A DNA stretch of 64,000 nt. Source: Acidimicrobiales bacterium. Its GTDB lineage: Bacteria > Actinomycetota > Acidimicrobiia > Acidimicrobiales > Bin134. The stretch lies in the NCBI GenBank assembly GCA_965208505.1, contig OZ242339.1, forward strand, positions 1,331,876-1,395,875. Reading direction: 5' to 3'. Below, in pieces: positions 1 through 64,000 of the stretch. The position numbers and the translations under genes were made by a program. Each line of letters begins with the position of its first letter. Position 1 is the stretch's first letter. The notes below the pieces were generated by a model that made no database searches, was not told the DNA's origin, and was given only the letters and a program-made list of their open reading frames with translations.

Positions 1-767
1 GTCCACTGCAATGCCGACTGCCGATGCGAAGGGGGATTGGGCTCCTCCCCCCAGTGCACCGACATCGACTGGTTGTAGCCCGACTCGCCGATGTGGAATC
101 CGACGACTGCTCGGGCTTCGTTGACGCGAGCCCAGAACGGGTCGAAGACCGGGTCGGCGATGTTGCGGCCCCCAGCCGGCCCGGGCCGCAAGGACACGAT
201 TCGGGCCCCCTGGTCCAGCGCCCACTCCAACTCGGCCACCGCTCGGTCGGGATCGACCAGCGACATCAGAGGAGGGGCGTGGATGCGCCCGTCCCGGTTG
301 AGGCCCCATTCGTCGTCCAGCCAACGGTTGAAGGCGCCCAGATTGGCGTACAAAAGGTCGGGGTCATCGACCATGAAGTGCTCCACACATACGGCCAGCG
401 TGGGGAAAAGCACTGCGGCCTCCACCCCTTGGGCGTCGAGAACCTCGACCCGAGAGGCACGGGAAACGTATTCGGGGCGGTGTGGCTCGGATACCTGGCT
501 GCGTTTGACTACTTGGCCTCCACCCTGGCCCTGCTTCATAGCTTGGAGCATCTCCCGCAGCATCCCCGGCTTGGGGGCAGTGTCGAAGCTGCGATGTTCC
601 AAGAAGGTAAACCTCCGGTCGCCGATGTACACCTCCTCAGAGCCATCGGGCACGATCACCGGCCGCACTGCCCGATCAGCTAACGACGGGTCGATGTAGC
701 GGGTAAAAGCATCTCGGGGTTCGTAGTAGTGATTGTCGGCGTCGAACACCCGATATCCCAGATCCAT
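1..767 (-). CDS. Amidohydrolase-2 family metal-dependent hydrolase (5' end in window, 3' end beyond left edge)
   Basis: Own minus-strand translation from the ATG at 767: MDLGYRVFDADNHYYEPRDAFTRYIDP...LFPTLAV...HIGESGY. The frame stays open to position 1, so it is absent from the ORF track. The N-terminus is typical of actinobacterial Amidohydro_2 proteins. Confidence 0.7.
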   Translation of the reverse strand, partial: MDLGYRVFDADNHYYEPRDAFTRYIDPSLADRAVRPVIVPDGSEEVYIGDRRFTFLEHRSFDTAPKPGMLREMLQAMKQGQGGGQVVKRSQVSEPHRPEYVSRASRVEVLDAQGVEAAVLFPTLAVCVEHFMVDDPDLLYANLGAFNRWLDDEWGLNRDGRIHAPPLMSLVDPDRAVAELEWALDQGARIVSLRPGPAGGRNIADPVFDPFWARVNEARAVVGFHIGESGYNQSMSVHWGEEPNPPSHRQSALQW

Positions 768-848
768 GTGCACAGGTTAGGGCGGCATGAGGATGGCAAG
801 TAGGGTGGCGCCGGCAATCACCGCCCGATCAGTGAAGGAGAAACCGAG

Positions 849-1646
849 ATGGGACGGTTGGACGGAAAAGTAGCAATCATCACTGGAGCAGCCCGGGGGC
901 AGGGAGAAGCCGAGGCCCGGCTCTTTGCCTCTGAGGGGGCCAAAGTCGTGCTGGGAGATGTCCTTGACGACGACGGCGAGCAGGTCGCTGCCAGCATTGG
1001 CGAGAACGCCCGCTTTGTGCATCTCGACGTGGCTCAGGAGGACGACTGGGCGACGGCGGTTGACGCGGCCGCTAGTTTGGGATCGCTGACAATTCTGGTA
1101 AACAACGCCGCCATCCTCAAGCCGGCAGCCATCGAGGCAACCACTCTCGAGGACTACATGGAGGTCATCAACGTCAACCAAGTGGGCACGTTCCTCGGCA
1201 TGAAGACGGTGCTCGAGCCCATGAAGATGGCTGGCGGGGGCTCCATCGTGAACATCAGCTCCATCGACGGCCAGCAGTCCAAGAACGGCCTGATCAGCTA
1301 CACCGCCTCGAAATTCGCCATCCGGGGCATGACCAAGACTGCGGCTATCGAGTGGGGCCGGTTCGATATCCGGGTCAACTCCATCCACCCCGGAGGGGTG
1401 AACACTCCGATGGGCAATCCGATGAATGACCCTCGGGCAGAGAAAGAGCCCTACATCTACCAGGCCATTCCCCGGGTCGGTGAGCCCATCGAGATCGCCT
1501 ACGCTGCCCTCTTCTTGGCCAGCGACGAGGCGTCATACGTCACCGGCGCCGAGCTGAATGTGGACGGCGGCTGGCGAGCCGGTGCGGTCACTCCCGGACT
1601 CCCCGGCACCGACCATGTGGTCGACTACGGCTACGACCCCGACTGA
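849..1646 (+). CDS. SDR-family oxidoreductase (3-oxoacyl-ACP / hydroxysteroid dehydrogenase-like)
   Basis: Carries TGAARGQG (TGxxxGxG), NNAA, the catalytic YTASK (YxxxK) and IHPGGV. Length is 265 aa. Confidence 0.9.
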   Translation: MGRLDGKVAIITGAARGQGEAEARLFASEGAKVVLGDVLDDDGEQVAASIGENARFVHLDVAQEDDWATAVDAAASLGSLTILVNNAAILKPAAIEATTLEDYMEVINVNQVGTFLGMKTVLEPMKMAGGGSIVNISSIDGQQSKNGLISYTASKFAIRGMTKTAAIEWGRFDIRVNSIHPGGVNTPMGNPMNDPRAEKEPYIYQAIPRVGEPIEIAYAALFLASDEASYVTGAELNVDGGWRAGAVTPGLPGTDHVVDYGYDPD

Positions 1647-2340
1647 CGCCTCCCGTTTCCAGCACTCACCCTTGAGCGAAAAGCCACTCTGGGAAGCCCC
1701 TAGCGCTGCCTCCAGCCCTGACTACGGTGCTGGCATTGAGCGGCTGGCATTGGCCGGAGCGGCCCGCCGCCTTTTGAACGCGGCGAGGGTCACCGCGGTC
1801 GACGAAGACGCTGTTTCGGAGGCCACTGAGATGCTGGAACAAGCGGCCAAACTGCTGGAAGCCGACCAGATGGAAGGACTCCACCGCCAAGGGGTGATGG
1901 GCAATCTGGAAGCCGGGTTCGAATCACGCGACCCCATGCAGTTCTTCCCCTACAGCCCGATCATCGGACGGTTGAACCCGGCCTCGCCCCCCGCTGAGTT
2001 CTGGGCTGAGGGAGATGAGGTTCACGGAAGCATGAACCTGTCCGCGGTCTACGCCGGGCCGCCGGGAATGGTCCACGGCGGCATAATCGCCATGGTGTTC
2101 GACGAACTATTGGGCGTGGTAAACGTGGTCAACGACCGAGGTGGCTATACCGGCACGTTGAAGGTTGTATATCAAAGGCCCACGCCGCTGCTCAAAGAGA
2201 TCACGCTGCGAGCGTGGCCGTCAGGCAGCGAGGGGCGGAAGCTGTACGTGTCGGGCGAGATGGTTTGCGACGGAACCGTGACCGCCTCCGCCGAAGGTAT
2301 CTTCGTGCGGGCCAACCGGCTGCTCATCGACGACCTGTAG
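1615..2340 (+). CDS. PaaI/hotdog-fold thioesterase
   Basis: The C-terminal half (GMVHGGIIAMVFDELLG...TGTLKVVYQRP) is hotdog-like. The start is uncertain. The track start at 1558 overlaps the SDR by 89 nt, so the second in-frame ATG at 1615 is given. Confidence 0.65.
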   Translation: MWSTTATTPTDASRFQHSPLSEKPLWEAPSAASSPDYGAGIERLALAGAARRLLNAARVTAVDEDAVSEATEMLEQAAKLLEADQMEGLHRQGVMGNLEAGFESRDPMQFFPYSPIIGRLNPASPPAEFWAEGDEVHGSMNLSAVYAGPPGMVHGGIIAMVFDELLGVVNVVNDRGGYTGTLKVVYQRPTPLLKEITLRAWPSGSEGRKLYVSGEMVCDGTVTASAEGIFVRANRLLIDDL

Positions 2341-2367
2341 ACACCGGCTTCACCTCATTTGGGGCGG

Positions 2368-3627
2368 TCAGTGCTCTAGTTCAACCGCAAATCGGTCGGT
2401 GTAGAAGCTGAGCGCTTCGCGGCGCTCCGGCACGGTCATGTCGAAGTCGGCCAGGTCGTAGATCACCCGACCGTGTTTTCCGCGGGGGTGATCGTCCATA
2501 TAGGCGTCCATGGCGGCTTTTACCTCTTCAGTGAACGGCTGGTTGGCTAGCTTGTAGATGCGCTCCACCATGGCCACGTCGTCGGCCATGAACTCGTGAA
2601 ACAAAACGTCGATGGACTGCTCGGGCGGCACCAATTCGCGGTCGTCGGTACACGACTGGAGCATGTCGGCGATGAGCTGGGCCCACCACTGGCCAATGCC
2701 GCCGACGTCCACGGGATGGGTGGCGCTCATGCGGGCCGAATAGCAGATCATGGTGGCGAATGAGGCGGTAATCGATACCGGATCGCGGTGGGTGAACACC
2801 ACAGTGGCGTCGCCAAAGACGTTCATTAGGGGGCCAATCTGCTCCAAGTGCTGGGGCGACTTGAGCACCCAGCGCTCCCGGGGCGGGCGCTGGTGGGTGA
2901 GCACTTTGAGAATCCGCTTGAGGTACTGGTAGTGAGGCGTTTGGTCGTGTTCTTTGTAATAGGACCGCCAGGTGGGCAGCACGGCCAAGCAGTCGAACAG
3001 CATGGTGGAGAAGTCGATGCCCAGCAGGTGGATCTCCTCATGGACGTGATCCCAGGTCATCTCGTGCATGCGGGCGTAGTGGGGCATGGCCGTGTTGAGG
3101 ATCACCAGGCCGCTCTTGGCCCGCTCGATACGGCCTTCTGCAGTTCCGGCCTCCTCGGGAGGGGGAACCGGCTCCATGGCCTCCCACCAGGGCAGAGACC
3201 GCAGTGCGGGGTCGGCGGAAATGAGGTTGTGCAAATGGGTGGTGCCGGTGCGGGGCAGTCCGGCGATCACGATGGGACGGTCGATGGGCACATCTAGGGC
3301 ATCGGGGTGGTCCTTGATGTACTGCTCTATGCGCAGCCGATTGGCCGCAAACGCCGTGAGCTGGCCGAAGCTGCTCACCCGGCCCATGGGGGAGTGGTCG
3401 GCTTCGGCGTCCAATGAGCGGCACAGCACCTCGAGCGGGGCGCGGAACTCGTCGGGGCCGAAGTCGCTGAGCCCGGTCTGGGCGGTGGCCGCGCCCAGAA
3501 TCGCCTCAGGGCTCAACTCGATCTGATCGGCCATCGGCGCCGTCTGCTCCATCATTTGAGCGATCTCAGGAGCAAGTACCGGTTCTACGAGGTCTTCAAT
3601 GCGAATAGGGTCTGGTCGGTCGCTCAC
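2368..3627 (-). CDS. Sulfotransferase family protein
   Basis: Has a PAPS-binding loop-like GLPRTGTTHLHNL. Length is 419 aa, with family-typical LKSPQHL and FTHRDP segments. Confidence 0.75.
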   Translation of the reverse strand: MSDRPDPIRIEDLVEPVLAPEIAQMMEQTAPMADQIELSPEAILGAATAQTGLSDFGPDEFRAPLEVLCRSLDAEADHSPMGRVSSFGQLTAFAANRLRIEQYIKDHPDALDVPIDRPIVIAGLPRTGTTHLHNLISADPALRSLPWWEAMEPVPPPEEAGTAEGRIERAKSGLVILNTAMPHYARMHEMTWDHVHEEIHLLGIDFSTMLFDCLAVLPTWRSYYKEHDQTPHYQYLKRILKVLTHQRPPRERWVLKSPQHLEQIGPLMNVFGDATVVFTHRDPVSITASFATMICYSARMSATHPVDVGGIGQWWAQLIADMLQSCTDDRELVPPEQSIDVLFHEFMADDVAMVERIYKLANQPFTEEVKAAMDAYMDDHPRGKHGRVIYDLADFDMTVPERREALSFYTDRFAVELEH

Positions 3628-3650
3628 GCCCGGCAGAATAGCGGTGGGGT

Positions 3651-4058
3651 CTATGGCAGCCGAAGCCGCTCCACTGGCTGGCCGGTGACTTCGGCTATCA
3701 GCTCGTAGTCCTTGTCCACATGAAGCACGGTGAGCTGAGCAGATTCGGCAGTAGCGGCGATGAGTAGATCGGGGATCGCCGGTGCCCGGTGTCGGCCGAG
3801 AATTGCCAGAGACCTTTGAATCTCCAAGGCTCGGTCTTCAATTGCAGGTGTTATGTACTCCACGGGCATCTCGGCCAGCGGGGGTTCCTCGAGGGTTATG
3901 CGGTAGTCCTCGGCTGAACGAGCCGAAAACCCGATTTCAAGTTGGGTTAGTGTCGTAACTCGAACTAGGCCGTGCTGAATTCTTGACGTCCACTCTTCAG
4001 CATCGGGACTGCTCGCCAATCGCACAGAGGCAGACTTGTCGATAAGCCATCTAGTCAC
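3651..4058 (-). CDS. vapC: PIN-domain ribonuclease toxin VapC
   Basis: 135 aa with a PIN-like layout (LIDKSA..., [23 protein letters not shown]). It overlaps the upstream antitoxin ORF by 4 nt. Confidence 0.8.
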
Positions 4059-4276
4059 GACCAGGCTTTGGCCATCACTTCAGGATCAGCGAGGTCTGCA
4101 CAGCGCTCTGCGAAACGCTCCAAATCAGCCACTGTTGTCCGACCGTGCCCTCTGGTGCATTCTCGAGCGAGCACTCGTCTTAGATACTCGGCCCGGGACA
4201 GCCCAGCGCTCGACGCCTTGGCATCGATCTCCACCACCAAGTCGTCAGGTACCCCTCGGATCAATATGTCACCCAT
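4055..4276 (-). CDS. vapB: VapB-type antitoxin (RHH/FitA-like)
   Basis: 73 aa with [33 protein letters not shown] (beta-strand plus helices of an RHH fold). It is translationally coupled to vapC. Confidence 0.7.
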
Positions 4277-4470
4277 AGGTGCGACCTCGTTGCCGTTGAT
4301 ATCGCCGATATCATAACAGGGACAACCGACGGCGCGGCCTCATCGGGCTTTTCTTGAAGCCCAGGGACTGAGCCCCCAGGAATTCGCCGACGGATTCACC
4401 AACGCCAGTCAGCTTTATGTGGACGGCGGCTCAGCGGCCAATATCTGAGTCGAAACAGAAAAGGAAGAGA

Positions 4471-5199
4471 CCAATGCCCCAACATGTGCCCGAGATCGAG
4501 TGGACCGAGGATGCCCTGGAACTGCGGCAGTTCGTGTTCGACTACTGGGGGGAGAACAAGCGAGCCCCCAACCTGGCCGCCATGCACGCTGGGACCGGCA
4601 TCCAACGACGCCGCTTGATGGAGGCGCTCAAGCTCTTGCAGTTGGGGATCGTGTTCGTGATCGACGAGACCTCGCCCAACTGCGACATCTTGAAAGCTCC
4701 GCCGTTTTCGGCATTCCCCAGTCAGGTTGAGATGTTCGTCGACGGGGAGTTTCACAGTTACATCGGCTGCGCCCACGAGGGAATCGGTGTGTCGTGGACC
4801 CCGTACTTCCGAGGCAAAGAAGTGGAACTGCGGACTTACGACGCCCACACGCTGGAGCCCATCACCCTGGTGTCCAAAGACTTCAAGCTGATCTCAGCCG
4901 AGCCATCCGAACCGCTGATCCTGTGTACCGAAGTGATCTGGGACTGGGTGAGCACCGACATGAAGCACATGTGCGATCACACCAACTTCGTGCTGAGCCG
5001 CGAGAACGGTGCCGCTTACGAGGCCTCTATCGGTCGCCGGGGCATCTACTTCACCGTCGAGCAGGTGGCTGAGTACATCGCTTTCGTGCTGAACATCCGC
5101 ATCTACGACTACCACTGGCCAGCCATGACCATGGATCCCCCCATGATCATCAACCGCCTCCGAGAGCTCGATGTCGACCTGAGTCCTTGGGGGTTATGA
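4471..5199 (+). CDS. MerB-like (alkylmercury lyase family) protein, divergent
   Basis: The ATG at 4471 is preceded by AAGGAAGAG. By-eye alignment to MerB places IGCAHE against WCALD (Cys96/Asp99) and MCDHTNFV against FCCHVHFF (Cys159). An N-terminal HTH-like segment is present. Confidence 0.45.
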   Translation, partial: PMPQHVPEIEWTEDALELRQFVFDYWGENKRAPNLAAMHAGTGIQRRRLMEALKLLQLGIVFVIDETSPNCDILKAPPFSAFPSQVEMFVDGEFHSYIGCAHEGIGVSWTPYFRGKEVELRTYDAHTLEPITLVSKDFKLISAEPSEPLILCTEVIWDWVSTDMKHMCDHTNFVLSRENGAAYEASIGRRGIYFTVEQVAEYIAFVLNIRIYDYHWPAMTMDPPMIINRLRELDVDLSPWGL

Positions 5200-5213
5200 G
5201 GCAGGGAGCCTGT

Positions 5214-7385
5214 CTATTGGCTTGCTGCCTTTTGGCGGCGGCGGTGGGCGGTGAGGATGGGTTCGGTGTAGCCGTTGGGCTGGTCGCGACCTTCTAGCAC
5301 CAGGGCCAAGGCGGCTCCGAATGGAATGCTGGCCGAGAAATCCCCGCTCATGGGCTCATAGTCGGGCTCGTCGGCGTTCTGGCTGTCCACCACCGAGGCC
5401 ATCCGATGCATGGCCTCTACCACTTGCTCTTCGGACAACAGCCCGTGGTGGAGCCAGTTGGCAATGTGCTGGGAAGAGATCCGCAGGGTGGCCCGATCTT
5501 CCATCAGTCCGACGTTGTCGATATCGGGCACCTTGGAGCAGCCCACCCCCTGGCCCACCCACCGGGTTACGTAGCCCAAGATGCCCTGGGCGTTGTTGTC
5601 CAATTCCCGTTGGATCTCCGCCGGGGACAGCTCGCGGCCCGGCGGAAGCACTGCTGGGGTCAGCATGGCTTGAACAGCCGCGTGGCGCGCTGCGGGCGAG
5701 GTGTCCAGTTCACCTTGCCGGGCGGCCACATCGATCTCCAGGTAGTGGAGGGCGTGAAGGGTGGCCGCAGTAGGGGAGGGGACCCACGCGGTGGACGCCC
5801 CGGCCTTGGGGTGACCTATCTTCTCGTCCAGCATGGCGGCCATGTCGTCGGGCCTGGCCCACATGCCTTTGCCGATCTGGGCGTGCCCCGGCAGGCCCAT
5901 GGCCAGCCCGACGGCCACGTTGGCCTCCTCGTAGGCGGTAAGCCACCTTGACGTCTTGATCTCCGCTTTTGGGATCATGGGTCCGGCATCCATGTTGGTG
6001 TGGATGTCGTCTCCGGTGCGGTCCAAGAACCCTGTGTTGATGAACACCACCCGTTCGGAGGCCTCGGCGATGCAGGCAGCCAGATTGAGCGACGTGCGGC
6101 GCTCCTCGTCCATGATTCCCATCTTCAGCGCGTTAGGAGCGATTCCCAGGACGTCTTCAATTGCGGTGAACAGTTCTCGAACCAGAGCGGTCTCACGGGG
6201 GCCGTGCAGCTTCGGCATCACGATGTAGACCGACCCGGCAGGGCTATTGCGATGGGGTCCGGTTCCGGCCAGATCGAACTTTGCGCACCAGGCAGCCACC
6301 GCAACGTCGATGATCGTCTCAGGAATCGACTGGCCGCCTACTCGCACCATGTCGGTATCCATATGCAAGCCCACGCTGCGAACCAACATGACGCTGCGCC
6401 GCCGCACCGTCAACGGGTTCCCCAAGGGGTCGATCGCCGCAGTGTCGGCATTCAGACTGCGGGTTATGGACTGGCCGCCTTTGGCAAACGAAGCCGTGAG
6501 GTTGTCCTGCATCAGGCCAAGCCAGTTGGCGTAGGCCAAAGCCTTGTCTTCGGCGTCCACTGCGGCCACGGAATCTTCCAAATCCATGATGGTGGTTAGG
6601 GCCGACTCCATCATCACGTCGGCAATCCCCGCAGGGTCGTCTCGGCCGATGTCGTGGCTTCGGTCGATCACCAGCTCGATATGAAGCCCGTTTTTTTGCA
6701 GCAGAACCGTGTCAGGAGCCGACGCGTCGCCAGTGTGGCCGGCGAACTGTTCAGGATCAGCCAGCCCAGCAGATACGCCGTCGGACAGATCAATCCGCAG
6801 CCCACCGTCAGACACCGCATAGGCCAATGCGTCGGCGTGAGACCCTGAAACAAGCGGGAAATGAGTGTCCATCAGAGATCGAACCCGGCCGATCACCCGT
6901 TGACCCCGTACTGGATTGTACGGCCCGGCCCGCCCAGCTCCTCCTGTTTCGTCGATGGCATCGGTGCCGTAGAAAGCGTCGTACAAGCTGCCCCAGCGGG
7001 CGTTGGCCGCGTTGAGGGCATAGCGGGCGTTGTCAACCGGCACCACAAGCTGCGGTCCGGCCATTAGCGAGATCTCCGGATCGACCCCCGCGGTGGTCAC
7101 CGGCCCCGGACCGGGGTCATCCACCAGATATCCGATAGAGCGCAAGAAAGCATTGGCATTCTCAGGTTGTGTTTCTGGGTCTTGGTGCCAAGCGTCAATC
7201 CGGGCCTGGAGGTCGTCTCGCTCGTTGCGGCAGGCTTGTATTTGCGGTCGAAAACGCTCAACGATCCCACCGAATGCGGCCCAGAATTCGTCAGGGTCCA
7301 CTCCAGTGCCCGGCGCCAGCCGCTTGCCAATGAAGTCGGCCAGAGGGCTAGCCACTTCGGGCGTTCCAATCATCTTGTAGACCAC
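5214..7385 (-). CDS. glcB: Malate synthase G
   Basis: 723 aa, with MSG-type sequence throughout ([28 protein letters not shown]). The start could instead be the ATG at 7373 (MIGTPEV). Confidence 0.95.
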
Positions 7386-7422
7386 GAGAAGTCAGGGTAG
7401 GCCCGGTCAAGCCTGACTTCTC
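7386..7422. promoter_or_regulatory. Perfect 11-bp inverted repeat (GAGAAGTCAGG-N15-CCTGACTTCTC) in the glcB/aceA divergent intergenic region
   Basis: Read directly: arms at 7386-7396 and 7412-7422. The repeat abuts the glcB start. Confidence 0.6.
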
Positions 7423-7522
7423 AAGCAAGATCAGATTTCCCGCGAATAAAGGTGCAGCTAGAAGCGGTCCTGTTGCTAGCCTGCCCGGACAACAATGCTC
7501 TAGCCACCAAAGAGGTATCAGC

Positions 7523-9793
7523 ATGGCCGCCAACGTTGCCGGTTCATTCGATGCCGAGGCCCGATCCACCCAGGCGTGGATGGCTTCGCCCCGCTTCGAG
7601 GGGGTGACCCGCCTGTACTCGGCTCGCCAAGTGGTGGAACAGCGCGGGGCGATCGACCAGAGCCACACGGTGGCTCGCGTCGCCGCTGAGCGGTTCTACA
7701 CCCGCTTGCGAGAGCTGTTCGACCAGGGCCAGTGCATTTCCACATTCGGCCCGTACTCACCGGGCCAGGCCGTTGCCATGAAGCGGGCGGGCATCGAGGG
7801 TATCTACCTGGGCGGATGGGCCACGTCGGCCAAGGGCTCTTTGCACGAGGACCCTGGTCCTGATCTGGCCAGCTACCCACTGGGCATGGTGCCCGACGAG
7901 GCCGCCGGACTGGTGCGGGCGTTGTTGACCGCGGACCGCAACCAGCGCTTCGCCCGGTCCCGGATGACCGCATCTGAGCGTTCGGCCAACCCCGAGGTCG
8001 ATTTCACGCCCAGCATCATCGCCGACGCCGACACTGGCCACGGTGGAGATGCCCATGTCCGCAATCTGATCCGCCGCTTCGTGGAGGCCGGAGTTCCCGG
8101 CTATCACATCGAAGATCAAAAGCCCGGCGTCAAAAAGTGCGGCCACCAGGGGGGCAAGGTCTTGGTGCCGTGCGATGAGCAGATCAAACGGTTGAACGCA
8201 GCCCGATTCCAACTCGACGTGATGGGGGTGCCCGGCATCATCGTGGCCCGCACCGACGCGGAGGCGGCCAACCTGCTGGACGGCGGGACCGACGAGCGCG
8301 ACCAGCCGTTCATTATGGGGGCTACCCAGCTATCGGTTCCCTCATATAAGGACGCCTACTTGGCGGTATTGCGCCGGCTGGCCGAGGTCGGCATTGAGGG
8401 TGTGAACGGCCATTTGCTGTATGCCGTGCCTGAGAACCGCTACAAGCGGGCTATGGGTTGGCTGGATCAGACCGGGGTCAACCAGATCATCGAGAAGACG
8501 GCGGTCACCTACCATTCCTCGCCCGACCCCCGAGCCGACGACGCAGTGGACCGCGTCTCTGATGCGCTGGCCGAGGCGTGGCATCGGGCATCCGGGCTGG
8601 CTACCTATTCCCAAGCGGTGGCCGACCAGCTGGTGATGCGGTCAGCGGAGGGGGAGACCTTCGGGATGGATGCGGGGGAGTGGCTCGGCTACGCCAGCAC
8701 TGTCGACACCGACACCGCTCGGGAACGGGCGGTGGAGATGGGTCTGGATGTGGCCTGGGATCCCGAGGTCGCCCGGACCACTGAGGGCTACTACCAGGTG
8801 CAGGGCGGAATCCCCTATGCGGTGGCCAAGTCGCTAGCGGTGGCTCCGTTCTGCGACTTGCTGTGGATGGAGACCAAAACCGCCGACCTTGAAGATGCCC
8901 GGGAGTTCGCCGAGGCCGTCCATGCGGTGCATCCCGACAAGATGCTGGCCTACAACCTGTCGCCGTCGTTCAACTGGGACACCACCGGCATGAGCGAGGA
9001 CGAGATGAGGGAGTTCCCTGCGGAATTGGGCCGGTTGGGGTTCGTGTTCAACTTCATCACCTACGGCGGCCACCAAGTGGACGGGATGGCGGGGGAGGAG
9101 TTCGCCGCCTCCCTCCAACAGGACGGAATGCTGGCGCTGGCCCGGCTTCAGCGGAGGTTCCGCCTGGTGGACTCCCCGTACAGGACGCCGCAGACCCTGG
9201 TTGGCGGGCCTCGCCTGGACGCCGCGCTTATGGCCAGCTCGGGGCGCACCGCCACCACCCGTGCCATGGGCAAGGGCTCTACCCAGTTCCAGCACCTGGT
9301 GCAGACCGAGGTGCCCACCCGAGAGCTCGAGGCCTGGCTGGAGCGCTGGGCGGCCCACAACACCATCGACGCCCAGTTGAAAGTGAAGCTGCGGCCTTAC
9401 ACCGCCGGGTCGGAGATCCTCGAGTTGGTGGTGTACAGCGGCACGAACGACTTGGCCAACGTGGTGTTCGGGGTGCTGACCGACCGGCGGGGCCGGGCCA
9501 TCCTCTCGGTGCGGGACCAGAACACCCACAGTCCTGCGCTGCGCCGCAAGCGGCTGATGGCGCTCATGCACCTTTATCTCATCCGCCGATACAGCGCGGT
9601 TTCGATCCAATACCTCACACCTACCGACGACAACTATGGCCAGGCTGTGGGAATGAAGGAGCTCGGCTTCTTCGCCTCAGTGTCCGACGAGGTGGGAGAG
9701 ATCATCGTCGCCGACGTCGACGAGGCGGTGGTGACCAAGCTGGTGAGCGAAGACGATGCCTTGCAAGAGCTCATCCAGGGTAGGGGCGCCTAG
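7523..9793 (+). CDS. aceA: Isocitrate lyase, long ICL2-type (with C-terminal extra domain)
   Basis: Carries the ICL signature KKCGHQGGK. Its 756 aa is comparable to mycobacterial ICL2 rather than the ~430 aa ICL1. Confidence 0.95.
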
Positions 9794-11004
9794 TCGGCCC
9801 TCAGACGCGCCATTGCCGAGCGAAGACCCAGGGTCAGGATTCCGGTTAGGCCAGCTACCCCAGTGAGCAGCACGAGTCCGGCGCTGAAACCACCGATGTC
9901 GGCGAGAACGCCGAACAAGATCGGTCCGGTTACGCCACCGGCTTCACCAACGGTGAAGAACAATCCGCCGGCCGCTCCCATATTGCGCTGCGCAACGCCG
10001 GGGAGCTGCATCATCACCACAAGGGCAATCGGTACAGCCAGCCCTCTACTGATGCCGATGATGGCCAACCCGACCAAGGTGGCCGCCTTGATGTCCACAT
10101 AGAGCAGAATGGAGGCGGCGGCGAACACGGCATAAACCGCGGCCATAACTGCGATCCGACTGCTTTCTGGGATCAGGCGCGGCCCCAGCAGCGCACCGAC
10201 GATGCTCAGGGCAGTGACCGCGCCGGCCAGGTAGCCCGCTGCTGAACTGGAGAATCCCCGGTCTTCGATCACGGTGGGGAGCCATCCATTGAGGGCGTGA
10301 TTGAAGAAGAACATGCCAAGGGCCACTATCAGCATGAGCTGGACGGCTCGATGACGCAGAAGGCCCCTGGCACCAGAGAAGCCGTGGTCGGGATTGGTAT
10401 CGCGGTCCACTCCAGGAGCGAGTTTCTCTCCGGCGGAGGCGGCGACCATCCAGACAGCTATGATCGCCACGGTGATGAGGGCGTAAACCATGAGCGTCGC
10501 CCGCCAGCTCTGGTCGAATGCCGGCATGAGGAGGCTGTTGGCGGTAACCAGGGGCAGAACTCCGCCGATGGCCGGTGCCGACATGGTGATCCCCATGGCC
10601 AGCGCTCGCTCTTCCTCGTCGAACCACACGCTGATCAGCTTGGGAGCGCCCACCGAAACCAGCGGCCCGCCAAGGCCGAACAATGCCACCGAGCCGAACA
10701 TGCCGATGAAATTGGTGACGACCGGACGCAACAGCGCGGAGGCAGAGATGATCACGGTGGCGATTCCCAGCGAGCGGCGCAGTCCGAGCCGATCGACCAG
10801 CGCTCCAGATGGCATCGCCGCAACGAGAAACACTAGAGGCCAAGCCCCCAGAATTGTTCCCATGGCCCCTTTGCTCAGATCCAAGTCCTCTCGGATCACG
10901 TTTACCAGCGGGGTCATGCCGAATACCGCTATCCCAAAGGAGAAGTACACCATCCACAGCGCACCGAGCATCACCCAGCGATAGGAGTGGCTGTGTTGAT
11001 GCAC
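9790..11004 (-). CDS. MFS transporter
   Basis: Polytopic hydrophobic profile with an MFS motif-A-like [14 protein letters not shown]. The start is uncertain (GTG at 11004 or ATG at 10971). The track start at 11106 would overlap the divergent SDR gene. Confidence 0.75.
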
Positions 11005-11051
11005 GCCGGGACCGTAGCAATCGCCGGTCGCCCATCTGTCATGCTGACCCC

Positions 11052-11765
11052 ATGGGAACAGCAGTAATAACCGGTGCCGGTCAAGGAATCGGTCGGGCAA
11101 TCGCAATGCGTCTGGCTGCCGATGGCTACCACATTGTGGCCGTGGACCAGAGTCCCGAGACGGCGGCAGCCACTGCCGAAGCCCTCGGCGGTGAATGGCG
11201 GCAGTGCGATGTCTCCGACCCTGAATCAGTTGTGGCCTTGGCCGAGTCGCTCGATCAGGTGGACGTGCTGGTGAACAACGCCGGCATCTGGATCTTCGCG
11301 GGTCTGGACACCATGGTTCCCGCAGACGTGCGGCGGGTGCTGGAGGTGAACGTGATGGGGGTGTTCAACTGCACTCAGGCACTGGCTCCGCTGATGGGAC
11401 CGGGCTCGGCCATCGTCAACCTCTCATCCAATGCGACCTTTTCCAATTCCCCCGGAGTGGGCATCTATCCACCGTCCAAAGCGGCGGTGGACAGCTTCAC
11501 CAAGCAGACCGCCCTGGAACTGGCCCCTCGGGGCATTCGAGCCAACGCGGTCGGCCCGGGAATGATCCAGACCGAAAGCACCCAGGTCAACTACGAAGGA
11601 GATAAGGGCGAACAGCGGGCACTGGCCGTGCCGCTGGGAAGAACCGGTCGGCCCGACGACATTGCCGACGTGGTGGGCTTTTTGGCCTCCAACGACGCCC
11701 GCTACGTCACCGGCCAGGTGATCTACGTCGACGGAGGCCTCAGCGCCGGCCGGGCCGCGCTCTAG
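11052..11765 (+). CDS. SDR-family oxidoreductase
   Basis: The ATG at 11052 gives MGTAVITGAGQGIGRAIA. It has NNAG, YPPSK (YxxxK) and VGPGMI. The upstream part of the track ORF is antisense to the MFS gene. Confidence 0.9.
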   Translation: MGTAVITGAGQGIGRAIAMRLAADGYHIVAVDQSPETAAATAEALGGEWRQCDVSDPESVVALAESLDQVDVLVNNAGIWIFAGLDTMVPADVRRVLEVNVMGVFNCTQALAPLMGPGSAIVNLSSNATFSNSPGVGIYPPSKAAVDSFTKQTALELAPRGIRANAVGPGMIQTESTQVNYEGDKGEQRALAVPLGRTGRPDDIADVVGFLASNDARYVTGQVIYVDGGLSAGRAAL

Positions 11766-11796
11766 CCCCAGCCCGCGGTTGCGGCGGTGGCCGTGC

Positions 11797-12975
11797 TCAC
11801 CATGGGGAGGATTCCTCGGCGTAGACGTGGTCGGGCATCTGAAAGGTGAGGCCCTTGTCATCGAATCTCGACCCCGACAAAAGCGTCGTGAAATTATTGA
11901 AGTTGCTCTTCCCCGCGTATATCGGGAACACCCTCGACATGATGCGGTAGTACTTGGCCTGTGATCGGAGCCAGAGAAACGTGCCGCGGGAGAACTGCTT
12001 GGGGTAGTTCAGCTCGTCGGCCAGCGTGTTGCCGATGAGGGCCCGCGACACCCGGTAGACGTACAGCGCCAGCTTCCGCTGCTCGTCTCGGTTCTCGACG
12101 CCGACCACGATGGGGGCCGAGTTGATCAGCGAGTTGGCCATCGCGATGGATGACTGCTCGGGTTTCGGCTCACACATAACCCCGATCTCGAACAGCCGCA
12201 GAGCCTCAGCTTCGTCACGGAACAGGATTGACTCGGGAATCCCCATCAGGTACCCCGAGTAGCGCCATGTCGCCATGAAGCTCTCGGCCTCATCGGCGCC
12301 GTAGGTTGCTCCCAGGCTTCTCATGTGCTTGAGCAGCCGGGCGGAGAACGCGGTGATGGCAAAGCCCACATGGGCTGCACTTACCGGGGTGCCCCACGCG
12401 TCGGCATCCCAATCCTCGGAGTCTGCCAGCAGGCGCCTGATGTGCGCGTGGACAAGCCTGATCCTCACCGAGAGCTTCCACCCGTCTCCGTAGCGCTCCA
12501 GCCCGTTGGGGATGAAAATCTCGGTCATATGGCGATTGTTCTGCTGAAGGCGCCGCACCCCTTGGTCGCGGAGTCGGCCAGTGATGAAGAACGACTTGCT
12601 GATGTTGGTCGCGAATCCCTCCACAAGGGTGCCCGCGATCATCCCCCCCAGAACCATCCTCAAGTTCCGGTGGAACATGCGGACGCCCGGGGCCAGCGCC
12701 GACAGCTCAAGCCAGTCGGGCAGTGCCGATGCATGATCGAAGAGCGCTTCGACCTCAGGGGGCGCATCGGGCAGATTCTCCCCATCTGCGCTATCCATGA
12801 AGGCGGCGATGATCCGGGCTGCTTCCGATTGTTTGATGGAGGAGAGTGCCTCGCCGGCCGCATCGGCCAGGGGATCGCCGACCAAGGTGTGGGCCACGTA
12901 GTTGTCAGCCATCTTGGGCTCGATGGCGCGTGCCCGCATATAGCCCGGGCTGTCATAGGCAGTTGGCTTCTCCAT
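11797..12975 (-). CDS. MpaB/DUF2236-family oxygenase-like protein
   Basis: 392 aa with an RIRLVHAHIRRLL segment typical of DUF2236. The family is assigned from memory only. Confidence 0.5.
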   Translation of the reverse strand: MEKPTAYDSPGYMRARAIEPKMADNYVAHTLVGDPLADAAGEALSSIKQSEAARIIAAFMDSADGENLPDAPPEVEALFDHASALPDWLELSALAPGVRMFHRNLRMVLGGMIAGTLVEGFATNISKSFFITGRLRDQGVRRLQQNNRHMTEIFIPNGLERYGDGWKLSVRIRLVHAHIRRLLADSEDWDADAWGTPVSAAHVGFAITAFSARLLKHMRSLGATYGADEAESFMATWRYSGYLMGIPESILFRDEAEALRLFEIGVMCEPKPEQSSIAMANSLINSAPIVVGVENRDEQRKLALYVYRVSRALIGNTLADELNYPKQFSRGTFLWLRSQAKYYRIMSRVFPIYAGKSNFNNFTTLLSGSRFDDKGLTFQMPDHVYAEESSPW

Positions 12976-12998
12976 GGAAAGTCTATGAAAGCTTACAA

Positions 12999-13014
12999 GG
13001 GGGGGGGGGGGGGG
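12999..13014. repeat. Homopolymeric G16 (C16 on the minus strand) tract
   Basis: Counted directly. It lies 24-39 nt upstream of the MpaB-like start codon on the minus strand and 40 nt downstream of the oxidoreductase stop. Confidence 0.95.
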
Positions 13015-13053
13015 ATAGCAGTTCTAGGCCTGTTGTCCCCCTTGGCCGACTGC

Positions 13054-14418
13054 CTATGCGGGCCGGGATGCCAGCATCTCAGCGACCTCCTCGGCCGTGT
13101 CGACGCCGCTGGCCACAGCACCGTTGACAATAGGCGACCGCATGTAATCGCCTGCAATGAAGAGGTTCTTCACATCCTGTTTGAGTTGGCTGCGCATTTC
13201 CAGAATGGCGGTGAACATTCCGGGCTGTCCCATACAGACAGCCTCGTTCCATCGGTAGACACGGGTGAAAAGCACATCGTCGTCGTTGGGGATCGCGGAG
13301 CCGGGAGGGGCGTTGCGGCGGGCGTCGCCGAGCATCTGCCGGACGATTTCCTCATCGTCGAGCGGGAACAGCTCTTCGGCGCGGTCTCTCCCCACCCAAA
13401 GATCAAGTGTGCTCTTGCCGGGCGGCGCGCATTCGGGCAGGTTGACGGTGCGGTCCAGCAGCGCCGGAGTGTTGTCCTCGGGGTACAGCGCAACACTCCA
13501 ACCGGCAGGAAGCGGCCGATGGTTGAGTCCAACCACCACTCGGATGCCGCGCGAGTAGTTCACCTTGCTGAGTGCGTGGCGAATGCTCGGTGACAGGTCC
13601 GGCATGATTTCGAGTGCCTTGGTAGCCGGTACCGCACAAATGACGGCGTCTGCCCCGATACGCTCGCCATCACCGGTGATCACACCGGTCGCCACGCCGT
13701 CTTCGATCACAATACGCCTCACCGAAGTGGAGAGGCGGATGCCTCCCCCCAATCTGTCAGCCAGGGCGTATGACAGCGCACTGCACCCTCCCTGTGGGAC
13801 GTAGAGTTGGGTTGGCTTGAACAGCACCTCGCCCAGAAACACCCGGATCCAGGTTGCCCCGAACTGTTCGGGGTAGCCCATCGTCAATTCCAGGAAACCC
13901 TCCAACGTGACCCTTAGATGCTTGGGCACGCTGAGTCTGTCGAGGAAGTCGCCGTAGGTTTCCTCCCCGTCCAGTTCGGCAATCTTGTGGTCGCTGGCAT
14001 AATTCAGATACTGGGCATCGGCCCGGAGGCCCTTGGCCAGTTTCAAGGTGGGCCAGATTCCCCGGGGAGACAGGAGTCCCAAGGTCCAGAACGGTCGAAT
14101 GTTCTTGAGCAAGGTGCCGAGAGAGTCGATCGGGGTGGTGACAACCCAGCGTCCGTGCCGATACCAGCCGATATCCATCTTGGTGCGGATAATCGGCAGG
14201 CCCAACTCCTCGCAAATGCGAAAGGTGACGTCGTAGGAGGAAGGGAAGAAGTCGGCGCCCTTGTCCGTCGAGAACCCATCGACTCTGTCGCCGCCCATGC
14301 GTCCGCCGACCTGGTCGCCGGCCTCGAGGAGGAGGGGGTCGAGCCCGTGCTTTTGGAGGGTGAATCCTGCGCTCAGTCCAGCGGCCCCTCCACCAACGAT
14401 TACAACTTTCCTTGCCAT
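13054..14418 (-). CDS. NAD(P)/FAD-dependent oxidoreductase (amine oxidase / phytoene desaturase-like)
   Basis: N-terminal dinucleotide fold VVIVGGGAAGLSAG...LLEAGDQVGGR and C-terminal FIAGDY. Length is 454 aa. Confidence 0.8.
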   Translation of the reverse strand: MARKVVIVGGGAAGLSAGFTLQKHGLDPLLLEAGDQVGGRMGGDRVDGFSTDKGADFFPSSYDVTFRICEELGLPIIRTKMDIGWYRHGRWVVTTPIDSLGTLLKNIRPFWTLGLLSPRGIWPTLKLAKGLRADAQYLNYASDHKIAELDGEETYGDFLDRLSVPKHLRVTLEGFLELTMGYPEQFGATWIRVFLGEVLFKPTQLYVPQGGCSALSYALADRLGGGIRLSTSVRRIVIEDGVATGVITGDGERIGADAVICAVPATKALEIMPDLSPSIRHALSKVNYSRGIRVVVGLNHRPLPAGWSVALYPEDNTPALLDRTVNLPECAPPGKSTLDLWVGRDRAEELFPLDDEEIVRQMLGDARRNAPPGSAIPNDDDVLFTRVYRWNEAVCMGQPGMFTAILEMRSQLKQDVKNLFIAGDYMRSPIVNGAVASGVDTAEEVAEMLASRPA

Positions 14419-14465
14419 CCAAGGGGAAGCATATAGGTCATCCGCCGCTGGCCTAGGATCCGGCT

Positions 14466-16793
14466 ATGTACACGTCCATTTCCCGATGGTGCTTCCGGCA
14501 TCCCTGGCGCGGATTAGCAGTCTGGCTCGCTGCTCTCTTGTTGATTGCCGGTATCTCTGGAAGCCTCGGGGCTTCCTACAGCGGCGAACTCGCCATTGCC
14601 GGCACCGAGAGCCACTCTGGCAGCGAGATTCTCAAAGACCATTTCGGGGGTGTCGGCGCCGGGCCCGGAGGGACTGTTGTCTTCCGGGCTGAGCAGGGCA
14701 TCGACGACCCAGCAGTGCAGACCGCGCTGAGCGAGCTGCTGACCAGAGTCGACGCCCTCGAGGGCACCACGGTCATCTCGCCCTACGGTCCGGGAGGGCA
14801 GTACCGCATCGCCCAGCAAGGTGGTGAGGCCGGGCTGATCGCCTACGCCGACGTGAGCCTTCCGCCCGGGACCAGCGGCACCGATGCGCAGGAGGTGGGC
14901 GCCGAGATCGAGGACCTCATCGAGGAGCTCGATCTCCGGTCGATGGAGGGCCTCGATGTGGAGGTCGGCGGTGTTTGGTTCGCTGAGCTCCAGCCGCCTG
15001 AGTCGGAGGCTATTGGGCTCGCCTTCGCCATTTTCGTGCTGATCGCGGTGTTGGGCTCGGTAGTAGCCATGGGTGCCACCATTGGCGCGGCCCTCATAAC
15101 GGTGGGTATCGGCACGGCTGGAATCGTGGTCTTGAGCAACATCATCACGGTGCCGGACTTCGCGCCCGCCATCGGCTTGATGATCGGCTTGGGGGTGGGT
15201 ATCGACTACGCCCTGTTCATTATCACCCGCTACCGCGATGCGCTCAGCAGCGGGCACGGACCCGAGCAGGCGCTGGCCACAGCCCTCAACTCATCCGGCC
15301 GGTCGGCCGTGTTCGCGGGAGCGACCACGGTCGCCTCCCTGCTGGTGATGCTCACGATCGGGATCCCACTCGTGAACGGTTTCGCCATAGCGGCGGCGGC
15401 CACGGTGGCCGTCGTGCTGGTGGGCTCGGTCACACTTTTGCCCGCTCTGATCGTTCTGCTCGGCGACCGGATTGCCACAACCCGCGTCCGGGGCATGGTG
15501 GTTGCGGTGCTGGTCAGCGTGGCACTGTTCGGCTTCGGTGCCGGCAGTCGACAACTCCTGGTTTTTGCCCTTGGAGCGGCTGTGATCGTGCTGGTGGCCG
15601 GACTGTTCGGGGGGGAGGGAAACCGGCTGCGACGAGTCTTGCGGCCGCGCCAGGAGAAGCCGTTGCGAGACACTGGCTGGTATCGGCTCAGCCGCAGGGT
15701 GCAGGCCCGGCCCTGGACCTTCGCCATCGGCGGCACCATCGTCTTGCTTCTCTTGGCTGCCCCGGTCTTGGATCTGAGATACGGCTTTCAAGATGAGAGT
15801 AACTTCTCTGCCGACACGACCACCCGCAAGGCCTATGACCTGACTGTCGCCGGCTTCGGACCCGGTGGCAGCGGCCCGCTGCTGGTGGTGGCCGAGGTGT
15901 CGGCACCGTCGCAGATGAATGATCTCGCCAGCCTGTCGCAGGCTCTTGGCGCCACCGACGGAGTCAGTTTTGTCACTCCTCCAATTCCGAACAACCCGGT
16001 TGCTCCGACCGCCGCGGCGATCGAGGTTAGGCCAGCCACCGGGCCCAAGACCATCGAGACCGAAGCCCTCGTAAAGGACATACGCGACACCGTTGTGCCC
16101 GCGGCCACCGCCGGGACCGGCCTCGATGCTCAAGTGACGGGTTTCACGGCTGTCAAGGTCGATGTCAGCGATTATTTGAAGGTCCGCACCCCGTTGTTCT
16201 TCATCGTGGTGCTAGGTGCCTCCTTTTTGCTGCTGATGGCCGTATTCCGCTCGCTGGTCGTGCCGCTCAAAGCGGTGATTATGAACATGCTGTCGATCGG
16301 CGCGGCTTACGGCGTGTTGGTCGCGGTGTTCCAATGGGGCTGGCTCGGCGGCCTCATTGGAGTCGAGCCCGGCCCGATCGAGCCGTTCATACCCATGATG
16401 CTGTTCGCAGTGCTGTTCGGCCTTTCCATGGACTATGAGGTTTTCCTGCTGTCGCGCATGAAAGAGGAGTTCGAGCGCACCGGCGACCCCGTCAACTCGG
16501 TGGCCGACGGCCTGGCCGCCACGGCGCGAGTCATAACTGCTGCCGCGTTGATCATGGTGTTCGTCTTCGGGAGCTTCGTGTTCGAGGACCAGCGGGCGAT
16601 CAAGATGTTCGGCATCGGCCTAGCGGCCGCGGTAGCCGCCGACGCCAGCCTGGTACGCATGCTCATAGTGCCTTCCACGATGGAACTGCTCGGCACCCGA
16701 AACTGGTGGCTCCCGGGCTGGCTCGATCGCATTCTCCCCAAGATCAATGTTGAGGGGAGCCCCCCAGAGGCCCCAGCACAGGAAACTGACTGA
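14466..16793 (+). CDS. MMPL-family (RND superfamily) membrane transporter
   Basis: 775 aa with two TM bundles. MMPL hallmark segments are GVGIDYALFIITRYR and GLSMDYEVFLLSRMKEE. Confidence 0.9.
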   Translation: MYTSISRWCFRHPWRGLAVWLAALLLIAGISGSLGASYSGELAIAGTESHSGSEILKDHFGGVGAGPGGTVVFRAEQGIDDPAVQTALSELLTRVDALEGTTVISPYGPGGQYRIAQQGGEAGLIAYADVSLPPGTSGTDAQEVGAEIEDLIEELDLRSMEGLDVEVGGVWFAELQPPESEAIGLAFAIFVLIAVLGSVVAMGATIGAALITVGIGTAGIVVLSNIITVPDFAPAIGLMIGLGVGIDYALFIITRYRDALSSGHGPEQALATALNSSGRSAVFAGATTVASLLVMLTIGIPLVNGFAIAAAATVAVVLVGSVTLLPALIVLLGDRIATTRVRGMVVAVLVSVALFGFGAGSRQLLVFALGAAVIVLVAGLFGGEGNRLRRVLRPRQEKPLRDTGWYRLSRRVQARPWTFAIGGTIVLLLLAAPVLDLRYGFQDESNFSADTTTRKAYDLTVAGFGPGGSGPLLVVAEVSAPSQMNDLASLSQALGATDGVSFVTPPIPNNPVAPTAAAIEVRPATGPKTIETEALVKDIRDTVVPAATAGTGLDAQVTGFTAVKVDVSDYLKVRTPLFFIVVLGASFLLLMAVFRSLVVPLKAVIMNMLSIGAAYGVLVAVFQWGWLGGLIGVEPGPIEPFIPMMLFAVLFGLSMDYEVFLLSRMKEEFERTGDPVNSVADGLAATARVITAAALIMVFVFGSFVFEDQRAIKMFGIGLAAAVAADASLVRMLIVPSTMELLGTRNWWLPGWLDRILPKINVEGSPPEAPAQETD

Positions 16794-16822
16794 TGGCCTC
16801 GACTAACTTTACATAACATGTA

Positions 16823-16847
16823 TTCTCAACGCTTGTGGAAATTTCTG
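16823..16847. repeat. Left copy of a 25-nt direct repeat, TTCTCAACGCTTGTGGAAATTTCTG
   Basis: Matches 25097-25121 at 24/25 positions in the same orientation. Weaker similarity extends to about 16817-16854. It sits in an AT-rich spacer after the MMPL stop. Confidence 0.9.
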
Positions 16848-17120
16848 GCAAGCATCGAATCTTCCCGTTCCTGAACGCGGTTTCAGCTATGCAAAAGGCC
16901 AGCAGTAGGTGACTGCGGCCGGCCCAAGTGAGGATGCAGGATAAATCAGATTCGGAGCCTGTCCACCAAGTGCCCACGAGCGGTCGAATGCCGACAGCGT
17001 GCGAGCCTCTGACCTGGGAGAACAGCGGAATCATGTCGATGGCCACGGAACAGCGCTGCCAGCGGTGTACACGGGGCGTCTCGCCCAGAGGGCACCAGGT
17101 GAAGAGGTCCGCGCCCGTCT

Positions 17121-18038
17121 CTACCGTGTTGGGATGGCCCTTTGGTATGGATCCCCCGCCTGGTTGGAAAACGGAGAAGGGGTGTGCGCGTGAACGACAA
17201 GAGCCTCAAACCGAGGCGCAGGCTCGAAGTCGAGGTGACGACTCAAGATGGTTGAAAGTGGCGGAGCTTCTACCATGTTGTCGCTGCCGGCTGCGCCCGC
17301 TCCGCCCTCCTCTGTGCCGACTTCCACCGTCGCAGGCAGAGTCCCCTTCAACCGCTCGTCGTGGGTGACCAGGTCCACCAGGCCCGAGTCGATGAGCACC
17401 CTGATCACCTCTAGCAGGCACTCGACTCCTTCCTCGTCGAGCATGGCCGCTCCCCCGCCGTCGATCACGCGTCGGACCTCCTCGGGGATCGCTGAGACCT
17501 TCTCGCGCAGCGCCGGCGCGCTCGCGGCCAGCTCGGATGCGACGGTGGCTTCGCCCGACTCGTCGGCCAGCGCCCCCATCCTCGCCTCCGCTGTGGCGAT
17601 CTCGGTCTCCAACTCGCGTGCGGACCGCTCCTCCCGCGACCTCGCGCGCTCGGCTTCTGAGAGGTCTCTGCGCCTGGCGTCTTCCTCCTTGCAAGCGGAC
17701 TCAGCGGCAGCACGGTCGTCGGCGCTGGACTCGGCGTCCGCCATCTTCCTCGCCGCTTCGAGGCTGGCCCTGCGCTCGTCGTCGACGAGCGCATCCACCT
17801 CGTAAACGAGGTCGTCGAACATATCCCCTACCAGCAGGTCGACGAGCTTTGTGCGGCGCTGCGAAGGGGAGAGCTCTGAGAACCTGCCCAGGTCGCCCTG
17901 GCGTGCCAAGCACGACATCTTCCACATGTCCTTGCTGCAGCCCGTCACTTTCTCGGCTTCGGCGGCGACGTGATACCCGAAGTTGTAGGCCCCGTCATGG
18001 CCGACCGCTCCCCTGCCTGCGACGCCTAAGAGTTCCCG
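17121..18038 (-). pseudogene. Fragment of an SbcC/SMC-like ATPase (lacks the Walker A N-terminus and the C-terminal ABC motifs)
   Basis: The frame is open from the TGA at ~18040. VTGCSKDMWKMSCLARQGDLGRFSELSPSQRRTKLVDLL matches the LPQGxFxxFLxAxPxxRxxxLxxL segment of SbcC/Rad50. A Glu/Arg/Ala coiled coil follows, then non-family sequence. Confidence 0.4.
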
Positions 18039-18335
18039 TCAGCCTGCCCATGCCCTCTTCGCTCCCCGTTGGTCCGCTCAGACAGCGACGCGGCGCACTA
18101 CTGCACCGCTGTGGAATGCCCTGAGCAGGCGCGGGGCTGGATAGAGCACTTCGCCGCCCGCGGCGCGCTCGACATCGAGCACCTGGACGAGCGGACGGTC
18201 GCCGCCCTCATGGAGCACGGGCTGGTGTCCGATGTGGCCGACATCTACACGCTCGACTTCGCCCAGGTGAGCGGGCTTGAGTTCTTCGACTCGGAGGCCA
18301 ACAGGCGTATCGTGGAGAAGCTCCGAGCAGTAGGT
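18030..18335 (+). pseudogene. ligA: Internal fragment of NAD-dependent DNA ligase LigA (Zn-finger / HhH region only)
   Basis: Own translation after the TAA at 18027: EFPSACPCPLRSPLVRSDSDAAHYCTAVECPEQARGWIEHFAARGALDIEHLDERTV...VADIYTL. This corresponds to the LigA CPxCGSxLxR...RCxNxxCPAQ...HFASRxAMDIEGLG region. No adenylation or BRCT domain is present. Confidence 0.6.
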
Positions 18336-18399
18336 GTGGGGCGGGTTTGTGGTGGAGTGGCAGCCCTCCACATGGCCTGATATGCCGCCCTCGTGCGCC

Positions 18400-19048
18400 C
18401 CCGTGCGGCTTGTGGGGTGCTGGCCCGCTGGGCACGAATGCCGCCCCGCGTGGCACACATTCTCAGAGATGTGGCGGTGCTCGCCGCGCGCCGTGACGCA
18501 GGCGACCACAACAGCGGGGCACACCCTCGACTCGAATCTGTGGTGGGCTTCGATCCATGTGATCGTCTTCCCGGTTTTCGCGGCCGTGCAGCCAGGCTCG
18601 GGCCGCGTGTGGTCGTAGTCCCTGCAATGCACGGCGAGGTTGTTGTGGGTGTGCTCCAAGCAGGGCGGAGGCCCGGGATCTGCTGCGGCAGGGCAGATTT
18701 TCGACCTCGGCTCGTAGTGGGCCTCCACCCAGGAGACCGTCGTGCCCGCGTTCGCGTCCGTGCAAGCGGGCCGGGCGCTCGCGTGGCTGATGGAGGCGCA
18801 ATGCGAGACGATCCCGTCGTGGTCGTGCTTGGCGCACCCCTGGGCTGCGCGGTGGGGTCGGGTGTGGATTCGGTGGTGGGCTGCGCGGTGGGGTCGGTCA
18901 CCACCTCCTTCTTCGGCTGAGGTGGGCAGGTGGAACCGCTGCCCTGGATGATCTGCGATCCGTCCCAGCAGTCGATGAACGCCCAATGGATGTGCCATTT
19001 GTTCTTCCTCACGGTTTTCGTGGAGATGGCGGTCAAGCAATGCCACAA
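18400..19048 (-). pseudogene. Cys/His-rich tandem-repeat protein gene, apparently frameshifted (3' limit uncertain)
   Basis: The N-terminus is in the frame starting at 19048 (MWHCLTAIST...TDPTAQPTTESTPDPTAQP). After ~18840 the coding-like sequence continues in the -1 frame (GCAKHDHDGIVSHC...TVSWVEAHY...ICPA / PCLEHTHNNLAVHC...TITWIEAHH...VCPA). Both segments are GC3-rich. Confidence 0.35.
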
Positions 19049-19051
19049 ACC

Positions 19052-19088
19052 GCTATGTGGGAAAAATGACTACCAGTTTTCTCGCTTA
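19052..19088. promoter_or_regulatory. 37-nt semi-palindromic element, copy 1 (GCTATGTGGGAAAAATGACTACCAGTTTTCTCGCTTA)
   Basis: Identical to 20399-20435 at 32/37 positions, counted by hand. It has internal dyad GTGGGAAAA/TTTTCTCGC arms and is AT-rich relative to its surroundings. Confidence 0.6.
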
Positions 19089-19221
19089 TGAGAGGATGAT
19101 GCCACCATGATCTTGGGTCGCGGCTGTATCGGTTGGCCGTCCTGGCGTGACCCCCTTGGTTTGGTCCACCTGTTGTGAGAGTCCGTTGTCCAGTATTGCT
19201 GGATGGAGGAGGATCACGATT

Positions 19222-19503
19222 ATGGCGAAGCGGAGGCGGCACACGCCCGAGCAGATTGTCCGCAAGCTCAGGGAGGCCGATCGGCTTTTGGGCGAGGGCG
19301 CGGGCGTCGCTGATGTGGCGCGGCGCCTGGAGGTGTCGGAGGCCACGTTTCATCGGTGGCGCAACCAGTACGGCGGTTTGAAGGCCGATGATGTGAAGCG
19401 TCTGAAGTCGTTGGAGGCCGAGAACGCCCGTTTGAAGCGGATAGTGGCCGACAAGGAGTTGGAGATCGACGCGTTGCGGGAGATCAGCCGGGGAAAATGG
19501 TGA
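19222..19503 (+). CDS. IS3 transposase OrfA (HTH)
   Basis: MAKRRRHTPEQIVRKLREADRLL...ATFHRWRNQYGG plus a leucine-zipper-like tail. Confidence 0.85.
   Translation: MAKRRRHTPEQIVRKLREADRLLGEGAGVADVARRLEVSEATFHRWRNQYGGLKADDVKRLKSLEAENARLKRIVADKELEIDALREISRGKW
19491..19497 (+). other. Candidate -1 programmed ribosomal frameshift heptamer G GGA AAA
   Basis: An X XXY YYZ pattern in the orfA frame, 4 nt before the orfA stop. orfB is in the -1 frame and overlaps this site. Confidence 0.5.
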
Positions 19504-20357
19504 GCCCGCCGCAGCGGCGCAGAGCTGTTGAGATGCTCCAGGAGCGGCTCGGGGTGTCGCAGCGGCGGGCTTGTGCGATCGCCGGCCAGCACCGGTCTGC
19601 GCAGCGGTATGAGCCGGCGGCGTTGGACCCCGACCGGGATTTGCGGGCGGAGCTGCGCGAGTTCGCGAAGAACCACTCCCGGTGGGGTTACCGGCGGGCG
19701 CATGCGGTGTTGCAGCGCGGGGGCTGGGCGGTGAACCGCAAGAAAGTCCAGCGCATATGGCGCGAGGAGGGCCTGCGGGTGCCGCCCAAGCAGCGCAAGC
19801 GCCGGCGCGCAGGGGAGTCCGACGCCGGCGCCGGCCTGCTCAAAGCCGAGCGCCCCGACCACGTGTGGGCGCTGGACTTCCAGTTCGACGTGACCTCTGG
19901 AGGCCGCCGGATCAAGATATTGCACATACTCGACGAGTTCACCCGCGAATCGCTCGCCGACCTCGTCGACCACAGCATCGACGCCGACGCCACGGTGGCC
20001 TGCTTGGACAAGGTCGCCTCGGCCAGGGGCCGGGGCCCCGAGCTCATCCGCTGCGACAACGGCCCCGAGCTCACCGCGGACGCGCTGCGGGACTGGTGCC
20101 GATACACCAGCACCAAGACCAGCTACATCGACCCGGGATCGCCCTGGCAGAACCCCTGGGTCGAGTCCTACGGCGCCCGAATGCGCGACGAGCTTTTGGC
20201 CATCGAGCAGTTCGACAGCCTCCTCGAGGCCCAAGTACTTGTCGCAGACTGGAGAAACGACTACAACACATACCGCCCGCACTCCGCGCTCGGCATGCTC
20301 ACACCAGCCGAACACGCAGACCAATGGGCGAAAAACAACCAGGAAAAACTCTCATAG
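19497..20357 (+). CDS. IS3 transposase OrfB (rve/DDE integrase domain)
   Basis: DDE candidates are WALDFQF, IRCDNGPE and NPWVESY, followed by YNTYRPHSALG. Confidence 0.85.
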   Translation: MVSPPQRRRAVEMLQERLGVSQRRACAIAGQHRSAQRYEPAALDPDRDLRAELREFAKNHSRWGYRRAHAVLQRGGWAVNRKKVQRIWREEGLRVPPKQRKRRRAGESDAGAGLLKAERPDHVWALDFQFDVTSGGRRIKILHILDEFTRESLADLVDHSIDADATVACLDKVASARGRGPELIRCDNGPELTADALRDWCRYTSTKTSYIDPGSPWQNPWVESYGARMRDELLAIEQFDSLLEAQVLVADWRNDYNTYRPHSALGMLTPAEHADQWAKNNQEKLS

Positions 20358-20398
20358 CAGATGGACCAAAAAACGGGGTCCGATCAGTCCGATTGATT

Positions 20399-20435
20399 GC
20401 TAAGTGGGAAAAATAATTGCCAGTTTTCTCACTTA
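20399..20435. promoter_or_regulatory. 37-nt semi-palindromic element, copy 2 (TAAGTGGGAAAA-N11-TTTTCTCACTTA core)
   Basis: The 12-nt arms have 1 mismatch. The element ends 22 nt upstream of the fic1 start. Confidence 0.6.
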
Positions 20436-20456
20436 GTGGCTAGGTAACGTAGAACT

Positions 20457-21887
20457 GTGGGGAGCTACACCATTCATCGTGTGTCCATGCAAGGAGTTCC
20501 TCCCGCATCGAGCACCGCGACGCGAAAGCTGGACCACCCGTATGGCAGTTTCGCCTCGTATCATCCAGATCGGCTTATGGAGCGCCATTTCGCAGCTCCC
20601 GCCCATTGGTCCGATGCGGCGCTCGATGCGGAACTCGCGATAAGGGAGTTCGAGCGGCGGCACGGACCTTTCGCCTCCCGCGTCGGCTGGGTGCTGCAAC
20701 GTTCTGAGAGCATCGGCTCAAGCACCATCGAGGATGTGAATCCTTCTCTGCGGAGAGTGGCCAGGGCCGAGGCGATAACCCGAAACGGCGGAGACCCCTA
20801 CGACGACCCCGCCAACGAGTCCGTCGGGAACATCGCTGCCACCCGTCTCGCCGCCGAGATCGGGGATGCACAGGGGCCGGTCACCTTGGACGACCTGCTC
20901 TCGATCCACTCCACATTGATGGGCCACACGTCCAAGCCCGAAGTGGGCGGGCATCTTCGCCCTGGTTGGGTCCGCATCGGCGGAGTGCTCGGCGGCTACC
21001 CACCTCCCGCATATGTCGCCCCGCCCGCTGAGGAAGTACCCGAGATGATGGACGATCTGCTCGAATACATCAACACCACCAACCATCACCCTGTCACCGC
21101 GGCCGCTGTTGCCCACGTCCAGTTCGAGTCGATTCACCCATTCCGCGACGGGAACGGGAGAGCCGGCAGAGCCCTAGTCCAGGCCATCCTCCGCAAAGGC
21201 GGCATCACTCGCTACACCACACCGCCGATCAGCGCCGTCCTCGCATTCAACCGAGACGAGTACATTGATGCCCTCGCCGCGTCTCGCTTCGAGGGGTCGG
21301 CGGACTCATCCGACCAGGTGAACTCGCTCGACCAGTGGGTGTCGCTCTTTTCCTCCGCTGCGGAAGCCTCCTGCGACTACGCAGAGGGGCTCATAACCCG
21401 AATTGACACTGTGACCAGCAAATGGGACAAGAAGCTCAGAAGCCGCAGGGGATCGGCTGCCCGAAGGATCGTTGAGCGCTTGCCCGAGATGCCCGTCTTC
21501 TCTGTGCAAAGCATGGCTGACCTATCAAGAACCTCATCCGCATCGGCATATAGGGCCATCGAAAAGCTCACCGCGGCAGGAATTATCGCGCCTGTGCGGG
21601 GGAAGCACCGCAGAAGCGGACTCTACGAAGCCCCTGAGATTCTCGACCTGTTCAAGGGTGAAAGTGAGCAGGACGAAGTGTTCGCTCAAGAAATCACAGA
21701 GCTCGTCGCTGGTCCGTCTTTCGGCGGAGCGCACACGAAGAAGGAAAAAGCAGCGGAAGCCATTCGCCTGCGACGCGCCGGGAATACTCATCGAGCAATC
21801 GGGGAGACACTGGGGATGTCAACTTCATGGGCGCAGGCAGTCACAAAGGGCATCGCCAGGGGCAAACATCCGAACCGCAGCAGGTGA
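20457..21887 (+). CDS. Fic/DOC-family protein (Fic_N + Fic + C-terminal wHTH/HTH), copy 1
   Basis: Intact Fic motif HPFRDGNGRAGR. The N-terminal alpha-inh-like motif is SSTIED. The C-terminal tail RLRRAGNTHRAIGETLGMS is HTH-like. The start (GTG at 20457 or ATG at 20487) is uncertain. Confidence 0.9.
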   Translation: MGSYTIHRVSMQGVPPASSTATRKLDHPYGSFASYHPDRLMERHFAAPAHWSDAALDAELAIREFERRHGPFASRVGWVLQRSESIGSSTIEDVNPSLRRVARAEAITRNGGDPYDDPANESVGNIAATRLAAEIGDAQGPVTLDDLLSIHSTLMGHTSKPEVGGHLRPGWVRIGGVLGGYPPPAYVAPPAEEVPEMMDDLLEYINTTNHHPVTAAAVAHVQFESIHPFRDGNGRAGRALVQAILRKGGITRYTTPPISAVLAFNRDEYIDALAASRFEGSADSSDQVNSLDQWVSLFSSAAEASCDYAEGLITRIDTVTSKWDKKLRSRRGSAARRIVERLPEMPVFSVQSMADLSRTSSASAYRAIEKLTAAGIIAPVRGKHRRSGLYEAPEILDLFKGESEQDEVFAQEITELVAGPSFGGAHTKKEKAAEAIRLRRAGNTHRAIGETLGMSTSWAQAVTKGIARGKHPNRSR

Positions 21888-21930
21888 CCGGATTGGGCCG
21901 AGCTTGCACGGCTCAATCCGGTCATTTTGA
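21886..21930. terminator. Long hairpin between convergent fic1 and the ATPase gene (GACCGGATTGGGCCG...CGGCTCAATCCGGTC followed by ATTTTGA)
   Basis: Read directly: 10-bp perfect outer stem plus an inner GCCG/CGGC pairing. It overlaps both stop codons and has a short T-run on the plus strand. Confidence 0.45.
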
Positions 21931-23295
21931 GCGGCACCTCCCGCTGTGCCCGTCGGGGCGTATACACCGCCCCGGAACCTGTTTCATCGGCCTATTGCAC
22001 CTGGGGCGGCGCGTCCCTCTCGCAGCGGCAGGAGCCGCCGCGATTTCGGGCACATCGTGACTTGACGGCCTGGCCTCGCCTCGATGCTGTTCAATGATGC
22101 TGAGGGCGGCGGTCGACTTCCGAACGAACTCCTCATCCATCAGCGGGCCAAGTCGGGCGTGTGTCCCCCCGTCGTAGGCGAGTGCTCCCATCGCGTCTAC
22201 CCGTTTCAGCAGGTCTGAGATCGCTTCGGACGAGTAGGGAAGCAGATCGGAGATGTCCCAGAGCGCCGCCTGCCCGCCATGGGTTGAGACGGCTCGCACC
22301 AGTGCCCGCTCGTTTTGGCTGAGGTTCTGCCACACATGCGCGTAGACGCGCTTACGCACAATCGACGTGGCTTGCAGGTCGGCGAACGCCGCGTCTTCAG
22401 CGCCGATCATCCGAATAGGAGCGTTAGCGTGCCGCCACGCCCAGTGTCCGAGCAGTTGCATCTTGTACGGGTATCCCTCAGCGTGCCGTACCAGCATCTC
22501 CAGCGCGTCCGGGGCGATGGCCCCCCCGCCGTCCCTGATGCCCTGTTGGAAGAAGAACCTGGCATCTTCCTCGCTGAGAGCCGCTATCTCGTGCTGCTCG
22601 CAGCGGCGGAAAAACGACAACCGGCGGTCCGCGAGCATGGTGTGGAGAACCTCTGGGAGCGCTGCGCCCACAAAGGCTACGGGCAGTTCACCATCGCGTG
22701 AGGTGACGAGCTGGAGGTCGGCTGCGAGCCTGACCATCTCGTCGCGCTCGCCTGCGTGCATCTCATCCACCGTGAGCAGCACACCGGTGTCGTGTTCCAA
22801 TGCGCCGTGTCCGATCATTTCGAGAGTGTCTCTCACGCTCGCACTCGTTCTGGTCTCCGAGATCTCCTTGGTGAATCTCGCGAGCCACAGGCGCAGGCTG
22901 CTGCTGACGGTCTTCGTAGTGTGGGCGGCATCGAGGGCGGCGGGTGTGGCGCCCATTACATCTTGGACAAACGGGTTTTTCGCCGCCTCGACCATGATGC
23001 GGTGGGCCAGGCCCGGCGAGCTCGCGTCGACCCTGAGAACGACCCAGCCTTCGGCTGCGGCGATGTCCTCTATCTCGTTGAGCATCACTGTCTTGCCAAA
23101 GCCGCGCTGCCCCAGAATCAGGTTATTGCTATTCGGATGGCGCGGCGAGGCGAGGACACTCTCGCTGATATCAGCGATCTCGACGGATCTGCCGGCGACG
23201 AGGTGCGGGCGCCGCCCGAAGCCGGGCGTGAACAAACTCTGCTGTTCGGGTGCCCGTCTGTCGACCACACCTAACTCTAACACGCTACCCGACAC
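21922..23295 (-). CDS. AAA+ ATPase (AAA_16/ATPase_2-like, ORC/Cdc6-like fold) with a C-terminal Cys/His tail
   Basis: Walker A LILGQRGFGKT and Walker B VLLTVDEMH, with a helical C-terminal half. The tail is CNRPMKQVPGRCIRPDGHSGRCR. The GTG start lies inside the tandem 20-mers, so the start is uncertain. Confidence 0.7.
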   Translation of the reverse strand: MSGSVLELGVVDRRAPEQQSLFTPGFGRRPHLVAGRSVEIADISESVLASPRHPNSNNLILGQRGFGKTVMLNEIEDIAAAEGWVVLRVDASSPGLAHRIMVEAAKNPFVQDVMGATPAALDAAHTTKTVSSSLRLWLARFTKEISETRTSASVRDTLEMIGHGALEHDTGVLLTVDEMHAGERDEMVRLAADLQLVTSRDGELPVAFVGAALPEVLHTMLADRRLSFFRRCEQHEIAALSEEDARFFFQQGIRDGGGAIAPDALEMLVRHAEGYPYKMQLLGHWAWRHANAPIRMIGAEDAAFADLQATSIVRKRVYAHVWQNLSQNERALVRAVSTHGGQAALWDISDLLPYSSEAISDLLKRVDAMGALAYDGGTHARLGPLMDEEFVRKSTAALSIIEQHRGEARPSSHDVPEIAAAPAAARGTRRPRCNRPMKQVPGRCIRPDGHSGRCRSK

Positions 23296-23335
23296 AATCG
23301 CACGCTACCCGACACAATCGCACGCTACCCGACAC
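23281..23335. repeat. Tandem 20-nt repeat, CACGCTACCCGACACAATCG x2 plus a 15-nt partial third copy
   Basis: Read directly. Copies 1 and 2 are identical. The repeat overlaps and precedes the ATPase start on the minus strand. Confidence 0.95.
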
Positions 23336-23493
23336 GGTATCCTTGAACTCGCTTCCAGGCTTGAACTAAAGCAGCGCTTCCTCTCCACAAACCACCGGCG
23401 GGATGGTCCGACAGGAAGTGCTCTATTCTCTCATCGGCGCCGTCGGCTGCGATTGGCTAGGGTGTCGCCCCGTTCGATGAGATAGGCATCATG

Positions 23494-24825
23494 TCATCTC
23501 GCCGAGTAGCGGTGCTGCCCGCTGTGGCCTTTGGGGAGGCAGCAGTCCTTTCTTGAGCGAGGGCCGCGAAACCCGCAGGTCGTTCCATCGGCGTTGTCTG
23601 ATGCGCTGAACTGGGGCCGTGCCAGCCCGCCGTCGGGTCCCATTTGCCTGAGGCTGTCCACTAACTCGGGAACTGTAAATCGACGGTTCCGCGCTCCCCC
23701 CGTTCGATGCACGATACCTGCGCTCTCAAGAGAGCCAAGCGCTTCCCTTGCCGCCCGTTTGGTAACTCCCAGCCGCGTTGACACCATGTCAGCATCCAGC
23801 ACTGGCATCGCGGGCAGAGCCTCTAGCAACTCCGCCGCTGTGCTTCCTCTCCTGAACCGCTTGGATTGCTGCCACCGGGAAACCATCATCTCGGCACTCT
23901 GAGTCGCCGAAAGTGCCTGTCTGTGGGCTTCTCCGCAGGAATCAGACAGCACCTCCAGCCATCGGCTCAAAGCCACGCTGCGAACAGCGTGTTCATCAAT
24001 CCCGCAGACAACTCGTGTGTCGTTGAGCGCCTGGTAGTATCTCTGCCTGTCGTTGCTCAACGCCGTGCTGATCGGAACGGCTCCGTTCGCTGCTCCTGAC
24101 GCGTTCAACACAGTATGTATGAGTGCCCTTCCTGTCCTGCCGTTACCGTCCTCGAATGGGTGGATGGTCTCGAACTGGGCGTGGACTGCTGCCGCCTTCA
24201 GCACGGGGTGGTGGCCGCTCTCGTTCACATAATCCGCCAGGTCGTCCAACAGCGGTGGCACTTCCTCTGGCGGTGGTGGGACGAACGACGCATCCTCGAT
24301 CAAACAGCCGGCAGGGCCTATCCAGATGGGCGAAGTCCGCACAGTGCCGCCGATATCCCTCTCCCGCGTGCCTTCGAAGAGAAGATTGTGGAGGGCGAGA
24401 ATGTCGTCTGCGGAGCAAACGCCGCCTGTCCGCATTTTCGCCCCCAACTCGACCGCCGCCGCTATCTGTTTGGCAGCTCCCAAAGTCAGTGAGTCGTTCT
24501 CGTCGGAGACTGGCTTGCCAGCTTGGACCATGTACCGCGCCCAGGCGAATCCCGATTCTGTAGCGTCCACCCCCTCAATCACGCTAGACCTGATGCTCTC
24601 GTCGCGTGCCATCATCCAGTCGGCTATCGCGCTGCCGAGCTCGCTGGCCGGCAGGGCGCTTGTGGCGGACAGCGCCCTGTCGGCCGCGGTCACCGCACTC
24701 AGGTCGGCGGCGCTGAGCGCTGGCTCCCACCCCGACAGCGGATGCGGCACATAGGAGCGGTAAGCTCTGCGCCCGTAACCTGCGGCAGTCGCCATCCAGC
24801 CCTCAGCCTCAACGTACCTCCCCAC
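23494..24825 (-). CDS. Fic/DOC-family protein (Fic_N + Fic + wHTH), copy 2, with a C-terminal Cys/His tail
   Basis: Intact Fic motif HPFEDGNGRTGR. The N-terminal alpha-inh-like motif SSVIEG fits [ST]xxxE[GN]. The tail is CGFRGPRSRKDCCLPKGHSGQHR. Confidence 0.9.
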   Translation of the reverse strand: MGRYVEAEGWMATAAGYGRRAYRSYVPHPLSGWEPALSAADLSAVTAADRALSATSALPASELGSAIADWMMARDESIRSSVIEGVDATESGFAWARYMVQAGKPVSDENDSLTLGAAKQIAAAVELGAKMRTGGVCSADDILALHNLLFEGTRERDIGGTVRTSPIWIGPAGCLIEDASFVPPPPEEVPPLLDDLADYVNESGHHPVLKAAAVHAQFETIHPFEDGNGRTGRALIHTVLNASGAANGAVPISTALSNDRQRYYQALNDTRVVCGIDEHAVRSVALSRWLEVLSDSCGEAHRQALSATQSAEMMVSRWQQSKRFRRGSTAAELLEALPAMPVLDADMVSTRLGVTKRAAREALGSLESAGIVHRTGGARNRRFTVPELVDSLRQMGPDGGLARPQFSASDNADGTTCGFRGPRSRKDCCLPKGHSGQHRYSAR

Positions 24826-24835
24826 ACCGCCAGCA

Positions 24836-24905
24836 TAACGCGTCGCATGGGCTATAACTCTTGTGTTCAGGACGCGATGCGCCCGCTAACGCGTCGCATG
24901 GGCTA
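24836..24905. promoter_or_regulatory. Two perfect 19-nt direct repeats, TAACGCGTCGCATGGGCTA, 51 nt apart, upstream of fic2
   Basis: Read directly: copies at 24836-24854 and 24887-24905. Each contains the palindrome ACGCGT. Confidence 0.8.
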
Positions 24906-25096
24906 CATGTTGGTCTCGCTCCCAAGCTTGTCCTCGAACACCACTGGTGCCACGCGGCACGATGCCCGATTTACCGTTGGGCATGGACGAGACCGCAGAT
25001 CCGGGCATTGAGGTTTCCTCAGGCGAGGCGGCCGACAGGCTGGCTGCCGACCTGAACGAGAGGTTCGGTGCTGGCATCGGCAAAGCTGATCGTGTG

Positions 25097-25121
25097 TTCT
25101 CAACGTTTGTGGAAATTTCTG
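25097..25121. repeat. Right copy of the 25-nt direct repeat, TTCTCAACGTTTGTGGAAATTTCTG
   Basis: Matches 16823-16847 at 24/25 positions. It is followed by the most AT-rich stretch noticed in the window (25122-25200). Confidence 0.9.
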
Positions 25122-25248
25122 CAAACAAGAAAAAATGAAAATAGCTGTAGACAATTGAGAAGATATTAGATAGGCTCACTTCCCTTGGCTTGAGCCAGGG
25201 TTATCGGCTTCGCAGGCCCCCATCGAGAAATGTCGAACGGAGAGCCGT
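25122..25248 (+). promoter_or_regulatory. AT-rich putative promoter / 5' region of the Tad-like operon
   Basis: CAAACAAGAAAAAATGAAAATAGCTGTAGACAATTGAGAAGATATTAGATAGG contrasts strongly with the surrounding GC-rich DNA. No TSS can be assigned by eye. Confidence 0.3.
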
Positions 25249-26352
25249 ATGGGAGCCGTCTGGTGTGGCCAGCGCCTCGTTGCCCTACTCATCGTGTTGA
25301 CCGCGGCGTGCGGTGCTTCCGAGACGGTGGCACCCGAGGTTTCTCCCGGTCCTCAGCCCGAGCTGTCCGGCGAGCCGGCCACTTTTGTATCCGGGGCTGC
25401 TGGGCCGGCGGACAGCCGAACCGAGGCAATGCCCTTCGCCACAACTACCCCGTCCTCTATTGCGAGCGCAATCCCGGAGGTCGTTGAGATCCCGGTTGCG
25501 CTTGCCGAGTCAGCCCCAGGTGCCGCTGATATTCCTGCCGCAGTCCCTGCTGTGGTCTCAGATGCCGAGAACGCTGCGGCTGTGACCGCGACTCTCCCAG
25601 ACCCGGACTCGCTCCTGAAGGCCGCTCAAAACAGCACGTTTCATCAATTTGGCGACGATGTGTATACCTGGAGCAGCGACCGGAGAGTCGTCATCCTAAA
25701 GATGCCGGTCGGCCACCCGGCCCTCGATGAGGTCAGGGATCTCCAAGGGCACAGGGACGGGATCATTGAGGACACCCCGGAATCCCGTTCTTGGGTACAG
25801 CGCTGTGCCCGCCGTCAAGCCGAACCAGCTCTCAGCACTTCTGACGCGGTGTACGGGGCAGTGTCCGCCCAGAGCGTGTACTCGTGTCTGGGCGGGTTCG
25901 CCCACCTCGTCGAGCTCTTCGCCCGGTATTGGTGGACCGACTCGGGAGTGGCCTGTGTGGCTGACGCAGTAACAGCCCACTCCTTTCGAGGAGATGCCCA
26001 TCCCCGCCCTCTCTCCATATGTCCATCAGCCGGCTATGACCCGGCTGCGCCGCAGCAGCCGGGATGGTTGAAAAAGCGCTGCGCAGACATTGTGGCCGCC
26101 AATCCCAATTCGAAGTTCCCGACCGACCCGGCGGTCTCCCGAGAACCGCTTCCGTCTTGCTGGGCACCCATCGTTGAGATTGTCGAGGACCAAGCCAGCG
26201 AAAACGTCGAATTCGGACTCACCGACAGTCCACACGATTGCTACCACGCCTTCTTGGGCTATGTGTGGGCCCGACAGACCGGGCGGGACAACCGCCCGCC
26301 CAATGACCTGGCCATCGGCTGCCACTACCGAGCCTTCGAGGCGGTCGCATGA
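25249..26352 (+). CDS. Cys-rich lipoprotein of unknown function (first gene of the Tad-like operon)
   Basis: Signal peptide with lipobox LIVLTAAC|GAS, an Ala/Pro-rich linker, then a Cys-rich C-terminal domain. It overlaps the next gene by 4 nt. Confidence 0.6.
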   Translation: MGAVWCGQRLVALLIVLTAACGASETVAPEVSPGPQPELSGEPATFVSGAAGPADSRTEAMPFATTTPSSIASAIPEVVEIPVALAESAPGAADIPAAVPAVVSDAENAAAVTATLPDPDSLLKAAQNSTFHQFGDDVYTWSSDRRVVILKMPVGHPALDEVRDLQGHRDGIIEDTPESRSWVQRCARRQAEPALSTSDAVYGAVSAQSVYSCLGGFAHLVELFARYWWTDSGVACVADAVTAHSFRGDAHPRPLSICPSAGYDPAAPQQPGWLKKRCADIVAANPNSKFPTDPAVSREPLPSCWAPIVEIVEDQASENVEFGLTDSPHDCYHAFLGYVWARQTGRDNRPPNDLAIGCHYRAFEAVA

Positions 26353-27665
26353 CTGCGACCGCGCGAATCTCGGCCGGCATGGTGCTGGTGGGCTTGCTCG
26401 GCATCGGGCTAGCGCTTTCCTCCCCCGACCACCAGCCAGTTCTTGCCCATGAGCAGACCAAGCTTGTCCCAGCCAGCGGGTCGGGAAGATGTCCGTCTGG
26501 CGTGCTGGGCTGCGCGGAGTCATGGACGCACGTCAATTCTTGGACTCACTACACCGCCCGCGTACCCCCGAACTGCTCGGTGGACATCATCGACCAGTGT
26601 GGGATCACCGTGACCTCCAGGTCAGCGACTAGCTCCTGCCCGGGCACCAGCAATTGCGGCCATGGACCGCACAACAGCACTCCTCGGCCTTCGGGCCCCG
26701 GAACATGGACCACCTGGAACGGCCATCGCAATATCAACTATCGGTGGTCGGGGCAGCGACAGGTACCCGTCGATCACGATCACGCCGGAGGGAGTCCGAA
26801 CCCTGCTACGCCGACACCGTCGGCCACCCCGGCGCCTACTTCCCACTCAACGCCGCAGCCCACCCCCTCCCCCAAGCCCATCGACTTGACTGGTTTCAAT
26901 CCCTGCGCCAATGGCGGGTGCCTGCCCTCGTGCATGACCGATGGCATCCCCGGTAATTGCCCGTGGGAGATCCCAGAGTCCAAGGACTGCACGACCGCGT
27001 GGGGCAGCACAACCCGTCAGCGGTTGCTGAGCCATCTGCGATGGGAGTCGATCGTTCCCTACTCCTCCGGATTCACGGGCCAGCACCATCCCGAAGTCCC
27101 TGGAGGGCAGTTCTTCTTGACGGCAGCGTCAACGTCGGGAAGCCCTGCCCGCCATTGGACCGCACAGCAGCCAGGAACCACGCTCAACGTTAACGACGCC
27201 CCGGTTGACGGGTGCCTGTGGACGGCCGACGCCGTCGGAGTGTCGCTCCGGGAGCTGCTCCCCCACGAGCCATCTGACCTATCCCGGCTCCGCTCGCCTG
27301 GCAATGTCGCGGCTGCGGACGAGGCTCGACAAGCAGCAGCTCTGTGGGGCCGACTGAGCTCCGAACGCCAGCAGTGGTTCCAGGCAGCCTTTCCCAGGAG
27401 CGACCCTTCAATCATTTGGTGCCCTCCCGCTGACCTGCCCCCGTGGACCGTGCCGGTTGACAACGTGCTCTCCCTGTCAAGCGACTGGGAAGACCGCCAT
27501 GGGCGATGTCGATGGGCCATCCCCCGCCGCGGTTTCTGGGAGTGGAAGATCCTGGTCCAATACACTTCAGAGCAGGGCGACAACCACACCGAGACGTTGG
27601 CTTCCGACCTCTCCTGGTTCCGTGAGCCGACCGGATATATGGGTCAGCAGGTAACGCTGTGGTAG
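26349..27665 (+). CDS. Secreted/membrane-anchored Cys-rich protein of unknown function with a Pro/Thr linker
   Basis: N-terminal hydrophobic segment ISAGMVLVGLLGIGLAL, a Cys-rich module, the linker PNPATPTPSATPAPTSHSTPQPTPSPKP and a Trp-rich C-terminal domain. It overlaps both neighbours. Confidence 0.55.
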   Translation: MTATARISAGMVLVGLLGIGLALSSPDHQPVLAHEQTKLVPASGSGRCPSGVLGCAESWTHVNSWTHYTARVPPNCSVDIIDQCGITVTSRSATSSCPGTSNCGHGPHNSTPRPSGPGTWTTWNGHRNINYRWSGQRQVPVDHDHAGGSPNPATPTPSATPAPTSHSTPQPTPSPKPIDLTGFNPCANGGCLPSCMTDGIPGNCPWEIPESKDCTTAWGSTTRQRLLSHLRWESIVPYSSGFTGQHHPEVPGGQFFLTAASTSGSPARHWTAQQPGTTLNVNDAPVDGCLWTADAVGVSLRELLPHEPSDLSRLRSPGNVAAADEARQAAALWGRLSSERQQWFQAAFPRSDPSIIWCPPADLPPWTVPVDNVLSLSSDWEDRHGRCRWAIPRRGFWEWKILVQYTSEQGDNHTETLASDLSWFREPTGYMGQQVTLW

Positions 27666-28279
27666 CCCGGCTCAGCGGCGAGCAGTGGTCACCAGCATCC
27701 TGGCCGACGAGCTTCAGGTGGCGCCTGATCGCCGCGGTAGTCGTTTTGGCGGCAACCGTCACTGCGATTCTTGCTTTGTCTCGCGACGGCGACATCGCTG
27801 TGGAGGTGCCGGTAGCAGCCACCGCGCAGTGGTGGCCCAAGGGGCATCCCCCCGGCGACCACGCCATCGTCCACATACCGGCCGGATTGGCGGCACTCTT
27901 CGTCCATCCCTCAGAGCTGGAGGGAACCGTGGCGGCGATCGATGTACCCGAAGGCACGCTAGTGACGGCCAAGATGCTGCGTCCCCGCGACGGCGGCGAC
28001 GACTCTCGCACCACGGCATTGATGCGGTTTAACGTCAGCTCTGAGCTGTGGCCCAACCCTGGCCCCGTCGCCGGAAGCCGCGCGGTTTTCTCCCTTGCTC
28101 CTGGCGGGTGCGCCGAGGCTCAGGTGACGTTGGTCGCCGTCGACAGCGATGGCGCGTCTGCACGGGTGACTGTGGAGGCCGCTCCCGAACTGGCCGCAGT
28201 TTTGGCCGATGAGCAGTGGTGGATTTGGGAGTCTCCTCCCGGAAATTGGCCCCAGTGCGAGCGGGAGACGATTGGCTGA
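27659..28279 (+). CDS. CpaB/RcpC-like pilus assembly protein (TM + SAF-like domain)
   Basis: GTG start overlapping the upstream stop. One TM segment (LIAAVVVLAATVTAILAL). GTVAAIDVPEGTLVTAKML resembles a SAF-domain segment. Confidence 0.5.
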   Translation: MVARLSGEQWSPASWPTSFRWRLIAAVVVLAATVTAILALSRDGDIAVEVPVAATAQWWPKGHPPGDHAIVHIPAGLAALFVHPSELEGTVAAIDVPEGTLVTAKMLRPRDGGDDSRTTALMRFNVSSELWPNPGPVAGSRAVFSLAPGGCAEAQVTLVAVDSDGASARVTVEAAPELAAVLADEQWWIWESPPGNWPQCERETIG

Positions 28280-29907
28280 TGCTGTTAGCCGTAGGAGACC
28301 GCTGGCTGAAGGCCGAGGCTGTGGAGCGGGTGTTGGACGGGGTGCTTGAGGGCATGTCCGGCTCTGCTCCTGGCGTGGTTCTCGCCAACACTCCTACCGA
28401 GGTTGACGAGGCGTCGGCCGCCGGCCATCCCACGGTGCTGTCGATGCGAGACGACGAACCAGAACTCCGCCTGGAGTCGGCGGTGGCGTCGGCCGCCGCG
28501 GTGCTGTGGATTACTGCCGCCGACAGCACCGATGCGCGCTCCCTGCTCCGCTTGGACACCGGGTCGCGCCGCGCCACGCCCATCGTGTCGGTTGTAGTGT
28601 CCGACGACCAACCCGACCTCGACCGATTTCGCCGCCAACGGGTCTTAAGCCTCTGGGTTTCCCCTGAGCCAAACCGACGCGACCAGCGCCGGCTCCTCCG
28701 AATAGGGCGCCGACTGGCCTGGACCGCGGTTGCGCCTCGCCGGCTAGACCCCTTGGACCGCGAGACCCACCTGTGGTCGGCCTCACAGGCGGCCCAGACC
28801 CGGCTAGCCGATCTGCTCGAGGAAACAGGGGTTGAGGAGTTCCAGATTAGGGGCGGAGAATGCATGATCGTACACCGAGCCGAAGGGCAGCGCGAACGTC
28901 GGAATTCGCCGTTCTCGTCCAACGATGAACTGATAGAGACGGCCCGCCACCTGGCTAGTTTCTCCGGTGGCCAGCCCCAGCGCTTCGACGTGCTCGACAG
29001 CCGGCTGGACATTCGGCTGGGCGAACGCTGGAGACTCCACGCCGAGGCATTCATGTGCCATCCCCCCACCATGGTGCTGAGATCCAACATGGCCGGAAAA
29101 GCCACCCTGCACGACCTCAATGTCGCCGCGCCAGCGCTGCAAGAGATACTGATCGCAGCGGTGTCCGGACCGGTCAGGGCCAACATCGTTGTCGCCGCTG
29201 CCATGGGCGGGGGCAAGACCACGCTTTGCCAGGCTCTACTAGCCACCGTCGACGGCTCTGAGCGGATTGATACCATCGAAGACACCCCTGAGCTCCGGTT
29301 GGCCCAATACGGCATCCACCCCAACAGTTACGAGCGACTCACTCGCGACGCCAACAACGACGGTGTGGGCAAGCTCTCGATGAGCGACCACATCCGCGAC
29401 GCCAAGCGGGCCAACTCCTCCAAACTGGTGATCGGAGAAACCCGAGGCGAGGGCACTCTGGCGCTGCTCGATGCCATGAGCAGCGGACTCAACGGCTGCC
29501 TTGTCACCCTGCACAGCCAGCCCGGTCCCGGGGTATTGGCCAAGCTGCTGTCGTACGCGTGCAGCGAGGGCGCCGACCCCCGATTCGCCCGCCAACAGAT
29601 CGCCATCGCGGTTCACCTTCTGGTCTGGATGGGGCGCAATGAGTTGGGAGAACGGGTAATTTCCGACGTCTCGCAGATCGTCAGCTACGACGACCGCCAT
29701 GACACCATCCAAACCCGGTGTCTGTGGTCTCTTCGCCCCGGCCAACGCTGGGCCATACCGGCTGGTCGGCCCCACGGCCAGATCGAGCAGCTCTACCAGT
29801 CGGTGGGAATAAACCTCCGCCCGACCAGTGACTCTCGCAGCGGCACCGACCGAGAACCAGTTGGGGCAACTTTTTCACTGATCGCCTCTCCTGCGGACAA
29901 CTCGTGA
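28279..29907 (+). CDS. tadA: TadA/CpaF-type secretion ATPase with an N-terminal receiver-like extension
   Basis: The ATG overlaps the upstream TGA. Walker A AAAMGGGKTT, Asp box IEDTPEL, Walker B KLVIGETRG and His box LVTLHSQ. The ~170-aa N-terminal part has an alternating beta/alpha pattern (MLLAVGD, VVLANTP, VLWITAA, IVSVVVSDD). Confidence 0.85.
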   Translation: MLLAVGDRWLKAEAVERVLDGVLEGMSGSAPGVVLANTPTEVDEASAAGHPTVLSMRDDEPELRLESAVASAAAVLWITAADSTDARSLLRLDTGSRRATPIVSVVVSDDQPDLDRFRRQRVLSLWVSPEPNRRDQRRLLRIGRRLAWTAVAPRRLDPLDRETHLWSASQAAQTRLADLLEETGVEEFQIRGGECMIVHRAEGQRERRNSPFSSNDELIETARHLASFSGGQPQRFDVLDSRLDIRLGERWRLHAEAFMCHPPTMVLRSNMAGKATLHDLNVAAPALQEILIAAVSGPVRANIVVAAAMGGGKTTLCQALLATVDGSERIDTIEDTPELRLAQYGIHPNSYERLTRDANNDGVGKLSMSDHIRDAKRANSSKLVIGETRGEGTLALLDAMSSGLNGCLVTLHSQPGPGVLAKLLSYACSEGADPRFARQQIAIAVHLLVWMGRNELGERVISDVSQIVSYDDRHDTIQTRCLWSLRPGQRWAIPAGRPHGQIEQLYQSVGINLRPTSDSRSGTDREPVGATFSLIASPADNS

Positions 29908-30719
29908 CCGCGCCAACCGTGGTAGCTCTGGTCGCAGGCCTCGCACTCATGGTGCTGGTCTGGTGGCCGACGTCGGCCGGAAGTCCCTCGGCGCTCCTGA
30001 TGGGCCGCATGGTGCTGGCCCAACGCCAGACATTTCGAGCCGGGTCCCTTGCCGCGGCAGCCTTGGCCGTTCTTGGATTCTTCGGCGGACAGGTGCTGGT
30101 GGGAACGACCACTGGGTTGGCGGCCATGATCTTGACCGGCGTGGGAATCTCAGCCATAGCAATTCAAGTTCGGTCGCACCGCAGCTTGCGGGAGGCCGAT
30201 GAACTGGCCCAGCTGGCCAGCGGGCTGGCCAACCAAGCCCTCGTGGCCCCAACCGTGGTGGAAGCGGTGCGCCAGGCTGCGCCGCAGATCCCCGGCCGGG
30301 TCGGTGCTGCCGCGCAGCTGATGGCCGCAGAGTGCCAGACCGGGGGCCTGGTTGAGGCAGCCAATCGGTTTGCCGCCACCATCCAGCGGCCGGTAGCCGA
30401 GATGCTGGCAACCGTTCTGTCCGAAGCGTTCCGGGGTGGGTCCCAGTGGGTGGGACTGGCTGGAGTCTTGGCCGACGAAGCCACCGAGGCGGCCGACACC
30501 GCCCGCCACTTCCACCGGTACGTGGCTGCGCTGATGCCCCAGATTGCCGTCACCGTGGTGATGGCCGTTGGAATGCTGGGCATCGCCGGTTTCGCCGCCC
30601 GAGACGTGGGTCGTTGGCTGACATCTCCGGTCGGGCAGCAGTTTCTGCTGCTGTTGGCGGTGTTGAGCACTGCGCTCTGCGCTCGAGTGCTGGCCCCGGC
30701 CTGGAAAATGAGCCGATGA
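29904..30719 (+). CDS. tadB: TadB-like (T2SS-F family) membrane protein
   Basis: Polytopic, with a central soluble helical domain. Assigned from its position after the ATPase and its 4-nt overlaps. Confidence 0.6.
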   Translation: MTAPTVVALVAGLALMVLVWWPTSAGSPSALLMGRMVLAQRQTFRAGSLAAAALAVLGFFGGQVLVGTTTGLAAMILTGVGISAIAIQVRSHRSLREADELAQLASGLANQALVAPTVVEAVRQAAPQIPGRVGAAAQLMAAECQTGGLVEAANRFAATIQRPVAEMLATVLSEAFRGGSQWVGLAGVLADEATEAADTARHFHRYVAALMPQIAVTVVMAVGMLGIAGFAARDVGRWLTSPVGQQFLLLLAVLSTALCARVLAPAWKMSR

Positions 30720-31429
30720 TTTGGGTGGTGGGTTTGTCGGGTGTGGCCGCAGTGGCAGTACTCCTGCTGGCCAAGGCCAAGACCAGCAGCCAGGCCGTGG
30801 CACATGCGGCCGCGATGGGATGGCCACCCAATCAGATCTCGACGGTCGGCCGGACTCTGGCTGCCGCCGCAACGGTGTTGGCCGGCGTTGCTGGCCTGGC
30901 GACTCTTGGATGGGCCGAGGGCCTAGCCGGGGCTGTCGTCGCGGGAACCTGGCTGCCCCGGCTGCTGCCTGCAACTATCCGGCTGCTTGCCGCGGCGGCC
31001 TACCGCAGCGAGCGAGACCAGAAGATGCTGGAGTGGATGCGCAAACTGCGGCTGTTGACCTCTGCGGGCCAACCCATCAACGCGGCGGCGGTCAACGCCG
31101 CTTTGACCGTCTCAGGCCGAGCCTTCACCTTGGCCCAAGGGGCCATAGGGGCCGCCCTCGATGCGGGCCGGGATCCGCTGCCCGCGGTCACCGCGGCTAT
31201 TGCCGGCTCGCCCGCTGAGCCGCTGTTGGCCTCGGTGGTGGCGGCAGAGCGGGCGGGGGCGGCCTCATCTGATCTATTGGACAACTCCTTGTCCCGTTCG
31301 GTTCGGACTCTGGAGTCCGAACGACGCCTGGCGATCGACCAGCTCAGCCGGGCCATCGGAACCGTGGTCACCCTGGTGGCTGCACTCGCTGGTCTGGTGG
31401 TCATGGCCGCCGTGATCTTCGTGCTCTGA
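30716..31429 (+). CDS. tadC: TadC-like (T2SS-F family) membrane protein
   Basis: ATGA overlap with tadB. MIWVVGLSGVAAVAVLLL..., a central helical domain and a C-terminal TM segment. Confidence 0.6.
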   Translation: MIWVVGLSGVAAVAVLLLAKAKTSSQAVAHAAAMGWPPNQISTVGRTLAAAATVLAGVAGLATLGWAEGLAGAVVAGTWLPRLLPATIRLLAAAAYRSERDQKMLEWMRKLRLLTSAGQPINAAAVNAALTVSGRAFTLAQGAIGAALDAGRDPLPAVTAAIAGSPAEPLLASVVAAERAGAASSDLLDNSLSRSVRTLESERRLAIDQLSRAIGTVVTLVAALAGLVVMAAVIFVL

Positions 31430-31465
31430 AGCCCGTGGGCGGCCCCTTACTCCTTGGAGAAACCA

Positions 31466-31669
31466 ATGCAATCAGCCATAGTCCAGATGATCCTGATCGT
31501 GGTCGGCATCGCGGCGGCCGCCATCGTGGCCATCATGGTCTACGCCCAGCTCAGCGACAACGCCCCCCAAAGCGGCGACAACATCGACAAATCCCGGATC
31601 ACCACCGAGGTGCTGTGCAAGGCAGTGGGCGGAACCTGGGATAGCGGCAAAACCCCCAAGTGCGCTTAG
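31466..31669 (+). CDS. Flp-like small pilin candidate without a recognisable leader peptide
   Basis: The ATG at 31466 sits 5 nt after GGAGA. MQSAIVQMILIVVGIAAAAIVAIMVY is followed by a polar tail with two Cys. No G/xxxxEY processing motif is present. Confidence 0.45.
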   Translation: MQSAIVQMILIVVGIAAAAIVAIMVYAQLSDNAPQSGDNIDKSRITTEVLCKAVGGTWDSGKTPKCA

Positions 31670-31675
31670 CCAACC

Positions 31676-32077
31676 GTGGTCTCCTCCCTAGTCGTCCTGC
31701 GCACCTCGGTGCTGGTTATGTTCTTGCTGGCCGCTGTCACTGGGCTCTACGCGCGCCACGTCACCCGGCTCTCAGCCGCGGTGGCCGCACAGTCGGCGGT
31801 GGCCGCCGCGGCTCAGGCGGCCGCCGACGCGGGCTGGCAGTGCCAAACCACTCCCCCACCCGATGCGGCAAACGCCGCGGCTCGCGCGGCACTGGACCGC
31901 ATCGACCACCTCGCGGTGCAGCCGTTGGCTGTGGAGGTGTTCGCCGATGCCTGCAACTTGTTCGCCGCGGTCACCGCCGCCCCCCTGAACACCCGAGCCT
32001 CATTGCTGCACACCACTGCTACTGCCTGTCGCTCAGCGGCAAGCGCCGCCACCCTCAGTGTTCCCGGATCGTGTTGA
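31676..32077 (+). CDS. TadE/Rv3654c-Rv3655c-like pseudopilin-like protein
   Basis: N-terminal TM segment followed by the Ala-rich AAQSAVAAAAQAAADAG...C pattern recalled from the actinobacterial 'helicase/secretion neighbourhood TadE-like' family. Confidence 0.5.
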   Translation: MVSSLVVLRTSVLVMFLLAAVTGLYARHVTRLSAAVAAQSAVAAAAQAAADAGWQCQTTPPPDAANAAARAALDRIDHLAVQPLAVEVFADACNLFAAVTAAPLNTRASLLHTTATACRSAASAATLSVPGSC

Positions 32078-32087
32078 GGGCTGCCCC

Positions 32088-32507
32088 GTGAGCGATGCCA
32101 TCTCCTTTCTGCTGATCCTGCCCGCGCTGGCACTCGGGGTGGTAGTGCTCGACGCCGCCGGAACGCTGGGTACGGCGCGATATCGAACATCGACCTATGC
32201 CGAGACAGCCTCTGCTCTTGCCGCGGAGACCCTGACCAACTCTCCCGGTCCCGGCTCTGACCCGTCGGCTCGAACCCGGTGGGCTGAGGTTGCTGCCACG
32301 GTTGAGCAGTCGGGTCTAGCTGCTACTGCCGGGGTCTGCGATCAGGCCAACGCTGCGTTCAACATCGATTTGGTCTCCCAGCCTCGAGCTCAAGGCGACC
32401 CCAGCGCATCCCCATCAGTGGCAGTCGTGGTCAGCTGCCCGGTTGAGTTGAGCAGGTTGCTCAGCACGACGCGGATTATTGTCGCCGGCGTGGAGCCCGT
32501 GGGGTAG
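32088..32507 (+). CDS. TadE-like protein
   Basis: GTG at 32088 (or 32058). VSDAISFLLILPALALGVVVL resembles the TadE N-terminal domain. Confidence 0.5.
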   Translation: MSDAISFLLILPALALGVVVLDAAGTLGTARYRTSTYAETASALAAETLTNSPGPGSDPSARTRWAEVAATVEQSGLAATAGVCDQANAAFNIDLVSQPRAQGDPSASPSVAVVVSCPVELSRLLSTTRIIVAGVEPVG

Positions 32508-32511
32508 TGCC

Positions 32512-32883
32512 ATGCACACCCCGATCGTCTTGTTGTCACTGGGCTTGGCGGTGGCCGTGGCCACCGGAGCGCTGGCTGATCACGGAGAATTGATCACCAG
32601 CCACAATCTGGGAGTCGAGAGGGCCGAACGGGCCGCAGCGGCATTCGTTCGCAGCTGCGGCAGCCAGGGCTGTGATCAGAGCATCGTCAACACCACTCGC
32701 CTCGACGGCACTGTCTTGGCCGGTTGCGTCCGACAGGCTGAAGGGGGCTCCGTTCTCCAAGTGGATACCCGCGTCCCCTGGACTCCTCGAGTGTTCACCG
32801 GCCTCACCCCCGCCCGCGGCATGGTCGCCGTCGACCTCGGGGGATTCAGCGTGCCTGCAATTGCCGTCTTGCATCCATGCTGA
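32512..32883 (+). CDS. TadE/TadG-like small exported protein
   Basis: The ATG at 32512 gives MHTPIVLLSLGLAVAVATGALA. It is the last gene of the co-directional string. Confidence 0.4.
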   Translation: MHTPIVLLSLGLAVAVATGALADHGELITSHNLGVERAERAAAAFVRSCGSQGCDQSIVNTTRLDGTVLAGCVRQAEGGSVLQVDTRVPWTPRVFTGLTPARGMVAVDLGGFSVPAIAVLHPC

Positions 32884-32947
32884 AGAATCACCATGAAGCC
32901 CAGTAGCAGTTCTGTAAGCAAGCGCTGATGCGGTAGCGTGACCGCCG

Positions 32948-34294
32948 GTGTCTCGCAGGATAGAAATAGAGCTGACCAGCCAGCGGCCCGATGGCTCATG
33001 GACATGGAGAGCAGCAGGGGCGCGCGAGCCCAAGGGCGAGTTGGCCGGCGACCTGATCGCCTTCGCCGCCAGCGTGGGAGACGAGCTGACCGTCGAAGCC
33101 GAGTTCCACATGGACGGCATTGAGATAATCGAGGCATTCGAGTCGAAGAAAAGACGGCCCTTGCCGGAGACGCTGGAGATCCTGGGCTCTGGTCGGGATC
33201 AACCTTTGGTCACGACCCAATTGGTTGCCAAGCGCAAAGGCCGGGAACGAGACCGCGGCGACCGCCGGGGCCGGGAAGAACACCGCAGCCGGGGTGACAA
33301 CAAAGACCATGAGGGCAGGGAGTCCCGCCGTGAGGACGACCGTCCCAAGGCCAAGAGATTGCGCCCCGGCCGGACGCACCGCCAGTCGATTATCGACGGC
33401 TTGTCGGAGGACCAGAAATCGGTAGCGGAGAAGATTGCGCGCGACGGTGTCAGCTCGGTTGAGCAAGCTCTGCGGGATAAGCGCAAAAAAGCCCGAGACG
33501 CTGCCGCGGCCAAAAAGAAGGCGGCCGAATCGACTGCCAAGGATCCCGACCCCACGCCTACCGAGCCAGGAACCCCCCCAGCGGAACAAGCCGAGACCAA
33601 GCTCGCCGACAAGCAGCCAGCCGACAAAGAACCAGCCAAGACCAAGCCCGCCGACAAGCAGCCAGCCGACAAAGAACCAGCCGACGACTTTTTGAGCGCG
33701 GCCGCCAAGTTGCTCCCCCGGATGCGGGCCGCCGAGTGGCGGGACCGGGTCGAAGCTGCGCTGGCTGGCATCGACGAGGTCGACCTGCGCGATCTCCGTT
33801 CCGTCGTTGTCGCCGCGGAAACCGGGGCAGTAGACGACGAGGCCAAAACGCTGGCCGAAGAACTGCGCGCCAAGCTCAGCGAGAGGGTCGACCGGGAGCA
33901 CGCCGAATGGCTGGCCGAAGTGGCGGCAACGCTGGCCGATGGGCGCATGGTCCGAGCGTTGCGGCTCAGTTCCCGCCCCCCTAAGGCCGGTGTGCCGCTC
34001 CCCCAGGACATCGTTACCCGGCTCACCGAAGCGGCCAGCGCGGCGCTGACCAGCGACACCCCGTCGAAGCGCTGGACCACAGTGCTGGGCGCTGTGGCGT
34101 TCTCGCCGGTGCGGCGGACCGTGCAGCCCCAGGGAGTCCCAGAGAACCCCGATAAGGAACTGCTGGCCGAAGTCACCAAGCTCTCTGAGCGAGTACCCCA
34201 CATCGCCGCCCTTTTCGGAGTGGAGCCCACACCACCTCCCAAGCGGGGTCGCCGAGGCGCCGGCGCTCCTAGAGCATCTAGGACATCTACCTAG
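32948..34294 (+). CDS. Highly charged hypothetical protein with Lys/Pro/Ala/Asp repeats
   Basis: 448 aa. The N-terminal domain is MSRRIEIELTSQRPDGSWTWRAAGAREPKGE. An Arg/Asp/Glu-rich region and a 45-nt in-frame duplication (ADKQPADKEPA) follow. Confidence 0.6.
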   Translation: MSRRIEIELTSQRPDGSWTWRAAGAREPKGELAGDLIAFAASVGDELTVEAEFHMDGIEIIEAFESKKRRPLPETLEILGSGRDQPLVTTQLVAKRKGRERDRGDRRGREEHRSRGDNKDHEGRESRREDDRPKAKRLRPGRTHRQSIIDGLSEDQKSVAEKIARDGVSSVEQALRDKRKKARDAAAAKKKAAESTAKDPDPTPTEPGTPPAEQAETKLADKQPADKEPAKTKPADKQPADKEPADDFLSAAAKLLPRMRAAEWRDRVEAALAGIDEVDLRDLRSVVVAAETGAVDDEAKTLAEELRAKLSERVDREHAEWLAEVAATLADGRMVRALRLSSRPPKAGVPLPQDIVTRLTEAASAALTSDTPSKRWTTVLGAVAFSPVRRTVQPQGVPENPDKELLAEVTKLSERVPHIAALFGVEPTPPPKRGRRGAGAPRASRTST

Positions 34295-34685
34295 AAATCA
34301 CCTCGTGGTCGGTCAAGAACTGGAGCAGACCGTCCACTAAGTCCCACTTCTCTAGATCTTCTATAGCCACCCATTGGGCATCGGAGGCGTCGGTGTCGGC
34401 CTTCGGTGCCGCGTCAGACGGCACTGTGACCCAGAAGTCCACCACCACATAGTGGCGCCGGCGGCCGATGAGCTCGGTCCAACCCACGGCCTCGCCCACC
34501 TTCCCTTCCAAACCGGTTTCCTCCTGCAACTCCCGGCGAACTGCTTGGACCAGGGTTTCCCCTCGCTGCACCCGTCCTCCAGGCACCGACCACAGCCCCT
34601 CCCCCGGCGGCGTGCCGCGGCGGATGAGCAGAATGTCGCCGTCGCGTACCGCCACAGCACCCACACACAGTTCCGGCCCACTCAT
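34287..34685 (-). CDS. NUDIX hydrolase
   Basis: Nudix box GGRVQRGETLVQAVRRELQEETGL. The ATG at 34685 is chosen because the track start at 34826 overlaps the GNAT gene. Confidence 0.85.
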   Translation of the reverse strand: MSGPELCVGAVAVRDGDILLIRRGTPPGEGLWSVPGGRVQRGETLVQAVRRELQEETGLEGKVGEAVGWTELIGRRRHYVVVDFWVTVPSDAAPKADTDASDAQWVAIEDLEKWDLVDGLLQFLTDHEVISR

Positions 34686-34690
34686 GGCCC

Positions 34691-35173
34691 TTATTCGGAA
34701 TCGAGCCGAGTGTGGACGATCAGCGCATGGGCCGTCATCTTGAACGTCTCGAAGAAGTTCTTGGCTTCGCGGTGGCCTGGCAGCACGAAGGCGTCTATTG
34801 CCACCAACTGCTGCTCTTGAGCCCACTGCTTCATGGCGTTGAAGACCGATTCTCCTACTCCCACCGATCGGGCTTCGGGAGTGACGAACAGCTCTTCAAT
34901 CCGGGCAATTGGCGAACTGTCGAGGCGGACAAGCCGACGGGCCCATCCGTACCCCACCACTTCATCCTCCCAGACCCCGGCAACCAAAGCGTGCCCTGGG
35001 TCCGCCATAAGCCGCGTGAAATGATCCTCCAGCGGCTCAGCAGCGGCCTCTGTGGCCAGCCAGCGTTCTCCCCCTCGATACTGTTGAGCCTCGTGGCGAG
35101 CCTCGCGGGCCAAACCGGCCACGACACCGATGTCCTCGGTACGGGCTGGTCGGGCTGTGCCCAGTTTTGCCAC
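34691..35173 (-). CDS. GNAT-family N-acetyltransferase
   Basis: EELFVTPEARSVGVGESVF carries an acetyl-CoA-binding (R/Q)xxGxG-type motif. Length is 160 aa. Confidence 0.85.
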   Translation of the reverse strand: MAKLGTARPARTEDIGVVAGLAREARHEAQQYRGGERWLATEAAAEPLEDHFTRLMADPGHALVAGVWEDEVVGYGWARRLVRLDSSPIARIEELFVTPEARSVGVGESVFNAMKQWAQEQQLVAIDAFVLPGHREAKNFFETFKMTAHALIVHTRLDSE

Positions 35174-35176
35174 CGC

Positions 35177-35452
35177 TCAGCCCGGCTTCGGATCGGCTGA
35201 GTCGTGGCTGGACACGGGCGGCTTCGAAGAATGGCCCAGGGCCATACGACCGAGCAAACGGGCCGCTTCCATGTGACGGCGTCCCTTTGACGCCAACTCT
35301 GACGGAGGTGTGTCCGCTGAGAGCAGCAGACCCATGGGAGCATAGAGGACGGCATCAAGTAGCCGATCAAGCGCCTCCCGAGAGGAATCGCCGTCATCGG
35401 TCGAGCTCACAGCCGGGCCAACGAGGGACAGGGCTCTTCCCCCGAGGGACAA
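35177..35452 (-). CDS. Small hypothetical protein (resembles the actinobacterial 'lipid droplet-associated protein' family)
   Basis: AVLYAPMGLLL...ELASKGRRHMEAARLLGRMAL pattern recalled from memory. The 5' end overlaps the DUF4193 gene by 46 nt, so the start is uncertain. Confidence 0.3.
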   Translation of the reverse strand: MSLGGRALSLVGPAVSSTDDGDSSREALDRLLDAVLYAPMGLLLSADTPPSELASKGRRHMEAARLLGRMALGHSSKPPVSSHDSADPKPG

Positions 35453-35904
35453 CGGGGATTGTCACGGGGTCCGAATTGACTGGAGCTGACGATCAGAAAA
35501 CATCCCTCGCAGGTCCACTCGTTGTCACGCTTGGGCGCGACTTGGCCTGAGGCTTCAGGAGACGGGTCGGGGGTCTCCTCATCCTCATCCTCATCGTCAC
35601 CGGCAGCTAGGCGATCCTTCAAGATCGTGTCGAGATCGGCCTCCACATTGTCGGGGTCGATGTCCTCAGCGTCGCTGTCCTCGTCTTCGGACATGGTCGC
35701 ATTGCGAACCGGTCCGTTCTTGTCGTCTTCTTCTTCTTCCTTGTCCAGTTCCTCGTCGTCAAGATCATCGTCGAGGTCGTCATCTCCTAGGACGTCCTCG
35801 AATTTGTCGTCGATGTCCTCGGCGATGTCCTCGCTGAGGACATCGATCTCACTTTCGTCGAACTCTTCGTCCGCAACTTCTTCGTGTTCCTCAGGGTCTG
35901 TCAT
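35407..35904 (-). CDS. DUF4193-family protein
   Basis: Extremely acidic N-terminal two-thirds, with a C-terminal EWTCEGCFLIVSSSQFG...RCPSGEEPCP Cys motif. Confidence 0.7.
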   Translation of the reverse strand: MTDPEEHEEVADEEFDESEIDVLSEDIAEDIDDKFEDVLGDDDLDDDLDDEELDKEEEEDDKNGPVRNATMSEDEDSDAEDIDPDNVEADLDTILKDRLAAGDDEDEDEETPDPSPEASGQVAPKRDNEWTCEGCFLIVSSSQFGPRDNPRCPSGEEPCPSLARL

Positions 35905-36020
35905 TCTCCCCTGCTACCTCCTCAGGCAAACCGATCAGCGCGGATCATAGACACCCTCGCCCCCGCGATGTGCGGACTTAGCGGTTCAATCTTCCTTTTG
36001 TTCAATTGTGCGCCTTAGGT

Positions 36021-37637
36021 TCATGCCCGCTCTCGAACCTTGCGCCGCTCTTCAGCTCGGTTTTCGGCGTCCAGGCGACCCAGCGGCGGCTCTTCGCTGA
36101 GATCCACAAATCTCATCATCTCAGCCACCGCCGCGTGGCCCGCCTCGTCGCGAATAAGCCTCCACATTTCCTGCCCGATCCCTCGGTACACCGAATGGCC
36201 TTGGGGTGTAGTACGCAGCTCGATGAGGTGCATTGCCGCCCGTGCGTTGATGCTCATGGCGAATCGCACCTTGTACGCGAAGCTCACCGCGTAGGAGGCC
36301 TGCTCGGGAAAATCCCGGTCCAACAGGCCGTACAGTTCCGCAGACCTCTCCATGACCTCGTCAAATGCTGGAGCGCAACCCGCGGCTTCCACCGTTTCAG
36401 GAAGCGTATAGCCGTGTCGCGGGCTGAGCTTCTGCCACTCCAGTGTGAGCATTCGATGGCGCTGAAGATCCCGAAAGGCACCGTAGTCGGCCAAGACGTC
36501 GAACCGGTAGAAGGGCCGTTCCAGTGCTCTTCCCGGCTTGTGGCGACGGTTGGCTCTGGTGCCCACGTAGGCTCGCACCACAGATAGCCGGTCATCGGCG
36601 CTCATAGCACCGACTTCCCGTTCCAGTTGCTCTTCCGGCAAGTGGGTATAGGGGTAGAGCATGGAGGCCACCATCTTGAGCTCGGCATCCGGGTCGAAGT
36701 CCACCAGTCGGACTGCGGGGGCACTGTCAACCGGCAGATCGGCGGGCAGCAGGTAACCGGTCACATTCTCCATCGACTCCTGGACGTCCTCCATATAGTG
36801 GCTCCACGCCACCCCCCGATCCTCCAGGTCCACCCGCTTCAAAAAGGAGGGGATCACCTTGCGCAGCTCTGTCAGCATCAAATTGGCGTAGCCCTGGACC
36901 TCGGGCAGTGCGTGGGCCCGCATTCGCAACAGCAGAAGCTCATACGACTGGCCGGAGCCGTAGATACCCATGTTGGACACGGTTGCCGCGGGAAGCATTC
37001 CACGAACCGAGTCCAGCGCTTTGGCCCGAACCGCTTGGCGGTAGGCGAAGTCAGACGTGTCTGAGTCCCTGAGGGTGTGTTGACGGTAGAACTCGGTCAT
37101 GGCGGGCAGGAGGTGGCCGTATGACTCGAACATCCGATCCATGTCGCTCACGTAGCGGCCTGATAGAGGCGACTCTCCGATCTGGGGATCGCGGTAGTAG
37201 CGATAGCGCCCGCCGATCCGGTCCAGGTAGTCGATGTACCGGGTGGACTGCTCCAGATACGACATCAGCCGACCCCACTCCAACACCTTGGTCAAGATGT
37301 TGGAAGCCTGCTCGCAGGCCAAGTGGACGCCCCCAAGTTGGGCCACCGAATCGTCCCCGTACTCGAAGAACACCCGGTCGTACAGTTCCTCTGCCCTTCG
37401 CAGCCCTACGGTGGCATCGATTGTCACATCGCCGCTGATGTCCAGCTCGCCCACGAATTCATCCAAAAACAGCCGCCTCAGTGATTTGGAGGACCTGCTG
37501 TAGCGGGCAAACAGCGCACCCTTGACAACTTCAGGCAGATTCACCAGGGCAAACACCGGCTGGTCGAGGTTGGTGAAGTACCGGCGGAGGACGTCCTCCT
37601 CCTCGACGGTGAAATGTTCGGCGACGTACTGGGTCAT
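36021..37637 (-). CDS. Thy1/ThyX-like protein, double-length form
   Basis: 538 aa with ThyX-like RHR (FRDLQRHRM) and ARYSRSSKSLRR segments. It is about twice the size of canonical ThyX. Confidence 0.65.
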   Translation of the reverse strand: MTQYVAEHFTVEEEDVLRRYFTNLDQPVFALVNLPEVVKGALFARYSRSSKSLRRLFLDEFVGELDISGDVTIDATVGLRRAEELYDRVFFEYGDDSVAQLGGVHLACEQASNILTKVLEWGRLMSYLEQSTRYIDYLDRIGGRYRYYRDPQIGESPLSGRYVSDMDRMFESYGHLLPAMTEFYRQHTLRDSDTSDFAYRQAVRAKALDSVRGMLPAATVSNMGIYGSGQSYELLLLRMRAHALPEVQGYANLMLTELRKVIPSFLKRVDLEDRGVAWSHYMEDVQESMENVTGYLLPADLPVDSAPAVRLVDFDPDAELKMVASMLYPYTHLPEEQLEREVGAMSADDRLSVVRAYVGTRANRRHKPGRALERPFYRFDVLADYGAFRDLQRHRMLTLEWQKLSPRHGYTLPETVEAAGCAPAFDEVMERSAELYGLLDRDFPEQASYAVSFAYKVRFAMSINARAAMHLIELRTTPQGHSVYRGIGQEMWRLIRDEAGHAAVAEMMRFVDLSEEPPLGRLDAENRAEERRKVRERA

Positions 37638-38845
37638 CGCAGGCTTTGGCCCAGTTCATCGGCCGCCTGGTCCAGAGCGTCGGGGTCCAACCACAGATCG
37701 GCAACCGTCATGGCCATTGCCTTCGCCCCGTCGAGCACCGCCTGGTCACCGCTCTGCGATTTCGCGTAGTGGGCAAATTCCGGGGTATGGATGGCCACAT
37801 GGTCGGGGGCTATCTTGATCATGGGATGGATCGAGGGCAGCGCGTGGCTGACGTTGCCCATGTCGGTGCTTCCTACCACCGCAAAAGACGATCGGGGTTC
37901 GCTCAAGACTCGCCCGGTTGCGACCGCGTTGTCGGCGTAGAAGTCCAGCATGACCTGGTTGTTGATCATGTCGGCATAGATTGGCGCTTTGCTCTGGCAT
38001 TCAATGTCGACTCCGGCGGCGGTGGCACCGGCCTCCAGACAGGACACGACCCTCTCCCTTATCTCCGCGAGGCTGTCGAGCTGCGGGGATCGGACATACC
38101 ACTCGGCAGCGGCATCGTGGGGCACGATATTCGGCTTATCCCCCGCCCGCGTGAAGATCCCATGGATGCGCTCATCCGGTCGGATGTGCTGGCGAAGTGC
38201 GGCCACGTTCATGTATCCCAGGACTGCGCCGTCGAGGGCGTTGCGGCCCTTATGGGGCGAGGCAGAAGCGTGGGCTGATTGCCCGGTGTAGGTCACCTCC
38301 AGTTGCTCCACCGCGATGGCTGTCATCTTGGTGAGCTCGTGATTGGCAGGATGCACCATCATGGCAGCGCGGACGCCGTCGAAGGCTCCACGCTCCAGCA
38401 AGTAGCACTTGCCTCCTCCGCCTTCTTCAGCCGGTGTGCCCACAATGCTGACCCGCCCTCCGAGATCTTCGGCCAGCGAAGCGGCCGCCAAGCCGGCACC
38501 CAGACCGGCGGCCGCAATCACGTTGTGCCCGCACGCGTGCCCAATCTCCGGCAGCGCGTCGTACTCGCAGATAACCGCAACATGGGGACCAGTACGGCCA
38601 GCTCGGGCTACGAATGCTGTATCCAGGCCGAATGCCGAGCGCTCTACGTCGAGCCCTTCGTCCTCCAAGACTGAGCAAACCAAATCGTGGGCGGTGTGCT
38701 CTTCAAAGCAGAGCTCGGGAGTTTCGTGAATCTGGTGGGAGACGCTGAGCAGGCGAGCGGCCCGGGCGTCGACCTCCGACGCCACCTGCTGTTTGGCTGC
38801 ATCAGGTGTCACGGGGCGAATCCTAGTGACCCCGTTGCCAGCCAA
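37634..38845 (-). CDS. M20-family amidohydrolase/peptidase (AbgB/hippurate hydrolase-like)
   Basis: Metal ligand segments IGHACGHN and VGTPAEEGGGGK. It overlaps the ThyX-like gene by 4 nt. Confidence 0.85.
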   Translation of the reverse strand: MAGNGVTRIRPVTPDAAKQQVASEVDARAARLLSVSHQIHETPELCFEEHTAHDLVCSVLEDEGLDVERSAFGLDTAFVARAGRTGPHVAVICEYDALPEIGHACGHNVIAAAGLGAGLAAASLAEDLGGRVSIVGTPAEEGGGGKCYLLERGAFDGVRAAMMVHPANHELTKMTAIAVEQLEVTYTGQSAHASASPHKGRNALDGAVLGYMNVAALRQHIRPDERIHGIFTRAGDKPNIVPHDAAAEWYVRSPQLDSLAEIRERVVSCLEAGATAAGVDIECQSKAPIYADMINNQVMLDFYADNAVATGRVLSEPRSSFAVVGSTDMGNVSHALPSIHPMIKIAPDHVAIHTPEFAHYAKSQSGDQAVLDGAKAMAMTVADLWLDPDALDQAADELGQSLR

Positions 38846-38866
38846 CGTGCATCTGCCAAACAGCGG

Positions 38867-39487
38867 TCACACCACCACGGTGAGCACTGCTGGCTCCAAC
38901 CGAATTGAGAGATTCGAAGCCTTAGCCACCGGTTGCCCGTCCAGTTCGACCATCATCGGCCGCTCGAGCACCACTTGAAATGCTCCGGTTCGGCGGTAGC
39001 GGATCTGGGGATGGGGCAGATGGTCGCCGGTGCCGACCCGGCGAAGGGCCCGCAACCGGTCGGCGGTCGACAGGCGGCCATGGGATATGTCCAGCAGCCC
39101 GTCACCAGGGTGGGCCTTTGGGCCCAGATTCCATCTTCCCCACCAGGCCGCGTTCATGGCCACCAGCGCCTCGCCAGACCATCCTCTCCTCCGGGCAACG
39201 AGATGGGCGCAGAACCAGAAAAGCCTGCCGTCCAGCAATACCGCGCCCAGATCCACCGCGAACCGCCATGCCTCCGGCGAGTGGATGGAATCGGGATCGC
39301 CCCGACCGCCCAGCGTGCGGCACAGATCGCCTCCCAACAACCCGAGCTCGGGCAACGGACGGTTGGCCCGGCGAGCGTCCTCGACCAGGGTCCGGGCCTG
39401 GAAATCGCCGTCTACCAGCACACCGTCGGGCCCCAGGCCTCCGGGTTCACCCCAATCCTGTCCCCGCCGAATGGGCATTGGCCTCAT
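38867..39487 (-). CDS. Diacylglycerol-kinase/YegS-like protein, short and degenerate
   Basis: The C-terminal LGPKAHPGDGLLDISHGRL...GDHLPHPQIRYRR...VELDGQPV resembles the DAGK accessory domain. The GGDGT position reads GGDLC. It overlaps tatC by 4 nt. Confidence 0.4.
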   Translation of the reverse strand: MRPMPIRRGQDWGEPGGLGPDGVLVDGDFQARTLVEDARRANRPLPELGLLGGDLCRTLGGRGDPDSIHSPEAWRFAVDLGAVLLDGRLFWFCAHLVARRRGWSGEALVAMNAAWWGRWNLGPKAHPGDGLLDISHGRLSTADRLRALRRVGTGDHLPHPQIRYRRTGAFQVVLERPMMVELDGQPVAKASNLSIRLEPAVLTVVV

Positions 39488-40347
39488 TCCTCGCCGAGGA
39501 CATTGCCTTCAGACGCAGTGGGAGCATCCTCAGGAGTCTCTTCAACGGCCTTCTGTCCTTCTCGGCGGGCACGCAGCCAGCCGATACCGATGGCGGCCTC
39601 ATAGAACAAGTACATGGGCACCGACAGAACCATCAAGGTGAAGGGGTCTCCACTAGGTGTGATCACCGCCACCAGGGCCACTATGCCCACGATGGCAAAG
39701 CGCCTAGCCCGTATCAGCTGCCGGTAGTGGATTATCCCCGCCATCTGCAAGAAAACCAGCAGAATGGGAAACTCGAAACCGATCCCAAACGCGGCCATCA
39801 TCTTGATCACGAACGACAAGTACTTGGCCGGGGAGAAACCGGTCACCAGGTCCTCTCCTCCAATAGTGGCCAGGAACCTGAGCGCCCGGGGAATGCTCCA
39901 GTAGGCCAGACCGGCGCCCAACGCGAACAAGAGCGCGCCTGCCACGGTGAACAATGCCGCATTGCGGCGCTCCCGGGGATAGAGGCCGGGCTGTACGAAC
40001 CTCCACACCTGCCAGAGCAACACTGGCACCGCCAGCGTCAGCCCTCCGTAACCTGCCACTGTCAGCCGCACCGAAAATGGCTCCAACGGGTCTAGAACCA
40101 GGAGCTCACAGCCGCCGAAGAGGTTTTGGCGGGCGGCTTCTTCCTCCACTGCCTCTTCGGGCACCGCATCGCAGTAGGGCTGGACCATCACATCCAGGAT
40201 CCAGGGGTAGAACACCCAGCAAACCACCGCACCAGCCAAGACGGCCAGAGCGCTCTTGATGAGCCGCGACCGCAGCTCCACCAAGTGTTCCATCAAGGGC
40301 ATGGTTCCGTCGTTGGGCCGGGAGCGCCCTCTGACCGCGTCGTTCAC
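39484..40347 (-). CDS. tatC: Twin-arginine translocase subunit TatC
   Basis: MPLMEHLVELRSRLIKS is followed by 6 TM segments. There is a GTGA overlap with tatA. Confidence 0.9.
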   Translation of the reverse strand: MNDAVRGRSRPNDGTMPLMEHLVELRSRLIKSALAVLAGAVVCWVFYPWILDVMVQPYCDAVPEEAVEEEAARQNLFGGCELLVLDPLEPFSVRLTVAGYGGLTLAVPVLLWQVWRFVQPGLYPRERRNAALFTVAGALLFALGAGLAYWSIPRALRFLATIGGEDLVTGFSPAKYLSFVIKMMAAFGIGFEFPILLVFLQMAGIIHYRQLIRARRFAIVGIVALVAVITPSGDPFTLMVLSVPMYLFYEAAIGIGWLRARREGQKAVEETPEDAPTASEGNVLGEE

Positions 40348-40610
40348 GGGCTGTTTTGCGGCGGGTCGCCGGCTTGGTTGCTCTCTCCCTTGGCCTCCTC
40401 TACGGCAAGCTTGCCCCGCTGGCGGGCTTCAGCCTCGATGGGCTCGTCCAGGGCATTTTGCAGCTCCTGCTGGAACCCGGTGGAGATCTTTCGAACCTGA
40501 CGGATGACGTTCCCGACCTGGCGGGCCGCGCCGGGCAGTTTCTCCGGTCCGAGGACCACCAGAGCCACCACCGCGATCACCGCGATTTCGGCCCATCCGA
40601 GGTTTCCCAC
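40344..40610 (-). CDS. tatA: Twin-arginine translocase subunit TatA/E
   Basis: N-terminal TM plus hinge, EIAVIAVVALVVLGPEKLPGAAR, followed by an amphipathic helix. Confidence 0.9.
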   Translation of the reverse strand: MGNLGWAEIAVIAVVALVVLGPEKLPGAARQVGNVIRQVRKISTGFQQELQNALDEPIEAEARQRGKLAVEEAKGESNQAGDPPQNSP

Positions 40611-40798
40611 GACCAGAGGCTACCCCTCGATTCTGAATCCGCACGGATAGACCGTCTTGACTCGCCAAAACCGTGGAAAGCGTCGAAAGTGGCGTACCAT
40701 CCCAAGCCTGTCGGAACCCTCGATTCGCGATGTCAGGTTGTCTGATCCATCGACAGCAGTCGAAGATGGCGGGATGGCTGAACTGCGCCAGCACTGAG

Positions 40799-41536
40799 AT
40801 GCCTTCCCGGATCTCCCCACTCCGCAAGCCTCCAATCGGGTTCGCCCATCGGGGCGCTCGAGCACAAGAGCGCGAGAATACGCTGACCGCGTTCACCCGA
40901 GCATTGGAGATGGGGGCTACCGGCCTGGAGAGCGATGCCTGGATAACCGCCGACGGACAGGCCGTGCTCGATCACGATGGCGTCGTGCGGCTGGGACGCT
41001 GGCGGCGCAAGCGTCCGATGTTTGAATGCCGTCGAGAAGAGCTGCCCGACCACATCCCAACCCTGGCCGAACTCTATCGCCAATGCGGTGGCGACTTTGA
41101 CCTGTCGCTCGACCTGAAAGATGGCGACGCGGCACCCGCGGTGATCGACAGCGTGGACGAGGCCGCGGCCTGCACCGGGCTCGAACTGCGACGGAGGATA
41201 TGGCTGTGCCACCCCAACGTGGACACGCTGGTTGGGATGCGAGACCGGTGGCCCGATGTGCGCATGTGCAACTCCACCCGGCTGAGTCGCATGCACGACG
41301 GGCCTGAGCGGAGGGCCGCCGTGCTGGCCGAGGCCGGAATCGACTCGGTGAATCTCCATCAGACCGACTGGACAGGTGGCCTGGTCACTCTGTTCCACCG
41401 CTTTGGAGTTCTCTGCTTCGGGTGGGATGCCCAGCAACCCCGGGTCCTCAACGAGCTACTGGACATGGGCATCGACGCGGTCTACAGCGACCATGTCGAA
41501 CGCATGAAGGAGGCACTGGACAGGTGGTATCCTTAG
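40799..41536 (+). CDS. Glycerophosphodiester phosphodiesterase family protein
   Basis: Carries FAHRGA...ENTLTAF...LESDAWITADG. The start is uncertain (alternatives at 40766 and 40673). Confidence 0.8.
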   Translation: MPSRISPLRKPPIGFAHRGARAQERENTLTAFTRALEMGATGLESDAWITADGQAVLDHDGVVRLGRWRRKRPMFECRREELPDHIPTLAELYRQCGGDFDLSLDLKDGDAAPAVIDSVDEAAACTGLELRRRIWLCHPNVDTLVGMRDRWPDVRMCNSTRLSRMHDGPERRAAVLAEAGIDSVNLHQTDWTGGLVTLFHRFGVLCFGWDAQQPRVLNELLDMGIDAVYSDHVERMKEALDRWYP

Positions 41537-41541
41537 CGGCT

Positions 41542-42411
41542 GTGACCGATCAAACCGCATATACAAAAGCGCTGGTTACACAGAACAAAGAGCCCGTCAC
41601 CTTCGTCGACGTAGTGGCCAAGTACAGCAATGGCCACACCGCTCTTTCTGGCATTACCTGTCAATTTGAACATGGAACTTCCACAGCTCTGGTCGGTGCC
41701 AACGGCTCGGGAAAGACCACCTTGCTCCGAATGATGTGCGGCCTTGCCCAGCCCACACAGGGGACGGTCAGCCCAGAACCCTCCAAGAAGACGATCGCTC
41801 TGGTGGCACAGCAGCACGGGCAGCGGGGGTGGATGCCGTTGAGGGTTGCCAACGTCCTTCGCATGTCCCGATTCCGAGACCGAGGCTTGGTAAAGCGTTT
41901 CAGCGCAGCGGATCGGATCCTCATTGAGGACGCGGCCGAGCGCCTCGAAGTATCCAACTTGAGAAATCGCCAATTCCAGGAACTGTCGGGAGGACAGCGC
42001 CAGCGGGTGATGGTGGCCCAAGCCTTGGCCCACGATGCCGATGTGCTATTGATGGACGAACCCATCACCGGCTTGGACATGCCAAGTCAGGAGACGATCC
42101 TTCGAATCATCGATGAGGAGCGCCGACGGGGCCGCATCGTGGTGATATCCACCCACCACATGGATGAGGCTGAGCTCTGTGACCAAGTACTCCTTTTGGC
42201 CAATCGGATGGTCGCGGTGGGAACTCCCGGCAAGGTGCTCACCAACAAGAACCTGCAAGAAGCCTTCGGCCTTCGCATGGCTCACGGAGACGAGGAAGAT
42301 TGCGTCTTTCACGGTGAACACGACAGCCACGAGGACGGTGTGCTCCACGTCTTCAGTGATCACGGCCACGGCCACGATCACGGCCACGGCCACGACCACC
42401 TTGATTGCTGA
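41542..42411 (+). CDS. Metal-type ABC transporter ATP-binding protein with a His-rich C-terminal tail
   Basis: Walker A GANGSGKTT, signature LSGGQRQR and Walker B LLMDEP. The tail is HGEHDSHEDGVLHVFSDHGHGHDHGHGHDH. The GTG start is 6 nt after the GDPD stop. Confidence 0.85.
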   Translation: MTDQTAYTKALVTQNKEPVTFVDVVAKYSNGHTALSGITCQFEHGTSTALVGANGSGKTTLLRMMCGLAQPTQGTVSPEPSKKTIALVAQQHGQRGWMPLRVANVLRMSRFRDRGLVKRFSAADRILIEDAAERLEVSNLRNRQFQELSGGQRQRVMVAQALAHDADVLLMDEPITGLDMPSQETILRIIDEERRRGRIVVISTHHMDEAELCDQVLLLANRMVAVGTPGKVLTNKNLQEAFGLRMAHGDEEDCVFHGEHDSHEDGVLHVFSDHGHGHDHGHGHDHLDC

Positions 42412-42433
42412 GCCCGCGACGATCTTCGCTGGA

Positions 42434-43081
42434 CTAGAGCCGGCCGAATTCCGTCACCGGCCAAAGTCGCAAAAACGCGTGCCCCACGATCACGTGTTCG
42501 GATATAGGGCCGAAAGACCGGCTGTCAGTGGAGTTGGCCCGGTTGTCTCCCATGACGAACACCTCGCCCGCCCCGATCAGACAGCCACCATCCACAATGG
42601 CCGCGCATCCCGATGGATTCGTTCCATTAGTGATGCCAGAGGACTCCAGATAGGGCTCGTGCAGCCTCCGGCCGTCTATATACACATTCCCCTCGACGAA
42701 TTTGATCACCTCGCCGGGCAGGGCAACGACCCGCTTGATGAGGTCGTCTTCCTGTCGCCCGCTGGCTACTACCGGCCGTTCGAATACCACGAGGTCGCCG
42801 CGATTGACGTCGTGTATGTCGTACCCCAGCTTGCTCACCAGAACTCGGTCCCCGTTGCTCAAGGTGGGCTCCATGGAAGTGAAACGGATGTAGTAGGCCT
42901 GGAACAGCACCGAGCGAAGCACAAGGGCCAGTACCAATGCCCCGGCCAATACCGCCACCCATTCGGCAACTACTCGGGCGCTCGACTTCTTCTTCTCGCC
43001 GCCTGCCCCTTCGCCATCATCGTCTTCGCGAGCAGATGAGTCCGGTGGGGCCACCGGTTGCTTTGGCCGATCGATGCTCAT
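42434..43081 (-). CDS. lepB: Signal peptidase I
   Basis: Carries SMEPTL (catalytic Ser box), GDRVLV and GDNRANSTDSR. Confidence 0.9.
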   Translation of the reverse strand: MSIDRPKQPVAPPDSSAREDDDGEGAGGEKKKSSARVVAEWVAVLAGALVLALVLRSVLFQAYYIRFTSMEPTLSNGDRVLVSKLGYDIHDVNRGDLVVFERPVVASGRQEDDLIKRVVALPGEVIKFVEGNVYIDGRRLHEPYLESSGITNGTNPSGCAAIVDGGCLIGAGEVFVMGDNRANSTDSRSFGPISEHVIVGHAFLRLWPVTEFGRL

Positions 43082-43095
43082 GGCCTGCTGCGCCT

Positions 43096-44052
43096 CTAGC
43101 GGTACCGGGCTAGCACACGCTGGGCGGCAACCCGTGCTTGATCGATGGCAATTGGCGGGTCAGCGTGTCGCAATTCGGCTTGGGGTCCTAGCTGAAGCAA
43201 CAGGCGCTCCAGTCGGCTGACATGGCTCACCGGCATGGTGGCGTCAGTCTCCCCGCTGTCGAGAGCCACCTGGCCTTCGGTTGGGTATTTCTCGATGGCC
43301 CAAGATGTGCCCGGAGCCAGGCGCAGCACAACCCGAGGATCGCCCTCCCGGGCTTCGAAAGCCGACGGCGTTCCCGCTTCATCAGGCGGTTCGAAGAGCG
43401 TTTCCAGCACTTTTAGGGATCTGATCCGATCTATGCGGAAAACTCGCTCCCCTTCGGCCTGCCGGCAATGGCCCCGGACATACCAGTTGCCCGACTCCGA
43501 GAACACTCGAAGGGGGTGGATAACTCGGTCGGACTCCTGGCCTCTGCCAAAGCTGAAGTAGCGAATCCGGACTTCACGGCGTTCGCTGGCCGCGCCCAGC
43601 AGCGGCTCAACCCACTCCTCGGCCGACTCCCCCAGACTCACGGCCAAGTCCTCGCCGACGCTCACCCCCAAGCCGTCGGCCAGCTTGCCCAATCCCCGAC
43701 TCAGCGGACCATCTGGATCAGCTCCAGACAGCACTGCCTCCCCGGCCCCGATCAACCCCAAGGCTTGGCCCGGCGTGAGCCGGAGCGGTCGGGAGAAATA
43801 GTCGGCGTTTGTGATAGCCACCCAGCCGCCGTTTTCATCGTCATCCAAGCCCATCACGTATATCAGTTCGTCAGGGGTGAACGGGTGCAGCCCCACCACG
43901 AACAGCACCTTCACCAGGTCCTCTCGCAGCTCCGCCTCGGGATAGTCGAAGCGCTGTGACACCTCGCTCAGCTCAGCTCCACCCTGGGACATGATCCATG
44001 GAACCAGTTCCAGCATCCGCCGGAGTCGGTCCCCCGCGCTCAGCCGGCTCAT
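43096..44052 (-). CDS. pafC: Proteasome accessory factor PafC (HTH + WYL regulator)
   Basis: Assigned from its position after pafA-pafB with a 4-nt overlap, ~318 aa length and a WYL-like NWYVRGHC segment. Confidence 0.8.
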   Translation of the reverse strand: MSRLSAGDRLRRMLELVPWIMSQGGAELSEVSQRFDYPEAELREDLVKVLFVVGLHPFTPDELIYVMGLDDDENGGWVAITNADYFSRPLRLTPGQALGLIGAGEAVLSGADPDGPLSRGLGKLADGLGVSVGEDLAVSLGESAEEWVEPLLGAASERREVRIRYFSFGRGQESDRVIHPLRVFSESGNWYVRGHCRQAEGERVFRIDRIRSLKVLETLFEPPDEAGTPSAFEAREGDPRVVLRLAPGTSWAIEKYPTEGQVALDSGETDATMPVSHVSRLERLLLQLGPQAELRHADPPIAIDQARVAAQRVLARYR

Positions 44053-45008
44053 TGGCTGAACCCCTCAAGCCAGGCCACCATGTCGGCGCGCAGCTCTGGA
44101 GGTCCGAGGATCTCGGCATGCTCCAAAAACTCCAACACCAGCGATCGGAAGGCGTCAGGGCTGCGAACCTCAACCTCGAAAACCGCTGAGCCGTCGGAAT
44201 CCTTCTCCGAGGGCTGTTGCCCGAGACGCCGGGCCGCCCACACCGCCTGTTCGGGGTCAACCTTCAGTCGGGCGGCGACAGCCGGGCCGCTTCCCAACTT
44301 CCACGGTTGGATCGGGACCCAACCTGCGGTGCCCTCCGGCTGCTGGAACCCGCCGGGCGAGCCCAATGCGATTTCACCCTCAATCCGATCAACTCGAAAA
44401 GTGCGTTTGTCGTCGCGACTCCGGTCAAGGCCCACCACGTACCAATGCCCCTGATCGAAAGCCAGGGTCCACGGCTCCAGCACCCGCATCTGGCCGCTGT
44501 AGGCGAAGTCGGCCACCCGCTGCTCACTGACCGCTTGGAAGAGGTCGGTCAGAGCGGGATGCACGGGAACCGCGGCGAGCTCGGCCTCTGTGCCCTCCCC
44601 CACTCTGCCGCCCAGCTTCCACAGCGCCTCGGATCCCGAGACTCCGTCGAAGCGGACTGCGGTGGCTGCCCGATGCAGGGCCGCCAGCTCGTCGGTTTCA
44701 AAATCCATTTCGGGCAGGGAATAATCCTGCTTGCGGATGCGGTACCCCAGGGTCTCCCGCTCCTGGCCGGGCACCGGACCCGAGATAACCGGGATCTCGG
44801 CGTCAGCTAGTTCGTTCATGTCCCGGTGGAATGCCCGCTTGGCGGCTGCCCCGTTTTCTGGATAGCCGGCCGAGTCAGCCCCTCGGGAGATGCCCACCCG
44901 CTTGTGAAGCTCCTCGATGGAGAGGAAGCGAGGAGTGTCGATCAACGCGGCGATTAGTCGAAGCAAGCGCTCCAATCTGACCTGCTCTGGCTTTCGCCTG
45001 GCCATCAC
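44049..45008 (-). CDS. pafB: Proteasome accessory factor PafB (HTH + WYL regulator)
   Basis: 4-nt overlaps on both sides, with a [26 protein letters not shown]-type segment. Confidence 0.8.
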
Positions 45009-46363
45009 AGGGATTCGATCAGCTTTTCCACCCGTTCGTCATGGGCGCGGAACGGGTCTTTGCAGAGAACGGTCCGTTGAGCCTGGTCATTCAACTTCAG
45101 GTGTACCCAGTCAACCGTGTAGTCCCGTTTGCGCTCCTTGGCCCGACGAATGAACTCTCCACGGAGTCGGGCACGAGTGGTAGCCGGCGGATTCTCCACC
45201 GCGTAGCTGATGTCGTCGTTCACGCACATTCGCTCGACCATGCCCCGGTTCTGAATTCGGTAGAACAGGCTGCGCGACCGATTCACATCGTGATACTGGA
45301 GATCCAACAAAGCAACCCGGGCGTCGCTCAACCTGAGGTCGTGGCGTTCGCGATAGGTCTCGATCAGGTGGTACTTCATCACCCAGTCGCATTCCCGTGA
45401 GAGACCGAGGGGATCTTCAGCAATTTGAGTCAAGCAATGCTCCCACATTTGCAGAGCCTGCTTCTCCTGGGGTTCAAGATCGCGGCTTTCGGCGTACTTG
45501 AGCGCTCGATCAAGGTACTCAGACTGGATATCCAGGGCACTCACCTCCCGGCCGCTGGCCAGACGTATGCGCCGAGTGCAGGTCGGGTCATGGCTGATCT
45601 CCCGGATGGCCCGAATGGGGTTGTCCAGGGTCATGTCCCGAAGCGCTACCGAGGGATCTTCCAGCATCCGCAGAAGAATGCTGGTCGCTCCGGTCTTCAA
45701 ATAGGTGGCGTACTCGCTCATATTCGAGTCGCCCACGATCACGTGCAAGCGCCGGTACCTCTCGGCGTCGGCATGGGGTTCGTCTCGAGTGTTGATTATG
45801 GGCCGCGACCGGGTCGTGGCACTGGAGACCCCCTCCCAAATGTGCTCGGCTCTCTGGCTCATGCAGTAGGTAGCCCCTCGGGCGGTCTGGAGCACCTTGC
45901 CCGCCCCGGCATAAATCTGGCGGCTGACCAAAAACGGAATCAGCACTTCGGCATACTCCGAAAAGTCGTCTCGTCGGCTGGTCAGGTAATTCTCGTGACA
46001 GCCGTAACTGTTGCCAGCCGAATCCGTGTTGTTCTTGAACAGGTAGATGTCTCCTTGGATTCCCTCTTCCCGAAGCCGCTGTTCAGCGCTATCGATGAGC
46101 GTCTCCAAGATGCGCTCGCCAGCCTTGTCGTGGGCCACGAGGTCATAGACCGAGTCGCACTCCGGGGTTGCGTATTCGGGATGGGAGCCCACATCCAGAT
46201 AAAGCCGGGCACCATTGACCAAAAAGACGTTGCTGCTGCGGCCCCAGGACACAACCCGGCGAAACAGGTAGCGGGCCACCTCATCAGGGCTAAGCCGGCG
46301 ATGCCCTCGAAGCGCGCAGGTGACGCCATACTCGTTCTCGATCCCGAATATGCGCCGGTCCAT
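45005..46363 (-). CDS. pafA: Pup-protein ligase PafA
   Basis: [14 protein letters not shown]-terminus, paralogous to the Dop gene in this window. The ATG at 46363 is chosen. Confidence 0.9.
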
Positions 46364-46397
46364 ATCTAGCCGTTCCCCATTCCGCAAGCTCGCTGGG

Positions 46398-47078
46398 TCA
46401 TAAACCCAACAATCCAGTCAGCTCGTCGCCTTCGATTCTCTGGAACGCCCTCCGCCCGGATTCCCGCACCATGATGGCAACCTCGAGGTCGTCGGCTTCG
46501 AACGTTCGCTCATCACCAGACAGTGCCGACGACGCCGCTTGGATGGCATCACCGACCTCCCAGTCGCGTTCATAGCCCTGGCCCAGCCGCTCGGCAATCG
46601 AGTCCGCCTCCCCGCCCAGCACGGTGTAACCGGACTCGTCATTGACCGTGCCGTCGTAGAGCACGTGGAACATCTGGTCCCCATCAGGCTCCGACGCCAC
46701 TTCGACCACCAAGATCTCCACTTCCATTGGCTTCATCTCATGGGTGAAGGTCTGGCCCAATACTTGGGCGTACTGGTTGGCCAGGCTCCGGGCGTCCACG
46801 TCGTCACGGCTGTAGGTGTAGCCCTTGAGGTCGGCGTGTCGCACCCCGGCAATGCGGAGTTGGTCGAATTCGTTATAGCGGCCCACACCCGCAAAGGCGA
46901 TGCGGTCGTAGATCTCGCTGACCTTGCGCAGAGTATTGGATCGATTTTCCGCGCAGATCAAAATGCCGTCACGGATGCTGAGCGCGGTGAGAGCCCGCCC
47001 CCGAGCGATGCCCTTGCGGGCGAAGTCAGCGCGATCCTTCATCAACTGCTCGGGTGCAACGTAGAAGGGCATAGTCAC
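46398..47078 (-). CDS. prcA: 20S proteasome alpha subunit
   Basis: [28 protein letters not shown]. It overlaps prcB by 4 nt. Confidence 0.9.
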
Positions 47079-47875
47079 TCTGAATCACTCCCCCGGTTCT
47101 CCAAGCTGGCCAGAAGATTGCGGAACCGGGTTTCCACGTTGCTGTCGGCCACCCGCTCGAATCCTTCGGCACCGATGACCGCCACCACCGGAAAAATGCC
47201 CCGTACCAGATCTGGCCCACCGGTGGCCGAGTCTTCTTCCGCGGTGCGGAACAGGGCTGACACCGCCAGATCGATCATCACGTCGGCGTCCGCGTCGGAT
47301 CGGTAGCCCAACTTGATCACCGTTCCCGCGTGCAGGCTCCCCGAGCCCCCCACCGCATACTCCCGCTCCTCATAGCGGCCCCCCGTTACGTCGTACTGGA
47401 ACAGGCGACCGACGTCGCGCGCGGTGTCGTAGCCCGCGAAGAGCGGGACCACTGCAAAGCCCTGCATTGCCGCGGGCAAGTTGTTCCGCACCATCATGCC
47501 GAGCTGATTGGCCTTGCCGTCCAAGCTGAGGGCCTTGCCTTCCACCTTCTCGTAGTGCTCAAGCTGCAACTGAAACAGCCGTACCATCTCCATGGCCGGC
47601 CCAGCGGCCCCGGCAATGGCCACTCCGGAATGTTGATCGGCGGGAAAGACCTTCTCAATTGTCCGATGGCTGATCAGGTGTCCGGCTGTCGCCCGACGAT
47701 CTCCTGCCATGACAACCCCCTCACGGCAGCGAATGGCAACCACGGTGGTGGCATGGGAAATGGCCAGTTCAGCAGCCGGGGCGCCGGGCAAGGGGGGTAC
47801 CAGCCCGGTGGAGCGCAGCAACTCCGAAAAGTTGGGGCCCGGGTCGCCCCCGGCTTCAAAAAGGGGCAACGTCAC
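47075..47875 (-). CDS. prcB: 20S proteasome beta subunit (with propeptide)
   Basis: The propeptide is followed by the HA/TTVVAIRCREGVVMAGDRR Thr-1 active-site context. Confidence 0.9.
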   Translation of the reverse strand: MTLPLFEAGGDPGPNFSELLRSTGLVPPLPGAPAAELAISHATTVVAIRCREGVVMAGDRRATAGHLISHRTIEKVFPADQHSGVAIAGAAGPAMEMVRLFQLQLEHYEKVEGKALSLDGKANQLGMMVRNNLPAAMQGFAVVPLFAGYDTARDVGRLFQYDVTGGRYEEREYAVGGSGSLHAGTVIKLGYRSDADADVMIDLAVSALFRTAEEDSATGGPDLVRGIFPVVAVIGAEGFERVADSNVETRFRNLLASLENRGSDSE

Positions 47876-47891
47876 AGCTTGCAGACTACCG

Positions 47892-48086
47892 CTACTGTCC
47901 GCCCTTTTGGATATATGACTTCACGAAGTCCTCGGCGTTGGACTCCAGCACCTCGTCTATTTCATCCAGCAGTTCGTCGAGCTCGGCCTTCAGCCCCTCG
48001 CCTTGATCCGATGTCGCGGGGGCGTCTTCGACTTCAGACTGCTCCCGTTGAGGCACCGGTTTCTTGATTTGCTCTCTCTCTGCCAT
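47892..48086 (-). CDS. pup: Prokaryotic ubiquitin-like protein Pup
   Basis: 64 aa from the ATG at 48086: MAEREQIKKP...LDELLDEIDEVLESNAEDFVKSYIQKGGQ. The C-terminus is GGQ. Confidence 0.9.
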   Translation of the reverse strand: MAEREQIKKPVPQREQSEVEDAPATSDQGEGLKAELDELLDEIDEVLESNAEDFVKSYIQKGGQ

Positions 48087-48165
48087 TTCATTCCCCTCGT
48101 GCCTGAGTGCGTGCCGATCACGATATCGCGCCGACCCCGAAACAAGTGCAAATTCTACGGTCGTC

Positions 48166-49689
48166 TCAGCGGGAACTCGGCTCCCGCAAGCGGGTAAGAA
48201 GTTCCGCGGCGGTGTCGCAATCGGCCAGTAGTCGCTCAACATGGTCCGCTGTTCCCCGGGTGGGCTCCATCATGGGAACCCGGCGCAGCGGCTCATCACC
48301 CACGTCGAACACGATCGAGTCCCAATTGGCGGCCACGATGCTGGAAGCCCACCGTTTGAGACACTGGCCCCGGAAGTATGCCCGTGTGTCAGTTGGCGGT
48401 TCGGAAATGGCCGACCGGGCATCCTCGGCCGAGATCAGAGTTTCCAGCCCCGCCCGAGCAGCCACTGATCGCTCGGGCCGCAAGTCGTGGTATTGAAGGT
48501 CGAGAGCGGCCAGCCGGGCATCGTCAGACCGCAGCCCGTGGCGTTGGGACAGGCCTTGGATCAGTCGGTACTTGGCCACCCAATCGAGTTGGCTGGCCAG
48601 GCTCATAGGATCGGCCTCCAGGCCCGCCAGTACCTGCTCCCACCGGTCGATCACCATCTCTCCCACCGGGCCTCCCACCGCATCCAGCCCATGGCTGTCG
48701 GCGTACTTGCGGGCCTGGTCCAACAAGTCCCATTGAATCTCCAATGCGGTGGCGGATGTACCGTCGGCCAGCTCCAGAGGCGTTGACAGGCTCAGGTCGT
48801 AGGACACTTGCCGCATGGCCTGCACCGGAGTTCGAAAGCGGAGTTCTCTCGGCAAGACGTTGTCTTCGACCATGGCCAGGACAATGGCCGTGGTTCCTGT
48901 CTTGAGGAAGGTGGCCACCTCTGACATGTTGGCGTCGCCGGCTATGACGTGCAGGCGTCGGTAGTGCCGGGCATCAGCATGAGGCTCGTCCCGGGTGTTG
49001 ATGATCGGCCGCTTGAGCGTGGTCTCTAGGCCCACCTCCTCCTCAAAGAAATCGGCCCGCTGGGTGATCTGGAACGGCACCTCTGCGGTGGTCAGTCCCG
49101 GCGCCTCGGATCCGACTTTGCCCGCACCCGTGAATATCTGGCGCGTCACCAGGTGAGCGGTGGCATGGATCACGATTTGGTAGAAGGGGGTGGAGCGGGC
49201 CATGAGGTAGTTCTCATGGCAGCCGTAGCTGTTGCCCTTGCCATCGGAGTTGTTCTTGTACACCACCAACTCCTGGCCGTAGGGCAGCACTTGGGAGGCC
49301 GCCTCCATTGAGCGGACCAGGATCAGCTCCGCAGCCTTGTCATACCGGATCACGTCCAGCGCGTTGCTGCATTCTGGAGAGGACATCTCGGGGTGGGCAT
49401 GGTCCACGTAGTAGCGGGCGCCGTTGGTGAGCACTGCGTTCACCAGATGAGTCTCGATCTCGGGGGCCAGCGACCCCAGGGGGGCGATACCTCGAATGTC
49501 GTTGCCGGGCATCTCGTCCTCGAAATCCCAGGTCACTCCGGCCGCCGGCCCACCCTCCCCGGTGCGCTCCACTTCGGACAGATACGAGTTGATCAGCAGT
49601 GAAGAGGCCGAGATGGGGTTGGCATCTTCGGTGCCGGTATGCGCGATCCCGAACTCGGTTTCGATGCCGCAGATCTTGGGAACCGCCAT
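48166..49689 (-). CDS. dop: Depupylase/deamidase Dop
   Basis: MAVPKICGIETEFGI N-terminus. It is a PafA paralog located directly upstream of pup. Confidence 0.9.
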   Translation of the reverse strand: MAVPKICGIETEFGIAHTGTEDANPISASSLLINSYLSEVERTGEGGPAAGVTWDFEDEMPGNDIRGIAPLGSLAPEIETHLVNAVLTNGARYYVDHAHPEMSSPECSNALDVIRYDKAAELILVRSMEAASQVLPYGQELVVYKNNSDGKGNSYGCHENYLMARSTPFYQIVIHATAHLVTRQIFTGAGKVGSEAPGLTTAEVPFQITQRADFFEEEVGLETTLKRPIINTRDEPHADARHYRRLHVIAGDANMSEVATFLKTGTTAIVLAMVEDNVLPRELRFRTPVQAMRQVSYDLSLSTPLELADGTSATALEIQWDLLDQARKYADSHGLDAVGGPVGEMVIDRWEQVLAGLEADPMSLASQLDWVAKYRLIQGLSQRHGLRSDDARLAALDLQYHDLRPERSVAARAGLETLISAEDARSAISEPPTDTRAYFRGQCLKRWASSIVAANWDSIVFDVGDEPLRRVPMMEPTRGTADHVERLLADCDTAAELLTRLREPSSR

Positions 49690-49737
49690 GTTCGGCACGC
49701 TAGTTGACTTGGGCGGCAAGTCTGGCGGTTATCGAGC

Positions 49738-51495
49738 TCAGAGATATTGGCCGGGGCCGATGGCCTCGATGGAGCGGCCGCCCTGCCTCGTCTCCTCGCT
49801 GGACAAAAGGGTGCGGACGAACACTATTCGCTCCCCCTTCTTGCCCGAGATCTTGGCCCAGTCGTCGGGGTTCGTGGTGTTAGGCAGATCCTCGTGCTCT
49901 CGGTACTCCTGATGTACTGAATCCAACAGGTCGTTGACGTGTATGCCCGGTCCACCCCCGGCCAGAAGACGCTTGATGGCTAGCTTCTTGGCCCGCCGAA
50001 CAACATTCTCGATCATGGCCCCAGAGGCGAAGTCCTTGAAGTACATAATCTCTTTGTCACCGTTCTGATAGGTGACCTCCAAGAACTGGTTGCGCTCTTC
50101 CTCCAAGAACATCTCGGTCACCGTCTGCTCGACCATGGCCTGGATCGCCTTGTCCGGATCTCCTCCGCCCAGCCCATCAACCATTTCCGCGGCAATGGGC
50201 AGATCGGAGGTTAGATAGCGAGAGAAGATGGCGCAGGCCGCATCGGCGTCGGGACGCTGGATCTTGATCTTCACGTCTAGGCGCCCAGGTCTGAGTATGG
50301 CCGGGTCAATGAGATCCTCGCGGTTCGAAGCCCCGATCACGATCACATTCCGCAACGCCTCCACGCCGTCGATCTCGGCAAGGAGCTGGGGGACGACGGT
50401 GGATTCCATGTCTGAGCTGATCCCAGTTCCCCGAGTGCGGAAAAGTGATTCCATCTCATCGAAGAACACGATTACCGGCCATCCCTCAGCCGACTTCTCC
50501 CGGGCTCGCTGGAAAACCAATCGGATCTGGCGCTCGGTCTCCCCCACGTATTTGTTCAGCAACTCCGGACCCTTGATGTTCAAGAAGTAGGACCGTGCCT
50601 CCCGGTCGGAGCTTATGTCGGCCACCTTGCTGGCCAAGGAGTTCGCCACCGCCTTGGCAATCAGGGTCTTGCCGCAGCCTGGCGGGCCGTACAACAAGAT
50701 GCCCTTGGGGGCGGGCAGCTGGTACTCAGCGAACAGGTCGTGGTGTACGAAGGGAAGCTCAACCGCGTCGGTAATCTGCTCGATCTGCTCGTCCAGCCCA
50801 CCGACCTGCTCATAGGTGATGTCGGGCACCTCCTCAAGCACAAGATCTTCCACTTCGGGACGGGGCAGGCGCTCGACCAGCAGCCCCGAGCGAGAGTCCA
50901 TTAGGACGGTGTCCCCGCTCTTCAGAGGCTGGTCGATCAGCTCGGTGGCTAGTTCGACCACCCGCTCTTCGTCGGCTCGGCCGACGATGAGGGCCCGCAT
51001 ACCTCCGTCCAACACCTCCTTGACCGCCACCACCTCGCCGGTTCCATCGCCCACCCGGGACAGCACGACGTTCAGCGATTCGTTCAGCACCACCTCTTGT
51101 CCTCGGTTCAGCTCCTCGGACTCGATCTCGGGATGGAGCGCAACCCGCATTTTGCGCCCCCCGGAGAACACATCCACGGTTCCGTCGTCGTTTCGGCCCA
51201 AAAGCGTCCCGTAGGCCGACGGCGGCTGGGTTAGCTTGTCCACCTCGTCGCGCAGTGCGGAAATGTGCTCACGGGCCTCGCGCAGGGTATAGGTGAGCTT
51301 TTCGTTCTGAGAAACCGCCTTGGCCAACTGCCCCTTGGTCTCCAGCAGCCGTTCTTCCAGAGTCCGGACCCGCTTGGGGGCGTCTTGGAGCCGCTGGCGG
51401 AGCACGGCGACTTCTTCTTCCAGTGCCGTCACCTGTTCCGCCGGAGAAACGTCCTCCTGCGGGCTTTCCAATTCCGCCCCGTCGCCCACTGCCAT
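49738..51495 (-). CDS. arc: Proteasome-associated AAA ATPase ARC/Mpa
   Basis: N-terminal coiled coil, Walker A GPPGCGKT, Walker B IVFFDEM and a C-terminal GQYL motif. Confidence 0.95.
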
Positions 51496-51685
51496 ACCAA
51501 CCCGACTTTACACCTCCCAGACCGGTCTGCCGTCGCAAGATGCTTGCCCAACAGAAACTCCCTTCAGCCAATTTCGGCTGCTTAGACGAGATCGGCTGTT
51601 GGACGGTTACACTGTGGGTACCGCCAGCGTCTACCATGCTTGCCGTCCGCTGGCTGTTATGAAAGGGGCCACAGCACCGATGCAA

Positions 51686-51919
51686 ATGAAGGTCTGGATC
51701 GATCAAGATCTCTGCACTGGTGACGGTCTCTGCGAAGAGATCGCTCCCGATGTCTTCACTCTGCTCGACGATGGTCTGGCTTACGTGAAAGAGGGCGACA
51801 AGGTATTCGCTGAGCCAGGTGGAGTCGAAGGACTGGCCATCGTGCCCGAGGGGCAAGAAGAGGCGACCATCGAATCGGCTGAGGAATGCCCTGGTGAGTG
51901 CATCTTCATAGAGGTCTGA
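51686..51919 (+). CDS. Small ferredoxin (single-cluster, CxxDxxC...CP type)
   Basis: MKVWIDQDLCTGDGLCEEIAPDVF...AEECPGECI. Alternative ATG starts lie at 51680 and 51659. Confidence 0.8.
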   Translation: MKVWIDQDLCTGDGLCEEIAPDVFTLLDDGLAYVKEGDKVFAEPGGVEGLAIVPEGQEEATIESAEECPGECIFIEV

Positions 51920-51941
51920 CCCGAGTTCCCAAACTCCCCAA

Positions 51942-52715
51942 CTAGTCAGCGAGTTTTCTCGCGGCAGTTATGAAACCGGTGTGACCCACCATTCGATGTT
52001 CGGGTCTGACCGCGTCGCCTTTGATGTGCCAACCCCGTTGAAGGATCTCCACGGTGGATGTGGAGGCCCACGGTCCCAATTCGCAGGCTTCACGCAGCCG
52101 CACTGCCTGAACGATGCTCGGGGTGTAAGACACCAGGATGCCGCCGGGACGCAATGAGGCGCTCGCGTGGGGCACCACCTGCCAGGGTTCGGGCAAATCC
52201 AGCACGACCCGGTCCAACCCCATTGCGTCAATGCCCTGGTAGCAATCTCTCACCTCTACCTGGAATCGGTCGACAGCTTCAGAGCCAAGGAAACCCGTCA
52301 CGTTCTCAACTGCCTGCTGGGCGAAGTCCTCTCTGATCTCGTATCCCAAGACATCTGCCCCAGCTCTCAGCAGGCTCAGCGACAACGCTCCCGATCCCAC
52401 CCCCGACTCCAACACCCGGGCGCCGGGGAAGACGTCGGCCTGCATCAAGATGGCCGCGCTGTCTTTGGGGTACACCACCTGAGCCCCCCGCGGCATCTTC
52501 AGCACATAGTCGGAGAGGGTGGGGCGCCAGACGGTCAGTTCGGCATTGCGGCTCGTCCGCACTTGCACACCCTCGGCGCCGCCGATCAACGCGTCGTGGT
52601 CCACCGATCCCGCGTGGGTGTGGAATTGGCGTCCCTGTTCCAGCGTGACCATATAACGACGGCCTTTTCGGTCGGTAAGCAAAACCAGTTCGCCGGCTTG
52701 AAGCAGCTGGCTCAC
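51942..52715 (-). CDS. trmI: tRNA (adenine58-N1)-methyltransferase TrmI
   Basis: N-terminal beta domain (GELVLLTDRKGRRYMVTL), a SAM motif VLESGVGSGALS and YPKD. Confidence 0.85.
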   Translation of the reverse strand: MSQLLQAGELVLLTDRKGRRYMVTLEQGRQFHTHAGSVDHDALIGGAEGVQVRTSRNAELTVWRPTLSDYVLKMPRGAQVVYPKDSAAILMQADVFPGARVLESGVGSGALSLSLLRAGADVLGYEIREDFAQQAVENVTGFLGSEAVDRFQVEVRDCYQGIDAMGLDRVVLDLPEPWQVVPHASASLRPGGILVSYTPSIVQAVRLREACELGPWASTSTVEILQRGWHIKGDAVRPEHRMVGHTGFITAARKLAD

Positions 52716-52924
52716 TACGATTCGTCGGACAAATGGGAGATGACCAGGCCCTCGCCTGGTCGCAGTTCCTCACTCAGCACCGTTCGCAGGCGGCGAGTGG
52801 TGGCGAACCGGCTCAAGAGACGAATTCCCCAGGCGAATCCCCCCAATAGGAGCCACCCCCGACTTCCGCCTACTAGGCCGCGGACAATGGCCTGGCGACG
52901 CAGATACCCAAAGGGACCGGGCAT
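52715..52924 (-). CDS. Small hypothetical protein
   Basis: 69 aa. Its TAG stop overlaps the trmI GTG start (TAGTG), which suggests translational coupling. One hydrophobic segment is present. Confidence 0.4.
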   Translation of the reverse strand: MPGPFGYLRRQAIVRGLVGGSRGWLLLGGFAWGIRLLSRFATTRRLRTVLSEELRPGEGLVISHLSDES

Positions 52925-53110
52925 ATTCCGAATCCGTTCAGACCCTTCTAGCCTGTGCCACGAAATGCCTGCTCATGACGTGTGTTGATTACTTTATTCA
53001 CTAACAAGAGAAGAACCCCGCACCCGGCCCCTTGGGCAAGCCACCCGTCGGGTTGTGCGGAGTTCGGTATCGGCCACGGGGCCACGGTAGCCGATGGCAC
53101 CAAATCCATG

Positions 53111-53458
53111 TCAGTTGTCGCAAATCTCGAAGGCGACCACGACACCGGTTGCCGGTGGCCCGGCCATGCCCCGCACACTGGCCAGGATGCCAAGCACCAT
53201 GTCGGCCAACTCCGGGTCGCCGCTCTGCTCGTAGGAGATCGTGAGCCACCGGATACAGGCATCGACGATCCCGGCGAAGAGCGCCACTTGGGTGGGGCCG
53301 GATACGGTTTCAGCCGCCGACAGCGATTGGTAGGCCAAGTGGGTTACCTCTTCGGGAATTACGGCCCTGGCTGTCAGATCGTCGCCGACACGCTGGCCCC
53401 TGGTGAAGTGCTCCTCAAGGTCTGGGGCGTGGCCGCAATCGGCCTCCTGCTGTGTCAT
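53111..53458 (-). CDS. Hypothetical protein
   Basis: The ATG at 53458 (MTQQEADCGHAPDLEEHF...) overlaps the stop of the truncated upstream ORF (ATGA). No family was recognised. Confidence 0.4.
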   Translation of the reverse strand: MTQQEADCGHAPDLEEHFTRGQRVGDDLTARAVIPEEVTHLAYQSLSAAETVSGPTQVALFAGIVDACIRWLTISYEQSGDPELADMVLGILASVRGMAGPPATGVVVAFEICDN

Positions 53459-53614
53459 GCCGACCACCTCGAAAAGGTGTAGTCGTCATTGTTGACCGTC
53501 TCCAATTCCGCATACCGGGCCGACACCGCCAGGAGGTGGTTGTAGTCGGCGCTGGTGGCCTCGGCGTGGTACTCGCTATCGAGCTTGAAGGCGGTTTCGT
53601 GGTCGTAGAACTCC
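53455..53614 (-). pseudogene. 3' remnant of an unknown gene truncated by the IS3 insertion
   Basis: Own translation gives ...EFYDHETAFKLDSEYHAEATSADYNHLLAVSARYAELETVNNDDYTFSRWSA*. The frame runs into the IS3 terminal repeat with no start codon. Confidence 0.35.
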
Positions 53615-53660
53615 TGAGGTTCCCCCCTTTTTGTGGAGACATCGTCTATAAGGAGATGCG

Positions 53661-53945
53661 ATGTCTAGACAACGAAGAAGGTTCGATTCGGAGTTCCGTG
53701 ATGGGGCTGTTCGGATCGTCAAGGAGACCGGCCGTCCGGTGGCCCATGTGGCCCGGGAGCTCGGCGTCAACGAGGGCACTTTGGGCAACTGGGTGCGCCG
53801 GGAGCAGGCCGAGCGGGCCGGCGGGCTGTCCGCTGATGAGCGGGCCGAGCTGGCCCGGCTCCGCAGGAGGGTCGCGGAGTTGGAGATGGAGCGTGATGTC
53901 CTCAAACGATCCGTGGTCCTTTGGGTCAACGAGGCGACGCGGTGA
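53661..53945 (+). CDS. IS3 transposase OrfA
   Basis: [20 protein letters not shown]...[10 protein letters not shown], an HTH plus leucine zipper, with an AGGAG SD 6 nt upstream. Confidence 0.85.
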
Positions 53946-54841
53946 CCGCAGAGTTCATCGCCTCCCAAAGGACCGGCCACGGTGTGCCTCACGCGGTGTC
54001 TTGTCGGGCGCTGGGCATCTCGCCCTCGACGTTCTACAAGCACCTGAACCGGCCTGTTACCGCCCGGCAGCTCCGCCGACAGGCGGTCGATGCCGAGGTG
54101 AAAAAGGCGTTCGAGGTGTCCGAGGGCACCTACGGGTCGCCCAGAGTGAGAGCCCAGCTGCGCCGAGACGGGCTGTCGGTGTCGAAGACCACTGTGGAGG
54201 CCTCGATGGCCCGCCAGGGCCTGTGCGCCCGGCCCAAACGGCGCTACAGGGGCCTCACCAGCCAAAACCCCGGCGCCGCGGCCCCGACGGACCTGCTGAA
54301 GCGCGACTTCAGCGCCCAAGCGATCAACCAGAAATGGTGCGGGGACTTCAAAGAAGTCCCCACCGCCGAGGGCAAAGTGTTCTTAGCCACAGTCGAGGAC
54401 CTGTGCTCGCGGCGCATGCTCGGCTTCGCCACCTCCAACGACTATCCAACCGCCGAGTTGGCCAAACAGGCCATCAACATGGCCGTCGCCACCAGAGGAA
54501 GCGATATCAAAGGAGTCATTTTTCACTCCGACAAGGGATCGCAATACACGGCCGAAGCCTTCGCGAAGGCCTGCCGGCGGCTCGGCATACAGCGCTCAAC
54601 AGGGCGCACCGGCAACGCTTTGGACAACGCCCCGGCAGAATCGTTCTTCTCCACACTCCAACACGAACTCATCGACCGGCGCCGCTGGACCACAAGAACC
54701 CAAGCCCGCCAGGACATCGCCATGTGGATCAGCGGCTGGTACAACCAGCACCGGCTCCACTCCGCAATCGGAATGGTCCCACCCATAGAATACGAACAAG
54801 CCAACACCCCCAACCCTCAAAAACAAACTCTCCACGAATAG
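53921..54841 (+). CDS. IS3 transposase OrfB (DDE/rve)
   Basis: Carries [25 protein letters not shown] and [11 protein letters not shown]. It overlaps orfA in a different frame. Confidence 0.85.
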
Positions 54842-54850
54842 GGGGGAAGC

Positions 54851-55615
54851 TCAGCCCCGATTCGACCGTGCCGACACGGCGAAGCCGATGTTGCGGCCAC
54901 GCAACTCCGCGGCGAGCGTCGGCGAGCATCCCGCCGCGTCGATGCGCACCACCAGCGGACGCTCCACAAGATCGCCGCCTGGGCGGTGCCCCGCAGCGTC
55001 GGGCCCCGGCAGCGCCGCGACCGCGGCGTCGATCACCTCGAGATGATCCGCGATGTCGTTCGCGGCGGCGTTGCCCGGACGCTGCTTGACCCACAGCGGC
55101 TCGCCGTCTGCGACCGAGCAGATCATCGGGTGGAACCCGTAGCCGCCCTTGTAATTGGGCGCTGCGCCCTCCTTGTTCTGCGAGTGGACCTCCACCAATG
55201 TCGAGTCGATGTCGAGAACCAGCGGGCCGCTGCGATCACGGTCGGCCCACAGCCCGGGGCGCACCGCAGCCGCCGCGCCCAGCAGCGCCGCCGCGCCTCC
55301 CGGGCCCAGACCGGTGAGAGTGCGATACAGCGTCGAGTCCGACGCGACATCGCCGAACAGTTCGGGCTGAGCACGCAGATACTCGATATCGGTGCACGCC
55401 TCACCGCCGCCCGCGAGCACCAACAAACCGTGGACCAGCACCTCGCCGCGGTCATGAACCGGGGCACGCTCCCCGCGAGGGGGCACCGCTGCGGACAGCG
55501 CCTCAGTCAGCCCGACACGATCCGCGAACCGCCCCAGAGCGAACAGCCCCACACCCCACACGGCCCGGTCCCCGCCGCCTGCCAACTGCGCGCTTGTGAC
55601 ACTGCTAAGTTTCAC
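54851..55615 (-). pseudogene. N-terminal fragment of an IS1380-family transposase, truncated by the IS3 element
   Basis: DIDSTLVEVHSQNKEGAAPNYKGGYGFHPM is the IS1380-type DDE region. The stop codon is supplied by the IS3 terminal TCA. The fragment is ~254 aa, against ~450 aa expected. Confidence 0.7.
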
Positions 55616-55803
55616 CTCGGAGATGCCCCCCTGAACTCGAAGAAACGTGGCTCAACGACACGCATCCTCGCAGGCCAGAGGGGCATCTCCGCGGACCCAC
55701 ACAAACCCGCACACACCGCCCATGAACAATCAGGGCTAGGCGGGTGTAGCTGGGCGTGCAACTCGCCGCCGTTGTGCCTACCGTTCAGCCAGCCTGTTAG
55801 CGT

Positions 55804-56037
55804 GTGGGCATGGCAGTTATCCCCGCCCCGAACAAGCCACATTTTGAGTTGCGCCTCACCCGCATGGTGGCCTACCCGGCGGCGGCGCTAGGGCTACTTG
55901 CTGCACTACTCGTAGTCTTTGTGTATCCCGTCGGCTGGGCGGGGCCGTATGGCGCTCCCGTCGGCTTCCTCGTTTTCCACGGGATGTTTTGGACCGCCGT
56001 CGCCGCCGACTACTGGCGACACCGCAAGCACCGCTGA
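55804..56037 (+). CDS. Small two-TM membrane protein (hypothetical)
   Basis: 77 aa with two hydrophobic segments. No family was recognised. Confidence 0.3.
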   Translation: MGMAVIPAPNKPHFELRLTRMVAYPAAALGLLAALLVVFVYPVGWAGPYGAPVGFLVFHGMFWTAVAADYWRHRKHR

Positions 56038-56079
56038 CCCTTCAATCAGCGCATAGGCACCTATGCGCTCAATGCTGAT

Positions 56080-56295
56080 TCAGCTATCGGCCTTGCGCTC
56101 AAGGCGTCTGGCTATCCGGTCCATCCATGCCACGAACGCCCCAATCGCCAGCCAAGTGGCCAGAAGAAGGCGGGAGTCAACGGCCTCTAGGTTGAATGGG
56201 TCGCCCAGAGTCCACCGCGATGCCACCACTAGGCCGAGCGGGGCAAACCGCAAGGCCGTTGACCAGTACCGCTTGACCACTTGAACCACTGGCAT
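56080..56295 (-). CDS. Small membrane protein (hypothetical)
   Basis: 71 aa with two hydrophobic segments. It is co-directional with the next two small genes. Confidence 0.3.
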   Translation of the reverse strand: MPVVQVVKRYWSTALRFAPLGLVVASRWTLGDPFNLEAVDSRLLLATWLAIGAFVAWMDRIARRLERKADS

Positions 56296-56306
56296 ACAAC
56301 GCTAGC

Positions 56307-56528
56307 TCAGACCCTTCGGACTTCGACCACGGTCCGGCTGGCCCGGCCGCGCCGCCGCCCCAGCCAAAAGGCCACAACCACCAGTGCCCCGATGGCCGCT
56401 ATGCCCGCACCCAGAACTGGAGTGCGAGCGGCATCAGCCGTCTGGCCCAAGTCGCCCTTCAGCTCTTGGAACTTGTCCCTAATGTCGTCTCGGCTAATGA
56501 CCTCGTGGTCCACATAGACATCGCTCAC
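56307..56528 (-). CDS. Small C-terminally anchored protein (DUF3618-like?)
   Basis: 73 aa with a polar helical N-terminus and one C-terminal TM segment. It overlaps the upstream gene by 4 nt. Confidence 0.35.
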   Translation of the reverse strand: MSDVYVDHEVISRDDIRDKFQELKGDLGQTADAARTPVLGAGIAAIGALVVVAFWLGRRRGRASRTVVEVRRV

Positions 56529-56911
56529 GGTCGGTCTCCCTTCGATAGCCGGGCCCTGATGACGACTGCGGCGCCCAGAACCACCACCACCCCGGCGAGC
56601 ACTACTACATAGGGCAGGGCGCTCATATTTCCGTCGAACACCCCGGAGGCCTCAGTTTGGAGCAGGCGCAAACCGGCAATTGCCAAAAAGACAAGTCCCA
56701 CGCCGATGCTCAACGCGCCGAGAATGCCGAGCTTCAGCGTTTTTCCCAACTTTGTCAGCGGCGTCAAGATCTCCTGGCGGCCATAGCCGACCAGGAGGTC
56801 CTTTAGTTCTTCCGCAATCTCCTTGGCCGAACTGGCCTTCTTGGGCGAACTGGCCTTTTTGGCCACTTTTGAACGCTTCGGCAATTGTCCTCCTGCGAGT
56901 CTCTTCAGCAA
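56525..56911 (-). CDS. Holin-X / phage-holin-3_6-like membrane protein
   Basis: 128 aa with a Lys-rich N-terminus and two TM segments. The family is recalled from memory. Confidence 0.4.
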   Translation of the reverse strand: MLKRLAGGQLPKRSKVAKKASSPKKASSAKEIAEELKDLLVGYGRQEILTPLTKLGKTLKLGILGALSIGVGLVFLAIAGLRLLQTEASGVFDGNMSALPYVVVLAGVVVVLGAAVVIRARLSKGDRP

Positions 56912-56938
56912 TCAGCCAGCCTACCCCGGCGGTCTCCC

Positions 56939-57577
56939 CTACCCCATCTCGATTCTGGCCCGGATGAGCTCTTCAGCCCCGGTGAGGAGTTCAGCCAATA
57001 GGTCTAATCGCTGCATGGAGTTGTCCGCAGCCAAGAGTTGCTGACGGTCCATTGGACCCAGTGGAGACAGGGCGGCGAGCTGCCAGACTGCGGTAGAGGG
57101 ATCCTCTGACAACTCGAATTCTGCCGGGAGTCCGGGTGCCCCCAATTCGGACTGCAACGCCAGAACCCGACGCCATGCAGACACTACCGGAGGCAGCCCG
57201 GCGCCAACTCCTGCGCCTTCGTGGTGGCCCAGCTCTCTATCGGGCCAGTCTCGGACCTCAGCTCGAGGATAAGGGTCGTCCTCCAGCCATCGACAAACCT
57301 GAATCCGGCGGGTGCCGCCGGCAACTAGGCCCCATCGCCCGTCGGGAAACTCCTGAGCCTGGATGATTCTGGCCACGGTTCCAGCGTCGGTGCGGACATC
57401 ACCTCCGCCCACCTCGCTGCCCCGTTCGATGAGCACCACCCCGAACTCGCGATCGCCGTCCAAACAGTCCTTTGTCATCTGCCGGTAACGAGGCTCGAAG
57501 ACATGGATGGGCACCACCATCGTGGGCAACAACACCATGCCCAAAGGGAACATGGGCAGAGTCGACACGTCGTTCAA
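56939..57577 (-). CDS. LON N-terminal (substrate-binding) domain protein
   Basis: LPMFPLGMVLLPTMVVPIHVFEPRYRQM is the canonical LON-N start. Length is 212 aa and there is no ATPase domain. Confidence 0.8.
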   Translation of the reverse strand: MNDVSTLPMFPLGMVLLPTMVVPIHVFEPRYRQMTKDCLDGDREFGVVLIERGSEVGGGDVRTDAGTVARIIQAQEFPDGRWGLVAGGTRRIQVCRWLEDDPYPRAEVRDWPDRELGHHEGAGVGAGLPPVVSAWRRVLALQSELGAPGLPAEFELSEDPSTAVWQLAALSPLGPMDRQQLLAADNSMQRLDLLAELLTGAEELIRARIEMG

Positions 57578-57600
57578 GGGATAAATCCCGATTGCGGCCC

Positions 57601-59100
57601 TCAGCCGACCCGGAGCGGTTCGAGCTGGATGTCGTCAAGGCTTGGCTTGGCTTCCAGAGTGGCCAGATGGCCCACAATGCGAGTTTCCAGTTCACGGAGA
57701 GCTTGGTTGTCCACTGCCCCCTGTTGGTTGGCGATGAATGCAAACGTAAGTTCCTGACCACGGCCTATGTCTATATAGCCCATCATCACGGTGGTGTCCG
57801 ATGAACCGCCCGTAAACGCCCTTACCCGCCCAGGGCTCTCCACTCCGGCAAATCGGCTTTGGAGGGGTCCGGGGTCGGCGGCGGTGGGCAGCAGTTCGTG
57901 GAAGAAGGGGCTGAATTCTTCGCTTTGCAGCAGCGAGGTGAAGACCGGGCAGGTTGCGACATTGGCAGGGTCTTGTCCTGAACCGTCGAATTGGAGCAGC
58001 TGAAACCCATCGTCATCGACCCCGATTCCCGCCAATACCGTCTCCACCGCCCGGGTTCCAGCCCTCGTGCTTCCTACTCCCGAGGTGACCCGACCGATTT
58101 CTTTGAGGAGGAGCTCCACGGTCTCGATGTCCCGGTTGTCGAGAACTTGCTGGTAATGGTCGGAAAGCGGGGCTGATTCAATGGAGGCCAGCTGGTACAC
58201 GTCTTCCTCTTCGGGAACCGCTTCAGAACGGGGGCTGCGGCGAATGACCACGTCGCGGGCCTCGAGCATGTCATCGAACAGCGCCGCGGCATAGAACGGC
58301 GGATCCTCAGCGACCTGATAGCCAGTGGCTTCCTCGAAGGCTTCGCCGGCTTCCCCCTCCTCGCCCTGCGCCGAATCCGGGGCAGGGAACTGCACCCAGC
58401 CGTCATCAAATTGAAGAGCCAAGAGAGTGCCGAGGTTTTCGGACTCGATTATCCCCTCCGGCCAAGAACCGACATAGAACAGATCGTCGAATCTGGTGGC
58501 GTCACCCACCACCGCACCGGTAACCAGGACCAAGCCGTTGTCGACCAGTGCTTGAGCCAGATCCTCAATGGGAGTGTGGAGCCGGTTATCGTCTTGTTCC
58601 CAGGTGGCGACAAATTCCGGGGTCGACAGCAATGGGTCTCCCCCGCCGACCAGGTAGATGTCGCCGTTCACCACCCCGTCTTCCATCGGTACGAGCGATT
58701 GCACAGATGTGGTGAAGGTGTGACTAGGTTCTAATTCTCTGTGGGCGGTTGCCAGCGTGAGCAAGAGGAACGCCTCGGAGGGCTTCACCTGGATGCCGGC
58801 GTTGCTCTGGTAGAGCGGAGGAACCCGGTTGTCGAGGCTCACGTTTATACAAGCCGACGCGGGAGCGGAGGCCATCATTTCGTCCAATGCGTCGAAGAAT
58901 CCAGGTTCGGTAAGCGGCGGAGCCACCAGGGCCTTGAGGCGGCGGGTGGAGACAAGCGGGGTGCCCACACCAGGAGGCACCGTGTCGTCGGTGACGACCT
59001 CTCCCAGATTCTCGTGAAGTTGGTCGTTCATGTAGTTGGAGCCGAAGAGCGCCGCGAGGGCAGCCGCAAGCAGCAGAACGGGCGTGGCGATCCGGCGCAC
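57601..59100 (-). CDS. PBP4/DacB (peptidase S13)-family homolog with degenerate catalytic motifs
   Basis: It has a signal peptide. Family-like segments are YLVGGGDPLL, FDGSGQD and LPTAA. The SxxK position reads SEAF, the SxN position reads NRD and the KTG position reads FTG. Confidence 0.6.
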   Translation of the reverse strand: MRRIATPVLLLAAALAALFGSNYMNDQLHENLGEVVTDDTVPPGVGTPLVSTRRLKALVAPPLTEPGFFDALDEMMASAPASACINVSLDNRVPPLYQSNAGIQVKPSEAFLLLTLATAHRELEPSHTFTTSVQSLVPMEDGVVNGDIYLVGGGDPLLSTPEFVATWEQDDNRLHTPIEDLAQALVDNGLVLVTGAVVGDATRFDDLFYVGSWPEGIIESENLGTLLALQFDDGWVQFPAPDSAQGEEGEAGEAFEEATGYQVAEDPPFYAAALFDDMLEARDVVIRRSPRSEAVPEEEDVYQLASIESAPLSDHYQQVLDNRDIETVELLLKEIGRVTSGVGSTRAGTRAVETVLAGIGVDDDGFQLLQFDGSGQDPANVATCPVFTSLLQSEEFSPFFHELLPTAADPGPLQSRFAGVESPGRVRAFTGGSSDTTVMMGYIDIGRGQELTFAFIANQQGAVDNQALRELETRIVGHLATLEAKPSLDDIQLEPLRVG

Positions 59101-59122
59101 TCAGGTCATCCTAGTGGTACGT

Positions 59123-60592
59123 CTATTTTCCGCCTAGATGGCGTTGTCGCCATCGGGCGTACCACCACAGGTGGTCCAGAGCCCTCACCGCTCGGTCGGC
59201 AGAGGGAAGACAGTAGCGATCTTCAGCAGCCATCGTGGCCGGTCCAGAATTTGCCGGCTGGGTGACGGCCAACTCGGTGGCCGCCAATATCGGCTTGCCG
59301 GTTCGAGCCGAAGCATCGGCTGCCGCTTGGGCGAAGCGATTGTCCTGGCGCTCATGGTATTGGCAGATGCGGTCCAGCCCAGCCGACTGGAAGTACGGGC
59401 CTGACCGCAAGTGGGACGCGGTGTTGGCTTGGATCCCCATTCCGAGATAGATCACCGCGTCCACCTCTGGATGATCGGCAACCAGTTTGATGGCCTCTGG
59501 AATAGTGTCACGGCTCTCGCCTCCGGCTAGGTCGATCGGATTGCTCCGGCTCCATCGCGGAGGTACTAGACCATCTATGGCCGACTTCAGATCACCAGGC
59601 AGGGGTATCAGGTCGAGGCTCGACTTCGACACCGCGTCTGCGGCGATCACACCCCAACCACCCGCGCTGGACAGGACCAGAGTTCGGGGACCAGCGGGCA
59701 GGGGCTGGGTTGCGAAGGTCGCCACCGCGTCGTATGCCTCCTCGATGGTCGCTGCCCTAACCGCCCCGTTCTGGCGAACCATGCCGTCGAACACCCGGTC
59801 ATCAGTGGCCAGCGCTCCAGTATGGCTGGCGGCCGCTTGTGCTCCTCTCGGGGTAGTACCTCCTTTGACCAACACCACCGGCTTCGCTTCCGCTGCTTCT
59901 CGAATAGTTGCCGCAAATCGCTGCCCATCGCCCACTCCCTCGACATAGGCGGCCATCGCCTTGGTGTGTGAGTCGCCGGCGAACCACTTCAGAAAATCCA
60001 CAACCTCCACCATGGCCGCGTTGCCTGCACTCACTGCCCGACTGATGCCCACGCCGCTATGAGTGGCATGGTTCATGAATGCCGAAACCAGATTGCCCGA
60101 CTGGCTGGCAACCGAGATGGGCCCAGAGGGCGGAATCGGAGCCACAATCTGGGCCGCCAATCTAGCCGGGTTGGAAATCAGCCCCTGCCCATTGGGCCCG
60201 GCCAACACCATGCCCAGCGAATGGGCCAGATCCACCAGCTCTTCTTCGGCTCGAGCGCCTTCGGAGCCTGCCTCCCGGAAGCCCCCGGAGGCAATGAACG
60301 CCGCGCCAATGCCTCGGTTAGCAGCCGATCTCAAGATGTCGGCGCAGGTGTTGGGCGGAGTGCAGACCATTACCAGATCTGCCGCTCCGTGGGGAACCTC
60401 CTCGACATCGGCCATGGTCTCGACCCCCAAAATGGTGGGCCTATCTGGATTGACGGCGAACACCGGACCTCCGAATCCGCCAGCCAAGATGTTGTGAAGA
60501 GCGACAAAGCCGAATTTCCCGGGATGGGCAGACGCGCCGGCCAGCACGATTCCCCGGGGGTTGAACAAGAGGTCGAACTGAGACCCGCTCAT
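59123..60592 (-). CDS. ADP-forming acyl-CoA synthetase, CoA-binding / ligase-CoA (alpha) part
   Basis: Carries GIVLAGASAHPGKFG and the phosphohistidine segment AASHTGALA. Confidence 0.8.
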   Translation of the reverse strand: MSGSQFDLLFNPRGIVLAGASAHPGKFGFVALHNILAGGFGGPVFAVNPDRPTILGVETMADVEEVPHGAADLVMVCTPPNTCADILRSAANRGIGAAFIASGGFREAGSEGARAEEELVDLAHSLGMVLAGPNGQGLISNPARLAAQIVAPIPPSGPISVASQSGNLVSAFMNHATHSGVGISRAVSAGNAAMVEVVDFLKWFAGDSHTKAMAAYVEGVGDGQRFAATIREAAEAKPVVLVKGGTTPRGAQAAASHTGALATDDRVFDGMVRQNGAVRAATIEEAYDAVATFATQPLPAGPRTLVLSSAGGWGVIAADAVSKSSLDLIPLPGDLKSAIDGLVPPRWSRSNPIDLAGGESRDTIPEAIKLVADHPEVDAVIYLGMGIQANTASHLRSGPYFQSAGLDRICQYHERQDNRFAQAAADASARTGKPILAATELAVTQPANSGPATMAAEDRYCLPSADRAVRALDHLWWYARWRQRHLGGK

Positions 60593-61233
60593 ATGTCGCT
60601 CATTATCACCAGTGCATCCACTGCCACCGGTAAACCCTCCCTGACAACCAGGGGATTCACATCTATGGCCTCGACCCCTTCCCGGCCTGCGGCTTCGGCT
60701 AGTCCCAAGAGGGCCTCCGTCAAGGCAATGCGGTCCACTGCCGGTTCGCCTCGCAGCGGACCCAACAAAGCGGCCATGCCCAAGTCATCGATCATGTCCT
60801 CGCAGTCGGCTGCGCTAACCGGAATCAGGCGGAACACTGCCTCTCCCACAGCCTCGGCCAACACTCCGCCCAATCCGAGCATGAGCGCGGCACCGAATTG
60901 ATCGCTGTGGACCACCCCGGCGATGAGCTCCCGGTGTCCGGTCACCATCTCCGAAACCAGCAACGCCACGTCGCCGTCATCCTCGGTGGCTGCGGCCAGC
61001 AGTTCCTCGGCCGCAGACTGCACTCCGTCGGGGTTGTCGAGCCCTAGCCGCACAAGCCCACGCTCGCTCTTGTGAGCCAGCGACCGACTGCACAGCTTCA
61101 CCGCCACTGGCCCCCCGATCTCTTCCCACGCGGCCACAGCTTCGTCTGCCGACTCGGCCAGCTTGTCTTGGCTCACCACCACGCCATGGCTCGCCAAGAG
61201 CTGTTTTGACTCGAATTCCGACAACACCCCCAT
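60589..61233 (-). CDS. ADP-forming acyl-CoA synthetase, ATP-grasp (beta) part
   Basis: The ATG at 61233 gives MGVLSEFESKQLLASHGVVV...GGPVAVKL. It overlaps the alpha part by 4 nt. Confidence 0.8.
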   Translation of the reverse strand: MGVLSEFESKQLLASHGVVVSQDKLAESADEAVAAWEEIGGPVAVKLCSRSLAHKSERGLVRLGLDNPDGVQSAAEELLAAATEDDGDVALLVSEMVTGHRELIAGVVHSDQFGAALMLGLGGVLAEAVGEAVFRLIPVSAADCEDMIDDLGMAALLGPLRGEPAVDRIALTEALLGLAEAAGREGVEAIDVNPLVVREGLPVAVDALVIMSDI

Positions 61234-61411
61234 CGCCACCCAACCTACCCGCCCAACCCTCCCTTGCTCACTCCGACCACCGCAGCAAGCGGCAGACAAG
61301 ACCAGTACAGTTGCGAGAGTTCAGAACCTCATGTAACCCCGACCTGTCCTCTAGGGTCACACCCATGGCTGCCAAGTCGGCGGTCGGCCAGGCCCGTTGG
61401 GAGTTTGATCA

Positions 61412-62164
61412 GTGCAGATAGTGATCGCGATCACAGTAGGGCTCGCCCTCACTCAGCTGGCCAATTTGGCCACGACGGTGTATCTGCACCGGGACTTGGC
61501 CCATAAGGCAGTCCAACTCCACCCTGCGCTTCGCAGCGCCTTCAAAGTCTTCTTGTGGATGTCAACCGGGATATCTGCCCGGCAGTGGGCCGCAGTCCAC
61601 CGCAAGCACCACGCCTACACCGATGCCCCCGAAGACCCCCACTCCCCGGCCCGGCTGGGCTGGCTCCGGGTTCAGCTCACCAATGCCGCCCTGTACCGGC
61701 GTTCGGCCCGCGATCCCCGCACCACTGAGCGCTATGCCAAAGACATCCCCGTCACTGCGCCTGACCGGTGGCTGCTCAACCGAGGCATCATCGGATTGGC
61801 CCTCGGAGTCGCCATTTTGGTGTGGTGGCTGGGTTTGGTGCCGGGCATCTTGGCCATAGTCGTCCACACCGTGGGCTATATCGGCCTCGGAGGCTCGGTA
61901 AACGGGGTAGCCCACACTTTCGGGCGCCGTCCATTCGACAACAGCGCCACCAACGTCACCTGGTTGGCCTGGCTCACCTGTGGCGAGGGTTACCACAACA
62001 ATCACCACGCCGCCCCGACATCGGCCCGCTTCGCCCGCCGCTGGCACAATTTCGACTTGGGGTGGTGGTTCATCAGCCTGGCCAGCAGGCTGGGGTTGGC
62101 CCGGATTCGCCATGCCGACGTGGACTCGCTGGCCTCTCGGACAGCGACATCGGCTCAGGTCTGA
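61412..62164 (+). CDS. Membrane fatty-acid (acyl-CoA) desaturase
   Basis: Three His boxes: HRDLAH, HRKHH and HNNHH. Confidence 0.85.
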   Translation: MQIVIAITVGLALTQLANLATTVYLHRDLAHKAVQLHPALRSAFKVFLWMSTGISARQWAAVHRKHHAYTDAPEDPHSPARLGWLRVQLTNAALYRRSARDPRTTERYAKDIPVTAPDRWLLNRGIIGLALGVAILVWWLGLVPGILAIVVHTVGYIGLGGSVNGVAHTFGRRPFDNSATNVTWLAWLTCGEGYHNNHHAAPTSARFARRWHNFDLGWWFISLASRLGLARIRHADVDSLASRTATSAQV

Positions 62165-62223
62165 GCCTACCTGTTGTGTAACAAACCGTTTTTTCCACTG
62201 ACCGCGCGCTCCACCGGGCTAGC

Positions 62224-63348
62224 GTGCAGGTAGTGAGCAGGTATGGGGCCGCTTTATCCGAGCATCCCGACTCGGCCAGTGCCGTCGGTGAGGTGATTGG
62301 CGAGATTCTCGAAGCAGTCGGTCCTTCGCCTGATCTGGCCGTGCTGTTCACTTCGGCCTCGCACTGCGAAGCGATCAACGAAATCGCCGACGCCATCCAT
62401 CGGGTCCTCGCCCCTTCGGCTCTCGTCGGAGCCGCCGCGGTGTCAGTGATCGGCGGGCCCCTTGAAGTTGAAGAACGCCCAGCCGTCTCCCTATGGGCCG
62501 CGTCCGAGTGTCAGGCCCAAGCAATTCGACTAGAAGCGGTGCGAGGACCCGACGGATGGGCGGTGGGCGGAATGCCCGACAATGCCGAGGGAACCCTCTT
62601 GGTGCTTCCCGACCCGTTTACCTTCCCCAGCGAGGCTCTGTTGACGACGGGACTGGATCTGACGGTGGTGGGTGGGCTGGCGTCGGCCGCGGGCCGGCCA
62701 GGGGGCAACCGCCTGGTTCTGGGCCAACAGGTGTTCAACGACGGCGCAGTAGGCGTTCTGCTAGATCCGGCGGTTGAGGTTCGCACCGTCGTATCCCAGG
62801 GATGTCGCCCGATTGGCCAGCCATTCACCATCACCAAATCGGACGGCAACATCGTGGCCGAGATGGGGGGTCGCCCGGCGGTTGACCGATTGCGAGAGAC
62901 CTTGCTGGGATTGGATGAGGCCGAGCGCGCGCTGGTGTCCAAGGGCCTGCACATCGGCATAGTCATCGATGAGCATAAATCCGAATTCAACCGGGGCGAC
63001 TTTTTGATTCGCGGTCTGATCGGCGCGGATGAGGAAACAGGATCGCTAGCAGTGGGCGACTCCGTGGACATTGGTACCACCGTTCAATTCCAAGTGCGGG
63101 ATGCGGCCACCGCCGACGAAGACCTCCGCGAGATGATGGCCGATGCCTCAGCGGGGTCGGCCCTGGTGTTCACCTGCAACGGACGGGGCACGCACCTATT
63201 CGACGGCCCTGACCATGACGCTGCCGTAGTCCACGAAGCCTTGGAAAGAGCCCCGGTGGCAGGAATGTTCTGCGCTGGCGAGCTCGGACCGATCGCCGGC
63301 CACAATTTCCTCCACGGATTTACTGCCTCAGTGGTGCTCTTCCCGTGA
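62224..63348 (+). CDS. FIST-domain signal-transduction protein
   Basis: FIST_N/FIST_C-like layout (DLAVLFTSASH..., ...GMFCAGELGP). Length is 374 aa. Confidence 0.7.
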   Translation: MQVVSRYGAALSEHPDSASAVGEVIGEILEAVGPSPDLAVLFTSASHCEAINEIADAIHRVLAPSALVGAAAVSVIGGPLEVEERPAVSLWAASECQAQAIRLEAVRGPDGWAVGGMPDNAEGTLLVLPDPFTFPSEALLTTGLDLTVVGGLASAAGRPGGNRLVLGQQVFNDGAVGVLLDPAVEVRTVVSQGCRPIGQPFTITKSDGNIVAEMGGRPAVDRLRETLLGLDEAERALVSKGLHIGIVIDEHKSEFNRGDFLIRGLIGADEETGSLAVGDSVDIGTTVQFQVRDAATADEDLREMMADASAGSALVFTCNGRGTHLFDGPDHDAAVVHEALERAPVAGMFCAGELGPIAGHNFLHGFTASVVLFP

Positions 63349-63428
63349 CCGTCTGGGCGCATTTCTCCCATGCATCCACCGCTTCGGTGGTGGTGTTCCC
63401 ATAACCACCTGAAAGGATCGATCCTTCT

Positions 63429-64000
63429 ATGGCTGCGTTTCCCGCCGCTCTCGAAGCCCAAGGCATAAGCGTCATCCGCGGTCTGGCCATGGACGCTCCC
63501 CACCAGGCCCGCTCTGGGCATCAGGGGACCGCCATGGCCTTGGCTCCGCTGGCCCACGTGCTTTGGACTCGCATCCTGCGCTACGACGCTGACGACCCGG
63601 CTTGGCCTGATCGAGACCGGTTCGTGCTCAGCGCCGGACATGCATCCATCCTGCTGTACTCCATGCTCCATTTGACCGGCCAAGGGCTCACCCTGGAAGA
63701 CCTGCGGGACTTCCGCCAATGGGGCAGCCAAACTCCTGGGCACCCGGAGGTTGGCCACACCTCGGGGGTCGAGGTCACTACCGGGCCGCTCGGCCAGGGA
63801 ATCGCCAACGCAGTGGGCATGGCAATGGCGGAGCGCTGGCTGCGCAACCGCTTCGGCGCCGAAGTCTGCGACCACCGGGTGTTCGCTTTGTGCAGCGACG
63901 GCGACCTCTCCGAGGGGATCAGCCATGAGGCTTCCTCCCTTGCCGGGCATCAAGGCCTCGACCGGCTCATCTGCTTCTACGACGACAATCGGATAACAAT
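63429..64000 (+). CDS. tkt: Transketolase (N-terminal part, continues beyond the right edge)
   Basis: Own translation from the ATG at 63429: ...[20 protein letters not shown]...[17 protein letters not shown]...GHPE...[16 protein letters not shown]...[14 protein letters not shown]. It is absent from the ORF track because there is no stop in the window. Confidence 0.9.

Follow-up and report, generated by a model that had tools for sequence, protein, structure and literature searches.

The window analysed here, a stretch of 64,000 nucleotides, contains an inserted island of about 8.24 kb (16848..25090) located between an MMPL transporter gene (14466..16793, plus strand; Pfam MMPL, E 8e-66) and the lipoprotein gene that opens a Tad-like operon (25249..26352, plus strand). 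Both neighbours have close counterparts: the MMPL gene is an ordinary chromosomal gene whose orthologues in Ca. Poriferisocius are 98-100% identical, and the lipoprotein gene is 97% identical to the one found beside an island-free site in a relative (L002). The island is bracketed by the direct repeat TTCTCAACG(C/T)TTGTGGAAATTTCTG, present at 16823-16847 and 25097-25121 on the same strand with 24/25 identical positions. Recomputing coordinates and identity thus bore out the 25-nt direct repeats of the original prediction, together with their AT-rich surroundings (GC of 0.57-0.59 in 500-nt windows around both copies vs about 0.63). A repeat search lengthened the match to 29 nt at 93%, and the copies starting at 16817 and 25091 align over 31 nt with 28/31 identities, all three differences being transitions. 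No similarity was seen past 31 nt when this alignment was extended, leaving the weaker similarity previously claimed to reach ~38 nt unsupported. Allowing up to 3 mismatches, the repeat occurs only twice in the 64 kb (0 expected from shuffles). Among 185,579 species-representative genomes, one of them the 3.88 Mb genome of the closest relative, its 22-nt core had no match; JGI metagenomes gave a single chance match, within a sulfatase gene. A 26-nt pattern running over the XerD arm, the centre and most of the XerC arm of the dif-like site described below had none in IMG/VR. These results show that the motif is not dispersed, which answers a question raised alongside the original prediction.

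The island also departs from its surroundings in composition, its tetranucleotide distance to the rest of the window being 0.189, vs 0.103 ± 0.016 (maximum 0.153) for background segments, in line with the k-mer contrast that had been proposed as a check. Annotation of open reading frames and domains confirmed its accessory content of gene fragments, an insertion sequence, two Fic genes and an AAA ATPase. From the left, it comprises an SbcC/Rad50-like ATPase pseudogene (17121..17969, minus strand), a C-terminal remnant with internal deletions and a weak PADLOC LmuB match, which shares 80-90% nucleotide identity with a related island (L086), where the counterpart (P0242) is a longer, 433-aa ORF with weak SbcC_Walker_B and Rad50 zinc-hook matches. 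It is followed by a fragment of the NAD-dependent DNA ligase LigA (18069..18380, plus strand; NCBIfam TIGR00575, E 2e-18) that spans only positions 403-487 of the 652 of this model, with a zinc-finger remnant. A nested IS3-family insertion sequence of 1244 bp (19143..20386, plus strand; rve, rve_3 and HTH_21 domains) carries orfA within 19147-19503 and orfB at 19497-20357, has imperfect terminal inverted repeats of ~30 nt of the TG...CA type and a 4-nt GTCC target duplication, and is 89.9% identical to a copy in the genome of the relative (L058). The first Fic gene (20457..21887, plus strand; Pfam Fic E 3e-21, PADLOC SoFic E 2e-61) has a C-terminal HTH and an intact HPFRDGNGRAGR motif. An AAA_16 ATPase gene (21922..23295, minus strand; Walker A GQRGFGKT) separates it from the second (23494..24825, minus strand; Pfam Fic E 2e-24, PADLOC SoFic E 3e-61, motif HPFEDGNGRTGR), whose product is 34% identical to that of the first and 94% identical to a protein (P0121) encoded elsewhere in the relative's genome. 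In both Fic proteins, the match to the PADLOC SoFic model covers almost the full length and the catalytic motif is retained, making them candidate SoFic-like anti-phage genes; their NCBIfam SoFic scores reach only 47-54 bits against an equivalog cut-off of 550, and they are therefore distant members of this family.

At the right end, a small ORF (24962..25138, plus strand) runs into the repeat. Over its first 44 codons it corresponds to a 112-aa ORF of another locus (L085), where positions 9704-11302 correspond to window positions 25092-23494 at 95.6% identity. This homology ends at the edge of the repeat; the ORF carries on in L085, and the window reads instead ...GKADR followed by VFSTFVEISANKKK and a stop codon. 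The L085 sequence at this breakpoint bears no resemblance to a pseudo-dif site, and the right end of the island, cutting a gene that is full length elsewhere, is arbitrary.

Comparison with relatives showed an insertion/deletion polymorphism, the limits of the segment coinciding exactly with the repeat. The empty site that the original prediction had suggested looking for, namely the MMPL gene, a single repeat copy and the lipoprotein gene, was found in two independent assemblies (L002 and L003; MMPL 98% identical) of the close relative Ca. Poriferisocius. Positions 746-12339 of L002 correspond to 5220-16804 of the window and 12427-22328 to 25097-35023, and its single repeat copy (L002 12408-12452) aligns with both island junctions.

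The position of the left copy gives a clue to the origin of this polymorphism. The dif locus is a 28-bp site at the replication terminus, used by the tyrosine recombinases of the host, XerC and XerD, to resolve chromosome dimers. Positions 16806..16833 match known dif sites in the minus-strand orientation (AGCGTTGAGAA TACATG TTATGTAAAGT), with an XerD-type arm at 16806-16816 (ACTTTACATAA), a dif-like centre at 16817-22 (CATGTA) and an XerC-type arm at 16823-33 (TTCTCAACGCT). The left 31-nt copy (16817..16847, plus strand; TGTGGAAATTTCTG) hence consists of the centre, the XerC arm and a 14-nt flank, and it starts precisely at the boundary between XerD arm and centre of the best dif match of the window. 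Using reference sequences from PMC3025954, the 28-mer agrees with the dif of Bacillus subtilis and Frankia alni at 19/28 positions each and with that of Escherichia coli at 17/28; 25/28 positions agree with at least one of the three. Agreement with B. subtilis and F. alni reaches 10/11 positions in the XerD arm TTATGTAAAGT, the XerC arm being weaker (only 5-6/11 vs known dif sites). This 28-mer ranks top of the 127,946 in the window (runner-up score 21), and among 3.6 million positions of 91 loci only it and its orthologues score at least 23/28. Both arms are the same in four alleles (window, L001, L002/3 and L086), bar a single transition that L002/3 shows in its XerC arm, while the centres vary (CATGTA, CAAAGA, GATATA) and the outer flanks are unrelated.

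The site also coincides with a change in strand composition. Within the window, GC skew flips from +0.019 on its left to -0.053 on its right, a difference that holds in genes of both orientations (Mann-Whitney p = 2e-4), and the cumulative G-C count is highest at 17-20 kb. Plus-strand copies of the heptamer GGGTGGC are confined to the first 5.8 kb and minus-strand copies to the part after 20.8 kb, the latter also lying inside the plus-strand Tad genes. An unbiased scan of 7-mer polarity gave a broad plateau at 15-25 kb with no sharp switch, and peaked again at 34 kb, at a point where the genes reverse orientation; in L001, skew changes only weakly across the dif-like site. Taken on sequence grounds, this is most likely the chromosomal dif of Ca. 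Poriferisocius (Acidimicrobiia), a sponge-symbiont actinobacterium.

The right copy (25091..25121, plus strand) contains a CGTGTG centre-like sequence, an XerC arm (TTCTCAACGTT) and the 14-nt flank. The expected XerD-arm position (25080-25090, GCAAAGCTGAT) matches at 3/11 only, so that this copy reads as a degenerate half-dif without an XerD arm. It lies 128 nt from the start of the lipoprotein gene at 25249, as first described. A candidate promoter of the Tad operon (25148..25176, plus strand; TAGACA, 17 nt, TAGGCT) rests on comparison only, since a strict consensus scan did not call it; its T(A/T)GACA-17-TAnnnT pattern is also present in L002, L001 and L086 despite diverged spacers. The window, L086 and the empty allele of L002 all place this candidate 40-41 nt from the XerC arm, so that everything to the right, starting with the dif centre, is unchanged. 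What has been displaced, by 8.3 kb, is only the XerD arm with the 3' flank of the MMPL gene, contrary to the idea that the insertion had moved the upstream control region of the Tad operon. This constant spacing from the candidate -35, in three alleles, would also be expected if the copies were functional intergenic elements (a Tad operator or UP-like element and an MMPL terminator region), the relatives having lost the bracketed DNA by slippage or recombination, and a palindrome inside the repeat (GAAATTTC) would suit such a role. However, the 14 nt that bear this palindrome are not conserved in L086 and are missing from L001, and neither 83 other loci nor the whole genome of the relative contain the motif. 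This explanation would also leave unaccounted for both the origin of the duplication and the exact coincidence of its conserved part with Xer-type arms, and we regard it as very improbable.

The original prediction interpreted the repeats as attL and attR of an integrated element that had lost its recombinase. The repeat-bounded insertion is supported; the lost recombinase is not, the left copy being the XerC half of a dif-like site at a skew switch and the right copy a half-site. In its classical form, this interpretation would involve an island with its own tyrosine integrase, acting at an attB of 25-31 nt and later deleted to leave a CIME-like remnant, its position next to a dif-like sequence being coincidental. 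Direct repeats and an empty site indeed fit any Campbell-type integration, a 31-nt identity exceeds an Xer site and resembles many integrase att cores, and the decay and rearrangement of the island (IS3, pseudogenes, truncated ORF) make the loss of an integrase gene plausible. Yet the called ORFs of the island include no integrase, as already noted in the original prediction, and no remnant of one; six-frame Pfam scans of its unassigned parts gave none, nor did any appear between 30 and 51.5 kb of the window, and the independent island of L086 has none either. Moreover, the outer 14 nt of the repeat match within each genome and vary between lineages, a poor fit to a conserved integrase attB, the repeat starts exactly at an Xer arm boundary, and the right end cuts a gene, shows no conserved arm of an element and is unrelated to the right end of the L086 island. 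No tRNA or known RNA gene was found at the insertion site. A deleted integrase is in our view unlikely, and the island, located at what is most likely dif, was probably inserted by host XerC/XerD.

Integrative mobile elements exploiting Xer are known as IMEX. We consider it reasonably likely that the 8.24 kb segment is an integrase-less, IMEX-like island inserted on the XerC side of dif by the host XerCD, and we infer a new, degenerate example of such islands, in which XerCD would have acted on a circular intermediate as follows. A circle bearing the 31-nt segment would have recombined with dif in the central region, so that a working dif was re-formed at the left junction and a crippled site remained at the right one. 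The absent XerD arm would make excision rare, so that the island may have remained stable and decayed through pseudogene formation, IS3 insertion and truncation of its right-end ORF; its loss would restore the single-copy site, as in L002/L003.

Standard IMEX integration does not predict the 14 nt by which the repeat runs beyond any known Xer-binding arm. The L086 allele, in which dif, a 27/31 repeat, a homologous island left end, a different cargo, the repeat and the Tad operon succeed each other, has its own 31-nt repeat, and in both islands the left-end homology begins directly after the duplication. The same length and anchor in two lineages with different outer 14 nt suggest a ruler, which, along with the arbitrary right ends, would be compatible with a capture of foreign DNA at the terminus by a process other than Xer recombination, duplicating 31 bp of the target. 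One conceivable route would start from a break where XerD cleaves and a replication fork halted about 14 nt outside the arm bound by XerC, the two being linked by end-joining or template switching; a transposition-like mechanism with a defined left end would be another. However, the only transposase of the island is that of the nested IS3 and no terminal inverted repeats were found at its ends; we know of no mechanism yielding 31-bp target duplications anchored at an Xer site, one ancestral insertion boundary explains the common left end equally well, and the examples number only two. Such a capture therefore seems to us improbable. Under the favoured XerCD-mediated insertion, the extension could arise if the attachment site of the element came from the host. 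An earlier insert, flanked by no duplication, may have sat 14 nt away from the XerC arm. Excised aberrantly from the boundary between XerD arm and centre, it would have had an arbitrary internal point joined to the dif centre, giving a circle (centre, XerC arm, 14 nt and island left end) that would later have inserted itself again at empty dif sites within that lineage.

The layout of the locus is that of elements which rely on the XerCD of their host and at no stage have an integrase of their own (PMC5357621, PMC9226527, PMC9765430). Among IMEX, the anatomy of the island is closest to the gonococcal genetic island (GGI) of Neisseria, TLC-phi and LME-1 of Legionella. The GGI is a Xer-dependent, non-phage island stably integrated without integrase at the chromosomal dif, bounded by a good dif and a dif-like site in which the XerC arm and centre match and the XerD arm diverges (PMC5357621; PMC9226527); a divergent XerD arm likewise stabilises integration in the attP of TLC (PMC5357621; PMC9226527). 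By contrast, the window island consists of 8.2 kb of defence-type genes and pseudogenes from another phylum (Actinomycetota), its repeat takes in 14 nt of host flank, and the XerD arm, which in difGGI departs at 4 of the 6 outermost positions, matches here at only 3/11 and amounts to no arm. TLC-phi, a satellite phage of Vibrio cholerae, has an attP of low XerD affinity, and the integrated element is flanked by dif and a non-canonical site (PMC9226527; PMC6744903). TLC encodes its own XerD activator, XafT, and replication functions, whereas the window island has no phage genes, no detectable equivalent of these functions and no recognisable mobility or Xer-activating function. LME-1 has a 22-bp att identical to only part of dif, and its integration leaves dif intact on the upstream side and modified on the downstream side (PMC9765430). 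Its att was recognised as dif by conservation, varying flanking genes and position at the GC-skew inflection (PMC9765430), the same logic as applied to the window. LME-1 differs in being phage-like, in depending on a single-recombinase (XerL) system and in having an att wholly within dif, whereas the repeat in the window runs 14 nt outside the site.

A further parallel lies in the CIMEs, cis-mobilisable, att-flanked islands without recombinase genes known from work on ICESt1/3 of Streptococcus thermophilus, which rely on the integrase of a related ICE and on its att site. In both cases, att-type direct repeats bracket an island devoid of recombination or transfer genes; in the window, however, they lie at a dif-like site, and recombination is presumed to depend on the housekeeping XerCD. 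The cargo itself consists of candidate defence genes, the two SoFic-like Fic genes and the AAA_16 ATPase gene, and other alleles of the locus hold AbiE remnants (L001) or HipBA and a helicase (L086). Given this variety of defence and toxin-antitoxin cargo, the locus acts as a point of exchange for such genes.

A duplicated half of a site resembling dif, the 28-bp chromosome dimer-resolution site of XerC/XerD, brackets an insertion-deletion of 8.24 kb (hereafter the island) that holds no integrase, and the same layout recurs in a second lineage. The two copies of the 25-mer TTCTCAACG(C/T)TTGTGGAAATTTCTG, located on the same strand at 16823-16847 and 25097-25121, are identical at 24 of 25 positions. 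A repeat finder delimited 29 nt, and counted from 16817/25091 the repeat spans 31 nt with 28 identities, all three differences being transitions. The original prediction had extended the similarity to ~38 nt, but nothing alike was found beyond 31 nt. No third copy of the 25-mer occurs in the window with up to 3 mismatches allowed (shuffled sequences predict 0 matches), and approximate copies were absent from 83 other loci. The 22-nt core of the repeat had 0 matches in 185,579 species-representative genomes, including that of the closest relative, and the motif had 0 in IMG/VR and a single chance match, within a sulfatase gene, in the JGI metagenomes. Across these genomes, metagenomes and loci, the motif is not a dispersed one.

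The protein encoded by the MMPL gene of the left flank has 98-100% identical orthologues in Candidatus Poriferisocius, a group of sponge-associated Acidimicrobiia. Two independent assemblies with a 98% orthologue (L002 and L003) carry the empty allele that the original prediction had proposed to look for, with the MMPL gene, one repeat copy and the lipoprotein gene of the Tad-like operon in succession, the two genes being separated by 251 nt. BLAST aligned L002 746-12339 with window positions 5220-16804 and L002 12427-22328 with 25097-35023, and the sole repeat copy of L002 (12408-12452) aligns to both window junctions. This empty site reads as one ACTTTACATAA GATATA TTCTCAACGTT between MMPL and Tad genes. 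MMPL orthologues from other genera (L004-L083) were discarded as empty sites, having neither an adjoining Tad operon nor the motif.

The dif-like site of the window, at 16806-16833, adjoins and overlaps the left repeat copy and reads ACTTTACATAA CATGTA TTCTCAACGCT on the plus strand, or AGCGTTGAGAA TACATG TTATGTAAAGT on the minus strand. Two 11-bp arms, related by partial dyad symmetry, flank its 6-bp centre, and the site resembles the known dif of E. coli (GGTGCGCATAA TGTATA TTATGTTAAAT), B. subtilis (ACTTCCTAGAA TATATA TTATGTAAACT) and F. alni (CACGCCGATAA TGCACA TTATGTCAAGT) (PMC3025954). Its XerD-type arm matches the B. subtilis and F. alni sites at 10/11 positions; the XerC arm reaches only 5-6/11 against known dif, sharing the inner AGAA with B. 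subtilis. Over its whole length, the 28-mer agrees with these references at 19/28, 19/28 and 17/28 positions, and with at least one of them at 25/28. It obtained the top score among 127,946 window positions, the runner-up scoring 21, and over 3.6 million positions in 91 related loci a score of at least 23 was attained only by the orthologous sites of the closest relative (locus L001), of L002/L003 and of L086, a sponge-metagenome contig with a fourth allele. The full site is present once in the window. Its arms are alike in the four alleles, which have different neighbours on both sides (with one transition in L002/L003), while the 6-nt centres vary (CATGTA, CAAAGA, GATATA, CATGTA) and the outer flanks are unrelated. 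Constant arms with variable centre and flanks form the pattern that would be expected of protein-bound arms. An orphan XerD-type arm, TATAACTTGACATAA, was also observed in L002 at 12391-12401, 19 nt upstream of the real arm and within a 68-nt insertion after the MMPL stop codon; it resembles a scar that some earlier event left on the XerD side.

At the other end of the island, positions 25080-25107 read GCAAAGCTGAT CGTGTG TTCTCAACGTT, with an intact XerC arm, 4/6 of the centre and only 3/11 at the XerD position, so that by its sequence the right copy is a half-site in the same orientation as the full site on the left. The right end of the island is also a breakpoint within a gene. Positions 9704-11302 of L085, another locus in the genome of the closest relative, are 95.6% identical to window positions 25092-23494, with the homology ending at the repeat edge, and a 112-aa ORF that is complete in L085 stops after 44 codons in the window, where it reads into the repeat.

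Strand composition changes around the site. Within the window, the GC skew is +0.019 over 1-16.8 kb versus -0.053 over 25-64 kb, with the same sign for both gene orientations (Mann-Whitney p = 2e-4 for the per-kb difference across the site), and the cumulative G-C count reaches its maximum at 17-20 kb. Among 7-mers chosen after the fact, GGGTGGC occurs on the plus strand only at 803-5759 and on the minus strand only at 20838-61235 (polarity 20:0), with similar strand polarity for GGGAGGG (14:1) and GGGGGAG (20:2), and the flip also holds inside the plus-strand Tad genes. With a polarity that points from both sides to the dif-like site, GGGTGGC is a candidate FtsK-orienting, or other architecture-imparting, sequence of the lineage. 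An unbiased scan of all 7-mers showed no more than a plateau, broad and spanning 15-25 kb, plus another peak at 34 kb, the point where genes change orientation; locating the switch from all 7-mers was dropped, as gene orientation confounds it.

The two remaining alleles differ from the window in what lies next to the site. In the closest relative (L001; 99% relative, 3.88 Mb chromosome), the sequence shares 97.6% identity with the window as far as 16833, inside the repeat. To the right of this position come ~0.95 kb of unrelated AbiEi/AbiEii remnant and then a Tad operon with no more than 74% nucleotide identity (L001 12369-22328 versus window 25186-33787; 64-83% protein identity). The half-site is thus also a breakpoint at which the whole pilus operon has been replaced. 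A diverged copy of the left end of the island was rejected as an origin of the L001 insert, its alignment score being no better than those of shuffles. On L086, read in window orientation, the left neighbour is an unrelated gene and not MMPL, followed by a 28-nt site identical to that of the window and by an island left end homologous to window 16848-17969 (80-90% identical), in which the SbcC-like ORF is longer. The cargo then differs, with small ORFs, HipBA and a DEAD/ResIII helicase; after it come another CATGTA TTCTCAACGCT with its 14 nt, the promoter region of the Tad operon and the lipoprotein gene. The L086 copies are identical at 27/31 positions, all four differences again being transitions, and their span is likewise the centre, the XerC arm and 14 nt. 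These outer 14 nt (T[C/T]TCT[C/T]GGG[C/T]GTT[A/G]) are unrelated to those of the window (TGTGGAAATTTCTG). In both islands, the left-end homology begins directly after the 14 nt, and no shared right terminus was found between them.

Comparison of the alleles also bears on the Tad operon. A conserved T(A/T)GACA-17-TAnnnT motif stands 40 nt from the XerC arm both in the window (measured from the right copy) and on L086, and 41 nt from it in the empty L002. The original prediction held that the insertion could have displaced the control region of the operon, but this conserved spacing indicates that the candidate core promoter region was left untouched, the candidate being drawn from the comparison since a strict consensus scan did not call a promoter. 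The idea that the Tad operon forms another, larger island with a third half-site at its end was also considered, and rejected: no third XerC-arm copy follows it, and the genes downstream are housekeeping ones (ThyX, TatC and the Pup-proteasome set).

The content of the island proved to be as originally described. It includes an SbcC/Rad50-like remnant (17121-17969, minus strand), of which the part at 17121-17948 has one non-self relative in a large protein database, P0242 on L086; a LigA fragment (18069-18380, plus strand); an IS3-family element; two Fic genes; and an AAA_16 ATPase gene. The IS3 element is complete (1244 bp, 19143-20386); its inverted ends, of TG...CA type, are imperfect and ~30 nt long, and its target duplication measures 4 nt (GTCC). 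A copy in the relative's genome (L058 2939-4180) shares 89.9% identity with it, and in a plasmid collection only the IS3 transposase was matched, at 78%. Island G+C is 0.636 versus 0.63 in the surroundings, and the k-mer comparison with the flanks, as had been proposed, set the island apart: its tetranucleotide distance (0.189) exceeds that of any same-size background segment (0.103 +/- 0.016, maximum 0.153). The absence of an integrase ORF was borne out and extended to remnants, with no integrase domain in any island ORF (Pfam, NCBIfam, PADLOC) or in a six-frame Pfam scan of unassigned stretches; the only recombinase-type domain found in the island was the rve transposase of the nested IS3. 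The small ORFs at the island ends matched no Pfam family.

Both Fic proteins match PADLOC SoFic almost end to end (E 2e-61 and 3e-61), retain an intact HPF(R/E)DGNGR(A/T)GR motif (of the form HxFx(D/E)GNGRxxR) and are 34% identical to each other. By fold, motif and profile they are SoFic-type proteins and candidate defence factors, with NCBIfam SoFic scores far below the equivalog cut-off. Locally, it is the island that carries such anti-phage candidates. In the genome of the closest relative, another island with an AlpA-type gene includes a 94% homologue of Fic 2 (P0121) at 2.46 Mb; with this 95.6% identical Fic 2 module at the edge of the L085 island (L085 1-11302, 2.45-2.47 Mb), the module is seen to move between islands. 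Other genes of that island encode AlpA/HTH_17, NYN, a nucleotidyltransferase, and DUF4007 with a cysteine desulfurase. Further Fic homologues (P0129, P0124) were dismissed as additional dif alleles, their genes lying at unrelated loci. Given the Fic genes of the island, the AbiE remnants of L001 and the HipBA of L086, the XerC side of the site resembles a small hotspot of defence and toxin-antitoxin genes. The HipA/HipB toxin-antitoxin pair occupies L086 3346-5092, in the dif-side island, and hipBA lies close to dif in E. coli K-12 as well.

Taken together, the island is best read as a degenerate, integrase-less island at dif, similar to the integrative mobile elements exploiting Xer (IMEX). 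As in IMEX, a full site stands on the left (16806-16833) and a centre-like segment with a XerC arm on the right (25091-25107), in direct orientation and likewise on L086; no integrase is encoded by the element; and presence/absence polymorphism is found with an intact dif-like empty site in L002/L003. The attachment site departs from the dif-only type (about 22-29 bp) in that identity runs 14 nt past the XerC arm, in a lineage-specific extension found in both the window and L086. Standard IMEX integration does not predict this extension. The original prediction took the repeats for attL/attR of an integrated element whose recombinase had been lost; the repeat-bounded insertion polymorphism supports its first half, and integrase loss need not be assumed. 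An integrase once present and since lost is a rival that would suit the same polymorphism, but no remnant of one was detected in the window island and L086 has no integrase either, and the negative search is explained without loss, since Xer-exploiting elements carry no integrase. Neither island has the tyrosine or serine integrase expected at one end of an integrase-borne island. Nor does the window show the conserved gene target of such islands: the site is intergenic, and an RNA gene as target was rejected, with no tRNA or tmRNA gene in the window and no Rfam family at the junctions. DDE or composite transposition does not fit either: there are no inverted repeats at the island ends, and the sole transposase is that of the nested IS3.

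In known Xer-exploiting elements, the non-canonical XerD arms of the TLC and GGI attP protect against excision (PMC9226527), and integration of LME-1 leaves an intact dif upstream and a modified one downstream (PMC9765430). This arrangement is like that of the window, a good dif standing beside a site with an altered XerD side. By analogy, XerCD would join a circular form to dif by recombination in the central region, which would restore a good dif at the left end and leave the right end with a crippled site; as the right site lacks a XerD arm, excision would be rare and the island would decay. The 14-nt extension would best be accounted for by a host-derived attachment site. An ancestral insert would have lain 14 nt from the XerC arm without duplication, which is conceivable since L001 has an unduplicated insert directly after the arm. 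Aberrant excision from the boundary between XerD arm and centre to an arbitrary internal point would then produce a circle made of the centre, the XerC arm, the 14 nt and the island left end, with an expected junction ...GGCAAAGCTGATCGTGT(A/G)TTCTCAACG(C/T)TTGTGGAAATTTCTGGCAAGCATCG..., able to re-integrate into empty sites of the same lineage. Such an origin would explain the equal 31-nt length and lineage-specific, internally matching flank, together with the shared left end, arbitrary right ends and missing XerD arm. The constant 31 nt could alternatively reflect a fixed duplication by an as yet undescribed mechanism of insertion that takes its measure from the XerCD-dif complex; gene conversion between the repeat copies is a further rival. 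A reading that strikes us as rather unlikely is that the island stands for a class of Xer-exploiting elements using a captured piece of the host dif region, and not a dif mimic, as attachment site; the piece would be 31 nt of centre, XerC arm and lineage-specific flank with no XerD arm.

If such capture were real, aberrant Xer excision beside dif would give birth to IMEX-like cassettes, and in sponge-symbiont Acidimicrobiia the XerC side of dif would act as a recombinase-free site at which defence and toxin-antitoxin genes are exchanged, holding SoFic/AAA in the window, AbiE in L001 and HipBA/helicase on L086. If the origin model is right, the lineage-specific 14 nt, seen twice, may show how IMEX attachment sites arise. 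For sponge-symbiont Acidimicrobiia, which are known from metagenomes alone, the site also provides a concrete dif candidate and with it a candidate replication terminus. The compared examples of IMEX-like islands all come from Proteobacteria, and a quick, non-specific full-text literature search returned no actinobacterial one, so the host range would be widened to a new phylum. Such islands would escape island finders that rely on a tRNA target or an integrase.

Several minor features accompany these genes. Two 37-nt near-palindromic units, 86% alike (GCTA(T/A)GTGGGAAAAAT...CCAGTTTTCTC(G/A)CTTA; 19052-19088 and 20399-20435), lie just outside the IS3 ends and were ~60 nt apart before the IS insertion, upstream of Fic gene 1; they are not the IS ends, which lie inside them at 19143 and 20386, and may be an operator pair or the remnant of a small repeat element. 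A 322-aa ORF (18078-19046, minus strand) resembles coding sequence in its GC3, contains the internal repeat T(V/I)(S/T)W(V/I)EAH(Y/H)...S(K/R)(I/V)CPA(A/V) and matched no family in Pfam, NCBIfam or PADLOC; it may be spurious, as it overlaps the LigA fragment on the opposite strand. Three tandem 20-nt units (CACGCTACCCGACACAATCG; the third 80% identical) overlap the AAA_16 ATPase gene around its start codon, at 23281-23340. An inverted repeat at 21885-21924 (19-nt arms, 89% complementary, 2-nt loop), placed exactly where the convergent genes for Fic 1 and AAA_16 meet, is probably a bidirectional terminator; its only Rfam matches, weak ones to a microRNA family, are spurious. In another genome, a convergent Fic pair with a zeta-toxin/AAA_33 gene sits amid the NADH dehydrogenase (nuo) cluster (L088 10001-13969; also L089, L090 and L091). 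Finally, a run of 17 G at 12999-13015, intergenic between two minus-strand genes, could represent either a tract prone to slippage or a homopolymer artefact of long-read sequencing.
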